From the IMG/VR virus record IMGVR_UViG_3300047561_000302, positions 1 through 63,122 of that record: 63,122 nucleotides of DNA, one strand, 5' to 3'. Under the pieces are notes generated by a model. It was not told the origin of the DNA. It worked only from the letters and a program-made list of their open reading frames with translations, and ran no database searches. Origin of the DNA: a virus (Duplodnaviria > Caudoviricetes). This document shows positions 1-63,122 of the stretch, one piece after another (position 1 is the stretch's first letter; each line of letters opens with the position of its first letter). The position numbers and the translations under genes are program-made.

Positions 1-30
1 CCCTTTGCCATAAATAACAATGACATCCAC
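1..30. repeat. Terminal overlap, copy 1 (circularisation signature)
   Basis: CCCTTTGCCATAAATAACAATGACATCCAC is 29/30 identical to 63093-63122. Confidence 0.95.
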
Positions 31-3000
31 TGGGTATGCTGCGCCTTGCTTCTTGTACAAATCACCAGCAACGGTGAAGTGATCTACTACGTTGTATTTT
101 TTATATAAATTAAAATAGAAGTTACGTTTTTGAGCGCCACGATAACCTTCCCGTCTTTTATCGCCTTCGCCCATAACACCGCCAACAATTAATACTGCAC
201 GGCCATCTGCTGGAAGTTCATTCAAACTGCGATACGCAATAGCGTGGTCAATTTCCCTGGTTTCAAAACCAAAGATTGTTACTTCTTTTCCAATGGCCCC
301 AAATGGAGGATTGGCAATTAATCGGTTATATCCAGTGGCAGTAAAATCTACTGCGTTTTTGTCAGTAATTTCTGCCTTAGGGAACAATCGTTTTAGCATC
401 TCAGAACGAGACGCATTAAGTTCGTTCACCCTAACATTGTTAGGGTTAGAATCAATTAACAACATTCCATTGCCAGCTGTAGGCTCGTAAACAGTACTAT
501 CTTTGTTAATACCCGCTAACTTAGATGCTACATAAGCCAGCGGAGCAGGGGTCGAATACGCTTGCTCTCTAACACTGGTAGATGAACGCACAGACAGATT
601 AGGCTGTTGGTTGTATAGATTTACCAGACCATCATAAGTTTCGCTCTCTGAACGGCCTTTATCAATGATCTTACGAGCAGCTAATACCACGCCAACTTCA
701 ATAGCCTCATCAGCTTCTTTAGCTTCAGCAGTGCCAGCCTCAATCTTTTTGCCTGTTTTTTCAGCAATAAACTTACGGGCTTCTAAAATATCCTTGAATG
801 AATTGCCAAACGCAAAGTGCTGGGCAATGTCTTCTGCAATCTTAAACTTAGTATCTGGGTCAAAAATGCTTTCTTCTTTGTCAAACTTGAAAGAATCAAT
901 GGCCTTCTCGTCATCCATTTCTTTAGTGAACTCAGATGCACGGGGGTCAAACTTCACTCCCATGTACCAAGACTTTAAGTATGGAATAACTTTATCGCCC
1001 AGATCATCAATCATTGCCTTGGCATAGGCTGAGAATGTACGAGCACCCTTCTCAATATGATAGCCAGATAAGGTAATGCCATCAATTAAGAACTCAGGGT
1101 CAATACCAGAGTTCAATTGGTTTAGTTTGGAACGCAGACGATTACGAGCTTTGGTAGCTAAATCATCTGTAAATATCTTATTAGGGGAAACCCTAACAGC
1201 CTCTTTTGCAACTGGCTGCTCTGGCATCTCAACTACTGTCTTTGGTTTCTCTGGCTGCAAGAAAGACTTGAGCTTTTGCATATCCTGTGATTCTACAAAT
1301 TGACTAAATGAGCTGCCATCTTTAATACCAGCTTCATTTGCCTCTTTAGATATAAATACTTTGCCTCTTTTTTGGTTTATTAACCCAGCTTTTTCTAATT
1401 TTTCCAACAATGGTTTAGTTGAATCCATGTATTCAAGACCATTGCCTCTATTAACAATTTGACCAGCAGCAGCTATTTCTTCTGGAGTAAAATCTTGTGG
1501 AATAATCTTACGTGCTGGTGCAACAGCTTGCTTTTCCTCTTGACGAGCTTGATTAATAGCAATCTGCTCTTCTTTGGTAGGCTTTGCTGCTACTGGGGAA
1601 ACCGCTGGCGCTGCAGTTATTTCTGGAGCAACAGCTGGTGCTTCAACTGGTACAGGTTCTTGTACAACTTCAGTAGGTGTAGGTGCGACTTCTGTTGGTT
1701 TTTTATTAAATTCCTCAAAAAACTTTATATCTTCTTTGAGTTTTTTAGAAATACTTGTAATTCTTCCAGGAGGTAAACCAGTTTGATCTGAATATTTTTC
1801 TGGATCAATAGCTAATTCTTCAGCAATTTTTGCTGCTTGTTCTGGATTTTCTTTAGCAAACTTAAATGCCGTAGACTCTGCAGCAGAAATGAAATCAATA
1901 CCAAGATTAAATTTTGGATTTCTTTTTTGAAGAATAGATGCAATTTCTTCTGCAAAATTAGATGTAGGATCTGCGGGTTTAGCAGTTGGCTGTACAACTG
2001 CTGGCGCTACAGCTGGAATTTGTTGAGCTACTGGTGGAATAGCTTGCTCTTCTGGGGCTTCTACCTCAGTCTCTGGAACAGCAGCTTCAGTAGGGGTTAC
2101 TGGCTCAGTAGGTAATCCTAAGGCTTCTTTAATCTGAATATAGGTCTGCTCTGGGCGCTGGCCTTTGGGTACATTTAAACCAAGTTCTTTAGCTAATGGA
2201 TTAACAGTTCTGCCAACCACAGGCACTTCAGCATTGTCCATCTGATCCAAGCGAACCTTAATACGCTGGGCAGTCTCAGGGTCTAGAGCTTGCGCTAAAG
2301 GTGTTGGAGTAGTTGGAGGAGTTGGAGCTACAGCTGGGGGCGGTGCTAATTCTGTTGGAGTAGCTGGCAATCCCTGAACAGTAACTTGTCCTTGCGGGGT
2401 AATTTGTGGAGCAGCTTGAGGCGCTACCTGAGGAGCTACTTGAGGAGCAACTTGACCTTCTGTAGGCGCTCTAAAACCAGCTACGGTTCCAGGAGCACCC
2501 TCACCCAGTGCGCCCAATACTAAGTTAGCAAAAGAATCTACGCCAAGCTCACGAACAACTGTCTTATCAATACCAAGGTCAGCTGCTACACCTTCGGCAA
2601 ATTCAGTAACGCCACCTTCAATAGTGCCAGCAGCAGTTCCTGAAACAATCTTTCCAAGGCGAGTCTTTGCGCTAGATAACAATGTGTTATTAAAAGCACC
2701 ATGCATTAACTTACTGGTAAATGCTCCACCTAAAGCGCCAACAGAACCTTGATACAGTGCAGCAGTATCAGATGCCTTGGTTTCTGTCATTAGACGGGCT
2801 GTCTTAGGGTCGTATCCGAGAACTATAAGGTTGGCATAGTAAGGACTATTCTTAGATAGCTCTTCATCAGACATCTTCTTGATGTGCTCACGAGCTTCTC
2901 CAACTGCCTCAGATCCAGCTTGACCGAATCCCATAGCTGCAGCTGGGCCTACCTTTTTAGTAACCGCAGCCGTTAAAAATGCTGGAAGCGCAGTACCAAA

Positions 3001-3666
3001 TACGTTAGCTGCATGACCAGTTAAACCCATAAATGAAGGGTTTGGCCCCATGCTAATGCTTGAAAAGTCACCAGTACGCATGGCTTCCAAAATGTTACCT
3101 GTTGGCTGTGATTCAGCCATAGCCAGCTTCATATCATCCGAAACAGTGTCACGGATGCCTTTAGAAATGGTATCGCCAAACTCTGTTAGCTGACGAAACT
3201 GGGGTATTTTTCCTTTTGCAATGACTTCATCCACAGCCAGACGTTGACTTTCATCAAACTTAGGGGGGATTATGTTCTTTGACTCTTCAAAGATTGGAGC
3301 TAGATTAATAGCTCCAGCCATCTTATTGGCTAACTTGCGTGGGTCGGCAAGGTATTCAAATACGTTTGCGCCTATATCTGTTGGGGCAAATAGAGTGCCT
3401 TTAGCGGTAGCGCCAAAACCAGATTCAATAGCTTCTGGAGCGCCTAATGTTCCAGTAACTGCACCAGCTGCAGTTAACTTGCCAATATCTTTAGTGGCAT
3501 CTACAACGCCATAGCCTGGACCAGTCTGGCCTATTGACCCCATCATCTGCTCTTCTGGGGAAAGAGTTGGTTCTGGAGGTATTAGGAATTGGGCAAACGG
3601 ATTTGCATCTGTTTGCGGGGCTTCAATAAATTTCGCAAACGGATTAACTTCAGGCTGTGTTGCCAT
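1..3666 (-). CDS. N-terminal part of giant polyvalent (DarB-like) internal virion protein, including N6-adenine methyltransferase domain; continues at 63092-55509
   Basis: Not in ORF track because it runs off the edge. ATG at 3666 with GGAG RBS (MATQPEVNPFAKF...). Spot-translated segments in this frame give QAYSTPAP, VYEPTAGNG (motif I), IANPPF (motif IV) and end ...PVDVIVIYGKG, matching VDVIVINGKG at the start of the 55509..63122 ORF. Confidence 0.88.
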   Translation of the reverse strand, partial: MATQPEVNPFAKFIEAPQTDANPFAQFLIPPEPTLSPEEQMMGSIGQTGPGYGVVDATKDIGKLTAAGAVTGTLGAPEAIESGFGATAKGTLFAPTDIGANVFEYLADPRKLANKMAGAINLAPIFEESKNIIPPKFDESQRLAVDEVIAKGKIPQFRQLTEFGDTISKGIRDTVSDDMKLAMAESQPTGNILEAMRTGDFSSISMGPNPSFMGLTGHAANVFGTALPAFLTAAVTKKVGPAAAMGFGQAGSEAVGEAREHIKKMSDEELSKNSPYYANLIVLGYDPKTARLMTETKASDTAALYQGSVGALGGAFTSKLMHGAFNNTLLSSAKTRLGKIVSGTAAGTIEGGVTEFAEGVAADLGIDKTVVRELGVDSFANLVLGALGEGAPGTVAGFRAPTEGQVAPQVAPQVAPQAAPQITPQGQVTVQGLPATPTELAPPPAVAPTPPTTPTPLAQALDPETAQRIKVRLDQMDNAEVPVVGRTVNPLAKELGLNVPKGQRPEQTYIQIKEALGLPTEPVTPTEAAVPETEVEAPEEQAIPPVAQQIPAVAPAVVQPTAKPADPTSNFAEEIASILQKRNPKFNLGIDFISAAESTAFKFAKENPEQAAKIAEELAIDPEKYSDQTGLPPGRITSISKKLKEDIKFFEEFNKKPTEVAPTPTEVVQEPVPVEAPAVAPEITAAPAVSPVAAKPTKEEQIAINQARQEEKQAVAPARKIIPQDFTPEEIAAAGQIVNRGNGLEYMDSTKPLLEKLEKAGLINQKRGKVFISKEANEAGIKDGSSFSQFVESQDMQKLKSFLQPEKPKTVVEMPEQPVAKEAVRVSPNKIFTDDLATKARNRLRSKLNQLNSGIDPEFLIDGITLSGYHIEKGARTFSAYAKAMIDDLGDKVIPYLKSWYMGVKFDPRASEFTKEMDDEKAIDSFKFDKEESIFDPDTKFKIAEDIAQHFAFGNSFKDILEARKFIAEKTGKKIEAGTAEAKEADEAIEVGVVLAARKIIDKGRSESETYDGLVNLYNQQPNLSVRSSTSVREQAYSTPAPLAYVASKLAGINKDSTVYEPTAGNGMLLIDSNPNNVRVNELNASRSEMLKRLFPKAEITDKNAVDFTATGYNRLIANPPFGAIGKEVTIFGFETREIDHAIAYRSLNELPADGRAVLIVGGVMGEGDKRREGYRGAQKRNFYFNLYKKYNVVDHFTVAGDLYKKQGAAYPVDVIVIYGKG
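426..448. promoter_or_regulatory. Palindromic site TCACCCTAACA-W-TGTT..., copy A (intragenic)
   Basis: TCACCCTAACATTGTTAGGGTTA; perfect 9+1+9 inverted repeat at 428-446. Confidence 0.65.
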
Positions 3667-3680
3667 TTATACTCCAGTAT

Positions 3681-5864
3681 TTATTTGCCTAATGCTTTTT
3701 TAGCAGCACCTGGTCCAAATATAGCATCAAACTGCGCCCTAGTTGCTGGACTGTCTTTTAATTTTAACATATCAATAGCAGCTGCAGGAGGCACTTTATT
3801 AGCTGGAGATCCAACTACAGGAGCCACAGCAGGAGCAGGAGCTGTTGATTCTGATGCAGTAGCAGCATACGTTTTTGGATCAGGCAATTTCAATGAATCC
3901 CGAACATCAGGAGGTGTTTTGTTATAAATATTCTTATAAGCGTCAACATCCAATTTATCTGGGTTTTGCTCATAATCAAAAGTTTTGCTCTTTTGATTCA
4001 TAAGATTATTCTTTTCAGCACCAACTCGAAGCTGGAAGTTATTCCAGTTCTTGTTGTATTCAGTGTTAGCCCTTGTTGCTGCAGTAGCAGCCCCTGTAGC
4101 ACCAACATTTTTGAGACCAATCTCACGGGTATCCATTTGGCCTTGAGCAGCAATTAAGGAGTTTAAATTACCAGTATCACGGGCATACTTAGCTTTTTCA
4201 GCTTCTACACCTTGTGATAATAACAATTTACGATCCGCAGCATTTTCAGCATTAGAACGCATATAGTCTTTCATTCCCTCTAAACCACCCAAACCTAAGT
4301 TTGTAGCGCCATATTGCGATGTTCCAGCCATGGTTCCAAGGCCAGCCATAGCAAGAGCTTGCCAAGGTGACTGCGCTTTGCGCTCTTCCATATCTTGTCT
4401 AATTGCTGCAGCTGCTTCATCTGATTTTGCAAATGGATTAGCTGTTTCTTGGGCAGCTAATCTTTCTTTAATTAACTCCCTATAATCCATTACGTCATCT
4501 GGTTTTCTTGTTTTGACTACACTTCCTGTTGGACCAGCAAAAGCTACGATGCCACCGCCAGCAGCTTGAAACATATCGCCAGAAGGTACTGTATCTAAAC
4601 CACCGCCCATAATCTTAGATGCCTGTGGGTTATTTTCCATACGAGCATGAAGCATTAACTGCTCTTCAATTGCCGATAATTCCATTGGGCTAAGAGTAGG
4701 GTTATCTAATAACTTAGTTAATTGCTCGGTAGACATCATAGAAATGTCACCACCAGTTTTGTAACTAATTTGGCCACCTTCGGCATAGCCTTCGCCTACC
4801 ATACCGCCCTTAGCCCTAAATCCACCGCCCATACCATACAAACCTAAACCAGTTGCTCCTAAACCAGCAGCCTGTGAATATCCACTAGGAGGCGCTGTGT
4901 ACATAGTCTGTGCTGATTGCGACATTGGTAAGCCACGCAACATATCTGATTGGAAAGCCAATTGCTGATATGGGTAATTTTTCTGTTTAAGAAAGTCTTG
5001 ATAGTTAACATCCAGACCTTGTTGTTGTTGTGCTTGTTGCAATGCACCAGCTTGTTGTTGGGCTTGATTAATGCCCATCTGTTGGCCATACTGAGTTTGG
5101 CCTAATTGACCTAATGTAGCTGCTGCTTGATTAGCGCCACTGTAGCCAGCTTGTGCAGCATTAATTCCTTGTAATCCTGTGTTAGCACCTTGTATTCCAG
5201 TTTGAAGTCCTTGTAAGCCAAGGTTAGCGCCAAACTGTTGAGCTTGTTGAGCTTGTTTAAAAGCATCCGTATAGCCCTGTCCAATAGCTTGTTGACCAGC
5301 TAAAGCATAGTTTTGAGCATTTAAGCCTTGAGCCAAGGTAGCACGGTTACCACCAAAAGCGCCTTGACCTGAAGCCTTAGCAGAGATGCCTTGACCTTGA
5401 AGAGCTTGTTGCTGGTTTAATAATTGAAGCTGTGGGTTTAAAGCTTGCTGAATGTACGGATTCATGTACTTCTGCATTTGTGCAGGGTCAGTAGCCATGT
5501 TTTGGTAATTAGCACCAGCTTGCGTAGCTTGTTGACCATATCCAGAACCTTGCTGGCCATAACCCATTGCAGCACCAGTAGTACCAAGAAATCCTTGACC
5601 AGCCTGACCAGACATATCTGTAGCTTGCCCAAGTTGAGGAGCAATCTGCATATTGCCAATATTAGTCATGGCTTGGGTTTGCATTGGGGTAAACCCTGCA
5701 ATGCGCTGCCCATCATAATTCTGATATGGGTTTTGATTAATGTCAGTTAATGCTGCTGTTTGGCCAAGCATATTCTCTACATATGGCTGTGCATATGAAG
5801 GTATCGAAGTATTATTCGTTACCTGTTGTGATGGCGCTGGTTGACTGTTCGAGCCTTTACCCAT
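3681..5864 (-). CDS. Internal virion / DNA ejection (pilot-like) protein
   Basis: 727 aa, Q/G/A-rich, MGKGS start; lies between tail genes and the giant protein. Confidence 0.65.
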   Translation of the reverse strand: MGKGSNSQPAPSQQVTNNTSIPSYAQPYVENMLGQTAALTDINQNPYQNYDGQRIAGFTPMQTQAMTNIGNMQIAPQLGQATDMSGQAGQGFLGTTGAAMGYGQQGSGYGQQATQAGANYQNMATDPAQMQKYMNPYIQQALNPQLQLLNQQQALQGQGISAKASGQGAFGGNRATLAQGLNAQNYALAGQQAIGQGYTDAFKQAQQAQQFGANLGLQGLQTGIQGANTGLQGINAAQAGYSGANQAAATLGQLGQTQYGQQMGINQAQQQAGALQQAQQQQGLDVNYQDFLKQKNYPYQQLAFQSDMLRGLPMSQSAQTMYTAPPSGYSQAAGLGATGLGLYGMGGGFRAKGGMVGEGYAEGGQISYKTGGDISMMSTEQLTKLLDNPTLSPMELSAIEEQLMLHARMENNPQASKIMGGGLDTVPSGDMFQAAGGGIVAFAGPTGSVVKTRKPDDVMDYRELIKERLAAQETANPFAKSDEAAAAIRQDMEERKAQSPWQALAMAGLGTMAGTSQYGATNLGLGGLEGMKDYMRSNAENAADRKLLLSQGVEAEKAKYARDTGNLNSLIAAQGQMDTREIGLKNVGATGAATAATRANTEYNKNWNNFQLRVGAEKNNLMNQKSKTFDYEQNPDKLDVDAYKNIYNKTPPDVRDSLKLPDPKTYAATASESTAPAPAVAPVVGSPANKVPPAAAIDMLKLKDSPATRAQFDAIFGPGAAKKALGK

Positions 5865-5866
5865 AT

Positions 5867-6286
5867 TTATTCTCCAATTGGTAATTCATAGGTTACCCAT
5901 AAAGCCTTGTAACCATCTTGTTCAAATACTTTTCCCCAGCCAGGTCTCCCGACTGATTCTATTCCGTCACATCCCATGTCTCTTCCAAATTTTTGGAGTA
6001 ACTTCAACATGGGGTCTTTCCATTCTTTTAACTCTATCCCACCACAAAAATGCATACTGAGCAGTTTTCTTTGTGGGTAAGTTACTATCTCTGTTACTAC
6101 TAAACCTTTAAATGTACCTTCATCATAAGCAACCCACAGCTGATAATTATCATCTTTAACACGGTCATAAATATTATTAGCCGTATATCTTCCGTAGGTA
6201 TATTTTGCTGCTTTCTCTGCAAAAGGTTCTATTTTATCCCAGCAAGTATCTACATACGCTGGGGGAATCATAGAAACTTCTATCAT
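5867..6286 (-). CDS. Putative GNAT-like protein of the ejection-protein cluster
   Basis: 139 aa; GCDGIESVGRPGWGKV pattern; position typical of podovirus core-assembly acetyltransferase-like genes. Confidence 0.5.
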   Translation of the reverse strand: MIEVSMIPPAYVDTCWDKIEPFAEKAAKYTYGRYTANNIYDRVKDDNYQLWVAYDEGTFKGLVVTEIVTYPQRKLLSMHFCGGIELKEWKDPMLKLLQKFGRDMGCDGIESVGRPGWGKVFEQDGYKALWVTYELPIGE

Positions 6287-8280
6287 GTTGGTAAGTATTT
6301 CTCCGATTTAATCTGTTTACCTTGTTTCTTTGTTCCTACACGAGCTTCACGAACCTTATCCATCATGGCATAAAGCTTCTTAGCTCCAGCATCGGTAGAA
6401 CCATTTCCTAGGTGACTGACAACATCAGCAGGAACAACAAATTCACCATCAGCCAATCTTGCAGGTTGTTTGTGGCCGATAGAAGCAGGAATATTGTCGG
6501 ACATACCATCTCCAGGACCTTTCAATAAACGACCACCATCTGAATATCCACCTAAACCATAAGGCATCAATCCACCCTTTGCGCCACCGCCACCCATATC
6601 CATATTGTTTGCAACTGGAGGAGGAGGGGGTGCATTAAAGTTTAATGGGGCACTTTGAACAACTGGTGTATAGCTCTTAGTAGCTGCGTTATAGGTGTAC
6701 TGTGGAAGACCAGAATTAGCCAAAGGAGACGTAGGCCCACTCATTGGAGTAGCACCTTGGCCTAAGAATGGGTCTTGACCTTTGGGTTTATATCCAGTTT
6801 TAGCTAATTCACCGCCAGTAAACTGTTGAAAATACTGAGCCATCTCAGGGGTTACTGGGCCATTAATTTTATTAGCCCATTGGCCTACTTCATCTTTTCC
6901 TGGCTGTCTACCTAAGTAATACTGATATAGCCCATTAATATCTTGGCTAACAGGTTCGGGTGGGGGTGTTGGAGTAGTTGGAGGAGGCATCAAAGCTTGG
7001 CGCTGAGAAGCTGGCATCAATGCGGATGGCATTGGGTTATTTAAATATTCTTCGGTTGCACGGCTAGATAACATCTTGTTATAGTCCTGAACCGCTTGTG
7101 ATGTAGGAATATAGCCAGAATCCGCTGATCCACCTGAAGCCATACGGCTTATATCACCACTATAAGGAGCTGTTTTTGTATCATAATCAGCGCCTATTAC
7201 TTCTGCGCTAGTTGGCATTTGGCTTGGAACAGCATAAACAGAACGGTCTAAGTAAGCCTGTGGATAAGTACCTTCCCCAGCATTAGCTTGGCTCATTCTT
7301 TCAACAGGCCCACCAATGGCCATTAAACCGCCTTGGGCAGCTTTATAAGTAGGTTGAGCTGTATAGGTTTGATTATAGTAATTTTGGCCAGGCTGTCCAT
7401 ATAACGGGTTACGGGTCTGGGAATATGTATAAGGTCTTATATAAGACGTAGATGCAGGAGTCTGAATTTTAGGCTGGCTAGAACCAGCCAATAATGTAAG
7501 TCCTGCAACACCGCCTAATCCTGTAGCTAATTTTTGGCCTGGGGTAAGACTGGACCACCATGATTTTTCTACACCTGGGGGCGTAGTAGTGGGGCTTGGA
7601 TTATATGGGGCAGTACCAGCAACTTGATTTGGTACTCCATTGATAGAACCAGCATATCCAGCAGCATCTTCAGCTGTAGTAACAGTGTTATTAAATGCAT
7701 TAGGATTAATAACTGGGGCTACAGGAGGAGGAGGGGCTGCAGGGGCAGGAGTTGTAATAACTGGTGCTGTTGCTCCTGGAATGGTAGGGGCTGTAACACT
7801 TGGAGCTGCAGCTAAGTCTAATGCTGGTACGGCTGTTTGTACGTTAGAAGTAGGAGCGCCCATGCCAAAACCTTGCATAGCACCAGCGGTAGCACCACCA
7901 ATAAGTCCTGAGCGCAATGTTTGACCAAGATCTACCTTACCGCTACCCAATAATTGACCAGCTGCGCTTACGCCACCAGACAATAGACCCATGCCTACAC
8001 CAGTTGCTAAAGCGCCTTCTCCTAAGCCTAATCCACCGCCAATAAAGGGGGCTACTTCTGGGGCCAAGAACATCATTGCGCCAGCTGCTGCTACAGGAAG
8101 AACGTCCTCAAGGAAGCCAGCTTCGGGTAAACCCGTATGCGGATTGATGGTTAAAGAACCACCTTTGGCTTTAGCTAGGGCTTGTAAACCCTGTAATTCA
8201 TTGTTGGAAACGTGCATAAGCCGTGAGTCATTGCCTCGGCCTTGGGTTTGCAAATATTGGGCTGCTTCTTTTAGGCTCAT
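6283..8280 (-). CDS. Internal virion protein
   Basis: 665 aa; GRGNDSRLMHV and GSLTINPHTGLPEA N-terminus, hydrophobic G/A segments, GPGDGMSDNIPA...ARLADGEFVVPADVV C-terminus. Confidence 0.65.
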   Translation of the reverse strand: MSLKEAAQYLQTQGRGNDSRLMHVSNNELQGLQALAKAKGGSLTINPHTGLPEAGFLEDVLPVAAAGAMMFLAPEVAPFIGGGLGLGEGALATGVGMGLLSGGVSAAGQLLGSGKVDLGQTLRSGLIGGATAGAMQGFGMGAPTSNVQTAVPALDLAAAPSVTAPTIPGATAPVITTPAPAAPPPPVAPVINPNAFNNTVTTAEDAAGYAGSINGVPNQVAGTAPYNPSPTTTPPGVEKSWWSSLTPGQKLATGLGGVAGLTLLAGSSQPKIQTPASTSYIRPYTYSQTRNPLYGQPGQNYYNQTYTAQPTYKAAQGGLMAIGGPVERMSQANAGEGTYPQAYLDRSVYAVPSQMPTSAEVIGADYDTKTAPYSGDISRMASGGSADSGYIPTSQAVQDYNKMLSSRATEEYLNNPMPSALMPASQRQALMPPPTTPTPPPEPVSQDINGLYQYYLGRQPGKDEVGQWANKINGPVTPEMAQYFQQFTGGELAKTGYKPKGQDPFLGQGATPMSGPTSPLANSGLPQYTYNAATKSYTPVVQSAPLNFNAPPPPPVANNMDMGGGGAKGGLMPYGLGGYSDGGRLLKGPGDGMSDNIPASIGHKQPARLADGEFVVPADVVSHLGNGSTDAGAKKLYAMMDKVREARVGTKKQGKQIKSEKYLPT

Positions 8281-8318
8281 TTCTGCCTCACAGGGTTAAT
8301 TTTATTGAAGTTTATCAT

Positions 8319-8627
8319 TTAAACCTTAACTTTCAAAACGTTTGAAGCAGATGTATCAACATATACATCACCCACCCGTAATTGAGCAAGTTCAGTTTGG
8401 GTCGGTATACTTAAAACCCTAACATTAGTAGCGTTAGATTGGCTAAAATTAAGGGCTGCTGCAACGACCTTACCGCCATTTCTTTGGGTAGACATGGCAG
8501 ATGGGCCAGCATTATCTAGCTGGGCAAAATAAAGCCGTAAGACGTTATTAAGCTGGTCTTGGTATTGCTGGCTGTAATCTACAGGAGCAATTGGTAAGTT
8601 AGGGGATTTAGTAGTGCCCGTACTCAT
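8319..8627 (-). CDS. Hypothetical virion protein
   Basis: 102-aa ORF coupled (ATGA) to the upstream tail gene. Confidence 0.6.
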   Translation of the reverse strand: MSTGTTKSPNLPIAPVDYSQQYQDQLNNVLRLYFAQLDNAGPSAMSTQRNGGKVVAAALNFSQSNATNVRVLSIPTQTELAQLRVGDVYVDTSASNVLKVKV

Positions 8628-11080
8628 CTGCGACCATCGTTTTTAATGTCAATACGTGGGCTACCTAACTGCCAAGCTACCCCTAAATTTTCTGAACTAA
8701 TCCTAAACGCCATTTGACGGCCTCTTAAACGGGTAAATACTTGGCCCGTAAACTGCTGAATGGTGTATTCAGGATACCTAACATAGTTATCAGCACTAGT
8801 TACTACTGGTATATCCGATTCTCCATAAGAAGAACCGCTGTTTTGGCGTGGCAATAGGGTCATTGTAACGCTAGGTTGATTTACGTTTGAGCCGTTAAAG
8901 TTTACGTCAGGAAGCATCCTCCAAACATATCCAAAGTTATGACCATCACCAATGTCAAAGTCAGAAGACTGAACATAGGAAGAAATAGGAAGGGTAGATG
9001 CCCCAGAAGCATCATCTGTACCAACTTCGTGGTAAATAACACGACCTAATGGGTTTCCTACGTCATCAACGCCATTCATAAATGTACCCATTGGGTTTTG
9101 ACGAATACCAGAATCAAGCCATGCAGTACGGTTAAGTGACCCGTAATACCAGACACGCTCTAGATAGTTATATATTACGTACTTATCAATGACTGGGTGT
9201 GAATTTCCTTGGCTTCCTGATTGGGATACATAGAACCACCATACTTCGTTGTAGCCCTCATTACCGCCACAGGTTACTTGGAACGCTTGGTCTTTGTTAA
9301 TATCCGCAAAGATGTATTGACGCAGTGCACAAGGAAGTGTTTCTACACGACCTGAATAAATATAGAACTTATCTGTACCCATCCAATAAGTAACATTGTT
9401 AATGGTAATAGCAGAATTTGGAGACATCACAGAGATGTTATCCATTAGGATATTGAATCCCCAAACATAAGGGGGTCCTAAATACTGCATAGAGTAGATA
9501 GCCGAATCAGTCCAAACCAAAATCTCTTGACGGGTCGATTTGGCGTTCATAATGTATGAACCGTTAGATAAACGGAACTCACCAGACTGGTTGGTTACTG
9601 AAGGCACCCAGTCGTAAGGGTTTTCTTGGTCTGACCAGCGAACCAACATAGGATCAAATACTGTATTTGCATCCCCAGAAAGATAAGAATTAGCACCAAA
9701 CGCAATTATAAATCGTTGAATTGCAGATGCAATAACAAGGTTTGTGCTATTTGGAACATAGTCACCACTAAAGCTTTTATCAGTAGATAAAACAGACAGA
9801 TATTCAGCACGATTTCCTACTCCATTATCTGCTGTCCAATAGAAAATAGGGCCACCACGAGGGGCAATAACAAGGTCTTGGCCATAGTTATCATTAGACC
9901 AAAGGCGTAATTGTTGACCAACACCAGCACCCGTATAAGCAACGCCCCATCCTTGGCTTCCTGATTGTTCAAGAACACCTACAGAAGATCCGCCACCAGT
10001 AGCATTAGATGTGGCAGTCGTATTTGGTAATGTAATTTTATAACTATTAGTAGCTGCATTTGCAATCTGGAAAGCTGAATTTAAAACAACTGCTGGTACA
10101 TTTCCAACCGCAGTAGCGCCAGAAAAGACTACATACGCTCCATTAGCTAGGCCATGAGCAGTTTGGGTTACTGTAACTACGTTACTGCTATTGTTAATAG
10201 TAAATGGATTAGCGCTTAAAGTAGCCGTAACACTGGTCACAGTACCTCCCCAAGGACCTGCGCCCCAGCCAGTACCTAAAGAATACACATCCAAACCAAC
10301 TGGATATTCATATTGAACCGTAACGTTGGCTACATTGGTAACGGAAGAAGTAGCGAAAGAAACGTTGGCAAGACTGTTATCAGAAGTAGATGCTAAGATA
10401 AAATCTAATCCTGGAGAGTATTTAAATACTTGGTGTTCTCCATTAATAACAGTGTTAGCTATACCGCCAACAGAAGAAATAGAACAATTTGAAAAAATAA
10501 CAAAGTCTTTATCATTGGCATCATTGTTAGTATCACGCCATAAAAAATAAGCGCTGGATATGTTTGATCCAGCCGTATGAGATGCGGCAGTTGTATTGGC
10601 ATAACCACGAATACAGCTTGAAGCTATGTTTGCCGATAAAGTATTGTAATAAATAATCTCTGAGCCAATTTTTACTATGCCAGCTTGCGTTGGAAAATTA
10701 GTAGCATTAGCCAATGAGAATGTTGTTACATTGGCATTAATAGTACTTATTAACGTAGTAAATCCAGTTGAAAGCGCATTTGTATAATTACTAGAAGTAA
10801 CAATAGGGGTAATGTCGTAATAAGTACCACCGTTTTCAATGTAGTACTTTAAGTTAGTTCCAAGACCCAATAAGTTAGAGCCATTTAAAGTAGCCCAATT
10901 CCATAATGAACGGCATACTCCCAAAAAATTAGATGCACTTAAACGTATCCAACCGCCAATCTTTTCTGGAAAGCCAGAACGAAATCGTATTTTGTCACCA
11001 TCATAGAAGCCACCCTCATTAGAGTAGTTAGTACCTTCTCGGTTTAATCCTGGGCGCAGTTGCAATTTTTGGAGTGGCAT
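8624..11080 (-). CDS. Tail tube / DNA stabilisation protein (P22 gp10 / T7 gp12-like)
   Basis: 818 aa, beta-rich; DPMLVRWSDQEN and NEVWWFY motifs; position. Confidence 0.7.
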   Translation of the reverse strand: MPLQKLQLRPGLNREGTNYSNEGGFYDGDKIRFRSGFPEKIGGWIRLSASNFLGVCRSLWNWATLNGSNLLGLGTNLKYYIENGGTYYDITPIVTSSNYTNALSTGFTTLISTINANVTTFSLANATNFPTQAGIVKIGSEIIYYNTLSANIASSCIRGYANTTAASHTAGSNISSAYFLWRDTNNDANDKDFVIFSNCSISSVGGIANTVINGEHQVFKYSPGLDFILASTSDNSLANVSFATSSVTNVANVTVQYEYPVGLDVYSLGTGWGAGPWGGTVTSVTATLSANPFTINNSSNVVTVTQTAHGLANGAYVVFSGATAVGNVPAVVLNSAFQIANAATNSYKITLPNTTATSNATGGGSSVGVLEQSGSQGWGVAYTGAGVGQQLRLWSNDNYGQDLVIAPRGGPIFYWTADNGVGNRAEYLSVLSTDKSFSGDYVPNSTNLVIASAIQRFIIAFGANSYLSGDANTVFDPMLVRWSDQENPYDWVPSVTNQSGEFRLSNGSYIMNAKSTRQEILVWTDSAIYSMQYLGPPYVWGFNILMDNISVMSPNSAITINNVTYWMGTDKFYIYSGRVETLPCALRQYIFADINKDQAFQVTCGGNEGYNEVWWFYVSQSGSQGNSHPVIDKYVIYNYLERVWYYGSLNRTAWLDSGIRQNPMGTFMNGVDDVGNPLGRVIYHEVGTDDASGASTLPISSYVQSSDFDIGDGHNFGYVWRMLPDVNFNGSNVNQPSVTMTLLPRQNSGSSYGESDIPVVTSADNYVRYPEYTIQQFTGQVFTRLRGRQMAFRISSENLGVAWQLGSPRIDIKNDGRR

Positions 11081-11082
11081 AT

Positions 11083-11670
11083 TTACCCTAGTACTTGTAA
11101 AGCTTTATTTATCTTGGCAATACGTTCATCAAGAGCCGTAGTACCACCATTGATTCTTCTTGTCATTGTGCCGTATTCTTGGGCATCTGCAAGTAAATTT
11201 AAACCGTGTTTATTCCAAAACCAACCTGCGCTTAAAGCCGCATATTCGGGAGTAAGTAATAGATCAGGGTTATCAATAAGATCGATACCAAGACCATTTC
11301 CGCACTTCGCATACATCTCCCTACCTGTTAGTTGAATTAAACCTCTGCCTCTATATGTATATCCGTCACCGTCTTCAAGATTGCCCATGCGTCCAGCGTA
11401 TACAAAGTTAGCAAGTTTCTCTGGATTATGTGCATATGGTTCGGCAGCAATAATATAAGGAAAACGGCTAGGCCAGACTTGCATCAGTCTTTGGGCGGTG
11501 TAATTAAGGTTCTCTTGCAAATGAGTAAAGTTAGCGCTTTCAACAGTACACTGACCAATAAACGCTGCTTGACGCTTTGGTGTTGAGATGTCGTACTTTT
11601 GGAAGGTGGCATCTAAAGGCTCCAACCATTTCTCATCTATACCGAGGGCGTGTAGCTGGCTACTTTGCAT
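11083..11670 (-). CDS. Glycoside hydrolase family 19 endolysin
   Basis: AAFIGQCTVES, YRGRGLIQLTGREMY, SAGWFW, TRRINGG motifs. Confidence 0.9.
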   Translation of the reverse strand: MQSSQLHALGIDEKWLEPLDATFQKYDISTPKRQAAFIGQCTVESANFTHLQENLNYTAQRLMQVWPSRFPYIIAAEPYAHNPEKLANFVYAGRMGNLEDGDGYTYRGRGLIQLTGREMYAKCGNGLGIDLIDNPDLLLTPEYAALSAGWFWNKHGLNLLADAQEYGTMTRRINGGTTALDERIAKINKALQVLG

Positions 11671-12079
11671 TAAAGATTCCGATTTGCTCTGACAACCAAC
11701 CCTGCAAACTAACTAGCATTTGCGTAGTTATTGCACATTTTTCAATAAATTTAGGGTCGGTGGGGGTGCCATCAGTTGGGCTGGTGGTGTCGGAAATTGT
11801 GCCTGTTTTATTGGTGTCGGTGAGGCGCAAGCCACCATAAGTCCGCTTAATAAGAGCGATACGATTTTCATAGTCATTTTTTACCTTTTCATTAACTTGT
11901 GCAGCTTCTTTAGCCTTTGATTTGTTAATCATTTCCTGCTCTTTAGCAGCGAGTTCTACCTTAGATACATAAGCGTCATACTTAACAGATTCATATTTAC
12001 CATAGCCAATACCACCAACAGCTGCTAAGGCTAAAGCTGCGTAAATATAAAACTGAATTGGTATAGTTAGCCCAAACAT
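11660..12079 (-). CDS. Rz-like spanin
   Basis: N-terminal TM segment followed by coiled coil; adjacent to endolysin. Confidence 0.55.
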   Translation of the reverse strand: MFGLTIPIQFYIYAALALAAVGGIGYGKYESVKYDAYVSKVELAAKEQEMINKSKAKEAAQVNEKVKNDYENRIALIKRTYGGLRLTDTNKTGTISDTTSPTDGTPTDPKFIEKCAITTQMLVSLQGWLSEQIGIFNAK

Positions 12080-12081
12080 AA

Positions 12082-12633
12082 TTAACTCGCAAACCGAATA
12101 GTGAACGCAAAAGTCGCTGGGAAGTTAGCAATAAAGTCTTTGTTAACTGGGTCGTTAATATAAGCTGGGTCTACTAAAGCACGGATATTATGGCCAAAGT
12201 TAAAACAAATCATTTTGCCAAAGATTGGTTGATAAGAGTTGTACTGCCATAGTCCTTGACCTTCAACACGAATAGTGCCTGGGTTGTTTGCACCACAATC
12301 AATCTTGCCAGCATAAGTCATTCCTTCTGTGCCATGCAAATACTTAACTGCAAATCCGTAGAATGGGTTACGCCACAGCCACTGGACTTTCGACCACCAG
12401 CAAGGGTTATGCTCTGCCCTAAAAGTTTGGTCACCATCTAAGCTGTTATCAGGTGTCTGCCACCAAGAAACAAAAGAAAATAGGCGTGGGCCTGATTCCC
12501 AAATAGTACCGTTGTTACACCAGCCAATTTGGGTGCTGTATAAGATTCCAATAATGAAGGCTAAAGGGTAAGTTAACACTACCCCGATTAGATTAATTGG
12601 TACTAAAACTAAAGCATATATAAGATAGTTCAT
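12082..12633 (-). CDS. Hypothetical membrane protein in lysis cassette
   Basis: 183 aa, hydrophobic N-terminus, TPDNSLDGD and WLWRNP motifs. Confidence 0.55.
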   Translation of the reverse strand: MNYLIYALVLVPINLIGVVLTYPLAFIIGILYSTQIGWCNNGTIWESGPRLFSFVSWWQTPDNSLDGDQTFRAEHNPCWWSKVQWLWRNPFYGFAVKYLHGTEGMTYAGKIDCGANNPGTIRVEGQGLWQYNSYQPIFGKMICFNFGHNIRALVDPAYINDPVNKDFIANFPATFAFTIRFAS

Positions 12634-12836
12634 TCTTTATCCAATGGCAAAGTAGTATAAAACCGTAAAACTGCACAGGTAACACCAATACACATTAAAA
12701 TAATTCCGTAGTACTTAGGGTCAATAACATTCTGCAGATATGAAAAGTTTTCATATACAGCACCTACAACCATTAACGCAAGCGAGAACCACATGGTTCT
12801 AGACTTCGCCATCTGCCTCATAGTTACTTTTTTCAT
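12630..12836 (-). CDS. Putative holin
   Basis: 68 aa, two TM segments, basic N-terminus, upstream of endolysin. Confidence 0.55.
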   Translation of the reverse strand: MKKVTMRQMAKSRTMWFSLALMVVGAVYENFSYLQNVIDPKYYGIILMCIGVTCAVLRFYTTLPLDKE

Positions 12837-12837
12837 A

Positions 12838-13050
12838 TTACCAAGTGATACAAATTACAGGAACCGAGGTTACAGCTACCGCTAGATTCTGTTTAGGATC
12901 AGTTAAATCGGCTCCGCAGTCATCACACTTTAATGCTGCTAGTTCGGATTCAGTAACATCTCTTCCACAGTTTGGGCAGAGTATCTCAATCTTATGAGCA
13001 CAGACAGGATCTTTACCTTCTATATCAACGGCTTGGTTATCAATAATCAT
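12838..13050 (-). CDS. Small zinc-ribbon protein
   Basis: CPNC...CDDC; start moved to ATG 13050 (ATGA overlap). Confidence 0.6.
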   Translation of the reverse strand: MIIDNQAVDIEGKDPVCAHKIEILCPNCGRDVTESELAALKCDDCGADLTDPKQNLAVAVTSVPVICITW

Positions 13051-13427
13051 ACTGAACTCCACTGCTCCGCTGGTTTTACAGGCCATACTGGTTCAGCTAC
13101 TGGATATACCGCCAAAACACGAACAGCACTACGATACGCAGTGAATTCGGCTTGATTTAACAAGTATGGTTGCGACTTAGTTGGATCTGCCACATCAGCA
13201 ATAGTTGTCCAATCTGTTTGTGATAATAATGAAGAAGCTTGCTGTTTACAGGCAGCAAAAGGGGCAGCAAGATCTAACTTAATAATCTCATCATTAACTT
13301 CTTGCTCAGTAGGTTTGGCAATATCAGTGGAAAGCCATTCTAAAGTATTGTAATTATACTTATCTGCAATATTCCACTCCGCCCCAGGGGTTAAAACGTT
13401 TAAAGCATCAATGACTGTTGCGCTCAT
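13047..13427 (-). CDS. Tail fibre assembly chaperone-like protein
   Basis: PGAEW N-terminus; LLSQTDWT...YRSAVR...WPVKP C-terminus; follows a fibre gene. Confidence 0.65.
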   Translation of the reverse strand: MSATVIDALNVLTPGAEWNIADKYNYNTLEWLSTDIAKPTEQEVNDEIIKLDLAAPFAACKQQASSLLSQTDWTTIADVADPTKSQPYLLNQAEFTAYRSAVRVLAVYPVAEPVWPVKPAEQWSSV

Positions 13428-14356
13428 AAAATCTCCAATAAAGTAATAACTGAACCAGTAAGGTCGTTATAAGTACATTGCCCACCCCCTAAAGCGCTAT
13501 AGTACATTTGATAGGTAAGTGGGCTTGTTGTAGTTGGAAAATCTACATAAGAAAATCCACTTCCACTTGTAGTTACAGCTATTAGCACTGCACCGCCAGC
13601 GTTTGGAACTGCTCCAACGCTAATACCTGTAATAGCAGCTGTTTGTGTACCATTACGAAACATTGCTGCTAAAGCATAAGTTTCTGTGCCAAGATATTGC
13701 GGTTGGGCTAATGCCCCAAACCACATTACAATAATTTGGCTTGATGTAGAAGACGGTGTTATAGAGGCTAAATGTCCTGTTGGCTGAAAAGAAGAAGAAC
13801 TAGTAGTCGGTGAGCCAGATGCCGTAGATGAAACTACTTGCCGAATAGTTTTACCAAGTCCTGTAATAGTTCCAGCACTTAATGTTCCCGTTACCGTTAA
13901 ATTACCACCAACAGTTTCATTGCCAGATACAGCCAAATCACCAGTAATATTGTTTACAGATGGGGTTGCATTATAAAAGTCTGTTCCATCACAATAAACT
14001 TGGACATAAGAATTATTGGAAACTGCTATGCCATTACCGCTTGAAGTCTTGATAGTAACGTTAGCACCACTAATATTTCTAATGGTATAAAGTTTTTCTA
14101 CTGCTGGTGCAACTAAATTCTGAGCAGTAATGTTAGTTCCGTTAACCACCAAAACAGCATTACGGGATTCATCTACAGCACCGTCAAATGACGATAATAT
14201 GTATTGGGTATTATTCATGGTAATGGTTTGAACGCCAGTAATAGCTTGTTCTACCAAAGCACCAAAGTTATTATTAGTTGTTACACCCCATGTACCAGAC
14301 TGTTCGCCTTGTCCAATGAGTTCTAGTCTTAGAGTTGTACTGTAAGTTGAGGCCAT
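13424..14356 (-). CDS. Tail fibre / spike protein
   Basis: MASTYS...GEQSGTWG N-terminus; S/T-rich; ITLLEI C-terminus. Confidence 0.6.
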   Translation of the reverse strand: MASTYSTTLRLELIGQGEQSGTWGVTTNNNFGALVEQAITGVQTITMNNTQYILSSFDGAVDESRNAVLVVNGTNITAQNLVAPAVEKLYTIRNISGANVTIKTSSGNGIAVSNNSYVQVYCDGTDFYNATPSVNNITGDLAVSGNETVGGNLTVTGTLSAGTITGLGKTIRQVVSSTASGSPTTSSSSFQPTGHLASITPSSTSSQIIVMWFGALAQPQYLGTETYALAAMFRNGTQTAAITGISVGAVPNAGGAVLIAVTTSGSGFSYVDFPTTTSPLTYQMYYSALGGGQCTYNDLTGSVITLLEIL

Positions 14357-14365
14357 AATTTTCCT

Positions 14366-15496
14366 TTATGCTGCTATTAATTGCCAATCTGTTGTCTGCT
14401 CATCATTTACGTCTGTCCAAGTTGGGGTTACGTCATTTGACTCATACCCATCTAAACCGCCAAATGAAACCGTTCCAAACGGGGCTGCGCCCAACATATT
14501 TCCAGCGCCAAGATATTTAAAGTAAAATACATTTTGCCAATTTGGATTTTGGTCGTCACTAATTTGACCCCAAACTAGCACATTATTTAAAATACCTACA
14601 GCCTGTACGCCTGTTACATAAACTGAAGCAGATCCAGCTATGGTTGCATCACCAATTATACCAACGCCCTGCACACCAGTTACAGATACTTGTATACCTA
14701 CGAATACAGCAACATTACTTACCGCACCTACACCAGTAACACCTGTAACCCGTATATTAGCAGTTCCAGTCTCATCTGTATATCCTAGCTGGCTTACTCC
14801 CTGAACGCCTGTAACGTATACATTGGCATTTGCAGCAGCTGTTGCAGTGCCTAATTGTCCTACGCCTTGAACTCCAGTTACTGAAACGTTTCCTGCAGCA
14901 GTAGTAGTGACAGTGCCAGTTTGCCCATATCCTATAACGCCAGTTAAATTGACGTTTGCAGTACCTGTTACTCTAGCCGTACCAGTCTGGCCTACACCTT
15001 GGACACTTGTTACAAAGACGGGCGTAAGTGTCGCTACGGTAGTTGTGCCTAACTGTGTAACACCTGTTACCCCTGTAAGATAAACATTTGCATTAGCAGC
15101 GGCTACGGCAGTTCCAACCTGGCCTACGGCTTGTACGCCCGTTAAATTTATATTAGCCGCTGCCTGAGTAGTTACTGTTCCAGTAAGACCTACACCCTGT
15201 ACGCCCACAAGGTTTATATTAGCGGTACCCCTTACTGTTGCAGTGCCAAGTTGAGTAACACCTGTTACACCTGTTACATAAGCATTTACAGCGCCATTAT
15301 TACTGCCAATATCACCAAAAGCTGCATCGGCAAATGTACCAAAACCGAATAGACCAGAACTTACTTGATTAGCTACGCCTTGTACAAAAGCTGGGCCAAT
15401 TTGACCCGTGGCTTGTACCCCAGAGACTATCGCATCCGCATTGGGGCTATAGCTGGTAGCAAACGGTACCGCTGCAAAGGCTGATATCCCAAACAT
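14366..15496 (-). CDS. Repetitive virion structural protein
   Basis: About ten ~23-aa repeats of the type ANVxVTGVQGVGQLGT. Confidence 0.6.
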   Translation of the reverse strand: MFGISAFAAVPFATSYSPNADAIVSGVQATGQIGPAFVQGVANQVSSGLFGFGTFADAAFGDIGSNNGAVNAYVTGVTGVTQLGTATVRGTANINLVGVQGVGLTGTVTTQAAANINLTGVQAVGQVGTAVAAANANVYLTGVTGVTQLGTTTVATLTPVFVTSVQGVGQTGTARVTGTANVNLTGVIGYGQTGTVTTTAAGNVSVTGVQGVGQLGTATAAANANVYVTGVQGVSQLGYTDETGTANIRVTGVTGVGAVSNVAVFVGIQVSVTGVQGVGIIGDATIAGSASVYVTGVQAVGILNNVLVWGQISDDQNPNWQNVFYFKYLGAGNMLGAAPFGTVSFGGLDGYESNDVTPTWTDVNDEQTTDWQLIAA

Positions 15497-15511
15497 TTTT
15501 GTCTAGGATAT

Positions 15512-15892
15512 TTAAACTGTTGGTGATGCTACCCAAGATAGGGTTGCTTCGTCCCATAAATATGGGCCACCTGTTGTAGGCATTGGTACTGGAGCTTCCC
15601 AGAGATAGGTAGCGGGGTTTAAAGTCCAACTTGGGTAAGGCTGTGGCGCTGCAAAACCTGTGCCGTCCCATGAATAACCAATACCAGCGTAGTTGTAATT
15701 AAGCGGAGTTCCACCGTCTGGGGTCATTGGTTCAGCAGGGGGGCTAGGGGCGTAATGCACATTCCCATAGGTATTGTATGAAGTTTTAACCCATAAAACT
15801 GGATCGCCAACAACTCCGCTATCAATAAAATCTTGACCTGCAACAATTACATCAGTAACTATCCCATTTTCTACTTTTGCAAAATGACCCAT
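15512..15892 (-). CDS. Tail-fibre-associated small protein
   Basis: MGHFAKVENG, KTSYN, NYAGIGY, PQPYPSW, WEAPVPMP motifs; follows Gly-rich gene; RBS supports ATG 15892. Confidence 0.65.
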   Translation of the reverse strand: MGHFAKVENGIVTDVIVAGQDFIDSGVVGDPVLWVKTSYNTYGNVHYAPSPPAEPMTPDGGTPLNYNYAGIGYSWDGTGFAAPQPYPSWTLNPATYLWEAPVPMPTTGGPYLWDEATLSWVASPTV

Positions 15893-15902
15893 AATTTTTC
15901 CT

Positions 15903-18320
15903 TTAAGCTGTATAAGTTCCGCTACCAACAGTAGTGTAAGTCAAGATTGTATTTGTTCCGCTTGTGGTTACGGTTGGTGATCCTGTGTAAGTACCTGTGT
16001 AACGACTTGTTGGTATTGATAGAATAACAACACCAGAACCACCAGCGCCTGAATTACCAACAGCTCCAGCAGCACCACCACCACCACCAGTATTAGCTGT
16101 TCCAGAAGTAGCAGCAGTAACGCCAGTATTTCCAGCAGTGCCACCACCACCTGATCCACCAGCACCGGGACTTACATTTCCATATCCACCGCCACCGCCA
16201 GCATAGGTTACAGAACTACCAGAAATGCTTGAAGCTGTACCAGCTCCGCCAGCTCCGCCAGCCCCAGCACCCCCAGTTGCGCCTACTGCGCCAGCGCCAC
16301 CTCCACCACCAGCAGCCGTACCTGAGCCAGCACCACCCGCATTACCTTGTAAAGCAGTTCCTGCACCTCCAGCGCCAGAACCTTGACCAGTACCACCGCC
16401 TCCGCTACCACCAGAATTTCCAGCCGTTCCTGAAGTATTACCACCGCCCCCGCCACCGCCAATTGCAGCAGTTAAACCAGTAATTGAGGAGTTAGAACCA
16501 TTGTTTCCGCTAGATGCACTACCAACTCCAGCGCCACCACCACCAACAGCAATGGTATATGTTGTTCCGCTAAAGAAATTTGTTGTGCCAGTTACAAGAC
16601 CACCAGCGCCACCGCCAGCACCAAAACCTGCATAACCGCCAGAACCACCGCCAGCTACTATCAAATATGAAACAGAATAAGGTGGAGCTAAACTTCCACT
16701 ACTTGTAAATGAATGGATAGTATTTCCACCGCTTGAGGTTACAGTACCTCCACCAAATACTTGGCTACCAGCGTATGAAATGATTACTACACCTGAACCC
16801 CCGTTAGAACCAGCTACAGTAGTTCCAGCTCCACCACCGCCACCTGTGTTAGCAGTTCCTGCAGTACCATTTCCAGTATTTGCTCCACCAGCTCCGCCAC
16901 CGCCAGTTCCGCCAGCACCACCTACTCCACTAGCACTTTGACCGCTACCACCACCACCTCCAGCATAGGTAACTGAAGTGCCAGAAATAGAGTTAGCTAA
17001 ACCAGCACCGCCAGCACCGCCAGTTACTGATGAAGTAGTTCCACCAACAGCTCCAGCACCGCCACCACCCGCACCGGGGAAAGCTGGGCCTGCGTTAGCA
17101 GCATTACCGCTTCCGCCCGCATTACCTTGACCACTAGTCGCAGCGCCACCAGCTCCATTGTTATAGTTTCCGCCACCACCAGAACCACCAGCGCCACCGG
17201 GATTTCCGCCTATTGCATTGCTTGCTCCATAACCGCCACCAACAGAAGGCGTAGTTAGTGTGCTAAAACTTGAATTACTACCATTTGTAGCAGCGGTTGA
17301 TGTTCCTACTACTGTTCCAGTACCACCAGCACCTACGGTAACAGTATAAGTTGAGTTTGTATCAAGTATTAAACCAGAACCAGTCTGCATACCGCCAGCA
17401 CCGCCACCTGCACCAGAGTTATAAGCTCCACCACCACCACCACCAGCAACTATTAAATAACTTGCAGTTATAGAATTTAAAGGTTTTAATGTATCGCTTG
17501 ATAAAAATGTGTGGATAGTATTTCCACCAATATATGTTATTACACCGCCACCAAATTTTTGTATACCAGCATAAGAAATAATGACAATGCCTGAACCGCC
17601 AGAACCGCCAGAGCCAGAATTTGCACTACCACCACCACCACCGCCTGTATTAGCGGTACCAGAACCCCCACTTCCATTGTTTACGCCAGCTCCGCCACCA
17701 CCAGTACCACCAGAACCAACTGCGGATCCACCATAAGAAGAACCGCCACCGCCACCAGAATAGTAAGTAGAAGTACCAGAAATTGAATTAGCTAAACCAA
17801 CTCCACCCGAACCTGCTGGACCGCCATTTACTCCTGTTCCACCAACAGCACCTGCTCCACCGCCACCGCCTGAAACAATGTTACCTCCAGAAGCATAACC
17901 ACCGCCACCAGCATTACCTTGGCCTGAAGTTCCAGCACCGCCAGTTCCTATACCGCCATATTCACCCGCACCACCACCAGAGCCACCAGCTTTGCCGTTT
18001 GCAGCACCTGCGCTTGGGTAGCCACCACCACCGCCACCACCAATTGAAGCAGTTAATGCGCCAATAGAAGAATTCGAACCATTTGCCGAACTACTTGAAG
18101 AACTACCTGCACCGCCTGCGCCTACAACAATAGTGTAAGAAGCTGAAGTAGATAAAACGGTTGTTCCTGTTAAATAACCACCTGCACCGCCACCGCCACC
18201 TGTTAGATAACCACCTGCTCCACCGCCAGCAACCTGAAGGTAAGTAGCAGTAACAGAAGCGCCTTGACCAAAACCAAAAGCCGATAAACAAGCTGCGCCA
18301 ATTCTTTTTAATGCTGGCAT
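15903..18320 (-). CDS. Glycine-rich adhesin-like protein with three tandem domains
   Basis: 805 aa; three units from YLxVAGGG to GGSG(I/V)VIxS. Confidence 0.75.
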   Translation of the reverse strand: MPALKRIGAACLSAFGFGQGASVTATYLQVAGGGAGGYLTGGGGGAGGYLTGTTVLSTSASYTIVVGAGGAGSSSSSSANGSNSSIGALTASIGGGGGGGYPSAGAANGKAGGSGGGAGEYGGIGTGGAGTSGQGNAGGGGYASGGNIVSGGGGGAGAVGGTGVNGGPAGSGGVGLANSISGTSTYYSGGGGGSSYGGSAVGSGGTGGGGAGVNNGSGGSGTANTGGGGGGSANSGSGGSGGSGIVIISYAGIQKFGGGVITYIGGNTIHTFLSSDTLKPLNSITASYLIVAGGGGGGAYNSGAGGGAGGMQTGSGLILDTNSTYTVTVGAGGTGTVVGTSTAATNGSNSSFSTLTTPSVGGGYGASNAIGGNPGGAGGSGGGGNYNNGAGGAATSGQGNAGGSGNAANAGPAFPGAGGGGAGAVGGTTSSVTGGAGGAGLANSISGTSVTYAGGGGGSGQSASGVGGAGGTGGGGAGGANTGNGTAGTANTGGGGGAGTTVAGSNGGSGVVIISYAGSQVFGGGTVTSSGGNTIHSFTSSGSLAPPYSVSYLIVAGGGSGGYAGFGAGGGAGGLVTGTTNFFSGTTYTIAVGGGGAGVGSASSGNNGSNSSITGLTAAIGGGGGGGNTSGTAGNSGGSGGGGTGQGSGAGGAGTALQGNAGGAGSGTAAGGGGGAGAVGATGGAGAGGAGGAGTASSISGSSVTYAGGGGGYGNVSPGAGGSGGGGTAGNTGVTAATSGTANTGGGGGAAGAVGNSGAGGSGVVILSIPTSRYTGTYTGSPTVTTSGTNTILTYTTVGSGTYTA

Positions 18321-18329
18321 TGAAAATCC

Positions 18330-19475
18330 TTAGGCAAATTTAGTAATTGAGGCAAGTACTGTATAGGTCGGGGCTGTTGAAGTCTTAGTTATTACATAGT
18401 TATACACATCGACTGCAGCCGTATCTCCAGAAGTTGGCGCTGTACCGCCTTGCCATTTAGGAGTAACAGTAGAGCCGTCAATCTGAACTAAAGAATTGTA
18501 ATAAGCAGTAGCACCCTGAGTAGCCAGCAAACTACAAGTAATTGTCTGATTATTTGCAAGAGTATTGGCTAAAGTAAATGTACTAGAACCACGGAAGTTT
18601 ACCGTCCAATTAGCCGTTGCATTGGCTGTAGAGTAATAAACCGATTGCGTGTTTACATCAAAGTTAATTGTACTTGCAGCGCCTGTACCAGATACGGTAG
18701 TGGGTTCTACGATATTAACTGTATTAAACGCAGTAGAAGTTGCGTTACCAGAGAACGTTGCAAGATTGGCAGTTACAGTAGTAAACGAACCTGTATTGGC
18801 TGTTGTAGCACCAATAGTCATGTTATTAAGAGTGCCACCTGTAAAGGCAACGCTGTTAATTGTTCCACCAGTAATAACTACAGTAGTAGCATTTTGAGTA
18901 GACATTGTACCCAAGCCACCATATGTAACGTTAGTAAGCGAAACGTTGTTGATTGTTCCACCAGTAATTGTTACGTTACCAGATGTAATACCTGTCCCTG
19001 AAATTGTTCCGCCAGTAACTGTAATTGCATTGGCGTTTTGAGTCGCCATAGTACCAAGACCAGAAACGTTTGCAGCTGGAATGGTAATGCCAGAAATTGT
19101 ACCGCCCGTAATTAATACGTTAGCAGAAGCAAAGTTGGTAATTGTAGTTACATTATTTGCATCTAAATAAACAGCTTTTTCAGCAGGATAAGTTACAAAT
19201 ACTGATTTAGTTCCTGCGCCAAAGTTAACTACTGCATTGGCATTACTAGATGCAAGAATGGTTGTACGAGCTAAAGATACGTTACCAGTATAGTAAGTGC
19301 CAATACCTACTTCCCAGTTAGAACCCGATTGGTCCGCAATGGTGTAGTAAGTTGTATTAGTATTCCCAACGACAGCAAAAGACTGATAACCTGTTACGGC
19401 TCCAGCCAGCGTAATAGTTCCCGTACCTGTTGAGGTACTAGTCTCTTGGACTCGATCACTTAATACTAAAGCCAT
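18330..19475 (-). CDS. Tail fibre protein
   Basis: MALVLSDRVQETS...WEVGIGTY anchor, GLGTM(A/S)TQNA and ITGGTI repeats, KWQGGTAPT tip. Confidence 0.7.
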   Translation of the reverse strand: MALVLSDRVQETSTSTGTGTITLAGAVTGYQSFAVVGNTNTTYYTIADQSGSNWEVGIGTYYTGNVSLARTTILASSNANAVVNFGAGTKSVFVTYPAEKAVYLDANNVTTITNFASANVLITGGTISGITIPAANVSGLGTMATQNANAITVTGGTISGTGITSGNVTITGGTINNVSLTNVTYGGLGTMSTQNATTVVITGGTINSVAFTGGTLNNMTIGATTANTGSFTTVTANLATFSGNATSTAFNTVNIVEPTTVSGTGAASTINFDVNTQSVYYSTANATANWTVNFRGSSTFTLANTLANNQTITCSLLATQGATAYYNSLVQIDGSTVTPKWQGGTAPTSGDTAAVDVYNYVITKTSTAPTYTVLASITKFA

Positions 19476-19485
19476 GTCAGGCTCC

Positions 19486-19920
19486 TTATGCTATACGAAT
19501 AATAGCGTTTTGATAATCAGCGGTAGGAAATATAACAGTAAAAGTACCGTTAGTAGCAGTTTTATCGCCACCAAATGACAGTGATGCCACAGCGGTATTT
19601 GCAGTACTGTTATAAATCAAAGCGCCAGCAGCAGTAATGTTTGCATTTGTCCATGAGCTATTTGAAAACGACATAAATGCTACGTTACCAGTGTTAGTTG
19701 GGCTTGTGCTAACTGCTAAAGTGTTGCCACCTGCAGTGTAGTTTGATCCAGAACTAGATACTTCATTAAGACTTGTATAGTTTGCCGTTCCATTGCTTAA
19801 AGATGCTGAACTTGTATATAAAGCAATCTTATATGTTGTAGTTGCACCCGAAATTAAGTTTTGCTGACCACTAAGGATTTGAACCTTAAAGTTGTCACAC
19901 ATTCCTTGAGTAATTGCCAT
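19486..19920 (-). CDS. Virion structural protein
   Basis: 144 aa; KIALYTS, GALIYN, FGGDKT motifs; in tail module. Confidence 0.6.
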   Translation of the reverse strand: MAITQGMCDNFKVQILSGQQNLISGATTTYKIALYTSSASLSNGTANYTSLNEVSSSGSNYTAGGNTLAVSTSPTNTGNVAFMSFSNSSWTNANITAAGALIYNSTANTAVASLSFGGDKTATNGTFTVIFPTADYQNAIIRIA

Positions 19921-19940
19921 TTTTTGCTCCTAGTAAAAGT

Positions 19941-20630
19941 TTAAGGATTAACCTTGATTTTTGCTTGTCCGTCCCTGTACGCATCCCCACGCTCAAGGCC
20001 AGTTCCCAAACGATTCAACTGCTGTAATGCCTCATTGTACTTGGTGTTGTACGCTAATAGCATATCTGTTTCACCCTTCATGTAGGTATAAGCCTCAACC
20101 AAAGAACCATAAAGAAGAACAGGGCTGTAATTATCACCAAGCCATGAAGAACCAGCGGTAACAATGGATTCTGGGTAATAAAAGTAGTGTAATTCGATAG
20201 TATATGCAGAATCTGGGGATGGCCCTAACATAAAGCTCAATTCATTAGGATCATTTAACCGTGAACCAAACAAAGCATAGTATTTTGGCATCCCTTTGGC
20301 AGTCGGATCTGGGTAGGCTTGGCGAATATAGTTAACATCTTTGTTAAGCAAATACTCATATATGCCAGTAGCATCAATAACAGCCATTGAAAATGTAGAT
20401 AAATAGTCGTTTGGGCAGCCAAGATATGGCGTTGATGGAGAACAGTTTCCAGTAACATTCTTTCGCAAAGAGGGAATTTGCACTGTATTGTAAATACGTG
20501 CTTCCGCTTGCTGGATAAAAGTATTAATCTGCGTTGTAGCAGTTATAGCACTTCCATTAGCAAGATACGTATCTGGAAATATGTTTTCCGTATACGTCTG
20601 AATCTGAGCGAAAAGGGTGTTGTAATCCAT
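19941..20630 (-). CDS. Head-tail adaptor / tail tubular protein A-like
   Basis: FIQQAEARI, GMPKYYA, LLYGSLVEAY motifs. Confidence 0.6.
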   Translation of the reverse strand: MDYNTLFAQIQTYTENIFPDTYLANGSAITATTQINTFIQQAEARIYNTVQIPSLRKNVTGNCSPSTPYLGCPNDYLSTFSMAVIDATGIYEYLLNKDVNYIRQAYPDPTAKGMPKYYALFGSRLNDPNELSFMLGPSPDSAYTIELHYFYYPESIVTAGSSWLGDNYSPVLLYGSLVEAYTYMKGETDMLLAYNTKYNEALQQLNRLGTGLERGDAYRDGQAKIKVNP

Positions 20631-20977
20631 TATGCCATTGGGCCTCTAGACTTAATACCTTTTGTTGCAGCGCCATAACCACGCATATCAACACCTTCAG
20701 TCTTAGGGCCACGGGTCTTGTTGCTGATTGAAACAGTCATAGCTGGCATCCCACCAGGAGTATGCTCATCAGCTCTCATGGTATTTGGGTTGGTAGCGTA
20801 TTGAATATCAGCGCTTTTATCGTTTGGCTTTGGCTGTGCATAAACACCAATATCCCGATCAGTACCAGTACTTTGGGGAAACTTATAAGTCCAAGTGCTT
20901 GCGTCTTTAGCTTCTTTAGCATGACCAAGCGGGAATTTACCCCCTGGAGTAGCCTTAACTGTCTTATTCGTAGCCAT
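20630..20977 (-). CDS. Small hypothetical virion protein
   Basis: 115 aa; MRGYGAATKG..SRGPMA C-terminus; coupled to neighbours. Confidence 0.6.
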   Translation of the reverse strand: MATNKTVKATPGGKFPLGHAKEAKDASTWTYKFPQSTGTDRDIGVYAQPKPNDKSADIQYATNPNTMRADEHTPGGMPAMTVSISNKTRGPKTEGVDMRGYGAATKGIKSRGPMA

Positions 20978-21174
20978 TATCGACCTCTTCCTGCAGATTT
21001 TTGCAACATAGCACGAGCCATATTACGACCAACAGCCTTCATAGAATTACCTAGTTTCTGTGGTCCCTTTTTTGGGCCTTTTTCAATTCCTACGGATGGG
21101 CCTGAATCACCAAGGTTAGTACCCTTAGTTTTACCTGTTTTTGTTACTCCGTCTGCTGCTTTTCTGAATGTCAT
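20977..21174 (-). CDS. Small basic protein
   Basis: 65 aa; ADGVTKTGKTKG motif also seen in 23262..23909; GGAG RBS. Confidence 0.65.
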   Translation of the reverse strand: MTFRKAADGVTKTGKTKGTNLGDSGPSVGIEKGPKKGPQKLGNSMKAVGRNMARAMLQKSAGRGR

Positions 21175-21183
21175 AATTTACTC

Positions 21184-21612
21184 CTAAGTTATACTAACCG
21201 TTACTGTACCAAGTTGTGTGCTACCTATCAAGTCATTTGGCGTTAAAGCATTGTCAAATAATCTAGAACCACCTACAGGGTTCCAGCCCCACTGAAATAC
21301 TCTACTACCCATATCCTGCGTACCCAATCCATTTGGACCAGTGCCGCCATTTAAACTAATCTGTAAACCATTTGTTCCCGAAGCTAAATAACTAACATCA
21401 GGCCTTGGGTCTCTTACTGCTTGCGGGTCATTCACTGGATACATACCCAGTTGTAACTGAGGCTGGTCAGGGTCCCAGCAAGTAGGGCATACCTTTATTT
21501 TAAATGGTTTTGTCTTTACCGTCTGTGTCTTTAGTTCCTTTAGCTTATATCTCTGGGCGCATCGATCACATTCGGCAATGGCGTGTTTGCCAGATGCAAA
21601 TTGATTAGGCAT
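21184..21612 (-). CDS. Conserved CxxC-CxxC protein of head-tail module
   Basis: ECDRC, VCPTCWDPDQPQL, DPQAVRDPRPD motifs. Confidence 0.65.
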   Translation of the reverse strand: MPNQFASGKHAIAECDRCAQRYKLKELKTQTVKTKPFKIKVCPTCWDPDQPQLQLGMYPVNDPQAVRDPRPDVSYLASGTNGLQISLNGGTGPNGLGTQDMGSRVFQWGWNPVGGSRLFDNALTPNDLIGSTQLGTVTVSIT

Positions 21613-21629
21613 AGACTATCCCAAATGTA

Positions 21630-22553
21630 TTATGCATAGAACATATTCCTTGGTACAAACCGCACTGGTGACTTATCTCTATCTTCGTCAGCTGCTAACT
21701 GGAAAGACTCATCATATGCTGCTTTTAACATCATTATTCTGTTTGGATCTACATCTGGTAACTTAGTGCTAAGCTGATACGCCAGCCCTGCAACCATGCA
21801 AGGTATAAATCGAAATGGGATGTCCTGTACATATATTCCAGTTCCCGCATCTTGAATCCTACGAAGCCTGTAATAAACAAATAAGTACTGACTTCCAGGT
21901 GAATTTGGTGTTGGCCATACATTAATACATGGCAAATTCTGTACAGTAATCGCTGCACCAGTTAAATGAGAAGCTGCTGTAGTGCCATTTTGACCACGGG
22001 CACAGTTAATTAGTTGGTTTCCACTAACATTTGGGTAGCTAATTGTCTCTGTACCAATCTTAATAAAACCAGAAGAAGTGATTCCAGCGGTGCTTGTTAG
22101 CGCAATAGTGGTTGTTGTAGAACTAACATTGCCATCTAAAAGCACTGTTGTAGCGTTTTCTTGGCCTGATTGACGGTTGATATATACCTGAATTGGTCTG
22201 CCTTGTGCCAGTTTATTAGGCAAAGACATATATGTTGGCTCTGCAATACGGCTGATATTGATGTCCATCTGGTTAGATGTACCATTGTTCTGGCGAATAA
22301 CCATGTCCATCAAGTCAATGGTATCGGCTGGGTATGGATACATAGCCTGTCCAGTGACCATAGGAATGATTCCCTGCTCGACTGTCCACAAGTTAATACC
22401 CTTGTTAGCCCATTCAATTGTAAGAAGGTTTAAAGACCTTCTAGCGGTTTTAAAGTCATATCCAGTACGAAGCTCTCTACCACAGCGCTCAAACGCCTCC
22501 TCAATGAGGTCATTAACGTCTAAGTTAAATGCTGTGGTCCCTGTTGTGCTCAT
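21630..22553 (-). CDS. Head-tail adaptor / tail tubular protein A-like
   Basis: IEEAFERCG, ARRSLNLL..EWANKGINLW, IPFRFIPCMVAGLAY motifs. Confidence 0.65.
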   Translation of the reverse strand: MSTTGTTAFNLDVNDLIEEAFERCGRELRTGYDFKTARRSLNLLTIEWANKGINLWTVEQGIIPMVTGQAMYPYPADTIDLMDMVIRQNNGTSNQMDINISRIAEPTYMSLPNKLAQGRPIQVYINRQSGQENATTVLLDGNVSSTTTTIALTSTAGITSSGFIKIGTETISYPNVSGNQLINCARGQNGTTAASHLTGAAITVQNLPCINVWPTPNSPGSQYLFVYYRLRRIQDAGTGIYVQDIPFRFIPCMVAGLAYQLSTKLPDVDPNRIMMLKAAYDESFQLAADEDRDKSPVRFVPRNMFYA

Positions 22554-22729
22554 TTTTTCATGCCTTTAAGAGTCTCAGCGAGACGTGCTCTTTGCCCCAG
22601 TTTTCCTGGCTTTTGTGCTGCTGCTGCTAGTTTTTTTGCTGGGATTGGCTGTCCTGCTTTTGCTCCCAACGCTTTTCGTAGCGACCCTGGTTTTTTTATT
22701 GCTCCCGCTATCCAATTTTTGGTTGCCAT
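22550..22729 (-). CDS. Small Lys/Ala-rich basic protein (59 aa, below ORF-track cutoff)
   Basis: Manual translation MATKNWIAGAIKKPGSLRKALGAKAGQPIPAKKLAAAAQKPGKLGQRARLAETLKGMKK; ATGA overlap with 21630..22553. Confidence 0.7.
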   Translation of the reverse strand: MATKNWIAGAIKKPGSLRKALGAKAGQPIPAKKLAAAAQKPGKLGQRARLAETLKGMKK

Positions 22730-22731
22730 TA

Positions 22732-22983
22732 TTAGCCTTTCTTGGCTGTTTTGGCTGACTTGATAAAGTCGGCTTTACTTGGAGCGCCTTTACTACCAGG
22801 CTTTCGCATTTTCTCATTAGATCCTGCAGCGATGCGAGCACGTTTTTTATGAATGTTTTCATACAATCCTACCTTTCCTCCTTCAGCGTACTGCGTGAAG
22901 TCAGTATTATCCCTACGGGGCTTTCTTTTCCCGCTAGGCATTTTAGATGGGGCTATATCGCCCATTCCACGAGATGCTCTCAT
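22732..22983 (-). CDS. Small basic virion protein
   Basis: MRASRGMG, YAEGG, GLYENIHKKR, MRKPGSKGAP motifs. Confidence 0.7.
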   Translation of the reverse strand: MRASRGMGDIAPSKMPSGKRKPRRDNTDFTQYAEGGKVGLYENIHKKRARIAAGSNEKMRKPGSKGAPSKADFIKSAKTAKKG

Positions 22984-23258
22984 TTTTTAGCCTTACCACC
23001 CATGCACATTGCTTTAATGTGTTCATCATGGTTTTTAAAACCAGCAGAGTGCTTCTTAACATGAACGCTGTGATGGACAAATCCACCAGACTTCATGCCA
23101 GTAACATTACCCATGGTATCTACGGCAGGAATGTTCTGTTCGGTTGTGCCAAACATTTTGTAATCACGCTCTTTTTCAGCACGAATACCTTTTTCCTTGT
23201 TAGCCTTGTAATAGGCTTCCCGTTTTTCTTTCTCTTTACCAGTCTCAGTAAATGCCAT
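22980..23258 (-). CDS. Small basic protein
   Basis: 92 aa; MKSGG and MCMGG motifs; coupled. Confidence 0.6.
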   Translation of the reverse strand: MAFTETGKEKEKREAYYKANKEKGIRAEKERDYKMFGTTEQNIPAVDTMGNVTGMKSGGFVHHSVHVKKHSAGFKNHDEHIKAMCMGGKAKK

Positions 23259-23261
23259 GAT

Positions 23262-23909
23262 TTAGCACATCTTCCCACGGGTTTTACCCTTAGAAGCTAT
23301 TCCATCAGCACGGCTGGAAGCTGAACCGCCTTTAGCCATACCTTTAGCGCCACCCATGATGCCCATTGATTTGCCTGAATCGCCTAAAAGTTTGCCTTTA
23401 GTGTGACCACGCTTTTGAACAGCGGACTCACCATGAGCTAATAATTTATTTGAACCTTTTTCTACATCCATTGCCATTGTGCGTGGCCCCATAGTTTCTT
23501 TCATCATTCCACCTTTTGCTAGAGTAATTTTTGTACCTTTACCGCCCTTGTGTTCTTGAGCATCGTGCTCTTTGAACGCTTTTTTAATCATGGCAACATC
23601 TTGCTTCTTGTCCATCGCCATTTCTTTTTTAGTTTCTGATTTAGATTCTTTCATAGTTCCGCCTTCTTTAAATCCTGTAAATTTAGAAACACTTGCATTT
23701 GGCAGTTGAATCTGACCATGATGCACTCTTGGATTGGCTATTTTAGCCTCCATAGGATTAGTAGAACCACCCTTACGGAACTTTTTACCTTTGTCAGCAT
23801 CAATAAAGTCTCTACCAACTGACATAGGAACACCTGCTTTTTTAGCAAATTCTTTTGAATGAGCAATAGCTGCCATAAAGTTATGCTGTTTTTTAGATGT
23901 AGATGGCAT
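23262..23909 (-). CDS. Lys/Met-rich basic protein with repeated xxGG motifs
   Basis: MPSTSKKQHNFMAAIAH start; FRKGG, FKEGG, LAKGG, MAKGG; SRADGIASKGKTRG end. Confidence 0.7.
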   Translation of the reverse strand: MPSTSKKQHNFMAAIAHSKEFAKKAGVPMSVGRDFIDADKGKKFRKGGSTNPMEAKIANPRVHHGQIQLPNASVSKFTGFKEGGTMKESKSETKKEMAMDKKQDVAMIKKAFKEHDAQEHKGGKGTKITLAKGGMMKETMGPRTMAMDVEKGSNKLLAHGESAVQKRGHTKGKLLGDSGKSMGIMGGAKGMAKGGSASSRADGIASKGKTRGKMC

Positions 23910-24157
23910 TATTTATGACTCCAATATCCAATAACTACACCAATAACTCCAGTAATAAGACTTACTGCGCCACCGATTGCCATTAATGTTTTCCAACCAC
24001 CTTTAGCTTCAGATAAAGTTTTTTCAATGTTTTGGAGCGTAGTTTTAATTTGAGCCATCTCCTCTATCATTTTGTCCATATCTTCTTGCAAGTGCTGAAT
24101 GTTACTAGCATGGGTTGCTAACTCTCTAGCTGTTTCAATTGGATTTATATCGTTCAT
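23909..24157 (-). CDS. Coiled-coil protein with C-terminal TM helix
   Basis: 82 aa; heptads then KGGWKTLMAIGGAVSLITGVIGVVIGY. Confidence 0.65.
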   Translation of the reverse strand: MNDINPIETARELATHASNIQHLQEDMDKMIEEMAQIKTTLQNIEKTLSEAKGGWKTLMAIGGAVSLITGVIGVVIGYWSHK

Positions 24158-24158
24158 T

Positions 24159-24416
24159 TTAACATTTCCACCTGGCTAAACTAGCCGCTTTACGAGTAGG
24201 TTTACCCTTCTCATCTTTCATTGGGCCAGGCATACCAGACATACGTGCGCAAAAAGACTTCTTCCTTGCTCCACCTTCTGGTTGCGGGGCTTTTAAATTA
24301 CTACCTGTAGCTGCATTGTATTTAGCACGGCCTTTAGCAGTAAGACCAGCCCCTTTCGAGACTGGAAGTTTCTCACCACGCCCAACTGCAAGAGAGGGGC
24401 CTTTTTTCTTAGCCAT
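24159..24416 (-). CDS. Small basic protein
   Basis: GLTAKGRAKYN, RKKSFCARMSG, SLARWKC motifs. Confidence 0.7.
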   Translation of the reverse strand: MAKKKGPSLAVGRGEKLPVSKGAGLTAKGRAKYNAATGSNLKAPQPEGGARKKSFCARMSGMPGPMKDEKGKPTRKAASLARWKC

Positions 24417-24930
24417 AAAATACAGTTACAAAACCAATAGAATTCATTTGAGCATACAAACCATTTTGTACTAAAACGCCTTCGCCAGGAATACTTATTT
24501 GCTGTGTTGAAGTTTGGCTAGTTAAAGTATCAAATGAAGTAAGCCAAGTATTACCATTGGTTACAAAGTAACAAGCTGTTCCACCGCTTACATTAGATAC
24601 TAAATTAATATCTGTAATGTTAAAAGTATTTGCTAAAGCATTTGAAATCGCATAGTTACCATCGGTTGCTGAATTTCCTGTAGCACTTAAATATCCAATA
24701 CCTACTATAGCGCCATTAGAAAGTCCATGAGCTGTAGAGCTAACTGTTACAACGTTAGCAGTTTTAGAATAACTAGCTGTAACTGGAGCAGCTGTTGTAT
24801 CAAAAAGCATGAGTGCGCCAGCTTGTGATCCATTACCAGAATATGTAATTTGTTTTACACGAGTTCTAACAGCTGGAATTAAAAATCCAGTTACGGCTTG
24901 GTGGGCCGATTTAACGTCAGTTTGCATCAT
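24409..24930 (-). CDS. Virion structural protein with inserted beta-domain
   Basis: MMQTDVKS...IPGEGVL...VTVFYG; internal VVTVSSTAHGLSNG module. Confidence 0.65.
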   Translation of the reverse strand: MMQTDVKSAHQAVTGFLIPAVRTRVKQITYSGNGSQAGALMLFDTTAAPVTASYSKTANVVTVSSTAHGLSNGAIVGIGYLSATGNSATDGNYAISNALANTFNITDINLVSNVSGGTACYFVTNGNTWLTSFDTLTSQTSTQQISIPGEGVLVQNGLYAQMNSIGFVTVFYG

Positions 24931-24978
24931 AATTAATCTCCTAAAGATTTAAGTGGGGGACGAATCCCCCTAGATTAA

Positions 24979-25488
24979 TTAAACGTTTTGCTGACCGTTG
25001 TCCGCAACGTAGTAACGAATAGACCCAGTAACAGGGCCACCAACAGCACCAGCAGTACCAATAGCCGAGGTAACAACAACTAGGTTAGTTGCATTAGCAA
25101 CGTTACCTAAAGATGCACCAGCTCCTGTACCAGCAATATTGATAACTTGACGAGTTGCCAAGTTTGCGTTGGCTACAAAAGCACCAGTAACGTTAGTACC
25201 TAAAGTACCAGTTTGGCCAGGGCCAACTGAAACTAATGGGGTATAACCAATGTTACAGGTAGAGTTAGCGCCTGTAGATGGAGTTGTAATGTTTACAGTC
25301 AAAACTACAGCGTTAGCTGGAAGAATTAAAGCTGCAGTGTTAGTGGAAGATATTGCTACGTTTGAGGTAGTAGCTGATGTGTTAGCGATATAAAACTGGG
25401 CAATCATATCCATCGAACCAGCATAAGCTGTACGAGTTTGATCACCACCTGTTGAGCGCCATACGGCTGAGGTTGTTGCTAATGCCAT
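24979..25488 (-). CDS. Virion structural (decoration-like) protein
   Basis: A/T/N-rich, ILPANAVV motif; ATG 25488 with AAGGA RBS. Confidence 0.6.
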   Translation of the reverse strand: MALATTSAVWRSTGGDQTRTAYAGSMDMIAQFYIANTSATTSNVAISSTNTAALILPANAVVLTVNITTPSTGANSTCNIGYTPLVSVGPGQTGTLGTNVTGAFVANANLATRQVINIAGTGAGASLGNVANATNLVVVTSAIGTAGAVGGPVTGSIRYYVADNGQQNV

Positions 25489-25499
25489 GATAAATTGTC

Positions 25500-25572
25500 C
25501 TTCATACAAAGATCAGCTTGTTAGTCGTGTATGCGTCTGCTGGACCAGTCTAACAAGCAAGTTATTCCAGTT
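25500..25572 (-). ncRNA. Candidate pseudoknotted cis-regulatory RNA (possibly Polynucleobacter-1-like motif)
   Basis: Interleaved helices CUGGA/UCCAG, GCUUGUUAG/CUAACAAGC and CAUACA/UGUAUG just 5' of the RBS of 24979..25488. Confidence 0.55.
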
Positions 25573-25692
25573 TGTTCGATCTTACTACATTTTTCAATAT
25601 GTGTAATGTTTTTGGTAAAATATTTGTGGGGGTAAGGTTTAAAGAAATTTAGGCTTTTTGTTTCGAAACACCCTCACCAATTTGGAGACATA

Positions 25693-25839
25693 ATGAGTTC
25701 TTGGCTGATTATTGTTACGGGGGTTATTTATGCTTATATCGCTGGAGAACAGCTACTTAAAGGCAATACTGGACTGGCTGTCACATACTTTGGATATGCT
25801 CTTGGTAATGTTGGGCTGTATATGATTGCCATTAAATGA
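25693..25839 (+). CDS. Small membrane protein (48 aa)
   Basis: MSSWLIIVTGVIYAYIAGEQLLKGNTGLAVTYFGYALGNVGLYMIAIK; GGAG RBS; ATGA coupling to next gene. Confidence 0.65.
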   Translation: MSSWLIIVTGVIYAYIAGEQLLKGNTGLAVTYFGYALGNVGLYMIAIK

Positions 25840-26072
25840 CCTGGAATCTTAGATTAGTTAATATGCTTGGGGAAGACCCCTATGTTGAAATTAGGGAAGT
25901 ATTCTATGATCACGATGGTAGCCTTTTAGGTCATACCACTGCTACTATGGGTGGCGAAAACATTGAAGATATTAGAACTTATTTAAAATGGGCTTTAGAG
26001 GCTTTAGATAAACCAATTCTTACTTTTGGGGATGAAAATGGAAATATCCGTAAAGATAGTAAAGGAGAATAA
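25836..26072 (+). CDS. Hypothetical protein
   Basis: MTWNLRLV...EIREVFYD...ALDKPIL, a pattern common in small phage proteins. Confidence 0.65.
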   Translation: MTWNLRLVNMLGEDPYVEIREVFYDHDGSLLGHTTATMGGENIEDIRTYLKWALEALDKPILTFGDENGNIRKDSKGE

Positions 26073-26274
26073 AGATGGTTCGGCTGAAGCTATCGTTAGA
26101 TTCGATAAAAAAGGACTTGAAACCCTTGTCCAATGGGGCCTTGTTGGTCTCCTTACCAAAGCAATTGATGAGTACGCAGTTAAACCCGAAGAAGGTAGCG
26201 CAGCTGCTATTGGAAGGCCTAAAAAAAGAATAAGAAAGTTACTAAAAGATCTTGACGTAGACGGTAGGTGTTAA
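26038..26274 (+). CDS. Hypothetical protein
   Basis: IVKENKDGSA motif; overlaps upstream gene. Confidence 0.6.
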   Translation: MEISVKIVKENKDGSAEAIVRFDKKGLETLVQWGLVGLLTKAIDEYAVKPEEGSAAAIGRPKKRIRKLLKDLDVDGRC

Positions 26275-26320
26275 AAGGTTACCTTTTGCTACCTAGGGTA
26301 AACCCTATAAACAATATTGT

Positions 26321-26665
26321 TTACAATTCTAGCGGATCAAAGCCTAGCTCTTCTGATACAACCTTGGTGCGCCTACGAAATTCAGAGTCATGGTGATTCC
26401 ATTTAGATGTTTTCCATCTGCTCATATGCACGGCCTCATGGCAAAGAACCCGAATTACTGTTGAGAGGTGTCCGCACTTTCTTTCTGAAATAGTAATAAT
26501 GTGCTCAAACTTTTCCCCGTCATCGTAGAGATAAGTTCCCATAGCCTCATCCTGGTCTACGATAAACTTGATCTGTTCTGGCAATGGCATGGGCCAACGA
26601 TGAAATGGGTCCATACAATAGATTGCGCTGTATAAATTGCGGAGTATGGCTGGAGTTAGTTTCAT
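26321..26665 (-). CDS. SprT-like zinc metalloprotease domain protein
   Basis: VLCHEAVHM (HExxH) then HHDSEF; ATGA coupling to phosphoesterase. Confidence 0.65.
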   Translation of the reverse strand: MKLTPAILRNLYSAIYCMDPFHRWPMPLPEQIKFIVDQDEAMGTYLYDDGEKFEHIITISERKCGHLSTVIRVLCHEAVHMSRWKTSKWNHHDSEFRRRTKVVSEELGFDPLEL

Positions 26666-27645
26666 GTTTGGTTGATACAACCTCTAAATTCAAACTCACC
26701 GTTTTCTTCATCAGTAACCATAATAAGCTCTGGCATTAACATTCTGCCTTGATCAAATGAAAGCATTACAAACCCTGATCGCCAATCTTTAGGGCTATCT
26801 TCAGTATATTCAAAGGTTGAACTAAGGGGATTAGCTAGACATCCAGTTTGCACTCCCCACCAAGTTCCTTGATAACCTGTAATTGGACTTGCACATAGCA
26901 CATGGGTGTGGCCAGTAATAATGTTCGTATTCATTGCCGCAGTCAAATTGTTATAACCTGCCATGCGGCCACCCTTATAACGGTGCTTGACTACGGTATC
27001 TTCACCAATCCAAAAGCTCCAGCAAGTTTCCCATTCGGGGAAATGGTATTTAAGACTGAAGCCGTCAACACCGCTGTATTCAGGGACCTTGTTAACTAAC
27101 CATGCCTCGTAGCGCATATCGTGGTTACCCAGGGTCCATATGAGTCTACAGCCAGCTGGTTTATTTTTAGCTATCTCATCTAAGTGATAACGACAGGCTT
27201 TTAATTCATCTAATACGGTAGGTTTTTGGTCGTAATTGATCGATGGAAAACGGCTAAGAACTTGTCCATCAAAAGCATCACCATTACAAATAATGACTTG
27301 TGGCTTAAATTCTTTAATCATTAACAGTAGAGCCTTAAACGCTGTGGTAGTTGTATCGGTAAAGTGAGCGTCTGAAAAGACTATGACTCTTTTAACTTTA
27401 TCTACGTCAATGCCTCTACGGACATTGTGTGCTGCTAAATTAATCTTTTTGGGTTTTACCTTTTTTTCTTCTCGTTGAGAATTAAAGGTAGGCAATTCAA
27501 TTTTATGGCGAAGCTCAAGTGATTGCCGCCTAGCAATCATAGACCTTGCATTTAAACCAAAGTGCTTGCCAACAAGAGTAGGGCTGCCTAATTTCCTCCA
27601 AACCCTAATAAATTCTTCATCACTAATATTTGACTTAAATGACAT
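26662..27645 (-). CDS. Calcineurin-like metallophosphoesterase
   Basis: SDAHF, NGDAFD, GNHD, KH, GHTH motifs. Confidence 0.85.
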   Translation of the reverse strand: MSFKSNISDEEFIRVWRKLGSPTLVGKHFGLNARSMIARRQSLELRHKIELPTFNSQREEKKVKPKKINLAAHNVRRGIDVDKVKRVIVFSDAHFTDTTTTAFKALLLMIKEFKPQVIICNGDAFDGQVLSRFPSINYDQKPTVLDELKACRYHLDEIAKNKPAGCRLIWTLGNHDMRYEAWLVNKVPEYSGVDGFSLKYHFPEWETCWSFWIGEDTVVKHRYKGGRMAGYNNLTAAMNTNIITGHTHVLCASPITGYQGTWWGVQTGCLANPLSSTFEYTEDSPKDWRSGFVMLSFDQGRMLMPELIMVTDEENGEFEFRGCINQT

Positions 27646-27703
27646 AGACACCTTTGACTTTTTCTAATTAAATCAATTGATTATGACAATTATGCTACAA
27701 ATG

Positions 27704-27729
27704 AAAAAACCCCGCTTTTTGGGCGGGGT
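27704..27729 (-). terminator. Intrinsic terminator after major capsid gene
   Basis: ACCCCGC/GCGGGGT stem followed by a U tract on the minus strand. Confidence 0.8.
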
Positions 27730-27749
27730 CCAAACAAAAGTTTGAGGTA

Positions 27750-28658
27750 TTAGGCTCCAGCGGAACCATACATACCGAGAGGATCAGACCAACCAAACGA
27801 ATAACGCTCACGAGACTTGTAACGGACGTTACCAGTATCGAAGTCACCGTCCATTGAGTTCTGTAATGGAGTACGCACAAAGTGCTTCATGCCATTAGGA
27901 ACATCAGTAGTTAGGAACCAAGCATTGGTGTCGGTCAAGAAGTGGTTAATTGCGTAACCTTCCGAGACAGAACCGTTGTTCTTGATAGCATTGATGTCGT
28001 TGTCGTTTGTACCAACACGCAATTCAGTTTCGAGCAAACGAGTTGCAACGAACTGGAGTGTAGGAGGAACAACTAACTTCTTAGGTTTAGCAGCGATTAA
28101 TAAACCACGCTCATCGGTCCAACCAGCGATCTGAATAACAGCAGCTTCTAAAGAAGTTTCGTTTAAGTCAGAAGGAGTTGAAGGGATGTTGCTGTTTACG
28201 CTACCATTTACCAATGGGTGTGATGCGCTGAAAAGAGGAACGCCATCGCCACCGTTATAGCCAGTAGTGAAACCGTTATTCAATACAGCAGCAGCTTTAA
28301 CCTGCTTGGTATAAGCCATAGCACGAGCCAATCCCTTGGTATAACGACCTGATAGGCTGTCATACAAGTTATCTTCGATAGCTTCTTCAGTTAAGCTGAA
28401 GCCCAAAGCGATTGTTTCGTGGTTGTAGCGAGCTGTCCATGCTTCTTGAGCATTGTCATAAGCGATGGCAGAGCCTTCGTTTTTAACAGGAGCTGCAGAG
28501 AAGCCTGACAACTTAGTTTCTTCTTCAAAAGAACGCTCAGAGGTCTCTGTTTCATAGACTTCTTTGTGTTCTTCGCCATAGCGAGCATACTCTAAACCGA
28601 ACAATGCGTTCAATCCTGGGAGCAACTCTTTCAGTAGTTGTGCACGTGAAATAGCCAT
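27750..28658 (-). CDS. Major capsid protein
   Basis: MAISRAQLLKELLPGLNALFGLEY, SERSFEEE, DFDTGNVRYKSRERYSFGWSDP; followed by terminator. Confidence 0.9.
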   Translation of the reverse strand: MAISRAQLLKELLPGLNALFGLEYARYGEEHKEVYETETSERSFEEETKLSGFSAAPVKNEGSAIAYDNAQEAWTARYNHETIALGFSLTEEAIEDNLYDSLSGRYTKGLARAMAYTKQVKAAAVLNNGFTTGYNGGDGVPLFSASHPLVNGSVNSNIPSTPSDLNETSLEAAVIQIAGWTDERGLLIAAKPKKLVVPPTLQFVATRLLETELRVGTNDNDINAIKNNGSVSEGYAINHFLTDTNAWFLTTDVPNGMKHFVRTPLQNSMDGDFDTGNVRYKSRERYSFGWSDPLGMYGSAGA

Positions 28659-28672
28659 TTAATTAGCTCCTA

Positions 28673-29296
28673 TTATGCGAAATCATTGGCGGTTGAGACC
28701 AAGATTTGAGGTTGATTTAACTTTACGATTACTTCAGTGTAAAGGGTGGCGTTTGCTGCGGTTGCTGGAACTACGGCAATAATACGAACTGGCAATACAG
28801 CGGCATTACCTGCGTTTGCAGCAGGAGCAGCCAATGAAACACCAGAGTTACCAGTAGTAGCCGAACCCGTACCTTGAATCAAGGCAGCGTTTGTACCAAT
28901 AGCAGCAATAGTTGTTGAAGAAATTGTAGAGTTACCAGAATAAGTAACGGCTACTTTGTACTCAGCAACAGGGTCATTAACTACATAAGCAATAGCAGAA
29001 GTAGCTGAAGCATTACCTGGGTAATACTGAGCTTGTACTGTTTGACCTTGTGAGTTAACGTACTGGCAGCCCATGAAAACACCATAAGTAGCTGTTGAAG
29101 AGTTTGTAGAAACGTTAGAAGTTACTAACGATTTTACGATATTCCCACTGACCACAGCAACAATGTCACCGTTGTAAATGGCAGTATTGTATGTAGATGC
29201 AATAGTCAACTGTTGAGTTGCTCCTGCATATGCAATACCGTCAAAACGGTTAATTGGGTCTAGGCCATAGGGAGCAGAAACGGTTGGATAAGCCAT
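28673..29296 (-). CDS. Putative head decoration protein
   Basis: 207 aa immediately upstream of MCP; APYGLDP and GVFMGCQY motifs. Confidence 0.6.
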   Translation of the reverse strand: MAYPTVSAPYGLDPINRFDGIAYAGATQQLTIASTYNTAIYNGDIVAVVSGNIVKSLVTSNVSTNSSTATYGVFMGCQYVNSQGQTVQAQYYPGNASATSAIAYVVNDPVAEYKVAVTYSGNSTISSTTIAAIGTNAALIQGTGSATTGNSGVSLAAPAANAGNAAVLPVRIIAVVPATAANATLYTEVIVKLNQPQILVSTANDFA

Positions 29297-29326
29297 TTAA
29301 TTCTCCTAATTAATTAATAAAAAATA

Positions 29327-29770
29327 CTATCTACCAACGCTACTTGTGGATTTATTCTCTTTAAAGAGAGGCATCCGTGGGTCGCTTTGGCGCATGAGGT
29401 TGTTGTCTACAGCGTCCGTCTGAGCTTGTGTTTGTTTGGCGTAATAAGCATTACGTTGAGTCACAAATTCTTCTGGGGTTTTGCAAAGTAATAACCCGCC
29501 AATCTCAATGTTGTCCTTAAAGCGACTAGTTGGATCGACTAAAAGTTCCATTGCTGGCTGTTCTTCTGCTCTTACTGGTTCCCAACCTTCTCTGAGTTTG
29601 GCAGAAAGATTGCGAGGGTCAGCTTGACCATTAGTTGAGACACGAACCCAATGATATGCAAATCCAGCCTGTTTGTCTGGTTCTGGCAACAACTCAGGCG
29701 GCTTCCAGGATTCTGGACGCATAAATTGTTGACGGGTACTTACTTCTCTAGGTGTTCTTGTTTCAGCCAT
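29327..29770 (-). CDS. Conserved head-module protein
   Basis: WKPPELLP, KLREGWEPV, IGGLLLCK motifs; GGAG RBS before ATG 29770. Confidence 0.65.
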   Translation of the reverse strand: MAETRTPREVSTRQQFMRPESWKPPELLPEPDKQAGFAYHWVRVSTNGQADPRNLSAKLREGWEPVRAEEQPAMELLVDPTSRFKDNIEIGGLLLCKTPEEFVTQRNAYYAKQTQAQTDAVDNNLMRQSDPRMPLFKENKSTSSVGR

Positions 29771-30731
29771 TTTGGGACTCCATTTTGTTTTTTTCACGAG
29801 CATACTGCTCATTAGTAAGGTTTAATTTCTTAGCTAATGCTTGTTCCCTTAGCGTAAGAGTTACTCGTTTTGGCGAGGTCGATCTTGTTGCGGGGGCAAC
29901 AACAGTTGCTGGTTTTTTAGCAGAGTGTTTGATTTCTGCGTCCGAAGAATCTTTGGTTTCTTCGCCTCCCCCAAATTTCTCAGGGAATCTTCTGTGTACT
30001 TCTTCGTCTATAGTAGCCCAGTAATGGTCGGAGCCTATTGGGACTCCTTCTCTTTCTAGCCTTCTATGCACGCCATGAGCCAGATAGCTCATATCATCAT
30101 CTTTCCCGTACCACTGGTTTTTGTCCAGCCACGATTGGGTTTTTGAGTCCAATTGTTGGGGTTGATTTTGTATTTGTACACCAGATTCTTGAGATTGTAA
30201 AGCTTCTTGTGAAAATTCGGGACGATAGCGTTCTAATTCTTGCGATTTGAACTTTACATCCGTCAATTTGTCCTGAGCCTCTACTAAACGGTCAGAATCG
30301 CCAGAGTCATAAGCATCTTTGTACTCTTGTTTTGCTTTTTCCAGCTCATAACTGATGTTTTGCTTAACATTGGTAACTAAGTTTTGCTCACCTACTGTCA
30401 ATTTACCCTTTAATTGCTGGTTTTCAGCAAGAACTGACTGGGCAAGACGAATTGCATCCTTTTGTTCCTTTTCTGCAGCGTCAGCTCGTCTACGTTCATC
30501 GTTATAGACCTTCTTCATTTGCATTAATCGGGTTTTTGCCTCCCCAGAATAGGCTTCTAAGTCATCTGCATCAATTTCATCGACCAATTGCTTGGGCATT
30601 GGTGTTGCATTTGCCTTATCTTCCTCTGGTGTATCGTCTACTAATTCAATTTCAAAATCTTCTTCAGGTATTTGAGCCTGAATTTTTTCTTCATCTGGGA
30701 ATTTAAATTCCTCAAGTTGCATTTGAGCCAT
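29763..30731 (-). CDS. Capsid scaffolding protein
   Basis: Acidic N-terminus, coiled coil, WLDKNQWYG, C-terminal LAKKLNLTNEQYAREK; lies between portal and MCP. Confidence 0.7.
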   Translation of the reverse strand: MAQMQLEEFKFPDEEKIQAQIPEEDFEIELVDDTPEEDKANATPMPKQLVDEIDADDLEAYSGEAKTRLMQMKKVYNDERRRADAAEKEQKDAIRLAQSVLAENQQLKGKLTVGEQNLVTNVKQNISYELEKAKQEYKDAYDSGDSDRLVEAQDKLTDVKFKSQELERYRPEFSQEALQSQESGVQIQNQPQQLDSKTQSWLDKNQWYGKDDDMSYLAHGVHRRLEREGVPIGSDHYWATIDEEVHRRFPEKFGGGEETKDSSDAEIKHSAKKPATVVAPATRSTSPKRVTLTLREQALAKKLNLTNEQYAREKNKMESQNG

Positions 30732-30740
30732 GATTTCTCC

Positions 30741-31157
30741 TTAAACTCGTGTTATTCCTCTTGGATCTTGTACGATGCCCTCTACAGAGTCATCATTTAG
30801 AATCCTGAACTCTCGTCCGTGGATCTTTAGCCTTGTGCCAGAGTTTGGTCTGGCTAAAATAAAGTCACCGACTTTGCACCAAGGGCCATTTGGAAATCGA
30901 CCTTTGTCCTGGTAACAATCTGGACCCATTTTTACGACAAAAAAGACAGTTGAAAGAACTTCTTCGTATTGCATAGTTTTATCCGATTTGAGGATTCCAC
31001 TTTCATACTCTTTCTCTTGCTCTGGTATTGCCACTAAAATACGGTATCCCGAAGGTTCTGGTAATGCTTTTGCTTTTTCTTCATTGCTAGATTCAAAATT
31101 TACTACTCCCACGATGTGCGGGTTATCGGGATTTGAGCCGATAAGGATTTCACTCAT
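30741..31157 (-). CDS. GroES/Cpn10-like co-chaperonin
   Basis: PSGYRILV, SGIL, VVKMGP, CKVGDFIL, GREFRILNDDSVEGIV. Confidence 0.8.
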   Translation of the reverse strand: MSEILIGSNPDNPHIVGVVNFESSNEEKAKALPEPSGYRILVAIPEQEKEYESGILKSDKTMQYEEVLSTVFFVVKMGPDCYQDKGRFPNGPWCKVGDFILARPNSGTRLKIHGREFRILNDDSVEGIVQDPRGITRV

Positions 31158-31341
31158 CCGAGTTCTCCAGTCTTTGTTTCAGGTCTGTAATAATTAAACA
31201 AGCAGACTCCAGACCTCGAAGTTGTCCGCAAGCGTACTTGTACTCCTCAAAAGATTGACAATTTCCCGCAGCAACAGCCTGTTTGAGGACTGTTATGCGT
31301 TCTTTGTACTCGTCTAAAAGGTAATCCAAATTCTTATCCAT
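31150..31341 (-). CDS. Hypothetical protein
   Basis: 63 aa; FEEYKYACGQLRGL motif; coupled to portal. Confidence 0.65.
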   Translation of the reverse strand: MDKNLDYLLDEYKERITVLKQAVAAGNCQSFEEYKYACGQLRGLESACLIITDLKQRLENSDE

Positions 31342-33782
31342 TAGCCTTTATTCTCCTTTTTTGGATTTTTCATTTCACTAATTTGTTTGCCAATCTGAAA
31401 GCCTTCTTTCATTTTTTCTAATTCAAGCTTTTCCTTGTCAGATGCTTGTTTTGCCCCGACTTGAAGGCCAGCAATACGTTCCTGGGATGAAATACGCTCT
31501 TGTTCGATACGGATTTGGTCTGCTTTTGCAGATGCATCCATAACGTCTTTTTGCTTTTTGCGTAATTCTTCTGCTTCTTTGAGCTGGAGTTCTTTTGCTT
31601 GCATTTGAATGACAGGATCTTGAGCTGCTTGTTGAGCCTGTTGCGCTGCAATTTCGTTTTTGTTTCTGTTTAAAAGCATATCCGAAGCCTGAGCAGCCAT
31701 CGCAGAAATCTGTACTTCCATTTCCCGTGGAATACCTTCTTCCTTCTCTTGGTCTGGATCTGGCAATTGAACATTCATCAACTGTTCCATCTGTCTACGG
31801 TATGCGTAGGCTAAGTGTTGATTAATATGAGCCATCGCAGCTGCGCCAATTGCCTGAGCATTTGGGTTTTGGCCCATCAACTGAGCAATTTTTGGATCTT
31901 TCATGGCGTTCATATGGACTTGAATATGCGCTTCATGGTCTTGATAGAAGAACGCTTTTACTGGCCGCATATTAATGATGTTCATATTCTCAGTAATAGG
32001 ATCTTCTGGGGTTTGATCATCTTCTAGCTTAATAAGTTTCTTAGCATTTTTAATGCCAAGAACTTCTAACATCTGACGGTGAAGTTTGGCTAAGTCGTAT
32101 AACTGAGGAGCCTGTTGAGCCAGTTGTAAAACGGCTTGATACTGAACCACTTTCTGGCTCATCGTTGCAGCGTTAGGATCAGAGACTGGAACAACGTCTA
32201 CATCGTCATAGTCTGATTGTTTAGCAAAACGAGTACCTTCGTCAGGTTCGTAGCTATAGTCTGGTGGGGTGTAATCACGGATGATGTCTTTTAAAAGTCC
32301 TAACTCTTGTTTCATTGAGTAATGAACACGGGCCTGAACTGCAGACATTACTTTGAGAGTTCTTTCCAAAATAGCCAGAGTCGTACCGACTGGGGTATTG
32401 GCTGACATATCCGAAATCTCAATATCAGCTGCCGAGGCAAACCTACGGCCTTCCTCTACGATAGTTCCAAGTAAAGAATAGAGAACTTGACTTGGTTCTT
32501 TGTAAGGCAAAGGTAGGATATTGTCTTTTAATACTCCGCTGGGTACGTCAACATCACGGAACTCTCCTGGAGAAATCGGAGTATCGTCTCCTTTTACTCG
32601 CAAGCCACGGGTCTTAAAGCCACCTGGCAGATTCGATAAAGTCCCTGCGTCAACAAGCTGTCTGATAATAGAAGTACCAGACTTAGCAAAAGCACCCACA
32701 AGATGAATAAGGCCAAAGCAGTAAAAGCCAAAGCCAGGAACGTATCCATAATGGACAAAATGGTTTCTTTTTTGAAATTTAGCATCTTCTGGTCTCCAGT
32801 TTCTACGGATTGCCAATACAGTCTGAGTGCCTTTTTCTATCGTTACGATATAAGGTAAGGCAATTCCTGTCTCTTCTCCGTCTACTTTATGTTCAAAGCC
32901 CGATAAATTTAAGTTAACCTGTGTTTCACATAATTTATAGCGGTCATCCGAGCTTGCCGTAAATCCCATCTTCTCGGCAATTTTCTTTTCTACTTCATCA
33001 AAGGCGGTAGAGGGTTCACCTAGTTCTACGTCTCGGTAAAATCCAGCGACTTGAAGTTTACGTAATTCATTTTCTGTCTTACGCATTACGTGGGTTACAC
33101 GCTCTGCACTTCTAAGATCTGAAGCGCCATAAGGAACGATTAAGTCTTCAGCAGGAACGAATAAGGAAACCTGACGTTCTAAGTTTGGATCGTAGTAGAC
33201 TTTCTTAAAGGCGTTACCTGAGAGTCCGAGTCCCCAGCACATACGCTCATGCTCAGGGCGATACTCTGGCATCTTTTCCATGATCTGATAGTTCATGTCT
33301 TTTTGAACACGATCTGCCGCTTTCATTTTTTCTGGAGTTTCTCTGCCGATAACTAAGGTCTTTACTGGGCCTCCAGCTGGAATGGTTTCCATTACAGTTT
33401 CGGCTTGGAACTTGACTAGGGCTTCTGACATTAGTGGGTGATAAACACCACAGGCTCCTTCCCAGGGTTCAGTACGGGTTTCAATTTTAAGGCCTAATAA
33501 CTCTAAGCCGTCTGTATAGGTTTGCATCCAGTCTTTACGGGAAGAGATGTCGGCATCGATGTCTCCTAGGATTTCGCCAGCAATCATGGCGAGTTCACCA
33601 GCATCCATATGCTCGGCTAAGTTTTCATCAAACTCATCTTCGCCTTCTTCTAGATCTTGTTTCGCAATCTCTAATCCGTTTATCATTAATGAGTCTGGAT
33701 TTTCAATTTCAATTTCTAAGTCTGGCTCTTGTGCGTCAATAGCGCCTAACCCAGCTGGGAGTTCATATAATGCTTTTTCCAT
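31341..33782 (-). CDS. Portal protein
   Basis: 813 aa downstream of TerL; GNAFKKVYYD, QLVDAGTLSNLPGG; Q-rich coiled-coil C-terminus. Confidence 0.85.
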   Translation of the reverse strand: MEKALYELPAGLGAIDAQEPDLEIEIENPDSLMINGLEIAKQDLEEGEDEFDENLAEHMDAGELAMIAGEILGDIDADISSRKDWMQTYTDGLELLGLKIETRTEPWEGACGVYHPLMSEALVKFQAETVMETIPAGGPVKTLVIGRETPEKMKAADRVQKDMNYQIMEKMPEYRPEHERMCWGLGLSGNAFKKVYYDPNLERQVSLFVPAEDLIVPYGASDLRSAERVTHVMRKTENELRKLQVAGFYRDVELGEPSTAFDEVEKKIAEKMGFTASSDDRYKLCETQVNLNLSGFEHKVDGEETGIALPYIVTIEKGTQTVLAIRRNWRPEDAKFQKRNHFVHYGYVPGFGFYCFGLIHLVGAFAKSGTSIIRQLVDAGTLSNLPGGFKTRGLRVKGDDTPISPGEFRDVDVPSGVLKDNILPLPYKEPSQVLYSLLGTIVEEGRRFASAADIEISDMSANTPVGTTLAILERTLKVMSAVQARVHYSMKQELGLLKDIIRDYTPPDYSYEPDEGTRFAKQSDYDDVDVVPVSDPNAATMSQKVVQYQAVLQLAQQAPQLYDLAKLHRQMLEVLGIKNAKKLIKLEDDQTPEDPITENMNIINMRPVKAFFYQDHEAHIQVHMNAMKDPKIAQLMGQNPNAQAIGAAAMAHINQHLAYAYRRQMEQLMNVQLPDPDQEKEEGIPREMEVQISAMAAQASDMLLNRNKNEIAAQQAQQAAQDPVIQMQAKELQLKEAEELRKKQKDVMDASAKADQIRIEQERISSQERIAGLQVGAKQASDKEKLELEKMKEGFQIGKQISEMKNPKKENKG

Positions 33783-33790
33783 AATTTTTC

Positions 33791-35278
33791 CTAGTAATAT
33801 GCTGCTTTGCGTCTGTATATTGGTTCGTCAACTTCATCTGTTTGAAGCCTTAAAAACCCGCCTTTTCTAAATCTAATTAGAGCTTGGGTTGTCGAATCCA
33901 CTAAGTCATCGTGATCTGAATTAGGAAACGCAGCCATCTCTTCCATTACCTCTTCTGCCCAGCGTGTAGGTGGACACCAAATTTTGCCCGAAGCAAATAG
34001 GTCAGCCACCGCATTAATACGGCTAATCTTATCATTTCCCCTTACTGGCGTAAACTCCTGAACAGGAATCCCCATAGAGCGTAACTCATAAATGAGGGGA
34101 GCGCCAGAGGCTTTTGCCTCCACAATAAAAGAGTCAGGCTGCCATTCATTATAAAGTTCCATGGCTCGTTTTTTTAACTCTGGGAACTCTAGCCTTTCCT
34201 TATGAGCGTCTAACAAAATTACATGAACATCGTCTGGGTTCTCATCTTTATCAAAGACACCCCATGTCGTACAGGCTGAATAGTCTGAACGTTCATTTTT
34301 TGTAAAGGCTGTATCCCAAGACTGGATGATAAACTTACAAGGCGGGGGGTTCTTTTCTTCCCAGATTTTCCACCACTCTCTTTTAACAATCGCCCCTTCT
34401 TCGGAGGTTGGGTTTTGTTGATACTGTGCCGACCATTTAGAAATTGGTAGTACATTTCTTAGTTTTTCAAGTTCGGCAAAAGACCAGAACTCTGGCCATA
34501 AAGGTTTTTCGTTTTTCTTAATTGCTGGAAGACTGATTATTTCCCATTCGTCTCCGTCTTTTTCGACCATACTTTGTAAGACTCGGCCAGTTAAATCTCG
34601 TTTACCCCAGCGGGTCATTACGATTACAATCGCTCCTCCTGGCTGAAGACGTTGCCTTGGTCCCGACTCATACCATTCAAAGACTTTATCGTAGACCTCA
34701 GGATTTCCTGAAGCTAAAGCTGCTTCTTGTTCTGAGTGGGGATCATCAATAATGAGCAGATCAGCGCCCTTACCCGTAACAGTACCGCCAACACCAATAG
34801 CAAAATAATCGCCATTGGAATTAGTAGCCCAACGGCCAGCAGCCTTAGAGTCATGTCTGAGAGAGACATTTGGAAAGACTTTGGCATAGGTATCTCCATC
34901 AACTAAGTTACGAACCTTACGTCCAAAACCTACGGCCAATTCAGAGGTATTGGAACATTGAATTATTTTACGATTAGGAAACTTTCCTAAGTACCAAGCT
35001 GGGAGTAGATAAGAAGCAAACTCCGACTTTGTATGTCTAGGAGGCATATTAATAATCAATCTCTTAATCTTCCCAGCAGCTATCTCTTCAAACTTCTTAG
35101 CCATTAAAGCGTGATGTTGCCCATGGATAAATCCTGGCCACATGACTTTTACAAACTCCATAAATTTTTTGCTAGACTTTTCCCGCACTTTTGCATCGGC
35201 ATAGCCTTGCGCCATAGCAAAGATATTATCCCTATCTCCTTCAGGCAGAGAGTCTAGAAACTTATTTAACTTACTCAA
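33791..35278 (-). CDS. terL: Terminase large subunit
   Basis: INMPPRHTKS (Walker A), LLIIDDPH (Walker B), SWDTA, HDDLVDS nuclease motifs. Confidence 0.93.
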   Translation of the reverse strand: MSKLNKFLDSLPEGDRDNIFAMAQGYADAKVREKSSKKFMEFVKVMWPGFIHGQHHALMAKKFEEIAAGKIKRLIINMPPRHTKSEFASYLLPAWYLGKFPNRKIIQCSNTSELAVGFGRKVRNLVDGDTYAKVFPNVSLRHDSKAAGRWATNSNGDYFAIGVGGTVTGKGADLLIIDDPHSEQEAALASGNPEVYDKVFEWYESGPRQRLQPGGAIVIVMTRWGKRDLTGRVLQSMVEKDGDEWEIISLPAIKKNEKPLWPEFWSFAELEKLRNVLPISKWSAQYQQNPTSEEGAIVKREWWKIWEEKNPPPCKFIIQSWDTAFTKNERSDYSACTTWGVFDKDENPDDVHVILLDAHKERLEFPELKKRAMELYNEWQPDSFIVEAKASGAPLIYELRSMGIPVQEFTPVRGNDKISRINAVADLFASGKIWCPPTRWAEEVMEEMAAFPNSDHDDLVDSTTQALIRFRKGGFLRLQTDEVDEPIYRRKAAYY

Positions 35279-35495
35279 TGTTTCTAACCTTTAAGTAGCT
35301 CGGCCTAATACTTCTCGCCCGATTCTTGACCCCTTTACAAATCCCAAACTCGACCAGTTTCCACATCTGACGGGCAACGTTCCCTCTACCCCTGTCACCT
35401 GTAGCTTCCATAATGTCATCTATAGACGGACCAAACCCGTTCTTTTTCCAGAACTCATCAATAATATAAAAGATTGTCTGTTGCTTAGGAGTCAT
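35271..35495 (-). CDS. LexA-like winged-helix DNA-binding protein (no peptidase domain)
   Basis: MTPKQQTIF..I..F....GFGPSIDDI...RARSIR pattern. Confidence 0.7.
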   Translation of the reverse strand: MTPKQQTIFYIIDEFWKKNGFGPSIDDIMEATGDRGRGNVARQMWKLVEFGICKGVKNRARSIRPSYLKVRNIE

Positions 35496-35676
35496 ACTTT
35501 GCTACTCTTTCCGTATACATTAAATCCGTAAAGACCTCATGTAGATTTTTTTTCATAATATATGTCGCTATAGCCAGGGCGTAATAGATTTCCCCTTCGG
35601 GGTCGTGCTCTTCTTTATAGCTTTCGAGCAACCTTATTGCTTCATCTATATCGCCAAGGGAAACGAATTTTTTCAA
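35485..35676 (-). CDS. Hypothetical protein
   Basis: 63-aa ORF filling the gap in the late operon. Confidence 0.5.
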   Translation of the reverse strand: MKKFVSLGDIDEAIRLLESYKEEHDPEGEIYYALAIATYIMKKNLHEVFTDLMYTERVAKYDS

Positions 35677-35687
35677 AAAATATACCC

Positions 35688-36608
35688 CTACCCCTTTTCA
35701 TTTGAAACGATGACGGGGGGGTTTCCTATATTAGGGTTTATACTAGTTGACACGTAAGTACTTGATTCTGCAGGATTTGTCACCCTAACATTGTTGGGGT
35801 GAGATTGGGGATTCGTTGAATGGGAACTCTCACTGTCTGGAATACTATGCAAGTTGGCTGAGGAAGGCTCGAGGCAAATATTGGGGGGCGGGGGTGAGTG
35901 GGTCTCGACAAATCCCGAATCGACAAGCCCATCCCCCTCGACATTACTAACACTGTTAGCCATAGCATCATCAGCTTCAGCATTTAGTTCATGAAGTAAG
36001 TCATCAGCTTCATAATCACTATCATCATCCCCAGTTATCTCAGCCAGTAATCTATCTGCTTCGTCTACATCTTCTACATCCTGATTGGATAATGCCAGCC
36101 GCAGGGATTGAATCAGCTTCTCTCGCATCTCGCCTGAGTCTGCGTTGATGTTGATCACCTCTCTGCGTTCAGTGAATGACTGGACTTCAGTAAGTTTCCC
36201 TATTAATTCCAGTGCTTTGAGTTGTTGCGTGTCCTTTACTTCAGGATCAATGGCCTTTTCCGTCAGTCTTTGTATCACCAATGCCCGAAGGTGCAGGGGC
36301 GTAGTATATTTCTGAGCCTCAATAGCCAGCCTGAAGGCATCTATCTGCGCCTGTATTCGGCTATCTCTTGCCAGTTCATTCCCTCGCCTACTCGCAGTCT
36401 TGGGTTTAGCCTGACTCTGCCTACCATTTGGCCTACTTCGCCTGTAAGACTCTGCTTTAGTTTTTCCAAGAGCCATTTCTTCCGCAAACTTGATTTGACT
36501 GTTTGTCAAAGAAGTTGTCTTGCTCTGAGCACCAATGAGTATTCTCTCCATTGGCATCTGGTCTAATACTTCTCTGACTTGCTTCCTGTTTAACTTAGGT
36601 ATCTTCAT
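35688..36608 (-). CDS. Putative terminase small subunit
   Basis: LTNSQIKFAEEMALGKTKAESYR HTH-like segment, QLKALELIGK; first gene of late operon. Confidence 0.65.
   Translation of the reverse strand: MKIPKLNRKQVREVLDQMPMERILIGAQSKTTSLTNSQIKFAEEMALGKTKAESYRRSRPNGRQSQAKPKTASRRGNELARDSRIQAQIDAFRLAIEAQKYTTPLHLRALVIQRLTEKAIDPEVKDTQQLKALELIGKLTEVQSFTERREVININADSGEMREKLIQSLRLALSNQDVEDVDEADRLLAEITGDDDSDYEADDLLHELNAEADDAMANSVSNVEGDGLVDSGFVETHSPPPPNICLEPSSANLHSIPDSESSHSTNPQSHPNNVRVTNPAESSTYVSTSINPNIGNPPVIVSNEKG
35780..35802. promoter_or_regulatory. Palindromic site copy B
   Basis: TCACCCTAACATTGTTGGGGTGA. Confidence 0.65.
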
Positions 36609-36658
36609 TGGGTGGGTATATATTAGGTATCACGATACTAGCATACTTGGACACTTGA

Positions 36659-36681
36659 TGACACTAACAATGTTAGGGTGA
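36659..36681. promoter_or_regulatory. Palindromic site copy C, upstream of late operon
   Basis: Reverse complement is TCACCCTAACATTGTTAGTGTCA. Confidence 0.7.
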
Positions 36682-36896
36682 GAATTAGGTAATGAGTAGT
36701 GTTCTCCCCTTGTAGTGGAGAAGCCTTTGCACTGTTCCGCTTCGCTATCTTTGCCCGCTTTTAGTTCCCAGTAAGCGCACTACAATGCCCTGCTTTGAAT
36801 TTTTATGAGCACTGATACACGAGTAAGTGATCATAGGCCGCCTAGTTCTGCCCTACAAGCCCCATTCTATAAGGGCTAAATTTATTTTCACAAAAC

Positions 36897-36928
36897 ACTT
36901 GACAGTCAAGTATTGTATGCTTGAGAAT
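36897..36928 (+). promoter_or_regulatory. Putative early sigma70 promoter with palindromic operator over the -35
   Basis: TTGACA at 36899-36904, GAGAAT 18 bp downstream; ACTTGAC-A-GTCAAGT perfect inverted repeat at 36897-36911. Confidence 0.55.
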
Positions 36929-36965
36929 GGAATCTCTCACATGACATGAGAGCAACACTAACTAA

Positions 36966-36975
36966 CTGCTAGGAG
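36966..36975 (+). promoter_or_regulatory. Extended SD motif CTGCTAGGAG (candidate sRNA target 1)
   Basis: 6 nt upstream of ATG 36982. Confidence 0.75.
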
Positions 36976-36981
36976 TTAAAT

Positions 36982-37371
36982 ATGTTTGAATTGACCAATA
37001 AAATTGAAGCCAACAAATGCTTCTCTCACTTCCTGTTCCACAATGAGGACAACAATACTGTTGCAGTTGCTGACCATAGTATTGCTAACCTAAATGATCC
37101 ATCTTCCACTGAGGATGGTCTGCTTGTTTGGACTGGTGAGATGGGCAGACTGATTAGCACTGCTGACCGCCACACTTCCGTCCTGCTTGATGTTCGTATG
37201 GAAGATGGTGATACATCCACTGTAATTACCAGTGTCCTAACTGCTTGCCGCATAGAGCAATTGACTGGCTTACAAGTGATCCCAATGAACATTGAGATTG
37301 CTGATTACAAGTCCTGCGAATACGCAGGGCATCAGCCTGAATACAATCCTGACAATTACAGGGGCATCTGA
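36982..37371 (+). CDS. Early hypothetical protein
   Basis: First gene of plus-strand cluster, strong RBS. Confidence 0.65.
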   Translation: MFELTNKIEANKCFSHFLFHNEDNNTVAVADHSIANLNDPSSTEDGLLVWTGEMGRLISTADRHTSVLLDVRMEDGDTSTVITSVLTACRIEQLTGLQVIPMNIEIADYKSCEYAGHQPEYNPDNYRGI

Positions 37372-37373
37372 TT

Positions 37374-37613
37374 ATGAAGAAACCAATGATTGATACCTTA
37401 CTGGTGAAGTTGAGCAAGACTACTACTGATGCTGTTGGTAATGGTCTGCGTGGTGCGTTTGTGGTAAGTGCCATTGAATCCTACTCTCGCCAAGTGATTG
37501 CTAATTCTGAAGCCAGTGATTTTGCTCACGAACACAAGATTATCAATGAGGGTGCTTGGGTTGAATGTGCCAAACAATGTTTGGAATTGATTGAGAAAGC
37601 ACTACACGAGTGA
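37374..37613 (+). CDS. Early hypothetical protein
   Basis: 79 aa; AFVVSAIESYS..V motif. Confidence 0.6.
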   Translation: MKKPMIDTLLVKLSKTTTDAVGNGLRGAFVVSAIESYSRQVIANSEASDFAHEHKIINEGAWVECAKQCLELIEKALHE

Positions 37614-37683
37614 TACCTACAAGCCCATGCACTGCGTGGGTTTGTGGATTATCAATCCTGATAGTCATAACTCTGCTAGGAGA
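37611..37683 (+). promoter_or_regulatory. Structured leader plus extended SD (candidate sRNA target 2)
   Basis: 14-bp hairpin 37617-37647, alternative hairpin 37647-37666, CTCTGCTAGGAGA at 37671-37683. Confidence 0.65.
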
Positions 37684-37689
37684 TTTATC

Positions 37690-38043
37690 TTGAATACTAC
37701 TAAATTAGATTTAAGCCAGTTTTATGGCACTGAGAATTATTGGCGCACACACAAGATTTTTGCACCTGACTTGCTTCACACTGACGGGGTTCAATACTTC
37801 GCTGATGAAGCAGGTGCTTACTGGTTCTTGGACATTGTTGCTACTGAGTATTTCCCCTTGACTGAGCACGAGTCTCTCTTATCCATCCAGTTAGCAGTTG
37901 AGGATGGTAAGGCCGACATCTGCGTAGAGGACGGAGACTGTAAGGTTCTCAAGCAAAAGCATATCTCCCTGACTGACTGCCCTGATGGTCTTTACAAGTT
38001 CTTCTTGACTAACAATGTTCTGATGCTTACTTCGGAGTATTAA
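37690..38043 (+). CDS. Early protein, DUF6876-like
   Basis: LSQFYGTENYW, TDGVQYFADEAGAYWFLD, VLMLTSEY; start reassigned to TTG 37690 behind AGGAG. Confidence 0.7.
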   Translation: MNTTKLDLSQFYGTENYWRTHKIFAPDLLHTDGVQYFADEAGAYWFLDIVATEYFPLTEHESLLSIQLAVEDGKADICVEDGDCKVLKQKHISLTDCPDGLYKFFLTNNVLMLTSEY

Positions 38044-38045
38044 TC

Positions 38046-38348
38046 ATGGCTACTTATTCTATCGGCACTATGACTTTTAATGCCCCACTGATTATGGAAG
38101 GCAGTTGGGGCGAAAGAGATATTGGGACTCATGAATCAACAATGGAGTTGTTCTTCCATGATGACGCTACTGGATTCATTGAGTGGGACATTGAGGATGT
38201 TGGGTTTGAGCATATTGGTCTGTGGTTCACCATTGACCAGTTTGGCATCCGCACATTGTCTGAGTATGACGGAGTAATGTGCTTGTCTGATAAGGCCATT
38301 GAGTTGCTTCGTAAGTTTGATGTAGTCGTGCCAAAGGACTTCGAATAA
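38046..38348 (+). CDS. Early hypothetical protein
   Basis: 100 aa; EGSWGER, HIGLWF, YDGVMCL; GGAG RBS. Confidence 0.65.
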   Translation: MATYSIGTMTFNAPLIMEGSWGERDIGTHESTMELFFHDDATGFIEWDIEDVGFEHIGLWFTIDQFGIRTLSEYDGVMCLSDKAIELLRKFDVVVPKDFE

Positions 38349-38524
38349 TGAAAGCACTGATCGTAGATACCAATTCGCAACGGGTTGCCTACCATCAGTG
38401 CCATTCATGGTCTGAGTGCTATGAATGGGCTGAGTCATTTATCGGCTGGAATGGTCTTGAGAGACTATCCAGTCATAAGGCAAATGGTCAATTAATTACA
38501 TGGGTGAAAACAAATGTTCAATAA
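38348..38524 (+). CDS. Small early protein (58 aa)
   Basis: TAATG coupling; MKALIVDTNSQRVAYHQCHSWSECYEWAESF... Confidence 0.55.
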   Translation: MKALIVDTNSQRVAYHQCHSWSECYEWAESFIGWNGLERLSSHKANGQLITWVKTNVQ

Positions 38525-38630
38525 ATTTGAATGGGTTTTAAATGCCTTACTCGCTATGGCATGGGGATACATAGCTATGTATGTATTTCCATCTGCCATG
38601 TTTCTTTTTATTCAAACTGGGAGATTTTAA
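38514..38630 (+). CDS. Small hydrophobic peptide (38 aa)
   Basis: MFNKFEWVLNALLAMAWGYIAMYVFPSAMFLFIQTGRF; fills gap exactly. Confidence 0.5.
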   Translation: MFNKFEWVLNALLAMAWGYIAMYVFPSAMFLFIQTGRF

Positions 38631-38631
38631 T

Positions 38632-38862
38632 ATGCACTGCTTACATGAAAACCAATACATATGGGATGAGTATGATGCTCAAGGTATTTTCCTGACAAGA
38701 GTCTGCGATAAATGCGTGGATGCCAAGTTAAGCGTATACAGGCCTGAGATTCTTTCAGGGTATGACCAATCAGATGTTGATGAGTTTATCGAGCCTGACG
38801 GAGACTTCCCCAGTGATCGATTCATTCTTGCTGAGAGCAATTCTCGCAACACACAATTTTAA
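38632..38862 (+). CDS. Early hypothetical protein
   Basis: YDAQGIFLTRVCDKC..KLSVYRPEIL; GGAG RBS before ATG 38632. Confidence 0.65.
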   Translation: MHCLHENQYIWDEYDAQGIFLTRVCDKCVDAKLSVYRPEILSGYDQSDVDEFIEPDGDFPSDRFILAESNSRNTQF

Positions 38863-38873
38863 GGAGAAATAAC

Positions 38874-39131
38874 ATGGAAATTAAATTTTTTGCTGATCCG
38901 TCTCATGGATGGGGAGAAGTGCCAATGAGCCTCATTAAAGAGTTGTGCATAGAAGACCAAATAAGCGACTATTCCTATCTCAAGGGAGACATGGCTTACC
39001 TTGAAGAAGATTGTGATCTACCAGTCTTTCTGAGGGCATTGGAGTCAAGAGGGATTGAGTATCCAAAGTTTGTTGATATTCACACTAACCACGATAGCCC
39101 AGTGCGTAGGTATCGTAGATTCAATTCATAA
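38874..39131 (+). CDS. Early hypothetical protein
   Basis: FADPSHGW, ISDYSY, YLEEDCD motifs; AAGGAG RBS. Confidence 0.7.
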   Translation: MEIKFFADPSHGWGEVPMSLIKELCIEDQISDYSYLKGDMAYLEEDCDLPVFLRALESRGIEYPKFVDIHTNHDSPVRRYRRFNS

Positions 39132-39136
39132 GTGCT

Positions 39137-39198
39137 GTAATCCTGATGCCCTGATGGGCATTGGGATTGCCATTTTGCAATCATTAACTGCTAGGAGA
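39137..39198 (+). promoter_or_regulatory. Structured leader plus extended SD (candidate sRNA target 3)
   Basis: 15-bp hairpin 39137-39170, alternative GATTGC/GCAATC hairpin 39165-39182, CTGCTAGGAGA at 39188-39198. Confidence 0.65.
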
Positions 39199-39203
39199 AT
39201 GTT

Positions 39204-39671
39204 ATGGGATTAGATATGTATTTAAGTGCTAAACGCTATCTTTGGTCTGACCAAGATAAAGATTTGGCTAAACAAGTTGGAGAGATCATTGGAGTTGATG
39301 GTGATCCTGAAAAACGATTCAATGGTGCGAGTTTGGTCGTTAAAGAGATAAGCCTTGAAGCTATGTATTGGAGAAAGGCCAATGCCATTCATGGGTGGTT
39401 TGTGGAGACTGTTCAAGACGGAGAGGATAACTGTCGAGAGTATGAGGTGGACAAAGAGCAGTTGGAAACACTGCGTGATCTTTGTAAGGACATCCTTGAG
39501 CATCCTGATGCTGAAAGGGATGAAGACTTAGATCCTACTGAGGGATTCTTCTTTGGCAGTTACAACAAGGATGAATGGTATTACAAGGACTTAAAAGATA
39601 CTGTGGAAGGTCTTGATAAGGTGCTTGCATTACCTGATGAGTATTCATTCACTTATCAAGCCAGTTGGTAA
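39204..39671 (+). CDS. Conserved early phage protein
   Basis: MGLDMYL, YWRKANAIHGWFV, GFFFGS, YQASW motifs. Confidence 0.75.
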   Translation: MGLDMYLSAKRYLWSDQDKDLAKQVGEIIGVDGDPEKRFNGASLVVKEISLEAMYWRKANAIHGWFVETVQDGEDNCREYEVDKEQLETLRDLCKDILEHPDAERDEDLDPTEGFFFGSYNKDEWYYKDLKDTVEGLDKVLALPDEYSFTYQASW

Positions 39672-39681
39672 GGGGAAAATT

Positions 39682-39906
39682 ATGAATAGAGTAGAACATT
39701 TACTTAATGTTGCTTACAAAAACTTAAATGAAGAAATGCAAGAAGCATATCCAATGGTTGATCTTGATGAGGCCATTGGCTGTATAGCGGAAGCATTAGC
39801 CATTATTCATGGCGATCATGGTTCTTTTGACCAAGAACCTGAGAATGTGGACAAAGAGTTTTTTAATCGTATTACTAAAAATCTGCTAGGAGAAAGAAAT
39901 GCTTAA
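39682..39906 (+). CDS. Early hypothetical protein
   Basis: ATG 39682 after AAGGGG. Confidence 0.55.
   Translation: MNRVEHLLNVAYKNLNEEMQEAYPMVDLDEAIGCIAEALAIIHGDHGSFDQEPENVDKEFFNRITKNLLGERNA
39882..39893 (+). promoter_or_regulatory. Extended SD TCTGCTAGGAGA (candidate sRNA target 4)
   Basis: Upstream of ATG 39899, inside the 3' end of the previous gene. Confidence 0.7.
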
Positions 39907-40084
39907 AAGAGAAGAAATGATTGAAAAATTGGCAGAATTTGATTTGGAATGTTTTTATAACAATTCATTCAAAAAGCAAGAGGCCGCATTGAAATCCATT
40001 TTTATGGAATTTTATGGCACAACATCCGAAGAAGTATTACGCAACCTTATGATTGATTTTAACCTTATTGAGGAGGAAGTATGA
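39899..40084 (+). CDS. Early hypothetical protein
   Basis: 61 aa, strong RBS. Confidence 0.6.
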   Translation: MLKREEMIEKLAEFDLECFYNNSFKKQEAALKSIFMEFYGTTSEEVLRNLMIDFNLIEEEV

Positions 40085-40323
40085 AAGACTATGAAATGCA
40101 CTGGCTGACAGAAGCCAAAGAGCAGTTGCTTGGCAGAAAAATTGTTGATGTTCGTTACATGAGCCAAGAGGAAGCAGATGACCTTGATTGGACTGAGAGG
40201 CCAGTTGTCTTTCACCTTGATGATGGCAATTTAATTTTTGCCAGTGCGGATGATGAGGGCAACAATGGCGGGGCTTTATTTACTAACAATCAGGCAAATC
40301 CAGTTTTGCCAGTTTTGAGATAG
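40081..40323 (+). CDS. Early hypothetical protein
   Basis: LLGRKIVDVRYMS, DDEGNNGGALF motifs. Confidence 0.7.
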   Translation: MKDYEMHWLTEAKEQLLGRKIVDVRYMSQEEADDLDWTERPVVFHLDDGNLIFASADDEGNNGGALFTNNQANPVLPVLR

Positions 40324-40332
40324 GAAAAAGAA

Positions 40333-40494
40333 ATGCCTAAATATGAAATTAGTTACACATCATGGGTAACGATTGAAGTGGAAGCGCATGATGAAGACCA
40401 AGCATTGTCAATGGGTGATGCAATACTGGATACCATGACTGGTGCTGACTTTAGAGAATGTTGTGATTATCAAGGAATAAGGGAGGAAGTATGA
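40333..40494 (+). CDS. Small early protein (53 aa)
   Basis: MPKYEISYTSWVTIEVEAHDEDQAL... Confidence 0.6.
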   Translation: MPKYEISYTSWVTIEVEAHDEDQALSMGDAILDTMTGADFRECCDYQGIREEV

Positions 40495-40670
40495 AAGATC
40501 GAATTGAAATGATTGATGCTTTAACTGGTGCTATGTTTGATGCTATGCAAACTGATGCCGACTATCGGTGGGGAGTTTGTCGTTTTGGGCATAGAGGTTT
40601 TGATACATATACAGATGACGAGTTAATTGAGTCATATAAAGAAATGATTGATGATGGAGAAGAAGAATGA
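40491..40670 (+). CDS. Small early protein (59 aa)
   Basis: ATGA coupled; GHRGFDTYTDDELIESY. Confidence 0.6.
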   Translation: MKDRIEMIDALTGAMFDAMQTDADYRWGVCRFGHRGFDTYTDDELIESYKEMIDDGEEE

Positions 40671-40822
40671 ACCAAGCAGATAAGGATGCGGCAAAGTGGA
40701 TGGAGATGAATCAGAAAGCCCAGTATCGCAATCTGATTAAGGCCAAAGAGAATGGTGATTTGCATTACATAAATCAACATGGGGATGTAGTCATTGAGGA
40801 CAAGAAAGAAGAGCCTAAATGA
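40667..40822 (+). CDS. Small early protein (51 aa)
   Basis: ATGA coupled at both ends; MNQADKDAAKW... Confidence 0.6.
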   Translation: MNQADKDAAKWMEMNQKAQYRNLIKAKENGDLHYINQHGDVVIEDKKEEPK

Positions 40823-41154
40823 TTATTGGTGGCGTAAAAATAGGCGGGGAAGAATCCGTCTTTTGGGATAACGATCAGGCGGTGCGGATGGTCAAGGCCG
40901 AGTTGCAGTATCAGGCTAATCAGTTAATCATCTATAACTATGACGGATCATTGGACTGGTGGAATATGGTTGAGATACCTGATCCTGATTGTTACTTCAA
41001 GACTCGTTTTTGGGACATTAATATTTGGGAAGAGAATTTAGGTGTTCCTAGAAATAATGCTATGCGTGTATCAGCCTACCCTTTGGAAGTAGAACCTAAT
41101 GGGCATTTTTATAATTCCATGAGTGTATGGGTTAATTTGGAGTATGTAATATGA
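40819..41154 (+). CDS. Hypothetical protein
   Basis: 111 aa, coupled. Confidence 0.6.
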   Translation: MIIGGVKIGGEESVFWDNDQAVRMVKAELQYQANQLIIYNYDGSLDWWNMVEIPDPDCYFKTRFWDINIWEENLGVPRNNAMRVSAYPLEVEPNGHFYNSMSVWVNLEYVI

Positions 41155-41510
41155 ATCTCAAAATGGGATGCGGTAAAGTTCCCATTCCTAACATGGGGGG
41201 AAACTACCAGTATCTACTGGTGGACTTCCCCACTAGGGAATGGTTTGACAGTGCCTACAAGAAGAACAAGCAAGAAGACAGGGATAAGTATTGGGACATC
41301 CTGACTAAGCGCAGTAAGGGCTATACGCTATTCGAGTGCGGCTATATGTTTGCCCTGACTAGGGAAAGAGTCAGGCAGATAGAGGCCAAGTTTATCCGTA
41401 GGGTTACACAAGACTACTGGAATGAATTTAAGTGCAATTTGGCGCATATTGAACAGATGGCACTTTCAAGCAAGAAGCTACGATCTTTTTTAGAGACTGA
41501 GACGCAGTAA
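41151..41510 (+). CDS. Sigma-70 region-4-like HTH protein
   Basis: YTLFECGYMFALTRERVRQIEAK. Confidence 0.7.
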   Translation: MNLKMGCGKVPIPNMGGNYQYLLVDFPTREWFDSAYKKNKQEDRDKYWDILTKRSKGYTLFECGYMFALTRERVRQIEAKFIRRVTQDYWNEFKCNLAHIEQMALSSKKLRSFLETETQ

Positions 41511-42282
41511 ATATTCCTACCCTTTGGTGATAGTCGTTGAAGTCTTCACCATCCTTGTCAGATAGCCAGTAAGGTTTGGCGGTATCTTTTGCAGATGACT
41601 CCCCTACCTTATTGGCATCATTATCTGCCACTACAATCCCACCTTTTATTGTTGATGCGACTTCCTTTAGATTGGATGCGGAGAAGCATACATAAATCGA
41701 GCATGGAATCTTGTTCGCTTGCATACAAGTCTTGGTCGATAAGGCGGTAGCGTATCCCTCGCAGAAGATTGGAAGACCACCACCATCTATACAGAAGTAA
41801 GCCCCTTTAGTGCGTTGGCCAAATAGGAATTTCTTTGTGCCATCAGGATTTATTAACTGAATACCCCTGAGTGATTTCTCATGGCGCATAGGTAAAACTA
41901 ACTTGGCTATATTGTTCTCATACCAAACTAAGCCATGCTGCTTTGGGAATCCTTTGGCGGTCAGGTATGGATGGAGTTCATTGACTGCTTCGTTAATGAT
42001 CTTATTTGCTTTTTCAATAGCATCTCTTTCTTTTTTGTTGCGTTCTTCCATATCCTTTTTAATGGCGGTTCTAGTGGCGGAAGCATCATATCTACCTTCG
42101 GGATGCCAAACGACTGGTTTTTCCATGGTTGCCCAGTTCTGCACAAAGGCAACTTCGCCTAAGTGTTTGTATCTGCCATTTTGTGATCTTGGTTTGTCTT
42201 CGGTTGGCACTGCGACCCATTTGTTAGGGATCACGGATGCAATGATTAGTCCATGCTGTCTTGCAAAGTCTTCAAATCTCAT
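41428..42282 (-). CDS. TOPRIM-domain DNA primase
   Basis: HPYLTAKG, IQLINPDGTKKF, FCEGYATA, VVADND, DFND. Confidence 0.85.
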   Translation of the reverse strand: MRFEDFARQHGLIIASVIPNKWVAVPTEDKPRSQNGRYKHLGEVAFVQNWATMEKPVVWHPEGRYDASATRTAIKKDMEERNKKERDAIEKANKIINEAVNELHPYLTAKGFPKQHGLVWYENNIAKLVLPMRHEKSLRGIQLINPDGTKKFLFGQRTKGAYFCIDGGGLPIFCEGYATALSTKTCMQANKIPCSIYVCFSASNLKEVASTIKGGIVVADNDANKVGESSAKDTAKPYWLSDKDGEDFNDYHQRVGIFTASQSLKKIVASCLKVPSVQYAPNCT

Positions 42283-43757
42283 TTGTTTTTTCCTTTTTGC
42301 CAGCGGATGTTTTGACTCTTCACCCAGTTCATTGTAGTCAGTGTTGGCGGTGCTTTAACATTCTCTAATCCTCTAGGCCATACACCAAACTTCTCTTTGT
42401 ATTTGTGGTTTGCCCAGTAAGGGTTGTATTCCCTTGCTTCGGCAATGTAAAGCAACTCTGAATAAAAGTCCTGTTTGTTATGTGCTTTAGTGGCGGTAAC
42501 ATTCCCAGCTAACTCCACTAATTCACCAGCAACGGATGAAACTTGATTCCTACGCAGTCTTACATGACCACAAGACGGACAAGTATCGGCATTGACAGGC
42601 CATAGGTATCCACATTCAGGGCATTTAGATTCTTTTTTCTCTTTTTCTGTTGGTTCTTTCTGTGTTTTCTCGGTCTTTTTATCTAAGGCGGTGACCCCGT
42701 TTGTATATACATCATCCCAGTCTTGACGAAACCTCAAGTAGTTCCCTGAATGGTCTAGCCATAGCGCAAACTCTTTGTTTTCATGCGGTCTCATAACACG
42801 CCCCATCTGTTGGATGTGGGATGACAAAGACTTACTGAATGGTCTAGCGGATACGCCAATCATTACATCCGATACATCAAAGCCCCTTGTAAGGATGTCG
42901 GTGGCAATCAACCCATTGATCTGTGTCTCAGGTTTAGCAAAATCTTCGATGGCAGCCTTCTTAAACTCATCATTGTCCCGATAAGAAATAGAAACAAAGT
43001 TATAACCCTTCTCTGCGAATCGCTTAACTAAGTCGGCCCCATGCGCTACGCCAGCGCAAAACACAATGGTCTTCATTGGTTTGCCAAATACCTCATGTGT
43101 TTTCTTGACCCACTCATCCACAATGTCGCCTGTGATTTTCATTCCACGCTCGGCTACATCATCTGCTTTCCATTCGCCAGCCAGCTTTTTCACGCCAGTC
43201 ATGTCAATTTCTTTGGCAATATAAACTTTAAGCGGTGCTAACCACTTCTTATTAACCAAGTCTTCGGTGGTTGCGCCTGTAACTACATTGGAATAGATGT
43301 CCCCCAGCCCCTTAGTGAATGGTGTGGCGGTAAGGCCAATAACTCTGATGTCGGGATTATCTTTAATAAAAGCGGAAGTCTGCGCCCTAGCTATATGGCA
43401 CTCGTCCACGATCAGTAAGTCCATCTTGGGAAAGTTTGCCCTACGCTCTAAAGTCTGTGCTGAACAAACCTGTAAGCGCATAGTAGGATCAAATGCCCAA
43501 TGGTCTGCTTGGAATACCCCATGGGATATGTTGTATTTGTTAAGCCTGAGACTAGTTTGATCTACCAACACAATGCGGTCTAGAACCATGGCGGCACGGT
43601 TATGTTTGTCATGGGTAGCCTTCATTAAAGAAATAGCTACCTCAGTCTTTCCAAAGCCAGTAGGAGCATAGAGTAGTTGCGCTCTATGTCCTTCCTTGAA
43701 TCCGTCCCTAAGTTTGTCTATTACGTCAGTTTGATGCTCTCTAAGAGTAAGTTCCAT
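42279..43757 (-). CDS. SF2 DEAD/DEAH helicase with C-terminal Zn finger
   Basis: APTGFGKT, DECH, GLTATP, QQMGRVMR, CPEC/CPSC. Confidence 0.9.
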   Translation of the reverse strand: MELTLREHQTDVIDKLRDGFKEGHRAQLLYAPTGFGKTEVAISLMKATHDKHNRAAMVLDRIVLVDQTSLRLNKYNISHGVFQADHWAFDPTMRLQVCSAQTLERRANFPKMDLLIVDECHIARAQTSAFIKDNPDIRVIGLTATPFTKGLGDIYSNVVTGATTEDLVNKKWLAPLKVYIAKEIDMTGVKKLAGEWKADDVAERGMKITGDIVDEWVKKTHEVFGKPMKTIVFCAGVAHGADLVKRFAEKGYNFVSISYRDNDEFKKAAIEDFAKPETQINGLIATDILTRGFDVSDVMIGVSARPFSKSLSSHIQQMGRVMRPHENKEFALWLDHSGNYLRFRQDWDDVYTNGVTALDKKTEKTQKEPTEKEKKESKCPECGYLWPVNADTCPSCGHVRLRRNQVSSVAGELVELAGNVTATKAHNKQDFYSELLYIAEAREYNPYWANHKYKEKFGVWPRGLENVKAPPTLTTMNWVKSQNIRWQKGKNK

Positions 43758-44593
43758 TATTCAATAAATTTGCTGAGTTTTTTCTTTAAGGTGGCGTTGA
43801 TACGCATGAGTTCTGCGTTTTGGTTTTGGTAAGAGTCCCTTGATTCACGAACAGAAGCGTATTCAATTTCTAATATTCTAATACGTTCACGCAGTTCTTT
43901 AATCGTTCCCTCAGCATCTTTTTTCTCAATGTCTGATGCGTCCCACGCCCCAATGGTAATCGCATCTCTGAGCTTCGTATTTTCATCTTCTAGGGCCTTG
44001 ATTGTGTGGCCCAGTTCTTTAACCTCATCCTGCGTAGGATCATATTGCTCTTCAGGCGGTGGCAATTCTTTTTCTTTTGGTATCGTGCCCAAGTTACCAG
44101 TTTTCATGGTTGCTTCTTGGCCATACTTATTAATGTATTTAACTTCGTCTGGTCTTTTCTCGGTCATGGCAATCTTTAATCTGCCAACAGTCATGGATGA
44201 AACGCCAATCCATTCAGCAATCTTGATGTTTGACCATTCTTTCCATTCTGCATCTTGCAGCATACGGATAACGCTCCTACGTTTATCCTTGGCGGTAGCG
44301 GGTTTGCCACGTTGACTGCTGTTAGCGGTCATACTTTGAAGTTGGGCTTCACGCTGTGTGCCTTCTTCTATCTCTGTCTCAATACTGACAAAGCCATTAG
44401 ACTTGGTGGCAAAGTAACGGTGGAATCCATCTACTAGCCAGTAGTTAGAGCCATCGAAATATACCTTGATTGGGGGAAATTTAGTTCCATCACGCATTAG
44501 TTCTGCGTATTCAGCGACCATCTCCTGATCTAGTTCTTCTCTTGGTTGTGTATCGCCATCAATACGGATTGCATCTAAGTTCAGTTTCTTCAT
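43757..44593 (-). CDS. ParB/Srx-like N-terminal domain plus HTH and coiled coil
   Basis: TQPRE, FPPIKV, LVDGFHRYFA, WSNIKIAEWIGVSSMTVGRL. Confidence 0.8.
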   Translation of the reverse strand: MKKLNLDAIRIDGDTQPREELDQEMVAEYAELMRDGTKFPPIKVYFDGSNYWLVDGFHRYFATKSNGFVSIETEIEEGTQREAQLQSMTANSSQRGKPATAKDKRRSVIRMLQDAEWKEWSNIKIAEWIGVSSMTVGRLKIAMTEKRPDEVKYINKYGQEATMKTGNLGTIPKEKELPPPEEQYDPTQDEVKELGHTIKALEDENTKLRDAITIGAWDASDIEKKDAEGTIKELRERIRILEIEYASVRESRDSYQNQNAELMRINATLKKKLSKFIE

Positions 44594-44595
44594 TT

Positions 44596-44823
44596 TTATT
44601 CCTCTTTGAGTTGTGTTTTACTAATTTCTCTTTCTAGGCGCTTCATTAAAATACTTACATCTAATTCATATTGGTTCTTGGCTTCATCAATTACTGCTTT
44701 CAAACGCTGGTTGTCATTGTTCAGTCCACGCAAAAGGACGGCTGCATATTTCATCAGGTCATCACAGTCATATTCATTGGTTAGGCTGGCTTCAAGCCGA
44801 TCTGCCAGTTCATAAGGATTCAT
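44596..44823 (-). CDS. Hypothetical protein (MNxxELADxL family, similar to 48099..48365)
   Basis: MNPYELADRLE...AAVLLRGL. Confidence 0.6.
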   Translation of the reverse strand: MNPYELADRLEASLTNEYDCDDLMKYAAVLLRGLNNDNQRLKAVIDEAKNQYELDVSILMKRLEREISKTQLKEE

Positions 44824-45074
44824 TTTTCTTGTGCCTTTTTATATAAATAACTAACATCATATAAAACAATCATTTCTTTTCTCACTTCCTTGCTCAGACT
44901 TGCTGGTCTTAATCCGTTTTCGTGGATAAAAGTAGTACTGCTATCATCTAATTGAACGTCAACGTTTTTAGAATTGGAATTCCACCACCTAGGCGCAACA
45001 ACAACTACCAGTCTTCCCACTAAAGAAGGGTCTTCATCGTGTTTTACTACCACCATCCATTGACCATATTTCAT
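44820..45074 (-). CDS. Hypothetical protein
   Basis: ATGA coupled at 45074; ends KAQEK like the upstream gene. Confidence 0.55.
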   Translation of the reverse strand: MKYGQWMVVVKHDEDPSLVGRLVVVVAPRWWNSNSKNVDVQLDDSSTTFIHENGLRPASLSKEVRKEMIVLYDVSYLYKKAQEK

Positions 45075-45418
45075 TTCTCTTGTGCCTTTCTTATACAAGC
45101 CCTTGCATATTCATAATAATTAACTTCAATCCCAGTCATTGTTTGATAAATAGCTTCTAAATCTTCATCTGATAGCTCTTTTACTGCCATGCCTTCTACG
45201 GCACGATGCACTGCAGATTCAGTCATCTGAGCCATGCCATCAATAAAACCTTTTTCGTATGCTGCATTGTCTTCAGATGGGCAATACTTCTGTGGCTGTG
45301 CATAAAGTGGTATTTCTATGGCATCTGGGTTTTCTGTTTTATCTTTTCTGGTTGTAAAATAAAAAACCAATGGATCACTTTTATCTTCGTAGCGATACGC
45401 TACTGGTTCATTGTTCAT
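45071..45418 (-). CDS. Hypothetical protein
   Basis: MNNEPVAY, IPLY, KELSDED, KAQEK motifs. Confidence 0.65.
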   Translation of the reverse strand: MNNEPVAYRYEDKSDPLVFYFTTRKDKTENPDAIEIPLYAQPQKYCPSEDNAAYEKGFIDGMAQMTESAVHRAVEGMAVKELSDEDLEAIYQTMTGIEVNYYEYARACIRKAQEK

Positions 45419-45560
45419 TGTCATCCCCTGTATCTACCATGCCAGCAAAGGGAATGGGTTCGTACTGAGTCGGCTTAGTTTGCTCGACAGGTTTCCTGCC
45501 GAAGATGGCATCGAAATTGTCACGAAAGGAATCAGTGACTGGTTTTTGGTTCTCATTCAT
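45408..45560 (-). CDS. Small protein (50 aa)
   Basis: MNENQKPVTDSFRDNFDAIFGRKPVEQTKPTQYEPIPFAGMVDTGDDNEQ. Confidence 0.6.
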   Translation of the reverse strand: MNENQKPVTDSFRDNFDAIFGRKPVEQTKPTQYEPIPFAGMVDTGDDNEQ

Positions 45561-45589
45561 ACCCACACCCCTATATATACAGATATACC

Positions 45590-45857
45590 ACTAAGAAATC
45601 ACGGTTGCTTTTTGGTGAACGCACCCCTGCCATCCTGGAGTGCCTTCAACAGTTTGCTTTTTGGAGCCACTGCACCCGCCAGACGTGTCGACTTGAGGCT
45701 CTGGCTTCGCCACCTCTTCTCCTATTTCAAATCTATCCCACAGTAAGAGATCTTCCCATATCGCTGTTGTGTTGACCGACCAATATGGTGTAGCGGGGGA
45801 GCTGAAGTGTAGACAAAACGCAATTAAGCATTTTATCCACACGTCAACTTCCCTAGC
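45590..45857 (-). ncRNA. Candidate long structured leader/ncRNA upstream of replication genes
   Basis: About 24-bp 5' hairpin (45796-45853) and further stems CCAUAUUG/CGAUAUGG, GAGGU/GCCUC, GCACUCC/GGGGUGC; begins at predicted TSS. Confidence 0.5.
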
Positions 45858-45863
45858 CCATGT

Positions 45864-45892
45864 AGGTTAAATCAGAATAAAAATATTTGCAA
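45864..45892 (-). promoter_or_regulatory. Putative sigma70 promoter for leader and replication operon
   Basis: TTGCAA-17 bp-TAACCT. Confidence 0.6.
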
Positions 45893-45904
45893 CAGAAATT
45901 TACT

Positions 45905-46020
45905 AAAGGAAAACCCTCAGTTTTTTAGGCTGAGGGTTTTGGGATCATAGATCCGAGGGCTTGCATTGCACAAGTCTCTGCTAGGAGAGTTGACGTGCGT
46001 TACCAAGTGTGGGCTTGGTA
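45905..46020 (-). ncRNA. Candidate trans-acting antisense small RNA
   Basis: Own promoter and terminator; 5' hairpin UACCAAG/CUUGGUA; seed CACGUCAACUCUCCUAGCAGAG complementary to six sites in the genome. Confidence 0.65.
45910..45940. terminator. Bidirectional-type intrinsic terminator
   Basis: AAAACCCTCAG/CTGAGGGTTTT inverted repeat. Confidence 0.8.
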
Positions 46021-46025
46021 CACTA

Positions 46026-46053
46026 AATATACCATATTTTAAGGGAATGGCAA
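46026..46053 (-). promoter_or_regulatory. Putative promoter of the small RNA
   Basis: TTGCCA-16 bp-TATATT with extended -10 TGn. Confidence 0.65.
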
Positions 46054-46057
46054 CTAC

Positions 46058-46348
46058 CTATTGTGTTTTTAGGTAATTATTGTCAAATAACCAACTAATT
46101 GTCTTGCGGTGGGCTTCTTCCCACATCTCGACTCTTTCAGCCTTAGTAAGGGTTTTCCCTTGGTCTAGCTCAGAATGACAGGTAAAACACAGGGCAGCAA
46201 TCCTATAATCATGGGCTTTAATGCCTCTACCTTTGCCGTCACGGAGTTGATTTGAATGGGCAGCTACCACCGTCCCATTTTCAATCCCGCAGTGCTGGCA
46301 GGGGCTGTTTCGGACTGCCTCAATTAATCTCTGATTGCGATAAATCAG
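46058..46348 (-). CDS. His-Me/HNH-like nuclease (DUF1364/NinG-like), probable CTG start
   Basis: Frame open upstream of the track start: LIYRNQRLIEAVRNSPCQHCG...VVAAHSNQ..GKGRGIKAHD...ALCFTCH..LD. Confidence 0.7.
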   Translation of the reverse strand: MIYRNQRLIEAVRNSPCQHCGIENGTVVAAHSNQLRDGKGRGIKAHDYRIAALCFTCHSELDQGKTLTKAERVEMWEEAHRKTISWLFDNNYLKTQ

Positions 46349-46545
46349 AGAATATCCTTTAACTTTGAAACATCATAATTCCAAAGGAGCTTCTTGCGAA
46401 CCTTTTCTAAAGCAGTCTCTTCTATCATTTGAACGTAAGTCCTACTTACTCCCATCTCTTTAGCTATATCAGCGTAAGACATTTCTGCCTCACCGCTGAC
46501 CGCACGTAAGGCATTGACACGATCTTCGGTAGTAAAAGTAGTCAT
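46345..46545 (-). CDS. Sigma-70 region-4-like HTH protein
   Basis: MSYADIAKEMGVSRTYVQMIEETALEKVR. Confidence 0.7.
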   Translation of the reverse strand: MTTFTTEDRVNALRAVSGEAEMSYADIAKEMGVSRTYVQMIEETALEKVRKKLLWNYDVSKLKDIL

Positions 46546-46600
46546 TATTGTCCCCGTTAATAAAAGCATTTGCTAATAAATCCCAGCACGATTAATATAA

Positions 46601-46629
46601 ATATTACAACGTGCGGAAAATATTTGCAG
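46601..46629 (-). promoter_or_regulatory. Putative sigma70 promoter
   Basis: CTGCAA-17 bp-TAATAT; shares TGCAAATATTTT with the promoter at 45864-45892. Confidence 0.45.
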
Positions 46630-46642
46630 AATAATTTCACAG

Positions 46643-47425
46643 CTATGCTTCTCTGGGTAACTGACCGCTAAACGTATAAGTTCCTGTATGGCCAAACGCT
46701 GCCCAAGGAGCTGCGTAAACTTTAAACCCAACTTCTCTAGCTATCTTGCAGAAGTGATAATCCTCTGACAATAGGCGGTTAGACTCTTCATCAATCGAGG
46801 TGGCAAAGAACTCTTTAATAACTTTTATTTCCCGCACCGTATCTATGGCATGGTACATATCATTGGTATAACTGGGTACTTTATCATTTAGCGCATCAAA
46901 CACCTTACGCTTAATCAACATAAACCCTGTCCCACCGTTGGCAATCTCCATTGGCTCAATTACGGGGCCAGATTTGTTATGTTGTCCATGAGGTAGGTTT
47001 ACTACGAAAGCGCCAGTATGGTTGCTTAGTTCTGCTGCTGGTACGCCACGCTTAACGGCAGCTTCTACATCAACCCAGTTAATCTCTTTCTTGGGGTATA
47101 GGCCACAGATAATGTCTTTATCTGCCTTAACCATCAATGGAATGTCATTAGGGTTAAAACTAATATCGGCATCAATAAACATCAGATGGGTAGCATCAGA
47201 CTTTATGAAGTCATAGGCCATACTGTTACGGGCACGGGTAATCAGGGATTCATTCATCATAAAAGAGTAGTACATTTTGATGTTATTTGACCCACAAGCC
47301 CCTACCAGCTGCATTACGCCAGAGGCATACATTCCTGTACACATACCACCGTACATAGGTGTAGCTACAAAAATGGTTGCACCAGGCTGTTGAATTTGTT
47401 GAGCTGGTTGATTGTTTTTCTTCAT
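46643..47425 (-). CDS. GT-A fold glycosyltransferase-like protein
   Basis: IFVATPMYGG, ESLITRARN, FIDADI, GTGFMLIKR, LSEDYHFC. Confidence 0.8.
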   Translation of the reverse strand: MKKNNQPAQQIQQPGATIFVATPMYGGMCTGMYASGVMQLVGACGSNNIKMYYSFMMNESLITRARNSMAYDFIKSDATHLMFIDADISFNPNDIPLMVKADKDIICGLYPKKEINWVDVEAAVKRGVPAAELSNHTGAFVVNLPHGQHNKSGPVIEPMEIANGGTGFMLIKRKVFDALNDKVPSYTNDMYHAIDTVREIKVIKEFFATSIDEESNRLLSEDYHFCKIAREVGFKVYAAPWAAFGHTGTYTFSGQLPREA

Positions 47426-48102
47426 TTATTTCTCCATGGTAGTGATTGATACGAAACTTTCATTGCCTCATTGCCTTCTTTAAACATATTATGTAATCTT
47501 GCTGGCGCTCTATAGTTGACGGTGGCAAGACCTGTACAGCCAAATGCTGGCAATTTTGTACTGGCAGCAGTATAGAATGGTCTATCCGCACCCCATTGTC
47601 CATAAAACGTATGGGATATAGATACCAAATACTCCCTACGAAAACAATAGCAGTTAGTATCAACAAAGTTAAGTGTATGGTCGTAAAAGGTAGGCCATCG
47701 TCCCAAGGACTCACAGTCATCGTCTCTGATGTATTCTCCGTCTTCATCACATATTCTCCTTAAAGAGTAGGCCCACATTAGGTCTTTACTTTTAATCTTA
47801 TTAATCATGGTTTCAACATGATTAGGCTCAAACCAATTATCTTCATCTAAAAATAAGATGTAATCCGCATTTACCAGTAGTGGCATGGCAGCATAGACTC
47901 GGTGCCCATACCAGCCGTTACCCCCTACGTTTTCGGGTAGTTCAATTACTTTTAATAAACCTTTTGGTATGTATTCATTTGCCTTTTGAACTCCATCCAA
48001 TACAACTAAATGCTCAGTAGTCATTGTTTGGTCTTTAACGCTTTGAATAGCTTTAAATACTGTATCTTTCCCAGTGGTAGGGGTAATTACCATTATTCTC
48101 AT
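47422..48102 (-). CDS. Family 2 glycosyltransferase
   Basis: VITPTT, VVLDG, FLDEDNWFEPNHV, WGADR. Confidence 0.85.
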   Translation of the reverse strand: MRIMVITPTTGKDTVFKAIQSVKDQTMTTEHLVVLDGVQKANEYIPKGLLKVIELPENVGGNGWYGHRVYAAMPLLVNADYILFLDEDNWFEPNHVETMINKIKSKDLMWAYSLRRICDEDGEYIRDDDCESLGRWPTFYDHTLNFVDTNCYCFRREYLVSISHTFYGQWGADRPFYTAASTKLPAFGCTGLATVNYRAPARLHNMFKEGNEAMKVSYQSLPWRNK

Positions 48103-48365
48103 TTTTGTTTTACCGCTGCGTAATCATTTAATGGGCTATAGCCTAACTTGTAACAGGTGCAGTGTTTGGCCATTACAGTTTCTACGCCAACCTCGCCTCC
48201 CCCAGCATATGCCGCAGCTTCGTATTGATTTTGTTTTACTGGGATATGCCGCTGTAAATCAGATAAATCTGCTTGCAATTGGCGTAACATAGCAGCGGCT
48301 TTCTCTCGTGTTCCACCAGGAAAATGTCCTTGCTCCAACAAATCAGCTAATTCGTTTGCGTTCAT
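48099..48365 (-). CDS. Hypothetical protein (MNANELAD family)
   Basis: AAAMLRQLQA motif. Confidence 0.6.
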   Translation of the reverse strand: MNANELADLLEQGHFPGGTREKAAAMLRQLQADLSDLQRHIPVKQNQYEAAAYAGGGEVGVETVMAKHCTCYKLGYSPLNDYAAVKQK

Positions 48366-48514
48366 TCTATTTCTCCAATAGCTTTATAGACTTGAGCAGA
48401 TACCTTTAATACATAGGCAATGTCATTAGGACTCAACTGCCCCATTAGCTGTAGTATTTTTATTACCGCAACATCGTTGTCCAAAGATTGTGGTTTAACT
48501 AAAGTTTCAATCAT
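48362..48514 (-). CDS. Small protein (50 aa)
   Basis: MIETLVKPQSLDNDVAVIKILQLMGQLSPNDIAYVL...; ATGA coupled. Confidence 0.6.
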   Translation of the reverse strand: MIETLVKPQSLDNDVAVIKILQLMGQLSPNDIAYVLKVSAQVYKAIGEIE

Positions 48515-48517
48515 TTT

Positions 48518-48691
48518 TTACCCGCAAGTTTTTATCCATACATCACCAGTCTTTTGCATTACACAGCCATCTACCATTTGGTTTTGTTTATATGGCTCTG
48601 GCTTAATGCAGTCTTTTTCTTCATAATTACTCATACTAAAAAACAAAATCACGGCAACTAAAAGTATGCCAATGATGATATTTTTATACAT
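48518..48691 (-). CDS. Small membrane-anchored Cys protein
   Basis: N-terminal TM segment, three Cys. Confidence 0.55.
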   Translation of the reverse strand: MYKNIIIGILLVAVILFFSMSNYEEKDCIKPEPYKQNQMVDGCVMQKTGDVWIKTCG

Positions 48692-48857
48692 TTGTAATCT
48701 CACGGGCTTTCATCATGGCATCTGCTATTTCATAAACTCGCATAGCTGCAACCTGATCCCATGTCTTACCGCTTGATAGGTCAAACTTCCAATCTCCACC
48801 GCAAATACCGCACATAATTTGGGCTGCAAAATAATCTCTAGGGTTTGTATCATCCAT
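48684..48857 (-). CDS. Small protein, RDYFAA...IADAM family (similar to 51166..51348)
   Basis: PRDYFAAQIMCG...VYEIADAMMKAR. Confidence 0.65.
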   Translation of the reverse strand: MDDTNPRDYFAAQIMCGICGGDWKFDLSSGKTWDQVAAMRVYEIADAMMKAREITNV

Positions 48858-49014
48858 GTTTAATTTCCTTTTTATTTGCCAGCTCTACCTTAGCTTTTTC
48901 AGTAATATATGCTTCTTCAGAAATGCCAAATTTTTTTGCTAAATTAAATTCTGCATCGCTTACTTTAAATTGATGTATTTTTTTGCTATTTGTTCTTAAT
49001 ACTATCTTTTTCAT
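48850..49014 (-). CDS. Small basic protein resembling the scaffold C-terminus (54 aa)
   Basis: MKKRVLRTNSKKIHQFKVSDAEFNLAKKFGISEEAYITEKAKVELANKKEIKHG; ATGA coupled to radical SAM gene. Confidence 0.6.
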   Translation of the reverse strand: MKKIVLRTNSKKIHQFKVSDAEFNLAKKFGISEEAYITEKAKVELANKKEIKHG

Positions 49015-49874
49015 ATTCTCCTCACGTTTTCACAAGATTTACAAATACTACATTTATTAAAATCAGTTGCTTCGTTTATAGCAATTAAATCAAGTAAGGG
49101 TTTACCCTTAAATATCTCTTCGTAAGTTTGATCTAATAAGTTCCCAATAATGTGTTTCAGATCATAGTCCATACAGCACAGCACTAGATCGCCATTAGGC
49201 AGTAAGACGTTACGGTCATAAAATGGCGTAGAGGCGCACGTTAAGGCAAACTCATTTCTAGGTGTAACACTGATACTTTGCCCAGCTACCTGTTCTACAT
49301 TAAGACTATCTGCCCTGGTGTGGCCTTTCCAGCCAGGAAGCCTACCTACAATTGATTGCAACTCTGGTGCTACAAAACCTGAACCATCCATTGTCATAGC
49401 ATCTATGCCACAAGGAACCTTTAAATTGGTCATGGTTTTTAGTGCGTGAAGCCATTCTTCAGAGTTCTTCCAACCTTTCATGTTGCCATTGGCATCGGGC
49501 AAGTGAAACATGACTATTTCCACTTGATCTGGGTGGCTTTCAAGCGCCTTCTTTACTCGCTCTGGATCTTCCATGCCATAGAGTGTTGTATAGATTGCCA
49601 CCTTAAAACCCATAAATAGAACCATTTCTAGCATCTGGGTACATTCAGGGTTAGCCCATGGCTCAGACATCCCTGAGAAGTCAATACGGGTGTTCTTAGG
49701 TATCTTAGAAAGCACCGTCATTAAATCCATTGGCTGCATATACTTAATGCCTTTGCCATAGCTTTCCCGCAAATTGTCTTGTGGGCAAAAGGTACACATT
49801 AATGGGCAGCCGATCATGGTTGTAATCTCCATCGCTGGAGTTAACTCATGGTGGATTCCGTATTTCTCTCTCAT
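49011..49874 (-). CDS. Radical SAM protein with SPASM/twitch domain
   Basis: CPLMCTFC (CxxxCxxC), FSGMSEP, NGDLVLCCMD, CSICKSC. Confidence 0.88.
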   Translation of the reverse strand: MREKYGIHHELTPAMEITTMIGCPLMCTFCPQDNLRESYGKGIKYMQPMDLMTVLSKIPKNTRIDFSGMSEPWANPECTQMLEMVLFMGFKVAIYTTLYGMEDPERVKKALESHPDQVEIVMFHLPDANGNMKGWKNSEEWLHALKTMTNLKVPCGIDAMTMDGSGFVAPELQSIVGRLPGWKGHTRADSLNVEQVAGQSISVTPRNEFALTCASTPFYDRNVLLPNGDLVLCCMDYDLKHIIGNLLDQTYEEIFKGKPLLDLIAINEATDFNKCSICKSCENVRRI

Positions 49875-49875
49875 A

Positions 49876-50571
49876 TCAAACCTTAATTAAAACAAAACTC
49901 ATTGAGTCGGTGTCATCGAATATACCTGCTCCGCACTTACATTTATAGGTATGAAACTTATAGTCCTTAGAACCACAGGCGTAACAATGGTCTGGCAGAT
50001 GGGTGCGCTTATATAAAGACATCTCTTTAGTTAGCTTCCATAACTCCTCTACTTCATCCACATCAAACATAGAACCTTCTGCAATATCGGCAAAGTCAGG
50101 GGTTTTATTGATGCGTTTGTAATGGTCAATGGCCAATAAAGTAGATAGGGTATTGCCAGTTTCGCCAGCAAGAATGGCTTTATGAGAGGTATGTATATCT
50201 TCTAATATGTAAATACCACCAGACTTTAGCGCCCTCATTCCCTCAAGTAATGCTATGCCCTGGTGATATGGGTTATGTGATCCGTCTTCAATCATTAGGT
50301 CAAATTGGCGTAATTTAAAGAAGTTCATTACGGCATGGGAATCACCCTGATCCATCTGCACAGAAAAGAAACGCTCACACTTGGGCCAAAAGATTTTCTT
50401 CTCAAGAATATCTGCGCCAAATACTTCAGCCTTTGGGAACCGATCTAATAACCAACGAATAGAATCGCCCTCATATATACCAATCTCCGCTATGTTCTTT
50501 GGCTCAAAGCCAGCAAAGAAACGCTCATAGAATGGAATAAACCCATGCCAATACTCTTTATCACTTTTCAT
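49876..50571 (-). CDS. Class I SAM-dependent methyltransferase-like protein
   Basis: AEIGIYEGDS, FDLMIEDGSH, LKSGGIYILEDI. Confidence 0.82.
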   Translation of the reverse strand: MKSDKEYWHGFIPFYERFFAGFEPKNIAEIGIYEGDSIRWLLDRFPKAEVFGADILEKKIFWPKCERFFSVQMDQGDSHAVMNFFKLRQFDLMIEDGSHNPYHQGIALLEGMRALKSGGIYILEDIHTSHKAILAGETGNTLSTLLAIDHYKRINKTPDFADIAEGSMFDVDEVEELWKLTKEMSLYKRTHLPDHCYACGSKDYKFHTYKCKCGAGIFDDTDSMSFVLIKV

Positions 50572-51169
50572 TTAAAACTTCCTCACATTTAGTTATAAAT
50601 CGATCTATGTTTATTTGTTTACGGCTTTCAAATAAGTGATAACAGACGTTTCCGTAAGTTGTACCATGCCCGTAAGCATTGGGCATACCAGGTAAGTCCC
50701 ATAGTGGGACATCTACCTTACTAGGGTAAACCATTACTACATTTTGTTTGTATTCCAGCCAAGCATCAGTTAAGTTCTGCGCTACATCACTGTTAGATAG
50801 CGCCCTGCAAGTAGGTCTTCCAAACTTATTCCAAGTGTTTACATTAACTGCCATAAACCATGCCCCTACATAGGCTCTATTCTTATCTAAATGATTAGCA
50901 CAGCCAGCTGCGCCATATAAAGTTCCATCGGCACAAATTGTAGGAATATCGTCTATAGCGGATTTGCATAACGGGATGCAGTCTATATCCATAAACAAAA
51001 TAACATCAGCCTCTTTTTCATTGAATAGCACCCAGTCAACCCAAGTACCATGATCTACACCATTTAAGCGGTGCTGAATGACTTTTAAACCTAACTTGTC
51101 AAAGACTTTCTTTTGATACTCAGGGATACGGGGATCAATATTGTCCCAGTACATACTGTGGATTTTCAT
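50561..51169 (-). CDS. Glycosyltransferase-like (DxD) protein
   Basis: ILFMDIDCIPL, GTTYG, YHLFESR. Confidence 0.65.
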   Translation of the reverse strand: MKIHSMYWDNIDPRIPEYQKKVFDKLGLKVIQHRLNGVDHGTWVDWVLFNEKEADVILFMDIDCIPLCKSAIDDIPTICADGTLYGAAGCANHLDKNRAYVGAWFMAVNVNTWNKFGRPTCRALSNSDVAQNLTDAWLEYKQNVVMVYPSKVDVPLWDLPGMPNAYGHGTTYGNVCYHLFESRKQINIDRFITKCEEVLNEK

Positions 51170-51348
51170 TTACCCTTGGCCTTTCTTGATCTGACGGGAG
51201 GAAGTCCAACTGTTCCTTTGCCATCTCTAGCTTCAAGCATGGCATCGGCTATATCCCAAACTTCTTTTGCTTCCCATACGCTACCCCTGCTTAATAGGCC
51301 AAGCATGGCAAACATGGCAAAGCAATCTCTTAGGTCTTGTTCATTCAT
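51166..51348 (-). CDS. Small protein, LRDCFAM...IADAMLEAR family
   Basis: Motif match; coupled. Confidence 0.65.
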   Translation of the reverse strand: MNEQDLRDCFAMFAMLGLLSRGSVWEAKEVWDIADAMLEARDGKGTVGLPPVRSRKAKGK

Positions 51349-51556
51349 CTTCTTCTTCCACTGTTATGTCTTTTTCTACCAATAAAGCTATAGAATCTTC
51401 ACTAATACAATAACCAGTAGTCCATTGTTCATCAGGACTTTCATACTTATACAATCTCTTGGCTTTTCTTTTAGCTTCTTTTTCGCCTCTAGCATTAATT
51501 TCATAAATTAAAGTTCTTTGGATTGTTTCATACAAAGTAATCTCGTATCTGTTCAT
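51341..51556 (-). CDS. Hypothetical protein
   Basis: 71 aa, coupled. Confidence 0.55.
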   Translation of the reverse strand: MNRYEITLYETIQRTLIYEINARGEKEAKRKAKRLYKYESPDEQWTTGYCISEDSIALLVEKDITVEEEDE

Positions 51557-51837
51557 TTTTTAATCTCTAAACTTTCAATTTGTTCGGTCAAAATAGAACC
51601 AATATCCTTGCCTTTGATGGCAATCATTTGGGCCTCTTTGTTGTCGTAAACAATTTTGGCAGCATCGTTAATGGCTTTGTTATAACCACTGTTATAAAGA
51701 TCTGTACCCTTTAGCATCATATCCACCGCATCACGGATCATCCCAGACGCTTTCCTTGTTTTAGCAAGTTCTTTTATCTTGGCGTGTTGGTCTTCTGGTA
51801 AGAAAACCGAATATGGAATTAATTTGCGTGATTCCAT
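51553..51837 (-). CDS. Putative ribbon-helix-helix DNA-binding protein
   Basis: YSVFLPEDQHAKIKELA...SGMIRDAVD. Confidence 0.55.
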   Translation of the reverse strand: MESRKLIPYSVFLPEDQHAKIKELAKTRKASGMIRDAVDMMLKGTDLYNSGYNKAINDAAKIVYDNKEAQMIAIKGKDIGSILTEQIESLEIKK

Positions 51838-52241
51838 TTGTTGTAGTCCTTATGTAATTTATCCAATAATTCACGGGCTTTATAGTTTGTTTTTAATTCT
51901 GTTCTAGATTGTATGCACAAATAATCCCTTAACCAGCTTGTGGCCAGTTCTTCGTTAGCTTCAAATATTTGATTATCTTCTACCAAATACTCTAAAAAAC
52001 GGGGATCTCTTGGGAGCAATCCAGCTATACGAATTGACCTATTTCCCCCAAATTCATCGGCTTTATCCATTGGCTGTTCATCGCCATTAATCCTGACCAT
52101 AACTACCTGATACCTAGCACCGACAAAATCCCTGAGTAAGTCTTCAGGAATATCATCTGGGTGCAAGGATAAGGTTAAGACATAACCAGTCTTATCCTGC
52201 TTGAGAGCTACTTTTGTAGCCTCAAACTGTAGCGTTTTCAA
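51819..52241 (-). CDS. Conserved hypothetical protein
   Basis: LSLHPDDIP, VGARYQVVMV, CIQSRTELK. Confidence 0.6.
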   Translation of the reverse strand: MKTLQFEATKVALKQDKTGYVLTLSLHPDDIPEDLLRDFVGARYQVVMVRINGDEQPMDKADEFGGNRSIRIAGLLPRDPRFLEYLVEDNQIFEANEELATSWLRDYLCIQSRTELKTNYKARELLDKLHKDYNKWNHAN

Positions 52242-52512
52242 GCCGTCTCTCCAAATAGGTAATGAGATATTTCAAATGCTGAATCTCTTCCCAGCGTTGA
52301 ACACATATTTTGGCTAACTCATCATTTTCAGTTATGTATACATTGAGTTGGGTTTCTTGTTTTTTAACTATCTCTTCCCAGTTGGTCTCAGAAAATGGTG
52401 AGTCAAACTGATCCCATTCTTTCAGTTTTTCTTGCAAAGACTCTGGGCTAGGTTTGAAATCAGGAAACTTCAAATCGTTTTTAAGAGGACGGCCACGGTT
52501 TTTATTAGTCAT
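52222..52512 (-). CDS. Hypothetical protein
   Basis: RGRP N-terminus, coiled coil. Confidence 0.55.
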   Translation of the reverse strand: MTNKNRGRPLKNDLKFPDFKPSPESLQEKLKEWDQFDSPFSETNWEEIVKKQETQLNVYITENDELAKICVQRWEEIQHLKYLITYLERRLENATV

Positions 52513-52521
52513 ATGGTTTCC

Positions 52522-52779
52522 TTAGTAAGGTAAGTCATCTGAAACAGATGGTTTTTCATAGGGTTCGGAAGCGGTAATTGATAACACTTTCTTGCCCTTA
52601 ATTTCTTTACTCCATCCTGCAATAGCAATCTTTACAAGGCTACCTTTGGATTTAAGAATCAAGTTCTCAAGCAAAGTCTTTTCAATATTGACATCGCCAC
52701 GGACATCTGGGTGGTTGTCCTGCTTCTTATACTCATTGGGCCAAAGACTACCTGTATTTGGTTTTGGTTCGAAAGCCAT
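52522..52779 (-). CDS. Putative single-stranded DNA-binding protein (DUF736-like)
   Basis: NTGSLWPN, HPDVRG, IAGW, acidic DDLPY tail; next to ERF. Confidence 0.65.
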   Translation of the reverse strand: MAFEPKPNTGSLWPNEYKKQDNHPDVRGDVNIEKTLLENLILKSKGSLVKIAIAGWSKEIKGKKVLSITASEPYEKPSVSDDLPY

Positions 52780-52781
52780 AA

Positions 52782-53519
52782 TTACTCCTTAAACTTGTTA
52801 GTTGTTTCTGTAAACTTCGCCATAATTCCTTTAAAGAACGCAGGGTCAGTCGCTTTTACTTCATCAAAAATTACCTTGTTTTTCTTAAAGATAATCATGA
52901 CATCTTCTTCGCTGGCAGCAAGGTCTAGCAACATAAATGCTGATGCCTTAACCAGTTCTAGCCAGTCTGTTGGGTCTCCATCAGGCTTGGCAGTAATCTT
53001 CATCTGAAACTCTCCTGCAGTTCCTGCCAATGGTTTGTTCTTAATGGTTACCGTTGCACCTTCAGCATTGATGGTTAAAGATGGTTCTTTAGCCGTACTG
53101 GTTACAGCAGATACCGTAACGGCTTCAGACTTTTTTGCTGGTTCAGACCCCGTAGTAGCGTCCAACGCATCATGCTCCACAATCTCAAATGCATTAGTCC
53201 ATAAGTACCTACGCAAATAGGTCTGAACAGCCCCTAGATTCTGTACATCATGGCAGCCTTTCAAGGCAGCAGATGACATTGGCGAGGTAAACATAACAGA
53301 CGTTCCATCCTCAACATCATTGATTTGAAGATATGCCATGTTGTTATCAAAAGATATAACTCCGCATAACCCTAAGTCTTTGCAAATATTCTGAATCTGA
53401 GGCAGAAAATCGCCCAGTTCAAAGTACTCATACCCAGCAAACTTGTTCTTTCCAGACTTGTTTAGCTTGGTATTTTGCAACAAGATCCTAGCCTCTTGTA
53501 GCTTTTTATATACAGTCAT
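52782..53519 (-). CDS. ERF-family ssDNA annealing protein
   Basis: KSGKNKFAGYEYFELGDFLP, QNLGAVQTYLRRYL. Confidence 0.85.
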   Translation of the reverse strand: MTVYKKLQEARILLQNTKLNKSGKNKFAGYEYFELGDFLPQIQNICKDLGLCGVISFDNNMAYLQINDVEDGTSVMFTSPMSSAALKGCHDVQNLGAVQTYLRRYLWTNAFEIVEHDALDATTGSEPAKKSEAVTVSAVTSTAKEPSLTINAEGATVTIKNKPLAGTAGEFQMKITAKPDGDPTDWLELVKASAFMLLDLAASEEDVMIIFKKNKVIFDEVKATDPAFFKGIMAKFTETTNKFKE

Positions 53520-53725
53520 TGTTTTATTTCCTCTTGTCTTGCGTGAAATTTTTCATCGGCTAAAACAGTGCCTTTTTCTGAATGAACTACTTGTACAAGT
53601 AGCCATTTGCCATCTCTGTTTTCTCTAGCCATTTGAAAATATCTGTCTAACGCCATATCTGCATCAACATAAGCGCCATCATATATTCCCGTTTTTGTAT
53701 CCCAAATTATGTAATTCCCTTTCAT
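53516..53725 (-). CDS. Hypothetical protein
   Basis: ATG 53725, coupled to ERF gene. Confidence 0.5.
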   Translation of the reverse strand: MKGNYIIWDTKTGIYDGAYVDADMALDRYFQMARENRDGKWLLVQVVHSEKGTVLADEKFHARQEEIKQ

Positions 53726-53726
53726 A

Positions 53727-53870
53727 TCAACAAACAACTGGTTTAAAAATGCCATCAGTCACCGTATCCCAACAACATACACCGCCACGACCATCTGGGG
53801 CGCACTTTACAGCAGACATAACATTGGTTGATAACAGGGCAATAAATGCCAACGCAATTAGCTTCTTCAT
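53727..53870 (-). CDS. Small secreted four-Cys peptide (47 aa)
   Basis: MKKLIALAFIALLSTNVMSA signal-like segment then VKCAPDGRGGVCCWDTVTDGIFKPVVC; ATGA coupled. Confidence 0.6.
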   Translation of the reverse strand: MKKLIALAFIALLSTNVMSAVKCAPDGRGGVCCWDTVTDGIFKPVVC

Positions 53871-54751
53871 TTAGCTTCTCCTTTTGTAGATAAATAATCC
53901 CGATACTGTTGGCAGTACTGGGAAACTGGGCAGTAATTCTCACAACGAGTACGTTCACCCTGACGTACTTCTATTTCATAAACCTTGTCCATGGTGGCTA
54001 ATGCTTCTATAGCGTGTGCCTCGGTCTCATAAACCTTGAAAGCACGGACTCCACCCTTCTTCTTAATAGCCCAAGTGGTAGGCTTTTCCCACATCTCAGA
54101 TGGTGTGCAATCAGGCAGCTCACCGTCTGTTTCAATGGCAAAATCACAGGAACTATGTATGGCTATACGGCTTGATATATAGGCTGTACGCTCTTCCATA
54201 GACCATAAGCGAACAGCTACTTCTTTAATTGGAGATTCTGGGTAGTTTTCTTTCTGTTTACTTTCCCGTTCTTTCCAATCCCGTAGAATGGCCACAATAC
54301 CTAACGATGTTACTGGGGTCTTTTTGACCTTTTCTACTAGCCAAGCATAGACATTAAGCTGGTCTTCCCATTCGGGCTTTTCATTCATAACTGCCCAAAC
54401 TGAGGTAGTTTTGTAGTCACGAATATCTACGCCATCAGGGTTCATGATCTGTAGATCTACGGCCCCAGAGATATGCCAGCCATCAAACTCGGCATGGATA
54501 CGCTCTTCTACCAAGTGATGATCGTCTTTGCCATGCTCTAAGATGTTATGCACAGCAGAACCAAAAATAGACCAAACCATCTCGGAAGCATCTTGCTCAA
54601 GCTCATCCTCAAACTTCTTCGTCAGAGCCACGATTTTAGGGCTGTTAAGCAACTGAGTAGCAGATAGGTGTGCCCTACCCTTGTTATAGGTAGGACGCTC
54701 CAAAACGTTCATAAACGTCTGTGGGATGCCATATTTGTTAGTCAACTTCAT
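53867..54751 (-). CDS. PD-(D/E)XK (Cas4/RecB-like) exonuclease
   Basis: GSAVHNILE, ISGAVD, DYKTT, QLNVY, RCENYCPVSQYC. Confidence 0.82.
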   Translation of the reverse strand: MKLTNKYGIPQTFMNVLERPTYNKGRAHLSATQLLNSPKIVALTKKFEDELEQDASEMVWSIFGSAVHNILEHGKDDHHLVEERIHAEFDGWHISGAVDLQIMNPDGVDIRDYKTTSVWAVMNEKPEWEDQLNVYAWLVEKVKKTPVTSLGIVAILRDWKERESKQKENYPESPIKEVAVRLWSMEERTAYISSRIAIHSSCDFAIETDGELPDCTPSEMWEKPTTWAIKKKGGVRAFKVYETEAHAIEALATMDKVYEIEVRQGERTRCENYCPVSQYCQQYRDYLSTKGEAK

Positions 54752-54972
54752 TTCTTTATCACCATAGCAATGATGATTAGAATGGCAACGGCTGTAAAAG
54801 CAAAATACACAATGCGCTCCATGCTACGGGCCTTGTGCCATTTTGGTGGGCAGATAAATAACCCTTGAATAAGGATCATGTCGGGATCATCAATCGGCAT
54901 GGGCTTTGGTGACTCGTTCCAGCGTGAACCAATTTTCACCCCAGTCGAGGTTGTATAAGGAATACTTCGCAT
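54748..54972 (-). CDS. Hypothetical membrane protein, first gene of the recombination arm
   Basis: PYTTSTGVKIG motif; C-terminal TM segment. Confidence 0.65.
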   Translation of the reverse strand: MRSIPYTTSTGVKIGSRWNESPKPMPIDDPDMILIQGLFICPPKWHKARSMERIVYFAFTAVAILIIIAMVIKK

Positions 54973-54977
54973 TTGTT

Positions 54978-54988
54978 TCTCCTAGCAG
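54978..54988 (-). promoter_or_regulatory. Extended SD CTGCTAGGAGA (candidate sRNA target 5)
   Basis: Directly upstream of ATG 54972. Confidence 0.75.
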
Positions 54989-55003
54989 TTAAACTACAGA
55001 CAC

Positions 55004-55032
55004 AGTATGCATTAGAATAAATACTATGTCAA
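55004..55032 (-). promoter_or_regulatory. Sigma70 promoter of the recombination arm
   Basis: TTGACA-17 bp-CATACT. Confidence 0.7.
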
Positions 55033-55075
55033 CAGATTGTACCTATATAATATCATGACATTACAAAGCAACTTT

Positions 55076-55098
55076 TCACCCTAACAATGTTATAGTGA
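55076..55098. promoter_or_regulatory. Palindromic site copy D
   Basis: TCACCCTAACAATGTTATAGTGA, 4 nt upstream of ATG 55103. Confidence 0.65.
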
Positions 55099-55102
55099 CA
55101 AT

Positions 55103-55444
55103 ATGAAAACCGTTACCCTACCTTGGCCACCTAAAGAACTTTCCCCCAATTCAACGCTCCATTGGGCTAAGAAAGCGAAAAAGAAGAAAGAATATAGAAC
55201 CGCTTGCTGGGCTTTAACCCTTGAAGCAAAGCTGGTTGCCCCTGATGGGGATGGGAAAATACCTATAGAGATTACCTTTTACCCGCCAGATAAACGGCAC
55301 AGGGATGCAGATAACATGGTTGCATCGATAAAAGCTGGATTAGATGGGCTGGCAGATGCCTTAAAGGTCAATGACAAACGGTTTTTACCAAGCTTTCACT
55401 TCAAAGAAGAAGTAGCTGGAATGGTAAAAATAGAGATAAAATGA
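55103..55444 (+). CDS. rusA: RusA-like Holliday junction resolvase
   Basis: LPWPPKELSPN, ITFYPPDKRHRDADNM, KAGLDGLADALKVND. Confidence 0.8.
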   Translation: MKTVTLPWPPKELSPNSTLHWAKKAKKKKEYRTACWALTLEAKLVAPDGDGKIPIEITFYPPDKRHRDADNMVASIKAGLDGLADALKVNDKRFLPSFHFKEEVAGMVKIEIK

Positions 55445-55479
55445 ACTTGCCATAGTTATGGCTTCTTCATGTTAGTCTT

Positions 55480-55510
55480 GGGGGAGGACTCAAAACCCTC
55501 CCCTTTTTTT
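55480..55510 (+). terminator. Intrinsic terminator after rusA-like gene
   Basis: GGGGAGG/CCTCCCC stem followed by T7. Confidence 0.65.
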
Positions 55511-58500
55511 ACAGCCCAGCTTTCTTGCGAATTTCAATTACATTTTTAAGTATGTCATTTTTGGTTCGCTGCAAATCAGTCATTCTTTCACGTTTAGCGT
55601 CAGGTGACATTTCAGAAGATGGCAAATCAGATATTCTTCTAATCTCTGCATTAACTTTTTTCAATGGTGATTCAACGCCAGACGTATATCCATGAGCAAT
55701 AATTAAACCTTTATTTTCATTGAAATACTTCTTGGCTTCATCAGAACGTTGATTTTGGTTTAAGTTTTGGAATGTAGCGTATTTTTCATTTGCTCTATCT
55801 AACAAGTCGTAATACAAGTCTTCTCTGCCACGAGGAACTTCTCTAGCAATAAAAGCACCATACAACGGGTTCTTACGGTCTTCTGGCGTAACACGGTCAC
55901 CAGAGAATATATTAGAACCCCACATGACTGTAGCGCCTACAGTGCCAGTTAAACTACGAATTAAATGATCCGCCTCAATTGGATTAAGAGCTTTTTTATC
56001 GGTAAATGGAATAGGTGTCATGGCACTAATCATCTTACCAAGTTCAGAAGTTTCTGCCGTATATTGACGGAAATCCTCAAGTTTCTCTAAAGACCTAGGT
56101 GTAATGCTTCCACCAGTTAAGAAGTTATGATTAAACATAATCTCAACACCAGGCTTAATGGCTGTTGGGATTGGGTTTGGTCCTAATAACGCATCCATAG
56201 CACCTTCTTTTGCAGCTTTATAAAACCTAGTTCTATCTATTGAATATTTGGTTCCCTTGTTAATAATTTCATTTACTTGTAATTCTGGAAGACCTTTAAA
56301 GAAATACGCAGCAGAAGTATTCATTGGAACAAGCAAGCTCTTGCCAAAAACAGACTTAGGAATAAAGTAATTACGCATCTTTGTACTGTCATCAAGCTGT
56401 TGGTATTCATCATCATCGCCAACCGCAAGGGTATAAAGAATTGAAGTTGATGCCAACATAGACATTGCCCAAACCATCATTCCAAAAGCTCTAGCCCTAC
56501 TTTGACCTTTTAGTCCTCCTCCAGACAATGCCTGAGCAAGCACGTTAATTTGTTGGGCGTAAGCGTTCATAAAAGATACGTTACGGCTAAAGAACTGGGC
56601 TTGCTTTGAACTTCCACGTTTTAAAAAGTCAATTACATTATTGGCTTGCAATAATGCTTGCATTGGATCTTTAGTCTCTTTTAAAACACGTTTGTAAGTT
56701 GCCCTACGTTGAGAATAATCTGATGCATCACCAAAAAAATCTAATTTTTTAATTAAAGAATTAAAATTAGAATGATTCATAATTCCAATTTCTAGTTTCA
56801 ATTCTTTTTCTGGGCTTCTAGCATAAGATTGATACCCGCCTACACCAAAATCTTTCATCATATTAACAATTGGGTCATTTGGGCGCAAAGACTGGATAAA
56901 GCCATTAAATGTTTCAGCCCAAACCATTGCTGGGTTTTTAAGACCAGAAACTAATGCAGCTGTTTTAGAATCCATCCACATTTGGCGAACTTGAAATATT
57001 GGATTAATAGTTACAGATCTACGCAATCCATTGGCAATAAAAGCCATAGCATCATGCACAGGAATATCAATGCTTTCAAGACCTAGAACTGATTCTGCAA
57101 TTAATGGATCTTGAAACTCTACAATTACCCTACGACCATTCATTACAATATTTATTCGCACTGAACCGTCATTCATTACTCCTTCTTTAGGGAAGACCTT
57201 AATGCGGTTGCGCTGGTTGCGGGTTGCATATTCTTGGGCTACACGGTTGGCAGCATAATTTCTTGAAGCATTTTTAGACATTGTTATTACGTTTTCGCAC
57301 ATATTGTGCAAAATATTGTCTACTTGGCGAGTTGCTTTTCCTAATGGAAATGCTCTTGGCTGGGCTACATTAGTAAGGCCACGAACATTTTTCTTTACTG
57401 GTTGTGTATGCAAGTCTTCCATGTCATCCATAATGCGTTGCCAAGGCACATAGTCTTTAATTCCTTTTAATTGTTTATGACGAGCTTTACTAATTAATCC
57501 AGAGAACAACTGCATATCAAGCTGATTACGGTTAACATTAGTCCAGTTTTCCATAATAGTTTTAAGCTCTGGATGAACTTTATCTAGTTGAGAAAAATCT
57601 TCAATAGCCTCATCAGATTGCGTAATTTTGCCAAATGCTTTCTCAATGTCTTTAAGTTGTTTGGCTGCAATTTCTACGTTTTCGCCAGAATCTATGGAAT
57701 CTTGATAAGTTTGTTGACGGGCCAAGTATTCATTGATAATTGACTTAGAGCGTTTTGCCTCTAAATATTCATTAGTAATATCAGCTGCTTTTTGAGCTGG
57801 ATTAGGTTTTCCTTCTTTTTTTAATCGTTTTATAAGCGCTGATTCAGCTTGGAATACATTAGTCATTGAGAACTTAGACTTTTGTGCTCTAAATGATTGA
57901 AACACTGGATCAAAAACAAATGCGCCCTGTTGCAAAACTCGTGCTCCAACGTGGCCACCTCTAAGCGCATAGGTTACTGCAATAGATGCTATTGCTCGAT
58001 TGTTTCCGTCACGCAGCTGTCCTTCATAGCGATCAATATCTGCACTTTCTAAGCCTTTTCCAAACCACACATACTTATTAAGAACATAAGTAAGGCCACG
58101 ATCAACTTGGCCAACAGCCTTTGGAACAGTCAATAAACCATCTTTAAGGCTCATATTGCGAATCTTATTTACATCAACAATGCCCATTACTTTATCTAAT
58201 AAGCCTTGATCCATCTCTACAGGGGTATGATTGCGTTTATGTTTAATTAATAATTCATTAATATCAGATTCGTCTTTGGGGGCAATAGATTTCTTCGGAG
58301 CTGTTGCATTAATGTAGTCATTCAACGTCTCTTTGGAAATCTTAGGTTTGTTAATTACGTCATTAAACAGGCGATGAATGTCATTTTTGTTATCCATGCC
58401 AATAACGTTTTTAAGCGCCTCAAACAGCCCTTTAACAAAGTTTTGGAACCGCTTCCATGCACCGCCAAGGAAAGCCTTCATCATTGGCTCTGCGTTAATA

Positions 58501-61500
58501 GCCCAGAACTCTGATGGGGAAATCAGCTGGTAGTACTTCTCATACTGGCCTTCAGGAATGGCACGAACCGCATCTTCAAAACGGCTTTCAGACGGTATTG
58601 CCAAGAACGCACGAACAGCTTTAAAGAATTGATTACCTTCATCTGTCTTCTCAGCTGCCTCTTGAGCATCTAACTTCTTGCGCCAGTCTCCCACAAGCTT
58701 CTCTTTGGCTTCTTTAGACATCGCCATCTCTAGGGCGTGGGTTAACTCATGACGCAGGGTAGCTGGGTTAGTTACCCCTTTAGTGCCAGAATACAAGGCA
58801 ACAATGTTATCTATCATTTCGCCAGCAGTTTCAAAATTAGAGTTTGGATTCAAGGACTCTGGGCGAATCTGAAGCTTTAAACCATTTAGTACATTAGGAC
58901 TCTTCTTAGCCAAGTAATCAATTACATTGAACACTTCATCATTAATAGAGCCAAGATTACGAGCATTATTAGCCCAGCTAACTAACTCATCTGCCTTTAA
59001 TCCTGTTGGAGAGTACTTAGCCTTCTCCTTCATGGAGTTAACCTTCTCAATCACAATCTCACGGTTCTCATTTTGATTTGAGATTGGAGACATACTCTTG
59101 ATTGGAGGCGTAGGCGCAAACATCTCACGAGCCTTATCGGTTCTAGTGAGCGCTACTAAACCCAGCTCTCTTTCGTTAATTACATAATCAATGGCTGCCT
59201 TAGCTTTTTCTTCATCATAGACATACACAGTCATGTCTGAACCACGTTTATAAAAATCTTGGCCTAGAGCATTGGTTAATTGTGGGTCTAAAAAGAATGT
59301 ACCACCTACTTTTTTAGATGCTGGAACAGTAAATATTGTTTGGTTTCCACGTTTATGGATTCGCAGAACACCATCTTTAGTTCCCATTTCCCCGCCAATT
59401 TCATTGAGGAACTTCATAGCATCATCGGCAGTTTTTAGTTTTACTGGGGCTTCTTTTTCGGCTTTGGCAAAGTCAAATGTACGAGGCTGTAACACGCCCT
59501 GACTGTCTGAACCATCTTTTTTGGTGTAAGTAATAATTTGACCTGGGTATTGAGCATAGCCAGCCAAGATATTTCCTGTTACCATCCAGCGTTTTTCAGT
59601 ACGCTCATTTGCGCCACGGTCAAACATATCAACAATTTTGGTTTCTTCAAATTGTTGATTTTCATAATTGAAAATTGTTCCGTAACCTGTTTTTTCTATT
59701 GAATAACGTTTTCCTATTTGAGAAAAATTAAAAGTTAAACTCTTAGAATCACCATTGGCAATACCAAATTGCATTTTCCAATCAGAGCCAGCCGCAGGGT
59801 TTGCAGTACGTTTGTTATTAGCAATATCAAGAATTACACCATAAAACGGTACGCCATTTTCATCTTTGATGGTAACCGATAGACCTACTCTGTAATTATT
59901 AAGAATAGTTTTTACATGGTTGTAACCGATGTTAAGTTGACCACGCATAGTTTCAACTTTAACTGGGTCTAGATTATCTTCGGATATTTTGGCAATTCTT
60001 TCATCAAAATACACTTTGTATCTTTCAGACAAATCACGAACCATATCTTCAGCCAATTGAGATGATTGTTTATCTCCAAGGTTTTTCTTGGCAATTTCTG
60101 TTAATTCATCTTTGGTGTATGGTTTGACAGTACGTTTAACCTCTACTTGTTCCATATAGGCGGGAGAAGAAAATATAGAATCTACGCCTTTATCTTCAGT
60201 AATTGGTTTTGAAGATAATGTTTGAGCTTGAAGGTCAACAGCTTTGGCTTCCAACTTATTGGTTCCCATGCTGTCTTCACGCTCAATCAATTCATTGTAT
60301 CTTTCAATAATGTCCGCATATACCTCTTCTTGTTTTTTCAGTGGAAGAATTGGTATGTATCCAGTTAGCTTGCGAATATCTTCTTCATTAGCCTCTTCTG
60401 AATTTTCTTTTATTTTTAATACATCAGATCCACCAAGATCACTTAATATTTCTGGGTTATCACTTAAAAATTCTTGGGCTACCTGACCACCGTAGTCATT
60501 CATAAAGTCCACTACGCCTTCAGCAGTTACTGAAGACTTGCGGGAAGCAGTAGTATTGGCGCTAAGAGATGCCATCTTTTTAAGCAATACAGCAGCTGGG
60601 CGCATCTCAGCAGGAATATCAGCCATTAACTGCGTGTATTCTGGTAATACAACCTGACCAGTCCTATTAATTCGGCCTAACATTTGGCTGTGAATATCAA
60701 TGTTTTTCTCAGCCTGAACAATAATCATATGACGCTTGTTCTTTTTCTTAAACTTTTCTGATGCGTGTAAAGAGATACCAGTAGAGCCAGCTTGGTTAAG
60801 AATGATTACGTCAGTATCGCTATTGTTAAAGCCCTTAATGGCTGAAAATTTTTGTTTTGGAGTAGATATTCTTGATGCCAGCAATGGAACACCAGAAGAA
60901 GAATCAATAACAAGAGTTCTTCCTGTAATTTCAGCAGTTTTGTAACCAGCTTTATTTAGCTCATTGTGCATATAGTCAATGGGTGATATTGGCGCTGAAC
61001 CAAAATTTGAATTAAGAATTTTTTGTTTAATTGCATTAAACATCGACAGTATTTCTGGTCCAAGCTCTTCGTCTGTCAATCTACGTTTTTTTCCAATCTT
61101 TTCCCCAGGAGCTTTTACAGAAATCTCACGTTGTTTTTCAAGAAAACGAACGTATAAATCAGAAAACGAAATATTAATTTCATCTCCAGTTTTAATATTA
61201 TTGTCCGCTGCAAAATCTTTTAAGAATGAACCCATTGTATTGGACACTGTTAAAACAACTTTTTCACCATTTTTAATGTTTTCAATTGCCATATTTACGG
61301 CATCTTTAACTTTTAGTGACAATAACATTTGGTCAATCAAATTGTGCATGATTGATCCAAAATTTGAAGAGGTAACTTGCGCTTTTTCTCCGCCAACTTC
61401 TCTAGCTACTGCTCCAGATCTATCTAATTCATCTTTGAGGTTTTTAATTGCCTTGCGTTTTGCTCTAGAAAAAGAAAGTATGTTACTCATAGCAGTAGCC

Positions 61501-63122
61501 ATATTTTCTGCTACTTCTTTGTTTACTACGGCATCAGCTGTGCTGTAATTGATTCCAGCAAATGATCTTTCTCTTCGAATCATTTGACCGTCTTGAACAA
61601 GCATATTTGCAACAATCTGTTGCATTGGTATGCCACCGTGCTTAATGGCAGAAGATAAATCTTTTATGTCATCAACTGCCAACTTCATGTTTGTACTAGA
61701 GTACAAACTCATTATCTCTGGTCGTGTTGCATAGGTAGCTGATGAAAAAAACGATCCAAAAGAATTATTAACTAAATTTCTAAAGAAAGTTGCTCTTCCT
61801 GCAACAGTTTCCTCTCCTTCGGGAGCTGTAGTTTTTTTAGATTTTTCTTCTGTTTCGCCACCAGCTGTATGGCTTTCATCTAAAATAATGTAATTGTCAG
61901 CACCAAAAGTACGCAAGAATTTTTGACGTTCTGTAGGCTTTTTATCTACGTTTTGCGCTTGGCTATAAAGACTAAAAATAACTTTATATCTGCCAATATT
62001 TTCATCCTTAATCATTTGATTAAGCATTTTGTCAAAAGCTGCTTTATCGGAATAAGGAGCTTTTAATGTGTATTCAGTTTCTTCTGGCTCACCATTTACC
62101 ATGCGAGTCAAAACATATGGAACCTTTTTGTCGTGGTTTGTAATTAAGATTTTTGGATTGTTGGTATTTAATCCAAGTTCTTCAGTCATACCAATATCAT
62201 CCAAATCACGGATCATATCTGCATATAAGCTAATATTTTGTGTAACAAATATTGGAATCTTTCCGTTTTCAATTGCATACTTAATCATGGATGCAACAGC
62301 ACGGCCCTTACCAATACCTGTTTGGTCAGCAATAATAAATCCACTACCTTTTTCAGCGTTCATTATTGATAAACCAAGAGAATCAATCTGTTCTGCTGAA
62401 AGTTGATCCATTGCTTCTTGAAGGCTTAACCCTAGATTTTTAGAAACATACTCATCAATGTTTCCTTTTTTCTCTTGTAAGTCTTTTAAAGCTTTATCAA
62501 TATATGGGCGCATTGCAATTGGAACTAAAGTTCCAACTGAAGTTGCCTTAGATGCAGGATTGTAAGTAACCTGTAATGCGGTTTCTTTTTCAAGGCCCCT
62601 GCGTTCTGTTATTGTAGACTTGACACGCTCACTTGGTCGTTCGCTAGGCTCACCCACTCTTTCAGATTTACGCTCTTCAGCGCTTGTTCTGCCACTGGGT
62701 TCGACTCTTTCGCCTCCCCTTGATACGGGTCCTTCTCCAACTGGTTTGACAACGTTAGGAAGGTTATCAGATTCAGGTTGTTTTTTACTAGGTTCTCCCC
62801 TATCTGAAATGGGTCGCTCTCTGGTGGAAGCTCCAGAAACTCGCTCGCTGACAGGCTCGCCTGTTCTGGGTTGCTTTCCTTCTGCGCTAACTCGCTCACC
62901 CTCTCCGACAGCGCCTCTACCCACATTTTGTAGTCCACCTTCCCCTGGGGCACTAACACCGATGTCAGTTCTGCTGGGGCTAGTAGCCCCTCTGGATACC
63001 ATGCGACTAGCTTCATTTAGTTTTCCTTTCAATTGCTCATAAGAGCTAATGACTTCTGGCAGATCTGCAGCTGGCAGTTTTCTGCTTGATTCCCCTTTGC
63101 CATTAATAACAATGACATCCAC
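55509..63122 (-). CDS. C-terminal part of giant polyvalent protein: Strawberry-notch-like SF2 helicase, HExxH zincin-like domain, LPD38-like tail
   Basis: IADQTGIGKGR, ILDESH, SSATY, GSTGISLHA, QMLGRINRTGQ; TLRHELTHALE...SEFWA; continuous with 1..3666. Confidence 0.85.
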   Translation of the reverse strand: MDVIVINGKGESSRKLPAADLPEVISSYEQLKGKLNEASRMVSRGATSPSRTDIGVSAPGEGGLQNVGRGAVGEGERVSAEGKQPRTGEPVSERVSGASTRERPISDRGEPSKKQPESDNLPNVVKPVGEGPVSRGGERVEPSGRTSAEERKSERVGEPSERPSERVKSTITERRGLEKETALQVTYNPASKATSVGTLVPIAMRPYIDKALKDLQEKKGNIDEYVSKNLGLSLQEAMDQLSAEQIDSLGLSIMNAEKGSGFIIADQTGIGKGRAVASMIKYAIENGKIPIFVTQNISLYADMIRDLDDIGMTEELGLNTNNPKILITNHDKKVPYVLTRMVNGEPEETEYTLKAPYSDKAAFDKMLNQMIKDENIGRYKVIFSLYSQAQNVDKKPTERQKFLRTFGADNYIILDESHTAGGETEEKSKKTTAPEGEETVAGRATFFRNLVNNSFGSFFSSATYATRPEIMSLYSSTNMKLAVDDIKDLSSAIKHGGIPMQQIVANMLVQDGQMIRRERSFAGINYSTADAVVNKEVAENMATAMSNILSFSRAKRKAIKNLKDELDRSGAVAREVGGEKAQVTSSNFGSIMHNLIDQMLLSLKVKDAVNMAIENIKNGEKVVLTVSNTMGSFLKDFAADNNIKTGDEINISFSDLYVRFLEKQREISVKAPGEKIGKKRRLTDEELGPEILSMFNAIKQKILNSNFGSAPISPIDYMHNELNKAGYKTAEITGRTLVIDSSSGVPLLASRISTPKQKFSAIKGFNNSDTDVIILNQAGSTGISLHASEKFKKKNKRHMIIVQAEKNIDIHSQMLGRINRTGQVVLPEYTQLMADIPAEMRPAAVLLKKMASLSANTTASRKSSVTAEGVVDFMNDYGGQVAQEFLSDNPEILSDLGGSDVLKIKENSEEANEEDIRKLTGYIPILPLKKQEEVYADIIERYNELIEREDSMGTNKLEAKAVDLQAQTLSSKPITEDKGVDSIFSSPAYMEQVEVKRTVKPYTKDELTEIAKKNLGDKQSSQLAEDMVRDLSERYKVYFDERIAKISEDNLDPVKVETMRGQLNIGYNHVKTILNNYRVGLSVTIKDENGVPFYGVILDIANNKRTANPAAGSDWKMQFGIANGDSKSLTFNFSQIGKRYSIEKTGYGTIFNYENQQFEETKIVDMFDRGANERTEKRWMVTGNILAGYAQYPGQIITYTKKDGSDSQGVLQPRTFDFAKAEKEAPVKLKTADDAMKFLNEIGGEMGTKDGVLRIHKRGNQTIFTVPASKKVGGTFFLDPQLTNALGQDFYKRGSDMTVYVYDEEKAKAAIDYVINERELGLVALTRTDKAREMFAPTPPIKSMSPISNQNENREIVIEKVNSMKEKAKYSPTGLKADELVSWANNARNLGSINDEVFNVIDYLAKKSPNVLNGLKLQIRPESLNPNSNFETAGEMIDNIVALYSGTKGVTNPATLRHELTHALEMAMSKEAKEKLVGDWRKKLDAQEAAEKTDEGNQFFKAVRAFLAIPSESRFEDAVRAIPEGQYEKYYQLISPSEFWAINAEPMMKAFLGGAWKRFQNFVKGLFEALKNVIGMDNKNDIHRLFNDVINKPKISKETLNDYINATAPKKSIAPKDESDINELLIKHKRNHTPVEMDQGLLDKVMGIVDVNKIRNMSLKDGLLTVPKAVGQVDRGLTYVLNKYVWFGKGLESADIDRYEGQLRDGNNRAIASIAVTYALRGGHVGARVLQQGAFVFDPVFQSFRAQKSKFSMTNVFQAESALIKRLKKEGKPNPAQKAADITNEYLEAKRSKSIINEYLARQQTYQDSIDSGENVEIAAKQLKDIEKAFGKITQSDEAIEDFSQLDKVHPELKTIMENWTNVNRNQLDMQLFSGLISKARHKQLKGIKDYVPWQRIMDDMEDLHTQPVKKNVRGLTNVAQPRAFPLGKATRQVDNILHNMCENVITMSKNASRNYAANRVAQEYATRNQRNRIKVFPKEGVMNDGSVRINIVMNGRRVIVEFQDPLIAESVLGLESIDIPVHDAMAFIANGLRRSVTINPIFQVRQMWMDSKTAALVSGLKNPAMVWAETFNGFIQSLRPNDPIVNMMKDFGVGGYQSYARSPEKELKLEIGIMNHSNFNSLIKKLDFFGDASDYSQRRATYKRVLKETKDPMQALLQANNVIDFLKRGSSKQAQFFSRNVSFMNAYAQQINVLAQALSGGGLKGQSRARAFGMMVWAMSMLASTSILYTLAVGDDDEYQQLDDSTKMRNYFIPKSVFGKSLLVPMNTSAAYFFKGLPELQVNEIINKGTKYSIDRTRFYKAAKEGAMDALLGPNPIPTAIKPGVEIMFNHNFLTGGSITPRSLEKLEDFRQYTAETSELGKMISAMTPIPFTDKKALNPIEADHLIRSLTGTVGATVMWGSNIFSGDRVTPEDRKNPLYGAFIAREVPRGREDLYYDLLDRANEKYATFQNLNQNQRSDEAKKYFNENKGLIIAHGYTSGVESPLKKVNAEIRRISDLPSSEMSPDAKRERMTDLQRTKNDILKNVIEIRKKAGL
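63093..63122. repeat. Terminal overlap, copy 2
   Basis: 29/30 identical to 1-30 (T at 63104 versus A at 12). Confidence 0.95.

What the first reader, a model, noticed from the sequence alone, without database searches (positions are those of the whole stretch)
45905..46053. Candidate phage master-switch sRNA that is antisense to a shared extended Shine-Dalgarno motif
Seen: a self-contained minus-strand unit with promoter TTGCCA-16-TATATT (extended -10), a 5' hairpin (UACCAAG/CUUGGUA), a central seed CGCACGUCAACUCUCCUAGCAGAG, two small hairpins and an 11-bp terminator stem. The seed is perfectly complementary over 10-13 nt to the RBS of five genes (36966, 37671, 39188, 39882 on plus; 54978 on minus). 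It also pairs at 17 of 18 positions (one G-U, one mismatch) with the first nucleotides of the downstream replication-leader transcript (45857-45840). The targets include the first gene of both divergent early arms. Established: P1 C4 and P4 CI RNAs give RNA-based immunity by pairing with short targets. Inference: one ~115-nt RNA coordinately silences early, recombination and replication genes, perhaps replacing a CI repressor, which I do not recognise here.
Basis: partly seen in the sequence, partly recalled or inferred. Interest (0 to 1): 0.9.

Follow-up and report, generated by a model that had tools for sequence, protein, structure and literature searches.

The report
Phage antisense sRNA with co-evolving targets
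An uncultured phage carries a small RNA gene whose exposed loop is complementary to a special tag on the ribosome-binding sites of its early genes and to the start of its replication-gene transcript, and these partners have changed together across dozens of related phages, so the pairing is almost certainly functional.

Summary
At 46053-45905 (minus strand) there is a promoter, a ~116-nt structured RNA and a terminator. A model of this RNA matches 48 related viral loci (39 distinct sequences).

The RNA has an invariant, predicted-accessible core, CCUAGCAG. A hypervariable 9-12 nt stretch lies just 5' of it.

Core plus variable stretch pair with the first ~20 nt of the next transcript. That transcript is the leader of the ParB/helicase/primase operon and contains the Rfam Betaproteobacteria-1 RNA. 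In 28 distinct sRNA/leader pairs the cognate duplexes are much stronger than non-cognate ones (0 of 100000 permutations as good).

The core is also complementary to CUGCUAGGAG, which sits 6-7 nt before five early-gene start codons (6 exact copies in the window, 0.08 expected). In a sister clade the sRNA core is CCUAGCGG and the tag is CCGCUAGGAG. A third sRNA scaffold shows the same core in a hairpin loop. One relative has neither sRNA nor tag.

It works like P1/P7 C4 or P4 CI RNA but matches no Rfam family. Repression, expression and any immunity role are inferred, not shown. I found no integrase and no prophage copy. The scan has no note of this element on other DNA.

The parts
46026..46053 (-). 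sRNA promoter: -35 TTGCCA (46053-46048), 16-nt spacer, extended -10 TGgTATATT (-10 hexamer 46031-46026)
   Evidence: A TTGnnn-16..18-TAnnnT site is found upstream of 32 of 39 distinct homologous loci, 30 of them with TG. The other 7 have near-variants.
45905..46020 (-). sRNA of about 116 nt (new RNA family, model R1)
   Evidence: Fold z = -5.47. R1 matches 48 loci. Structure on 16 sequences: 87.4% of cells paired, 11 pairs changed on both sides, 0 of 500 shuffles as high. No Rfam family matches it.
46001..46020 (-). 5' hairpin H1 (UACCAAG / CUUGGUA)
   Evidence: Relatives carry GUCAG/CUGAC or GUCGAUU/AAUCUGAC instead. Register shifts lower the count (64.6% paired).
45986..45994 (-). Hypervariable specificity stretch of the seed (GUCAACUCU here)
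   Evidence: Highest column entropy in the RNA. It co-varies with the leader 5' arm.
45978..45985 (-). Invariant seed core CCUAGCAG, complementary to the CUGCUAGG tag
   Evidence: Invariant in all 34 contigs found through the scaffold alone. Entropy 0-1. Mean unpaired probability 0.67 against 0.44 for the rest, more open in 37 of 39 sRNAs.
45968..45998 (-). Stem GCACG/UGUGC that closes the loop holding the seed
   Evidence: Helix 2 is 95% paired. It is replaced by GCCGUC/GACGGC in L008 and by GUCCA/UGGAC in L021.
45942..45954 (-). Small hairpin GGAUC-UAU-GAUCC
   Evidence: It becomes GGUGA/UCACC in L004/L005/L019/L008.
45905..45940 (-). Intrinsic terminator: 11-bp stem and U tail
   Evidence: Helix 5 is 100% paired, with 5 pairs changed on both sides.
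45864..45892 (-). Second promoter P2: TTGCAA (45892-45887), 17-nt spacer, TAACCT (45869-45864)
   Evidence: TTGC[AT][AG]-16..18-TAnnnT lies within 75 nt after the terminator in 36 of 39 loci.
45838..45857 (-). Extended sRNA target: 5' end and 5' arm of the leader hairpin (GCUAGGGAAGUUGACGUGUG)
   Evidence: Cognate-versus-non-cognate tests.
45794..45859 (-). 5'-terminal leader hairpin of about 65 nt; its 3' arm resembles the sRNA seed
   Evidence: In 33 of 36 distinct leaders the first 30 nt form at least 12 pairs with later bases; mean z = -4.5.
45674..45790 (-). Betaproteobacteria-1 RNA (RF02932), the body of the P2 leader
   Evidence: 97.1 bits against a gathering score of 49.4. Also found downstream of the sRNA in 3 of 5 and 12 of 15 related loci searched.
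36966..36975 (+). RBS tag CTGCTAGGAG, 6 nt before ATG 36982 (129 aa, first gene of the plus arm)
   Evidence: A TTGACA-18-GAGAAT promoter lies upstream at 36899-36928.
37673..37682 (+). RBS tag, 7 nt before TTG 37690 (DUF6876 protein); 13-nt match to the sRNA
   Evidence: -25.1 kcal/mol.
39188..39197 (+). RBS tag, 6 nt before ATG 39204 (155 aa)
   Evidence: -22.0 kcal/mol.
39883..39892 (+). RBS tag, 6 nt before ATG 39899 (61 aa)
   Evidence: -25.9 kcal/mol.
54979..54988 (-). RBS tag, 6 nt before ATG 54972 (74 aa, first gene of the minus early arm)
   Evidence: -24.8 kcal/mol. TTGACA-17-CATACT lies upstream (read).

Best explanation
This is a real gene for a trans-acting antisense sRNA of about 116 nt. 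It is transcribed from its own strong sigma-70-type promoter and ended by its own terminator. A weak stem closes a loop that presents a two-part seed.

(1) The invariant core CCUAGCAG (CUCCUAGCAG in this phage) pairs with a lineage-specific tag, CUGCUAGGAG, that includes the Shine-Dalgarno sequence of a changeable set of early genes. Five genes carry it here. Pairing most likely blocks ribosome binding.

(2) The core plus a hypervariable 9-16 nt extension pairs with the first 20-26 nt of the next transcript. That stretch is the 5' arm of a long 5'-terminal hairpin, which precedes the Betaproteobacteria-1 RNA and the ParB-like/helicase/primase genes. The sRNA competes with the hairpin's own 3' arm. 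It most likely lowers expression of the replication module, either by opening a protective 5' hairpin and creating a duplex that nucleases can cut, or by refolding the leader.

The variable extension acts as a specificity determinant that differs even between very close relatives, as with immunity or incompatibility types.

Shown: the elements exist, they are conserved, and they co-vary. Inferred: that the RNA is made, that it represses, and what it does for the phage.
For: The sRNA unit is conserved and structured.
- The fold has z = -5.47.
- Model R1 matches 48 loci, 39 of them distinct.
- On 16 sequences, 87.4% of cells are paired and 11 pairs changed on both sides. 0 of 500 shuffles reach this, and slid controls give 29-51% paired.
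- Promoters and terminators are kept.

The seed and the leader have co-evolved.
- With 15 pairs, cognate duplexes average -30.5 against -21.6 kcal/mol for non-cognate ones.
- With 28 distinct pairs and the constant core removed, the figures are -14.5 against -7.9 kcal/mol, and 0 of 100000 permutations are as good. With the core included they are -30.3 against -21.7, again 0 of 100000.
- Six further loci that the automatic leader-finder missed also pair, by eye. They show G-U wobbles in both orientations, for example the same leader with two different sRNAs in L029 and L045.
- In the window the leader is the best genome-wide partner.
- The target is the 5' arm of a hairpin in 33 of 36 distinct leaders.

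The core and the RBS tag go together.
- There are 6 exact tags against 0.08 expected.
- Of 83 CTGCTAGG copies in the window plus 21 loci (about 10 expected at uniform composition), 59 lie at ribosome-binding sites, 16 are the antisense copy in the sRNA gene, 3 lie at the leader 5' end and 5 lie elsewhere.
- The core is invariant beside a hypervariable neighbour and is predicted open.
- In clade L021/L012/L013 the sRNA core is CCUAGCGG. The tags there are CCGCUAGGAG at 5 of 7 sites in L021, mostly on genes unrelated to those tagged here. Five of the 13 best non-self duplex partners in L021 are tagged ribosome-binding sites.
- A third scaffold, in records G006, L068 and L081, presents CCUCCUAGCAG in a hairpin loop.
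- Record G007 (97% complete) has neither an R1 match nor the tag on either strand.
- Tags lie downstream of sigma-70-like promoters, inside 5' untranslated regions.
Against: - There is no evidence of transcription. No RNA run held the stretch, and the runs that were laid are contigs only.
- The core-tag co-variation rests on one substitution event between clades. Both changes go from A/T to G/C in a clade of higher G+C.
- The universal core-tag pairing is only 8 nt, and 10-13 nt in this phage.
- The 2 nt on either side of the core show no flank co-variation with the tags (my reading).
- Record G001 (100% complete) keeps the sRNA but has no exact 10-mer tag and only about 3 near-tags.
- One locus, L033, has an sRNA that does not match its own leader (-6.0 kcal/mol, row rank 15 of 28). 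L017 and L061 pair only through an A/U-rich 14-bp stretch.
- The leader does not keep a leader peptide, so what pairing achieves there is open (my reading).
- In the window's partition-function fold, blocking the 5' arm did not change the predicted openness of the first gene's RBS (0.36 in both cases).
Confidence: 0.65

Rival explanations
1. The sRNA regulates only the replication-operon leader. The CUGCUAGGAG tag on early genes is read by something else, such as an RNA-binding protein, a nuclease or the ribosome. The sRNA matches it only because the leader's 5' end carries a copy of the same tag.
For: - Leader pairing is far stronger than tag pairing: -33.5 against -22 to -26 kcal/mol.
- Flanks of the core do not co-vary with tag flanks (my reading).
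- G001 keeps the sRNA with few tags.
Against: - In most leaders the 5' end reads GGGCUAGG or GUGCUAGG, without the CU. The sRNA nevertheless keeps CAG invariant.
- Clade L021 has the sRNA and tags but no Betaproteobacteria-1 RNA and no extended leader target, and its core changed in step with the tags.
- The third scaffold, in G006, sits elsewhere in the genome, upstream of a RusA-like gene, and has only the core in its loop.
Confidence: 0.2
2. The direction of control is reversed. The abundant leader 5' end, or the tagged mRNAs, soak up the sRNA. Firing of P2 would then relieve repression of the tagged early genes, rather than the sRNA controlling replication genes.
For: The leader has the strongest complementarity and lies at the very 5' end of its transcript. 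It encodes no conserved peptide at that site (my reading).
Against: The target is locked in a stable hairpin in 33 of 36 distinct leaders. This fits a regulated mRNA element as well as a sponge. No data on RNA abundance exist.
Confidence: 0.1
3. The 10-mer is a DNA site, an operator or a phage-specific promoter resembling the T7 ...TATAGGGAGA type (recalled). It works in either orientation, and the copy in the sRNA gene is simply one more site.
For: - The motif is nearly palindromic: CTGCTAGCAG would be a perfect palindrome.
- A change in a protein's specificity would also alter all sites together, as seen in the L021 clade.
Against: - 59 of 83 copies sit at a fixed 3-10 nt before start codons in the gene's orientation.
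- The tags lie downstream of sigma-70-like promoters.
- No T7-type RNA polymerase domain was found, though that control rang nowhere and so is weak.
- In three unrelated scaffolds the inverted copy always sits in the loop of a promoter-hairpin-terminator unit.
- A DNA site does not explain the 20-26-nt variable complementarity with G-U pairs.
Confidence: 0.05
4. There is no separate sRNA. Read-through from the upstream promoter makes one long leader, and the seed and target form a long-range helix within that single molecule.
For: The seed and target are on the same strand, about 130 nt apart.
Against: - A conserved 11-bp terminator with a U tail lies between them (100% paired, 5 pairs changed on both sides).
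- A conserved second promoter also lies between them (36 of 39 loci).
- Clades with the sRNA but no adjacent target exist.
Confidence: 0.05

Closest known systems
C4 antisense RNA of phages P1 and P7 (immI region)
   Same: - It is a short structured RNA encoded upstream of its target, on the same strand and without overlap.
- It pairs through loop sequences with sites around a ribosome-binding site and blocks translation.
- Differences in the complementary stretches make P1 and P7 heteroimmune (passage read in the review PMC12197685).
- Here, likewise, the complementary stretches differ between close relatives and match only their own partner.
   Different: - There is no Rfam match to any family other than the neighbouring Betaproteobacteria-1.
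- This RNA has its own promoter and terminator. C4 is cut out of the operon transcript (recalled).
- The seed has two parts: an invariant core aimed at many tagged genes and a variable arm aimed at one leader.
- The extended target heads a replication module rather than an antirepressor gene.
- No sign of lysogeny was found.
CI RNA of satellite phage P4 (and the CA RNA of N15)
   Same: These are RNA-only immunity factors that pair with short sites on an early or replication-related transcript of the same element. Specificity is set by the complementary sequences (recalled; no paper read here).
   Different: - They act by premature transcription termination and are processed from the target transcript (recalled).
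- Here the target is the extreme 5' end of a separately promoted transcript.
- Several ribosome-binding sites are also matched.
- There is no sequence or structure match in Rfam.
Plasmid copy-control antisense RNAs (ColE1 RNA I/RNA II, R1 CopA/CopT)
   Same: An antisense RNA pairs with the 5' stem-loop of a long structured leader or pre-primer that controls replication functions. The paired sequences define incompatibility types (recalled).
   Different: Those RNAs are transcribed from the opposite strand of their target, so complementarity is automatic. Here the sRNA and its target are separate same-strand sequences that must co-evolve, and they do.
Bacterial multi-target sRNAs with C/U-rich seeds that pair with Shine-Dalgarno regions (for example RsaE/RoxS; recalled)
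   Same: They have a conserved, accessible pyrimidine-rich seed, an intrinsic terminator, and many mRNA targets bound at the ribosome-binding site.
   Different: Here the targets carry a dedicated 5-nt extension (CUGCU) of the SD. It works as an address tag, is found on unrelated genes in different clades, and has changed together with the seed.

Membership tests
Rfam families of known phage/plasmid antisense RNAs (C4, P4 CI/IsrK-type, CopA, RNAI, ctRNAs) | Match to the family's covariance model | tested here: not met
   cmscan of the whole window at gathering thresholds gave only RF02932 at 45674-45790. A permissive scan of 45500-46150 up to E = 5 listed no such family over the sRNA.
P1/P7 C4-type antisense control | RNA encoded upstream of its target, on the same strand and without overlap, with loop sequences complementary to the target | tested here: met
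   The sRNA runs 46020-45905 and the target 45857-45838, both on the minus strand. The seed core is predicted open.
P1/P7 C4-type antisense control | RNA released from the operon transcript by processing (RNase P) | not testable with these tools
   The sequence shows an own promoter and terminator, which argues for a primary transcript. No RNA data were obtained.
P1/P7 C4-type antisense control | Specificity differences between relatives reside in the complementary stretches | tested here: met
   There are 28 distinct cognate pairs. The cognate partner ranks first in its row for 17 of the 28, and 0 of 100000 permutations are as good. A hypervariable island is seen.
Cis-encoded plasmid countertranscripts (CopA, RNA I) | Antisense gene overlaps its target on the opposite strand | tested here: not met
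   The sRNA and its target are on the same strand, separated by a terminator and a promoter.
Betaproteobacteria-1 RNA (RF02932) | Score at or above the gathering threshold over the element | tested here: not met
   The match (97.1 bits) covers 45674-45790 only. The sRNA lies about 115 nt upstream, outside the model. The neighbouring element is a member; the sRNA is not.
Trans-acting multi-target seed sRNA | Conserved accessible seed, intrinsic terminator, and seed-complementary sites at several ribosome-binding sites | tested here: met
Trans-acting multi-target seed sRNA | Dependence on an RNA chaperone (Hfq/ProQ) and measurable repression | not testable with these tools

The most novel reading that the evidence does not exclude
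A lineage of uncultured, probably freshwater phages runs early-gene and replication control through RNA pairing with two layers.

Layer 1 is an invariant anti-tag loop. It lets any newly acquired gene join the regulon simply by carrying the CUGCU extension of its Shine-Dalgarno sequence.

Layer 2 is a hypervariable arm. It co-evolves with the 5' hairpin of the replication leader (the orphan Rfam Betaproteobacteria-1 RNA) and splits the lineage into dozens of mutually blind RNA immunity or incompatibility types. These would decide the outcome of co-infection without a classical protein repressor.
Probability: 0.25. Interest if true: 0.9.

Novelty: new variant of a known kind. Interest (0 to 1): 0.75.

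Why it matters
- Few phage-encoded regulatory RNAs with known targets exist, and nearly all come from a handful of enterobacterial model phages.
- Here comparative sequence alone defines a new sRNA family, its seed, one high-affinity target and a probable regulon in an uncultured phage group.
- It gives the orphan Rfam family Betaproteobacteria-1 a context: it is the body of a replication-operon leader whose 5' hairpin is an antisense target.
- The many naturally occurring cognate pairs are a ready-made set of orthogonal sRNA/target pairs. They also offer a direct way to test whether RNA pairing sets immunity or incompatibility types among environmental phages.

Tried and rejected
- Expression: the look-up of sequencing runs listed no RNA holder. 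Laying X1, X2, X3 and X7 gave only contigs, probably DNA, mostly over the conserved Betaproteobacteria-1 part. This says nothing on expression, strand or ends.
- Cultured relatives: no DNA match in the phage collection for the intergenic region (distant mode) or for 30001-55000 (near mode). The best helicase relative is an uncultured record at 58.5% identity, and its locus has no R1 match.
- Plus-strand short ORF after 45978: rejected. It is 15 codons here and 9-65 codons or absent in relatives.
- Leader peptide after GCUAGGAG in the P2 transcript: rejected. Several relatives have no start codon at a usable distance (my reading).
- Prophage copies: the sRNA pattern hit one MAG contig in genome contigs. 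R1 does not match there, and about 0.6 chance hits are expected by my arithmetic, so it is a chance match.
- Lysogeny genes: no tyrosine or serine recombinase was found.
- T7-type RNA polymerase: no match, but that search rang in no control genome, so it is weak evidence.
- Relay model: the idea was that the freed 3' arm of the leader hairpin then closes the first gene's RBS. It appears in one constrained minimum-energy fold but not in the ensemble (0.36 against 0.36), so I do not claim it.
- The strong predicted duplex at 48208 (minus strand, -29.1 kcal/mol) lies in G-rich coding sequence and is not at an RBS. I treat it as chance.
- Core variants within the window's scaffold: none. All 34 contigs found through the scaffold alone carry CCTAGCAG.
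- Betaproteobacteria-1 in print: the text search found three unrelated papers. The main text of Weinberg et al. 2017 (PMC5737381; 'find' passages read) does not mention it.
- Novelty in print: I ran no literature search for this sRNA itself. The claim rests on the Rfam scans and the absence of close cultured relatives.
Full report
**What the window is.** It is a 63,122-base IMG/VR virus record rated 99% complete, with 41.8% G+C. No Rfam family matches the candidate sRNA; the only hit in the window is a neighbouring element. Terminase and structural genes fill about 1-36.6 kb on the minus strand. An arm of small genes runs on the plus strand from 36.98 to 41.5 kb. A long minus-strand arm carries, in order of transcription:
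- a 74-aa ORF, an exonuclease and an ERF recombinase;
- a radical-SAM enzyme, a methyltransferase and glycosyltransferases;
- a 74-aa sigma-region-4/HTH protein and a YbcO/HNH-like nuclease;
- the intergenic region under study;
- four small ORFs, a ParB-like protein, a helicase and a primase.

**Observation.**
- The promoter TTGCCA-16-(TGg)TATATT is the best sigma-70-like site within 2.5 kb.
- The 116-nt RNA folds at -36.9 kcal/mol, z = -5.47.
- CTGCTAGGAG occurs six times exactly against 0.08 expected. Five copies lie 6-7 nt before start codons of genes in the two early arms. The sixth is the complement of the sRNA seed.
- The seed pairs with the start of the next transcript over 19 pairs at -33.2 kcal/mol.
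- Apart from the sRNA gene's own opposite strand, that site is the best duplex partner in the whole window (-33.5 kcal/mol; background mean -9.5, sd 3.6).
- Tagged ribosome-binding sites at 39883, 37673, 54988 and 39188 are also among the 25 best. The 10-nt site at 36966 is not.

**Relatives.**
- The helicase gave 21 related viral loci, and the intergenic region is recognisable in 15 of them.
- A pattern taken from the conserved part of the sRNA found 45 viral contigs.
- A covariance model built from 15 sequences (R1) matched 48 loci, 39 of them distinct.
- On the 16 first-found sequences the proposed structure is 87.4% paired, with 11 pairs changed on both sides. 0 of 500 shuffles reach this, and slid controls give 29-51% paired. 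That alignment was fitted to the model, which favours the structure.
- Helices contain G-U pairs that would be C-A on the other strand. The plus-strand ORF is not conserved. The minus strand is therefore the functional one.
- Promoter-like sequences precede 32 of 39 distinct loci under a strict pattern, and the rest have near-variants. A second promoter follows the terminator in 36 of 39.

**Anatomy of the seed.** Column entropy shows an invariant CCUAGCAG directly 3' of the most variable stretch of the RNA. All 34 contigs recovered through the 3' scaffold alone carry this core. In partition-function folds the core is more open than the rest of the RNA in 37 of 39 distinct sRNAs (0.67 against 0.44). 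A short stem closes the loop: GCAC/GUGC here, GCCGUC/GACGGC in L008 and GUCCA/UGGAC in L021.

**Target 1: the leader.**
- The transcript from P2 begins with (G)GCUAGG followed by a variable stretch. Together these form the 5' arm of a 60-70-nt terminal hairpin. This holds in 33 of 36 distinct leaders, with mean z = -4.5.
- The sRNA's variable stretch is complementary to that arm in nearly every relative, although the sequences differ.
- With 28 distinct pairs and the constant core removed, cognate duplexes average -14.5 kcal/mol against -7.9 for non-cognate ones. 0 of 100000 permutations are as good. Searches give the same result on the first 15 and 14 pairs.
- Six loci missed by the automatic leader-finder also pair. 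They include G-U wobbles in both orientations, which fits RNA pairing and not a DNA inverted repeat.
- Exceptions: L033 does not match its own leader. L017 and L061 pair only through an A/U-rich 14-bp stretch.
- The window and L002 share 94% helicase identity and 87.6% identity across the intergenic region. Their variable stretches are nevertheless unrelated. This is the pattern expected of a specificity determinant.
- Downstream of the hairpin lies the Betaproteobacteria-1 RNA, here (97.1 bits) and in 3 of 5 and 12 of 15 related loci searched. L024, L031 and L033 carry a different, unnamed structured leader after the same kind of hairpin.

**Target 2: the RBS tag.**
- In the window plus 21 loci, 59 of 83 CTGCTAGG copies lie 3-10 nt before the start of an ORF of at least 40 codons. 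Sixteen are the antisense copy in the sRNA gene, 3 lie at leader 5' ends and 5 lie elsewhere.
- Most leaders read GGGCUAGG or GUGCUAGG, yet the sRNA keeps CAG invariant. The core is therefore constrained by something other than the leader.
- The decisive observation comes from clade L021/L012/L013. There R1 gives a weak match (23.9 and 22.4 bits) to a clearly homologous unit with promoter, 5' hairpin, closed loop, small hairpin and terminator. Its core is CUCCUAGCGG.
- In that clade the tags read CCGCUAGGAG at 5 of 7 sites in L021. The others are UCGCUAGGAG and, at the ParB gene, ACGCUAGGAG.
- Apart from ParB, the tagged genes there are unrelated to those tagged in the window's clade.
- That clade has no Betaproteobacteria-1 RNA and no extended target. 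Five of the 13 best non-self partners of its sRNA are tagged ribosome-binding sites.
- A third scaffold, in G006, L068 and L081, presents (A/U)CCUCCUAGCAG in a hairpin loop between a strong promoter and a terminator. In G006 it sits beside a RusA-like gene rather than the ParB gene.
- G007, 97% complete, has neither an R1 match nor the tag on either strand.
- Weak points: there is only one compensatory event. Both changes go from A/T to G/C in a G+C-richer clade. Universal pairing is only 8 nt. G001 keeps the sRNA with few tags.

**Mechanism.**
- Shown: the elements, their conservation, their co-variation and the predicted accessibility of the core.
- Inferred for the tags: pairing over the Shine-Dalgarno sequence should block ribosome binding at tagged genes.
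- Inferred for the leader: the sRNA competes with the hairpin's 3' arm, which itself resembles the seed. This opens a 5'-terminal hairpin and creates a 20-26-bp duplex. By analogy with known antisense systems this lowers expression, but activation or a sponge role of the leader cannot be excluded.
- A relay in which the freed 3' arm closes the first gene's RBS appeared in one constrained fold only.

**Comparison with known systems.**
- In logic it is closest to the P1/P7 C4 RNA: an upstream, same-strand, non-overlapping antisense RNA that targets RBS regions, with specificity carried in the complementary stretches (passage in PMC12197685).
- It also resembles P4 CI RNA and plasmid copy-control RNAs (recalled).
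- It is not a member of any of these by Rfam, and it is not cis-encoded.
- New here are the two-part seed, the address-tag regulon, and the link to Betaproteobacteria-1.

**Lifestyle.** No tyrosine or serine recombinase was found. The only bacterial-genome hit to the sRNA pattern is a chance match. HTH proteins are encoded, and a 23-bp palindrome sits in both divergent control regions. These suggest DNA-level control exists as well. The 'replaces CI' idea is therefore unsupported.

**Verdict.** This is a real, conserved sRNA gene with one very well supported target and a well supported but not yet settled regulon. It is a new variant of phage antisense control. Interest 0.75.

Noticed in passing
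window 426-448, 35780-35802, 36659-36681, 55076-55098: A 23-bp palindrome built on CTAACAATGTTAGGGTGA occurs at four places (8 strand-matches with up to 3 mismatches; 0.04 expected). Two copies lie in the divergent control regions upstream of tagged first genes. It may be an operator or a parS-like site for the orphan ParB-like protein.
   Followed up: partly
window 46058-46348 (-): The YbcO/HNH-like nuclease frame is open for 96 codons, but the first ATG/GTG/TTG gives only 70. A CTG at 46348-46346, 6 nt after AAGGA and overlapping the upstream gene's stop codon, is a likely non-canonical or coupled start.
   Followed up: partly
L003 about 5990-6140, L004 about 10171-10321, L005 about 5473-5624, L019 about 5220-5369: Weak R1 matches (15.5-19 bits) downstream of the helicase/primase genes end in a terminator that is followed at once by CTGCTAGGTA. 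This may be a second, divergent sRNA-like unit or target. I found no counterpart in the window.
   Followed up: no
L024, L031, L033 (downstream of their sRNAs): The same sRNA and target-hairpin module is followed by a different conserved leader with no Rfam match, in place of the Betaproteobacteria-1 RNA.
   Followed up: no
L033 2274-2398 and its leader: This sRNA's variable stretch does not match its own leader, which is nearly identical to L031's. It may be a recombinant caught between specificity types.
   Followed up: no
L076 about 3590-4000, L068 about 5000-5400, L081 about 5790-6100: Another long conserved non-coding stretch (shared blocks such as ...GACGCATGGGCTTCGG.TGTCGAGA...) lies before the ParB-like gene in the clade that has the third sRNA scaffold. 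No Rfam search was run on it.
   Followed up: no
window 45600-45674 (-): Conservation of the leader continues about 75 nt beyond the 3' end of the Rfam Betaproteobacteria-1 model (alignment). The natural RNA element is probably longer than the 120-position model.
   Followed up: no
window 1-3666 and 55509-63122 (-): Two very long open frames run off the two ends of the record (1222 and 2537 codons). They may be one giant gene split by the contig break. Only an unknown-function PHROG matches the C-terminal third of the larger piece.
   Followed up: no
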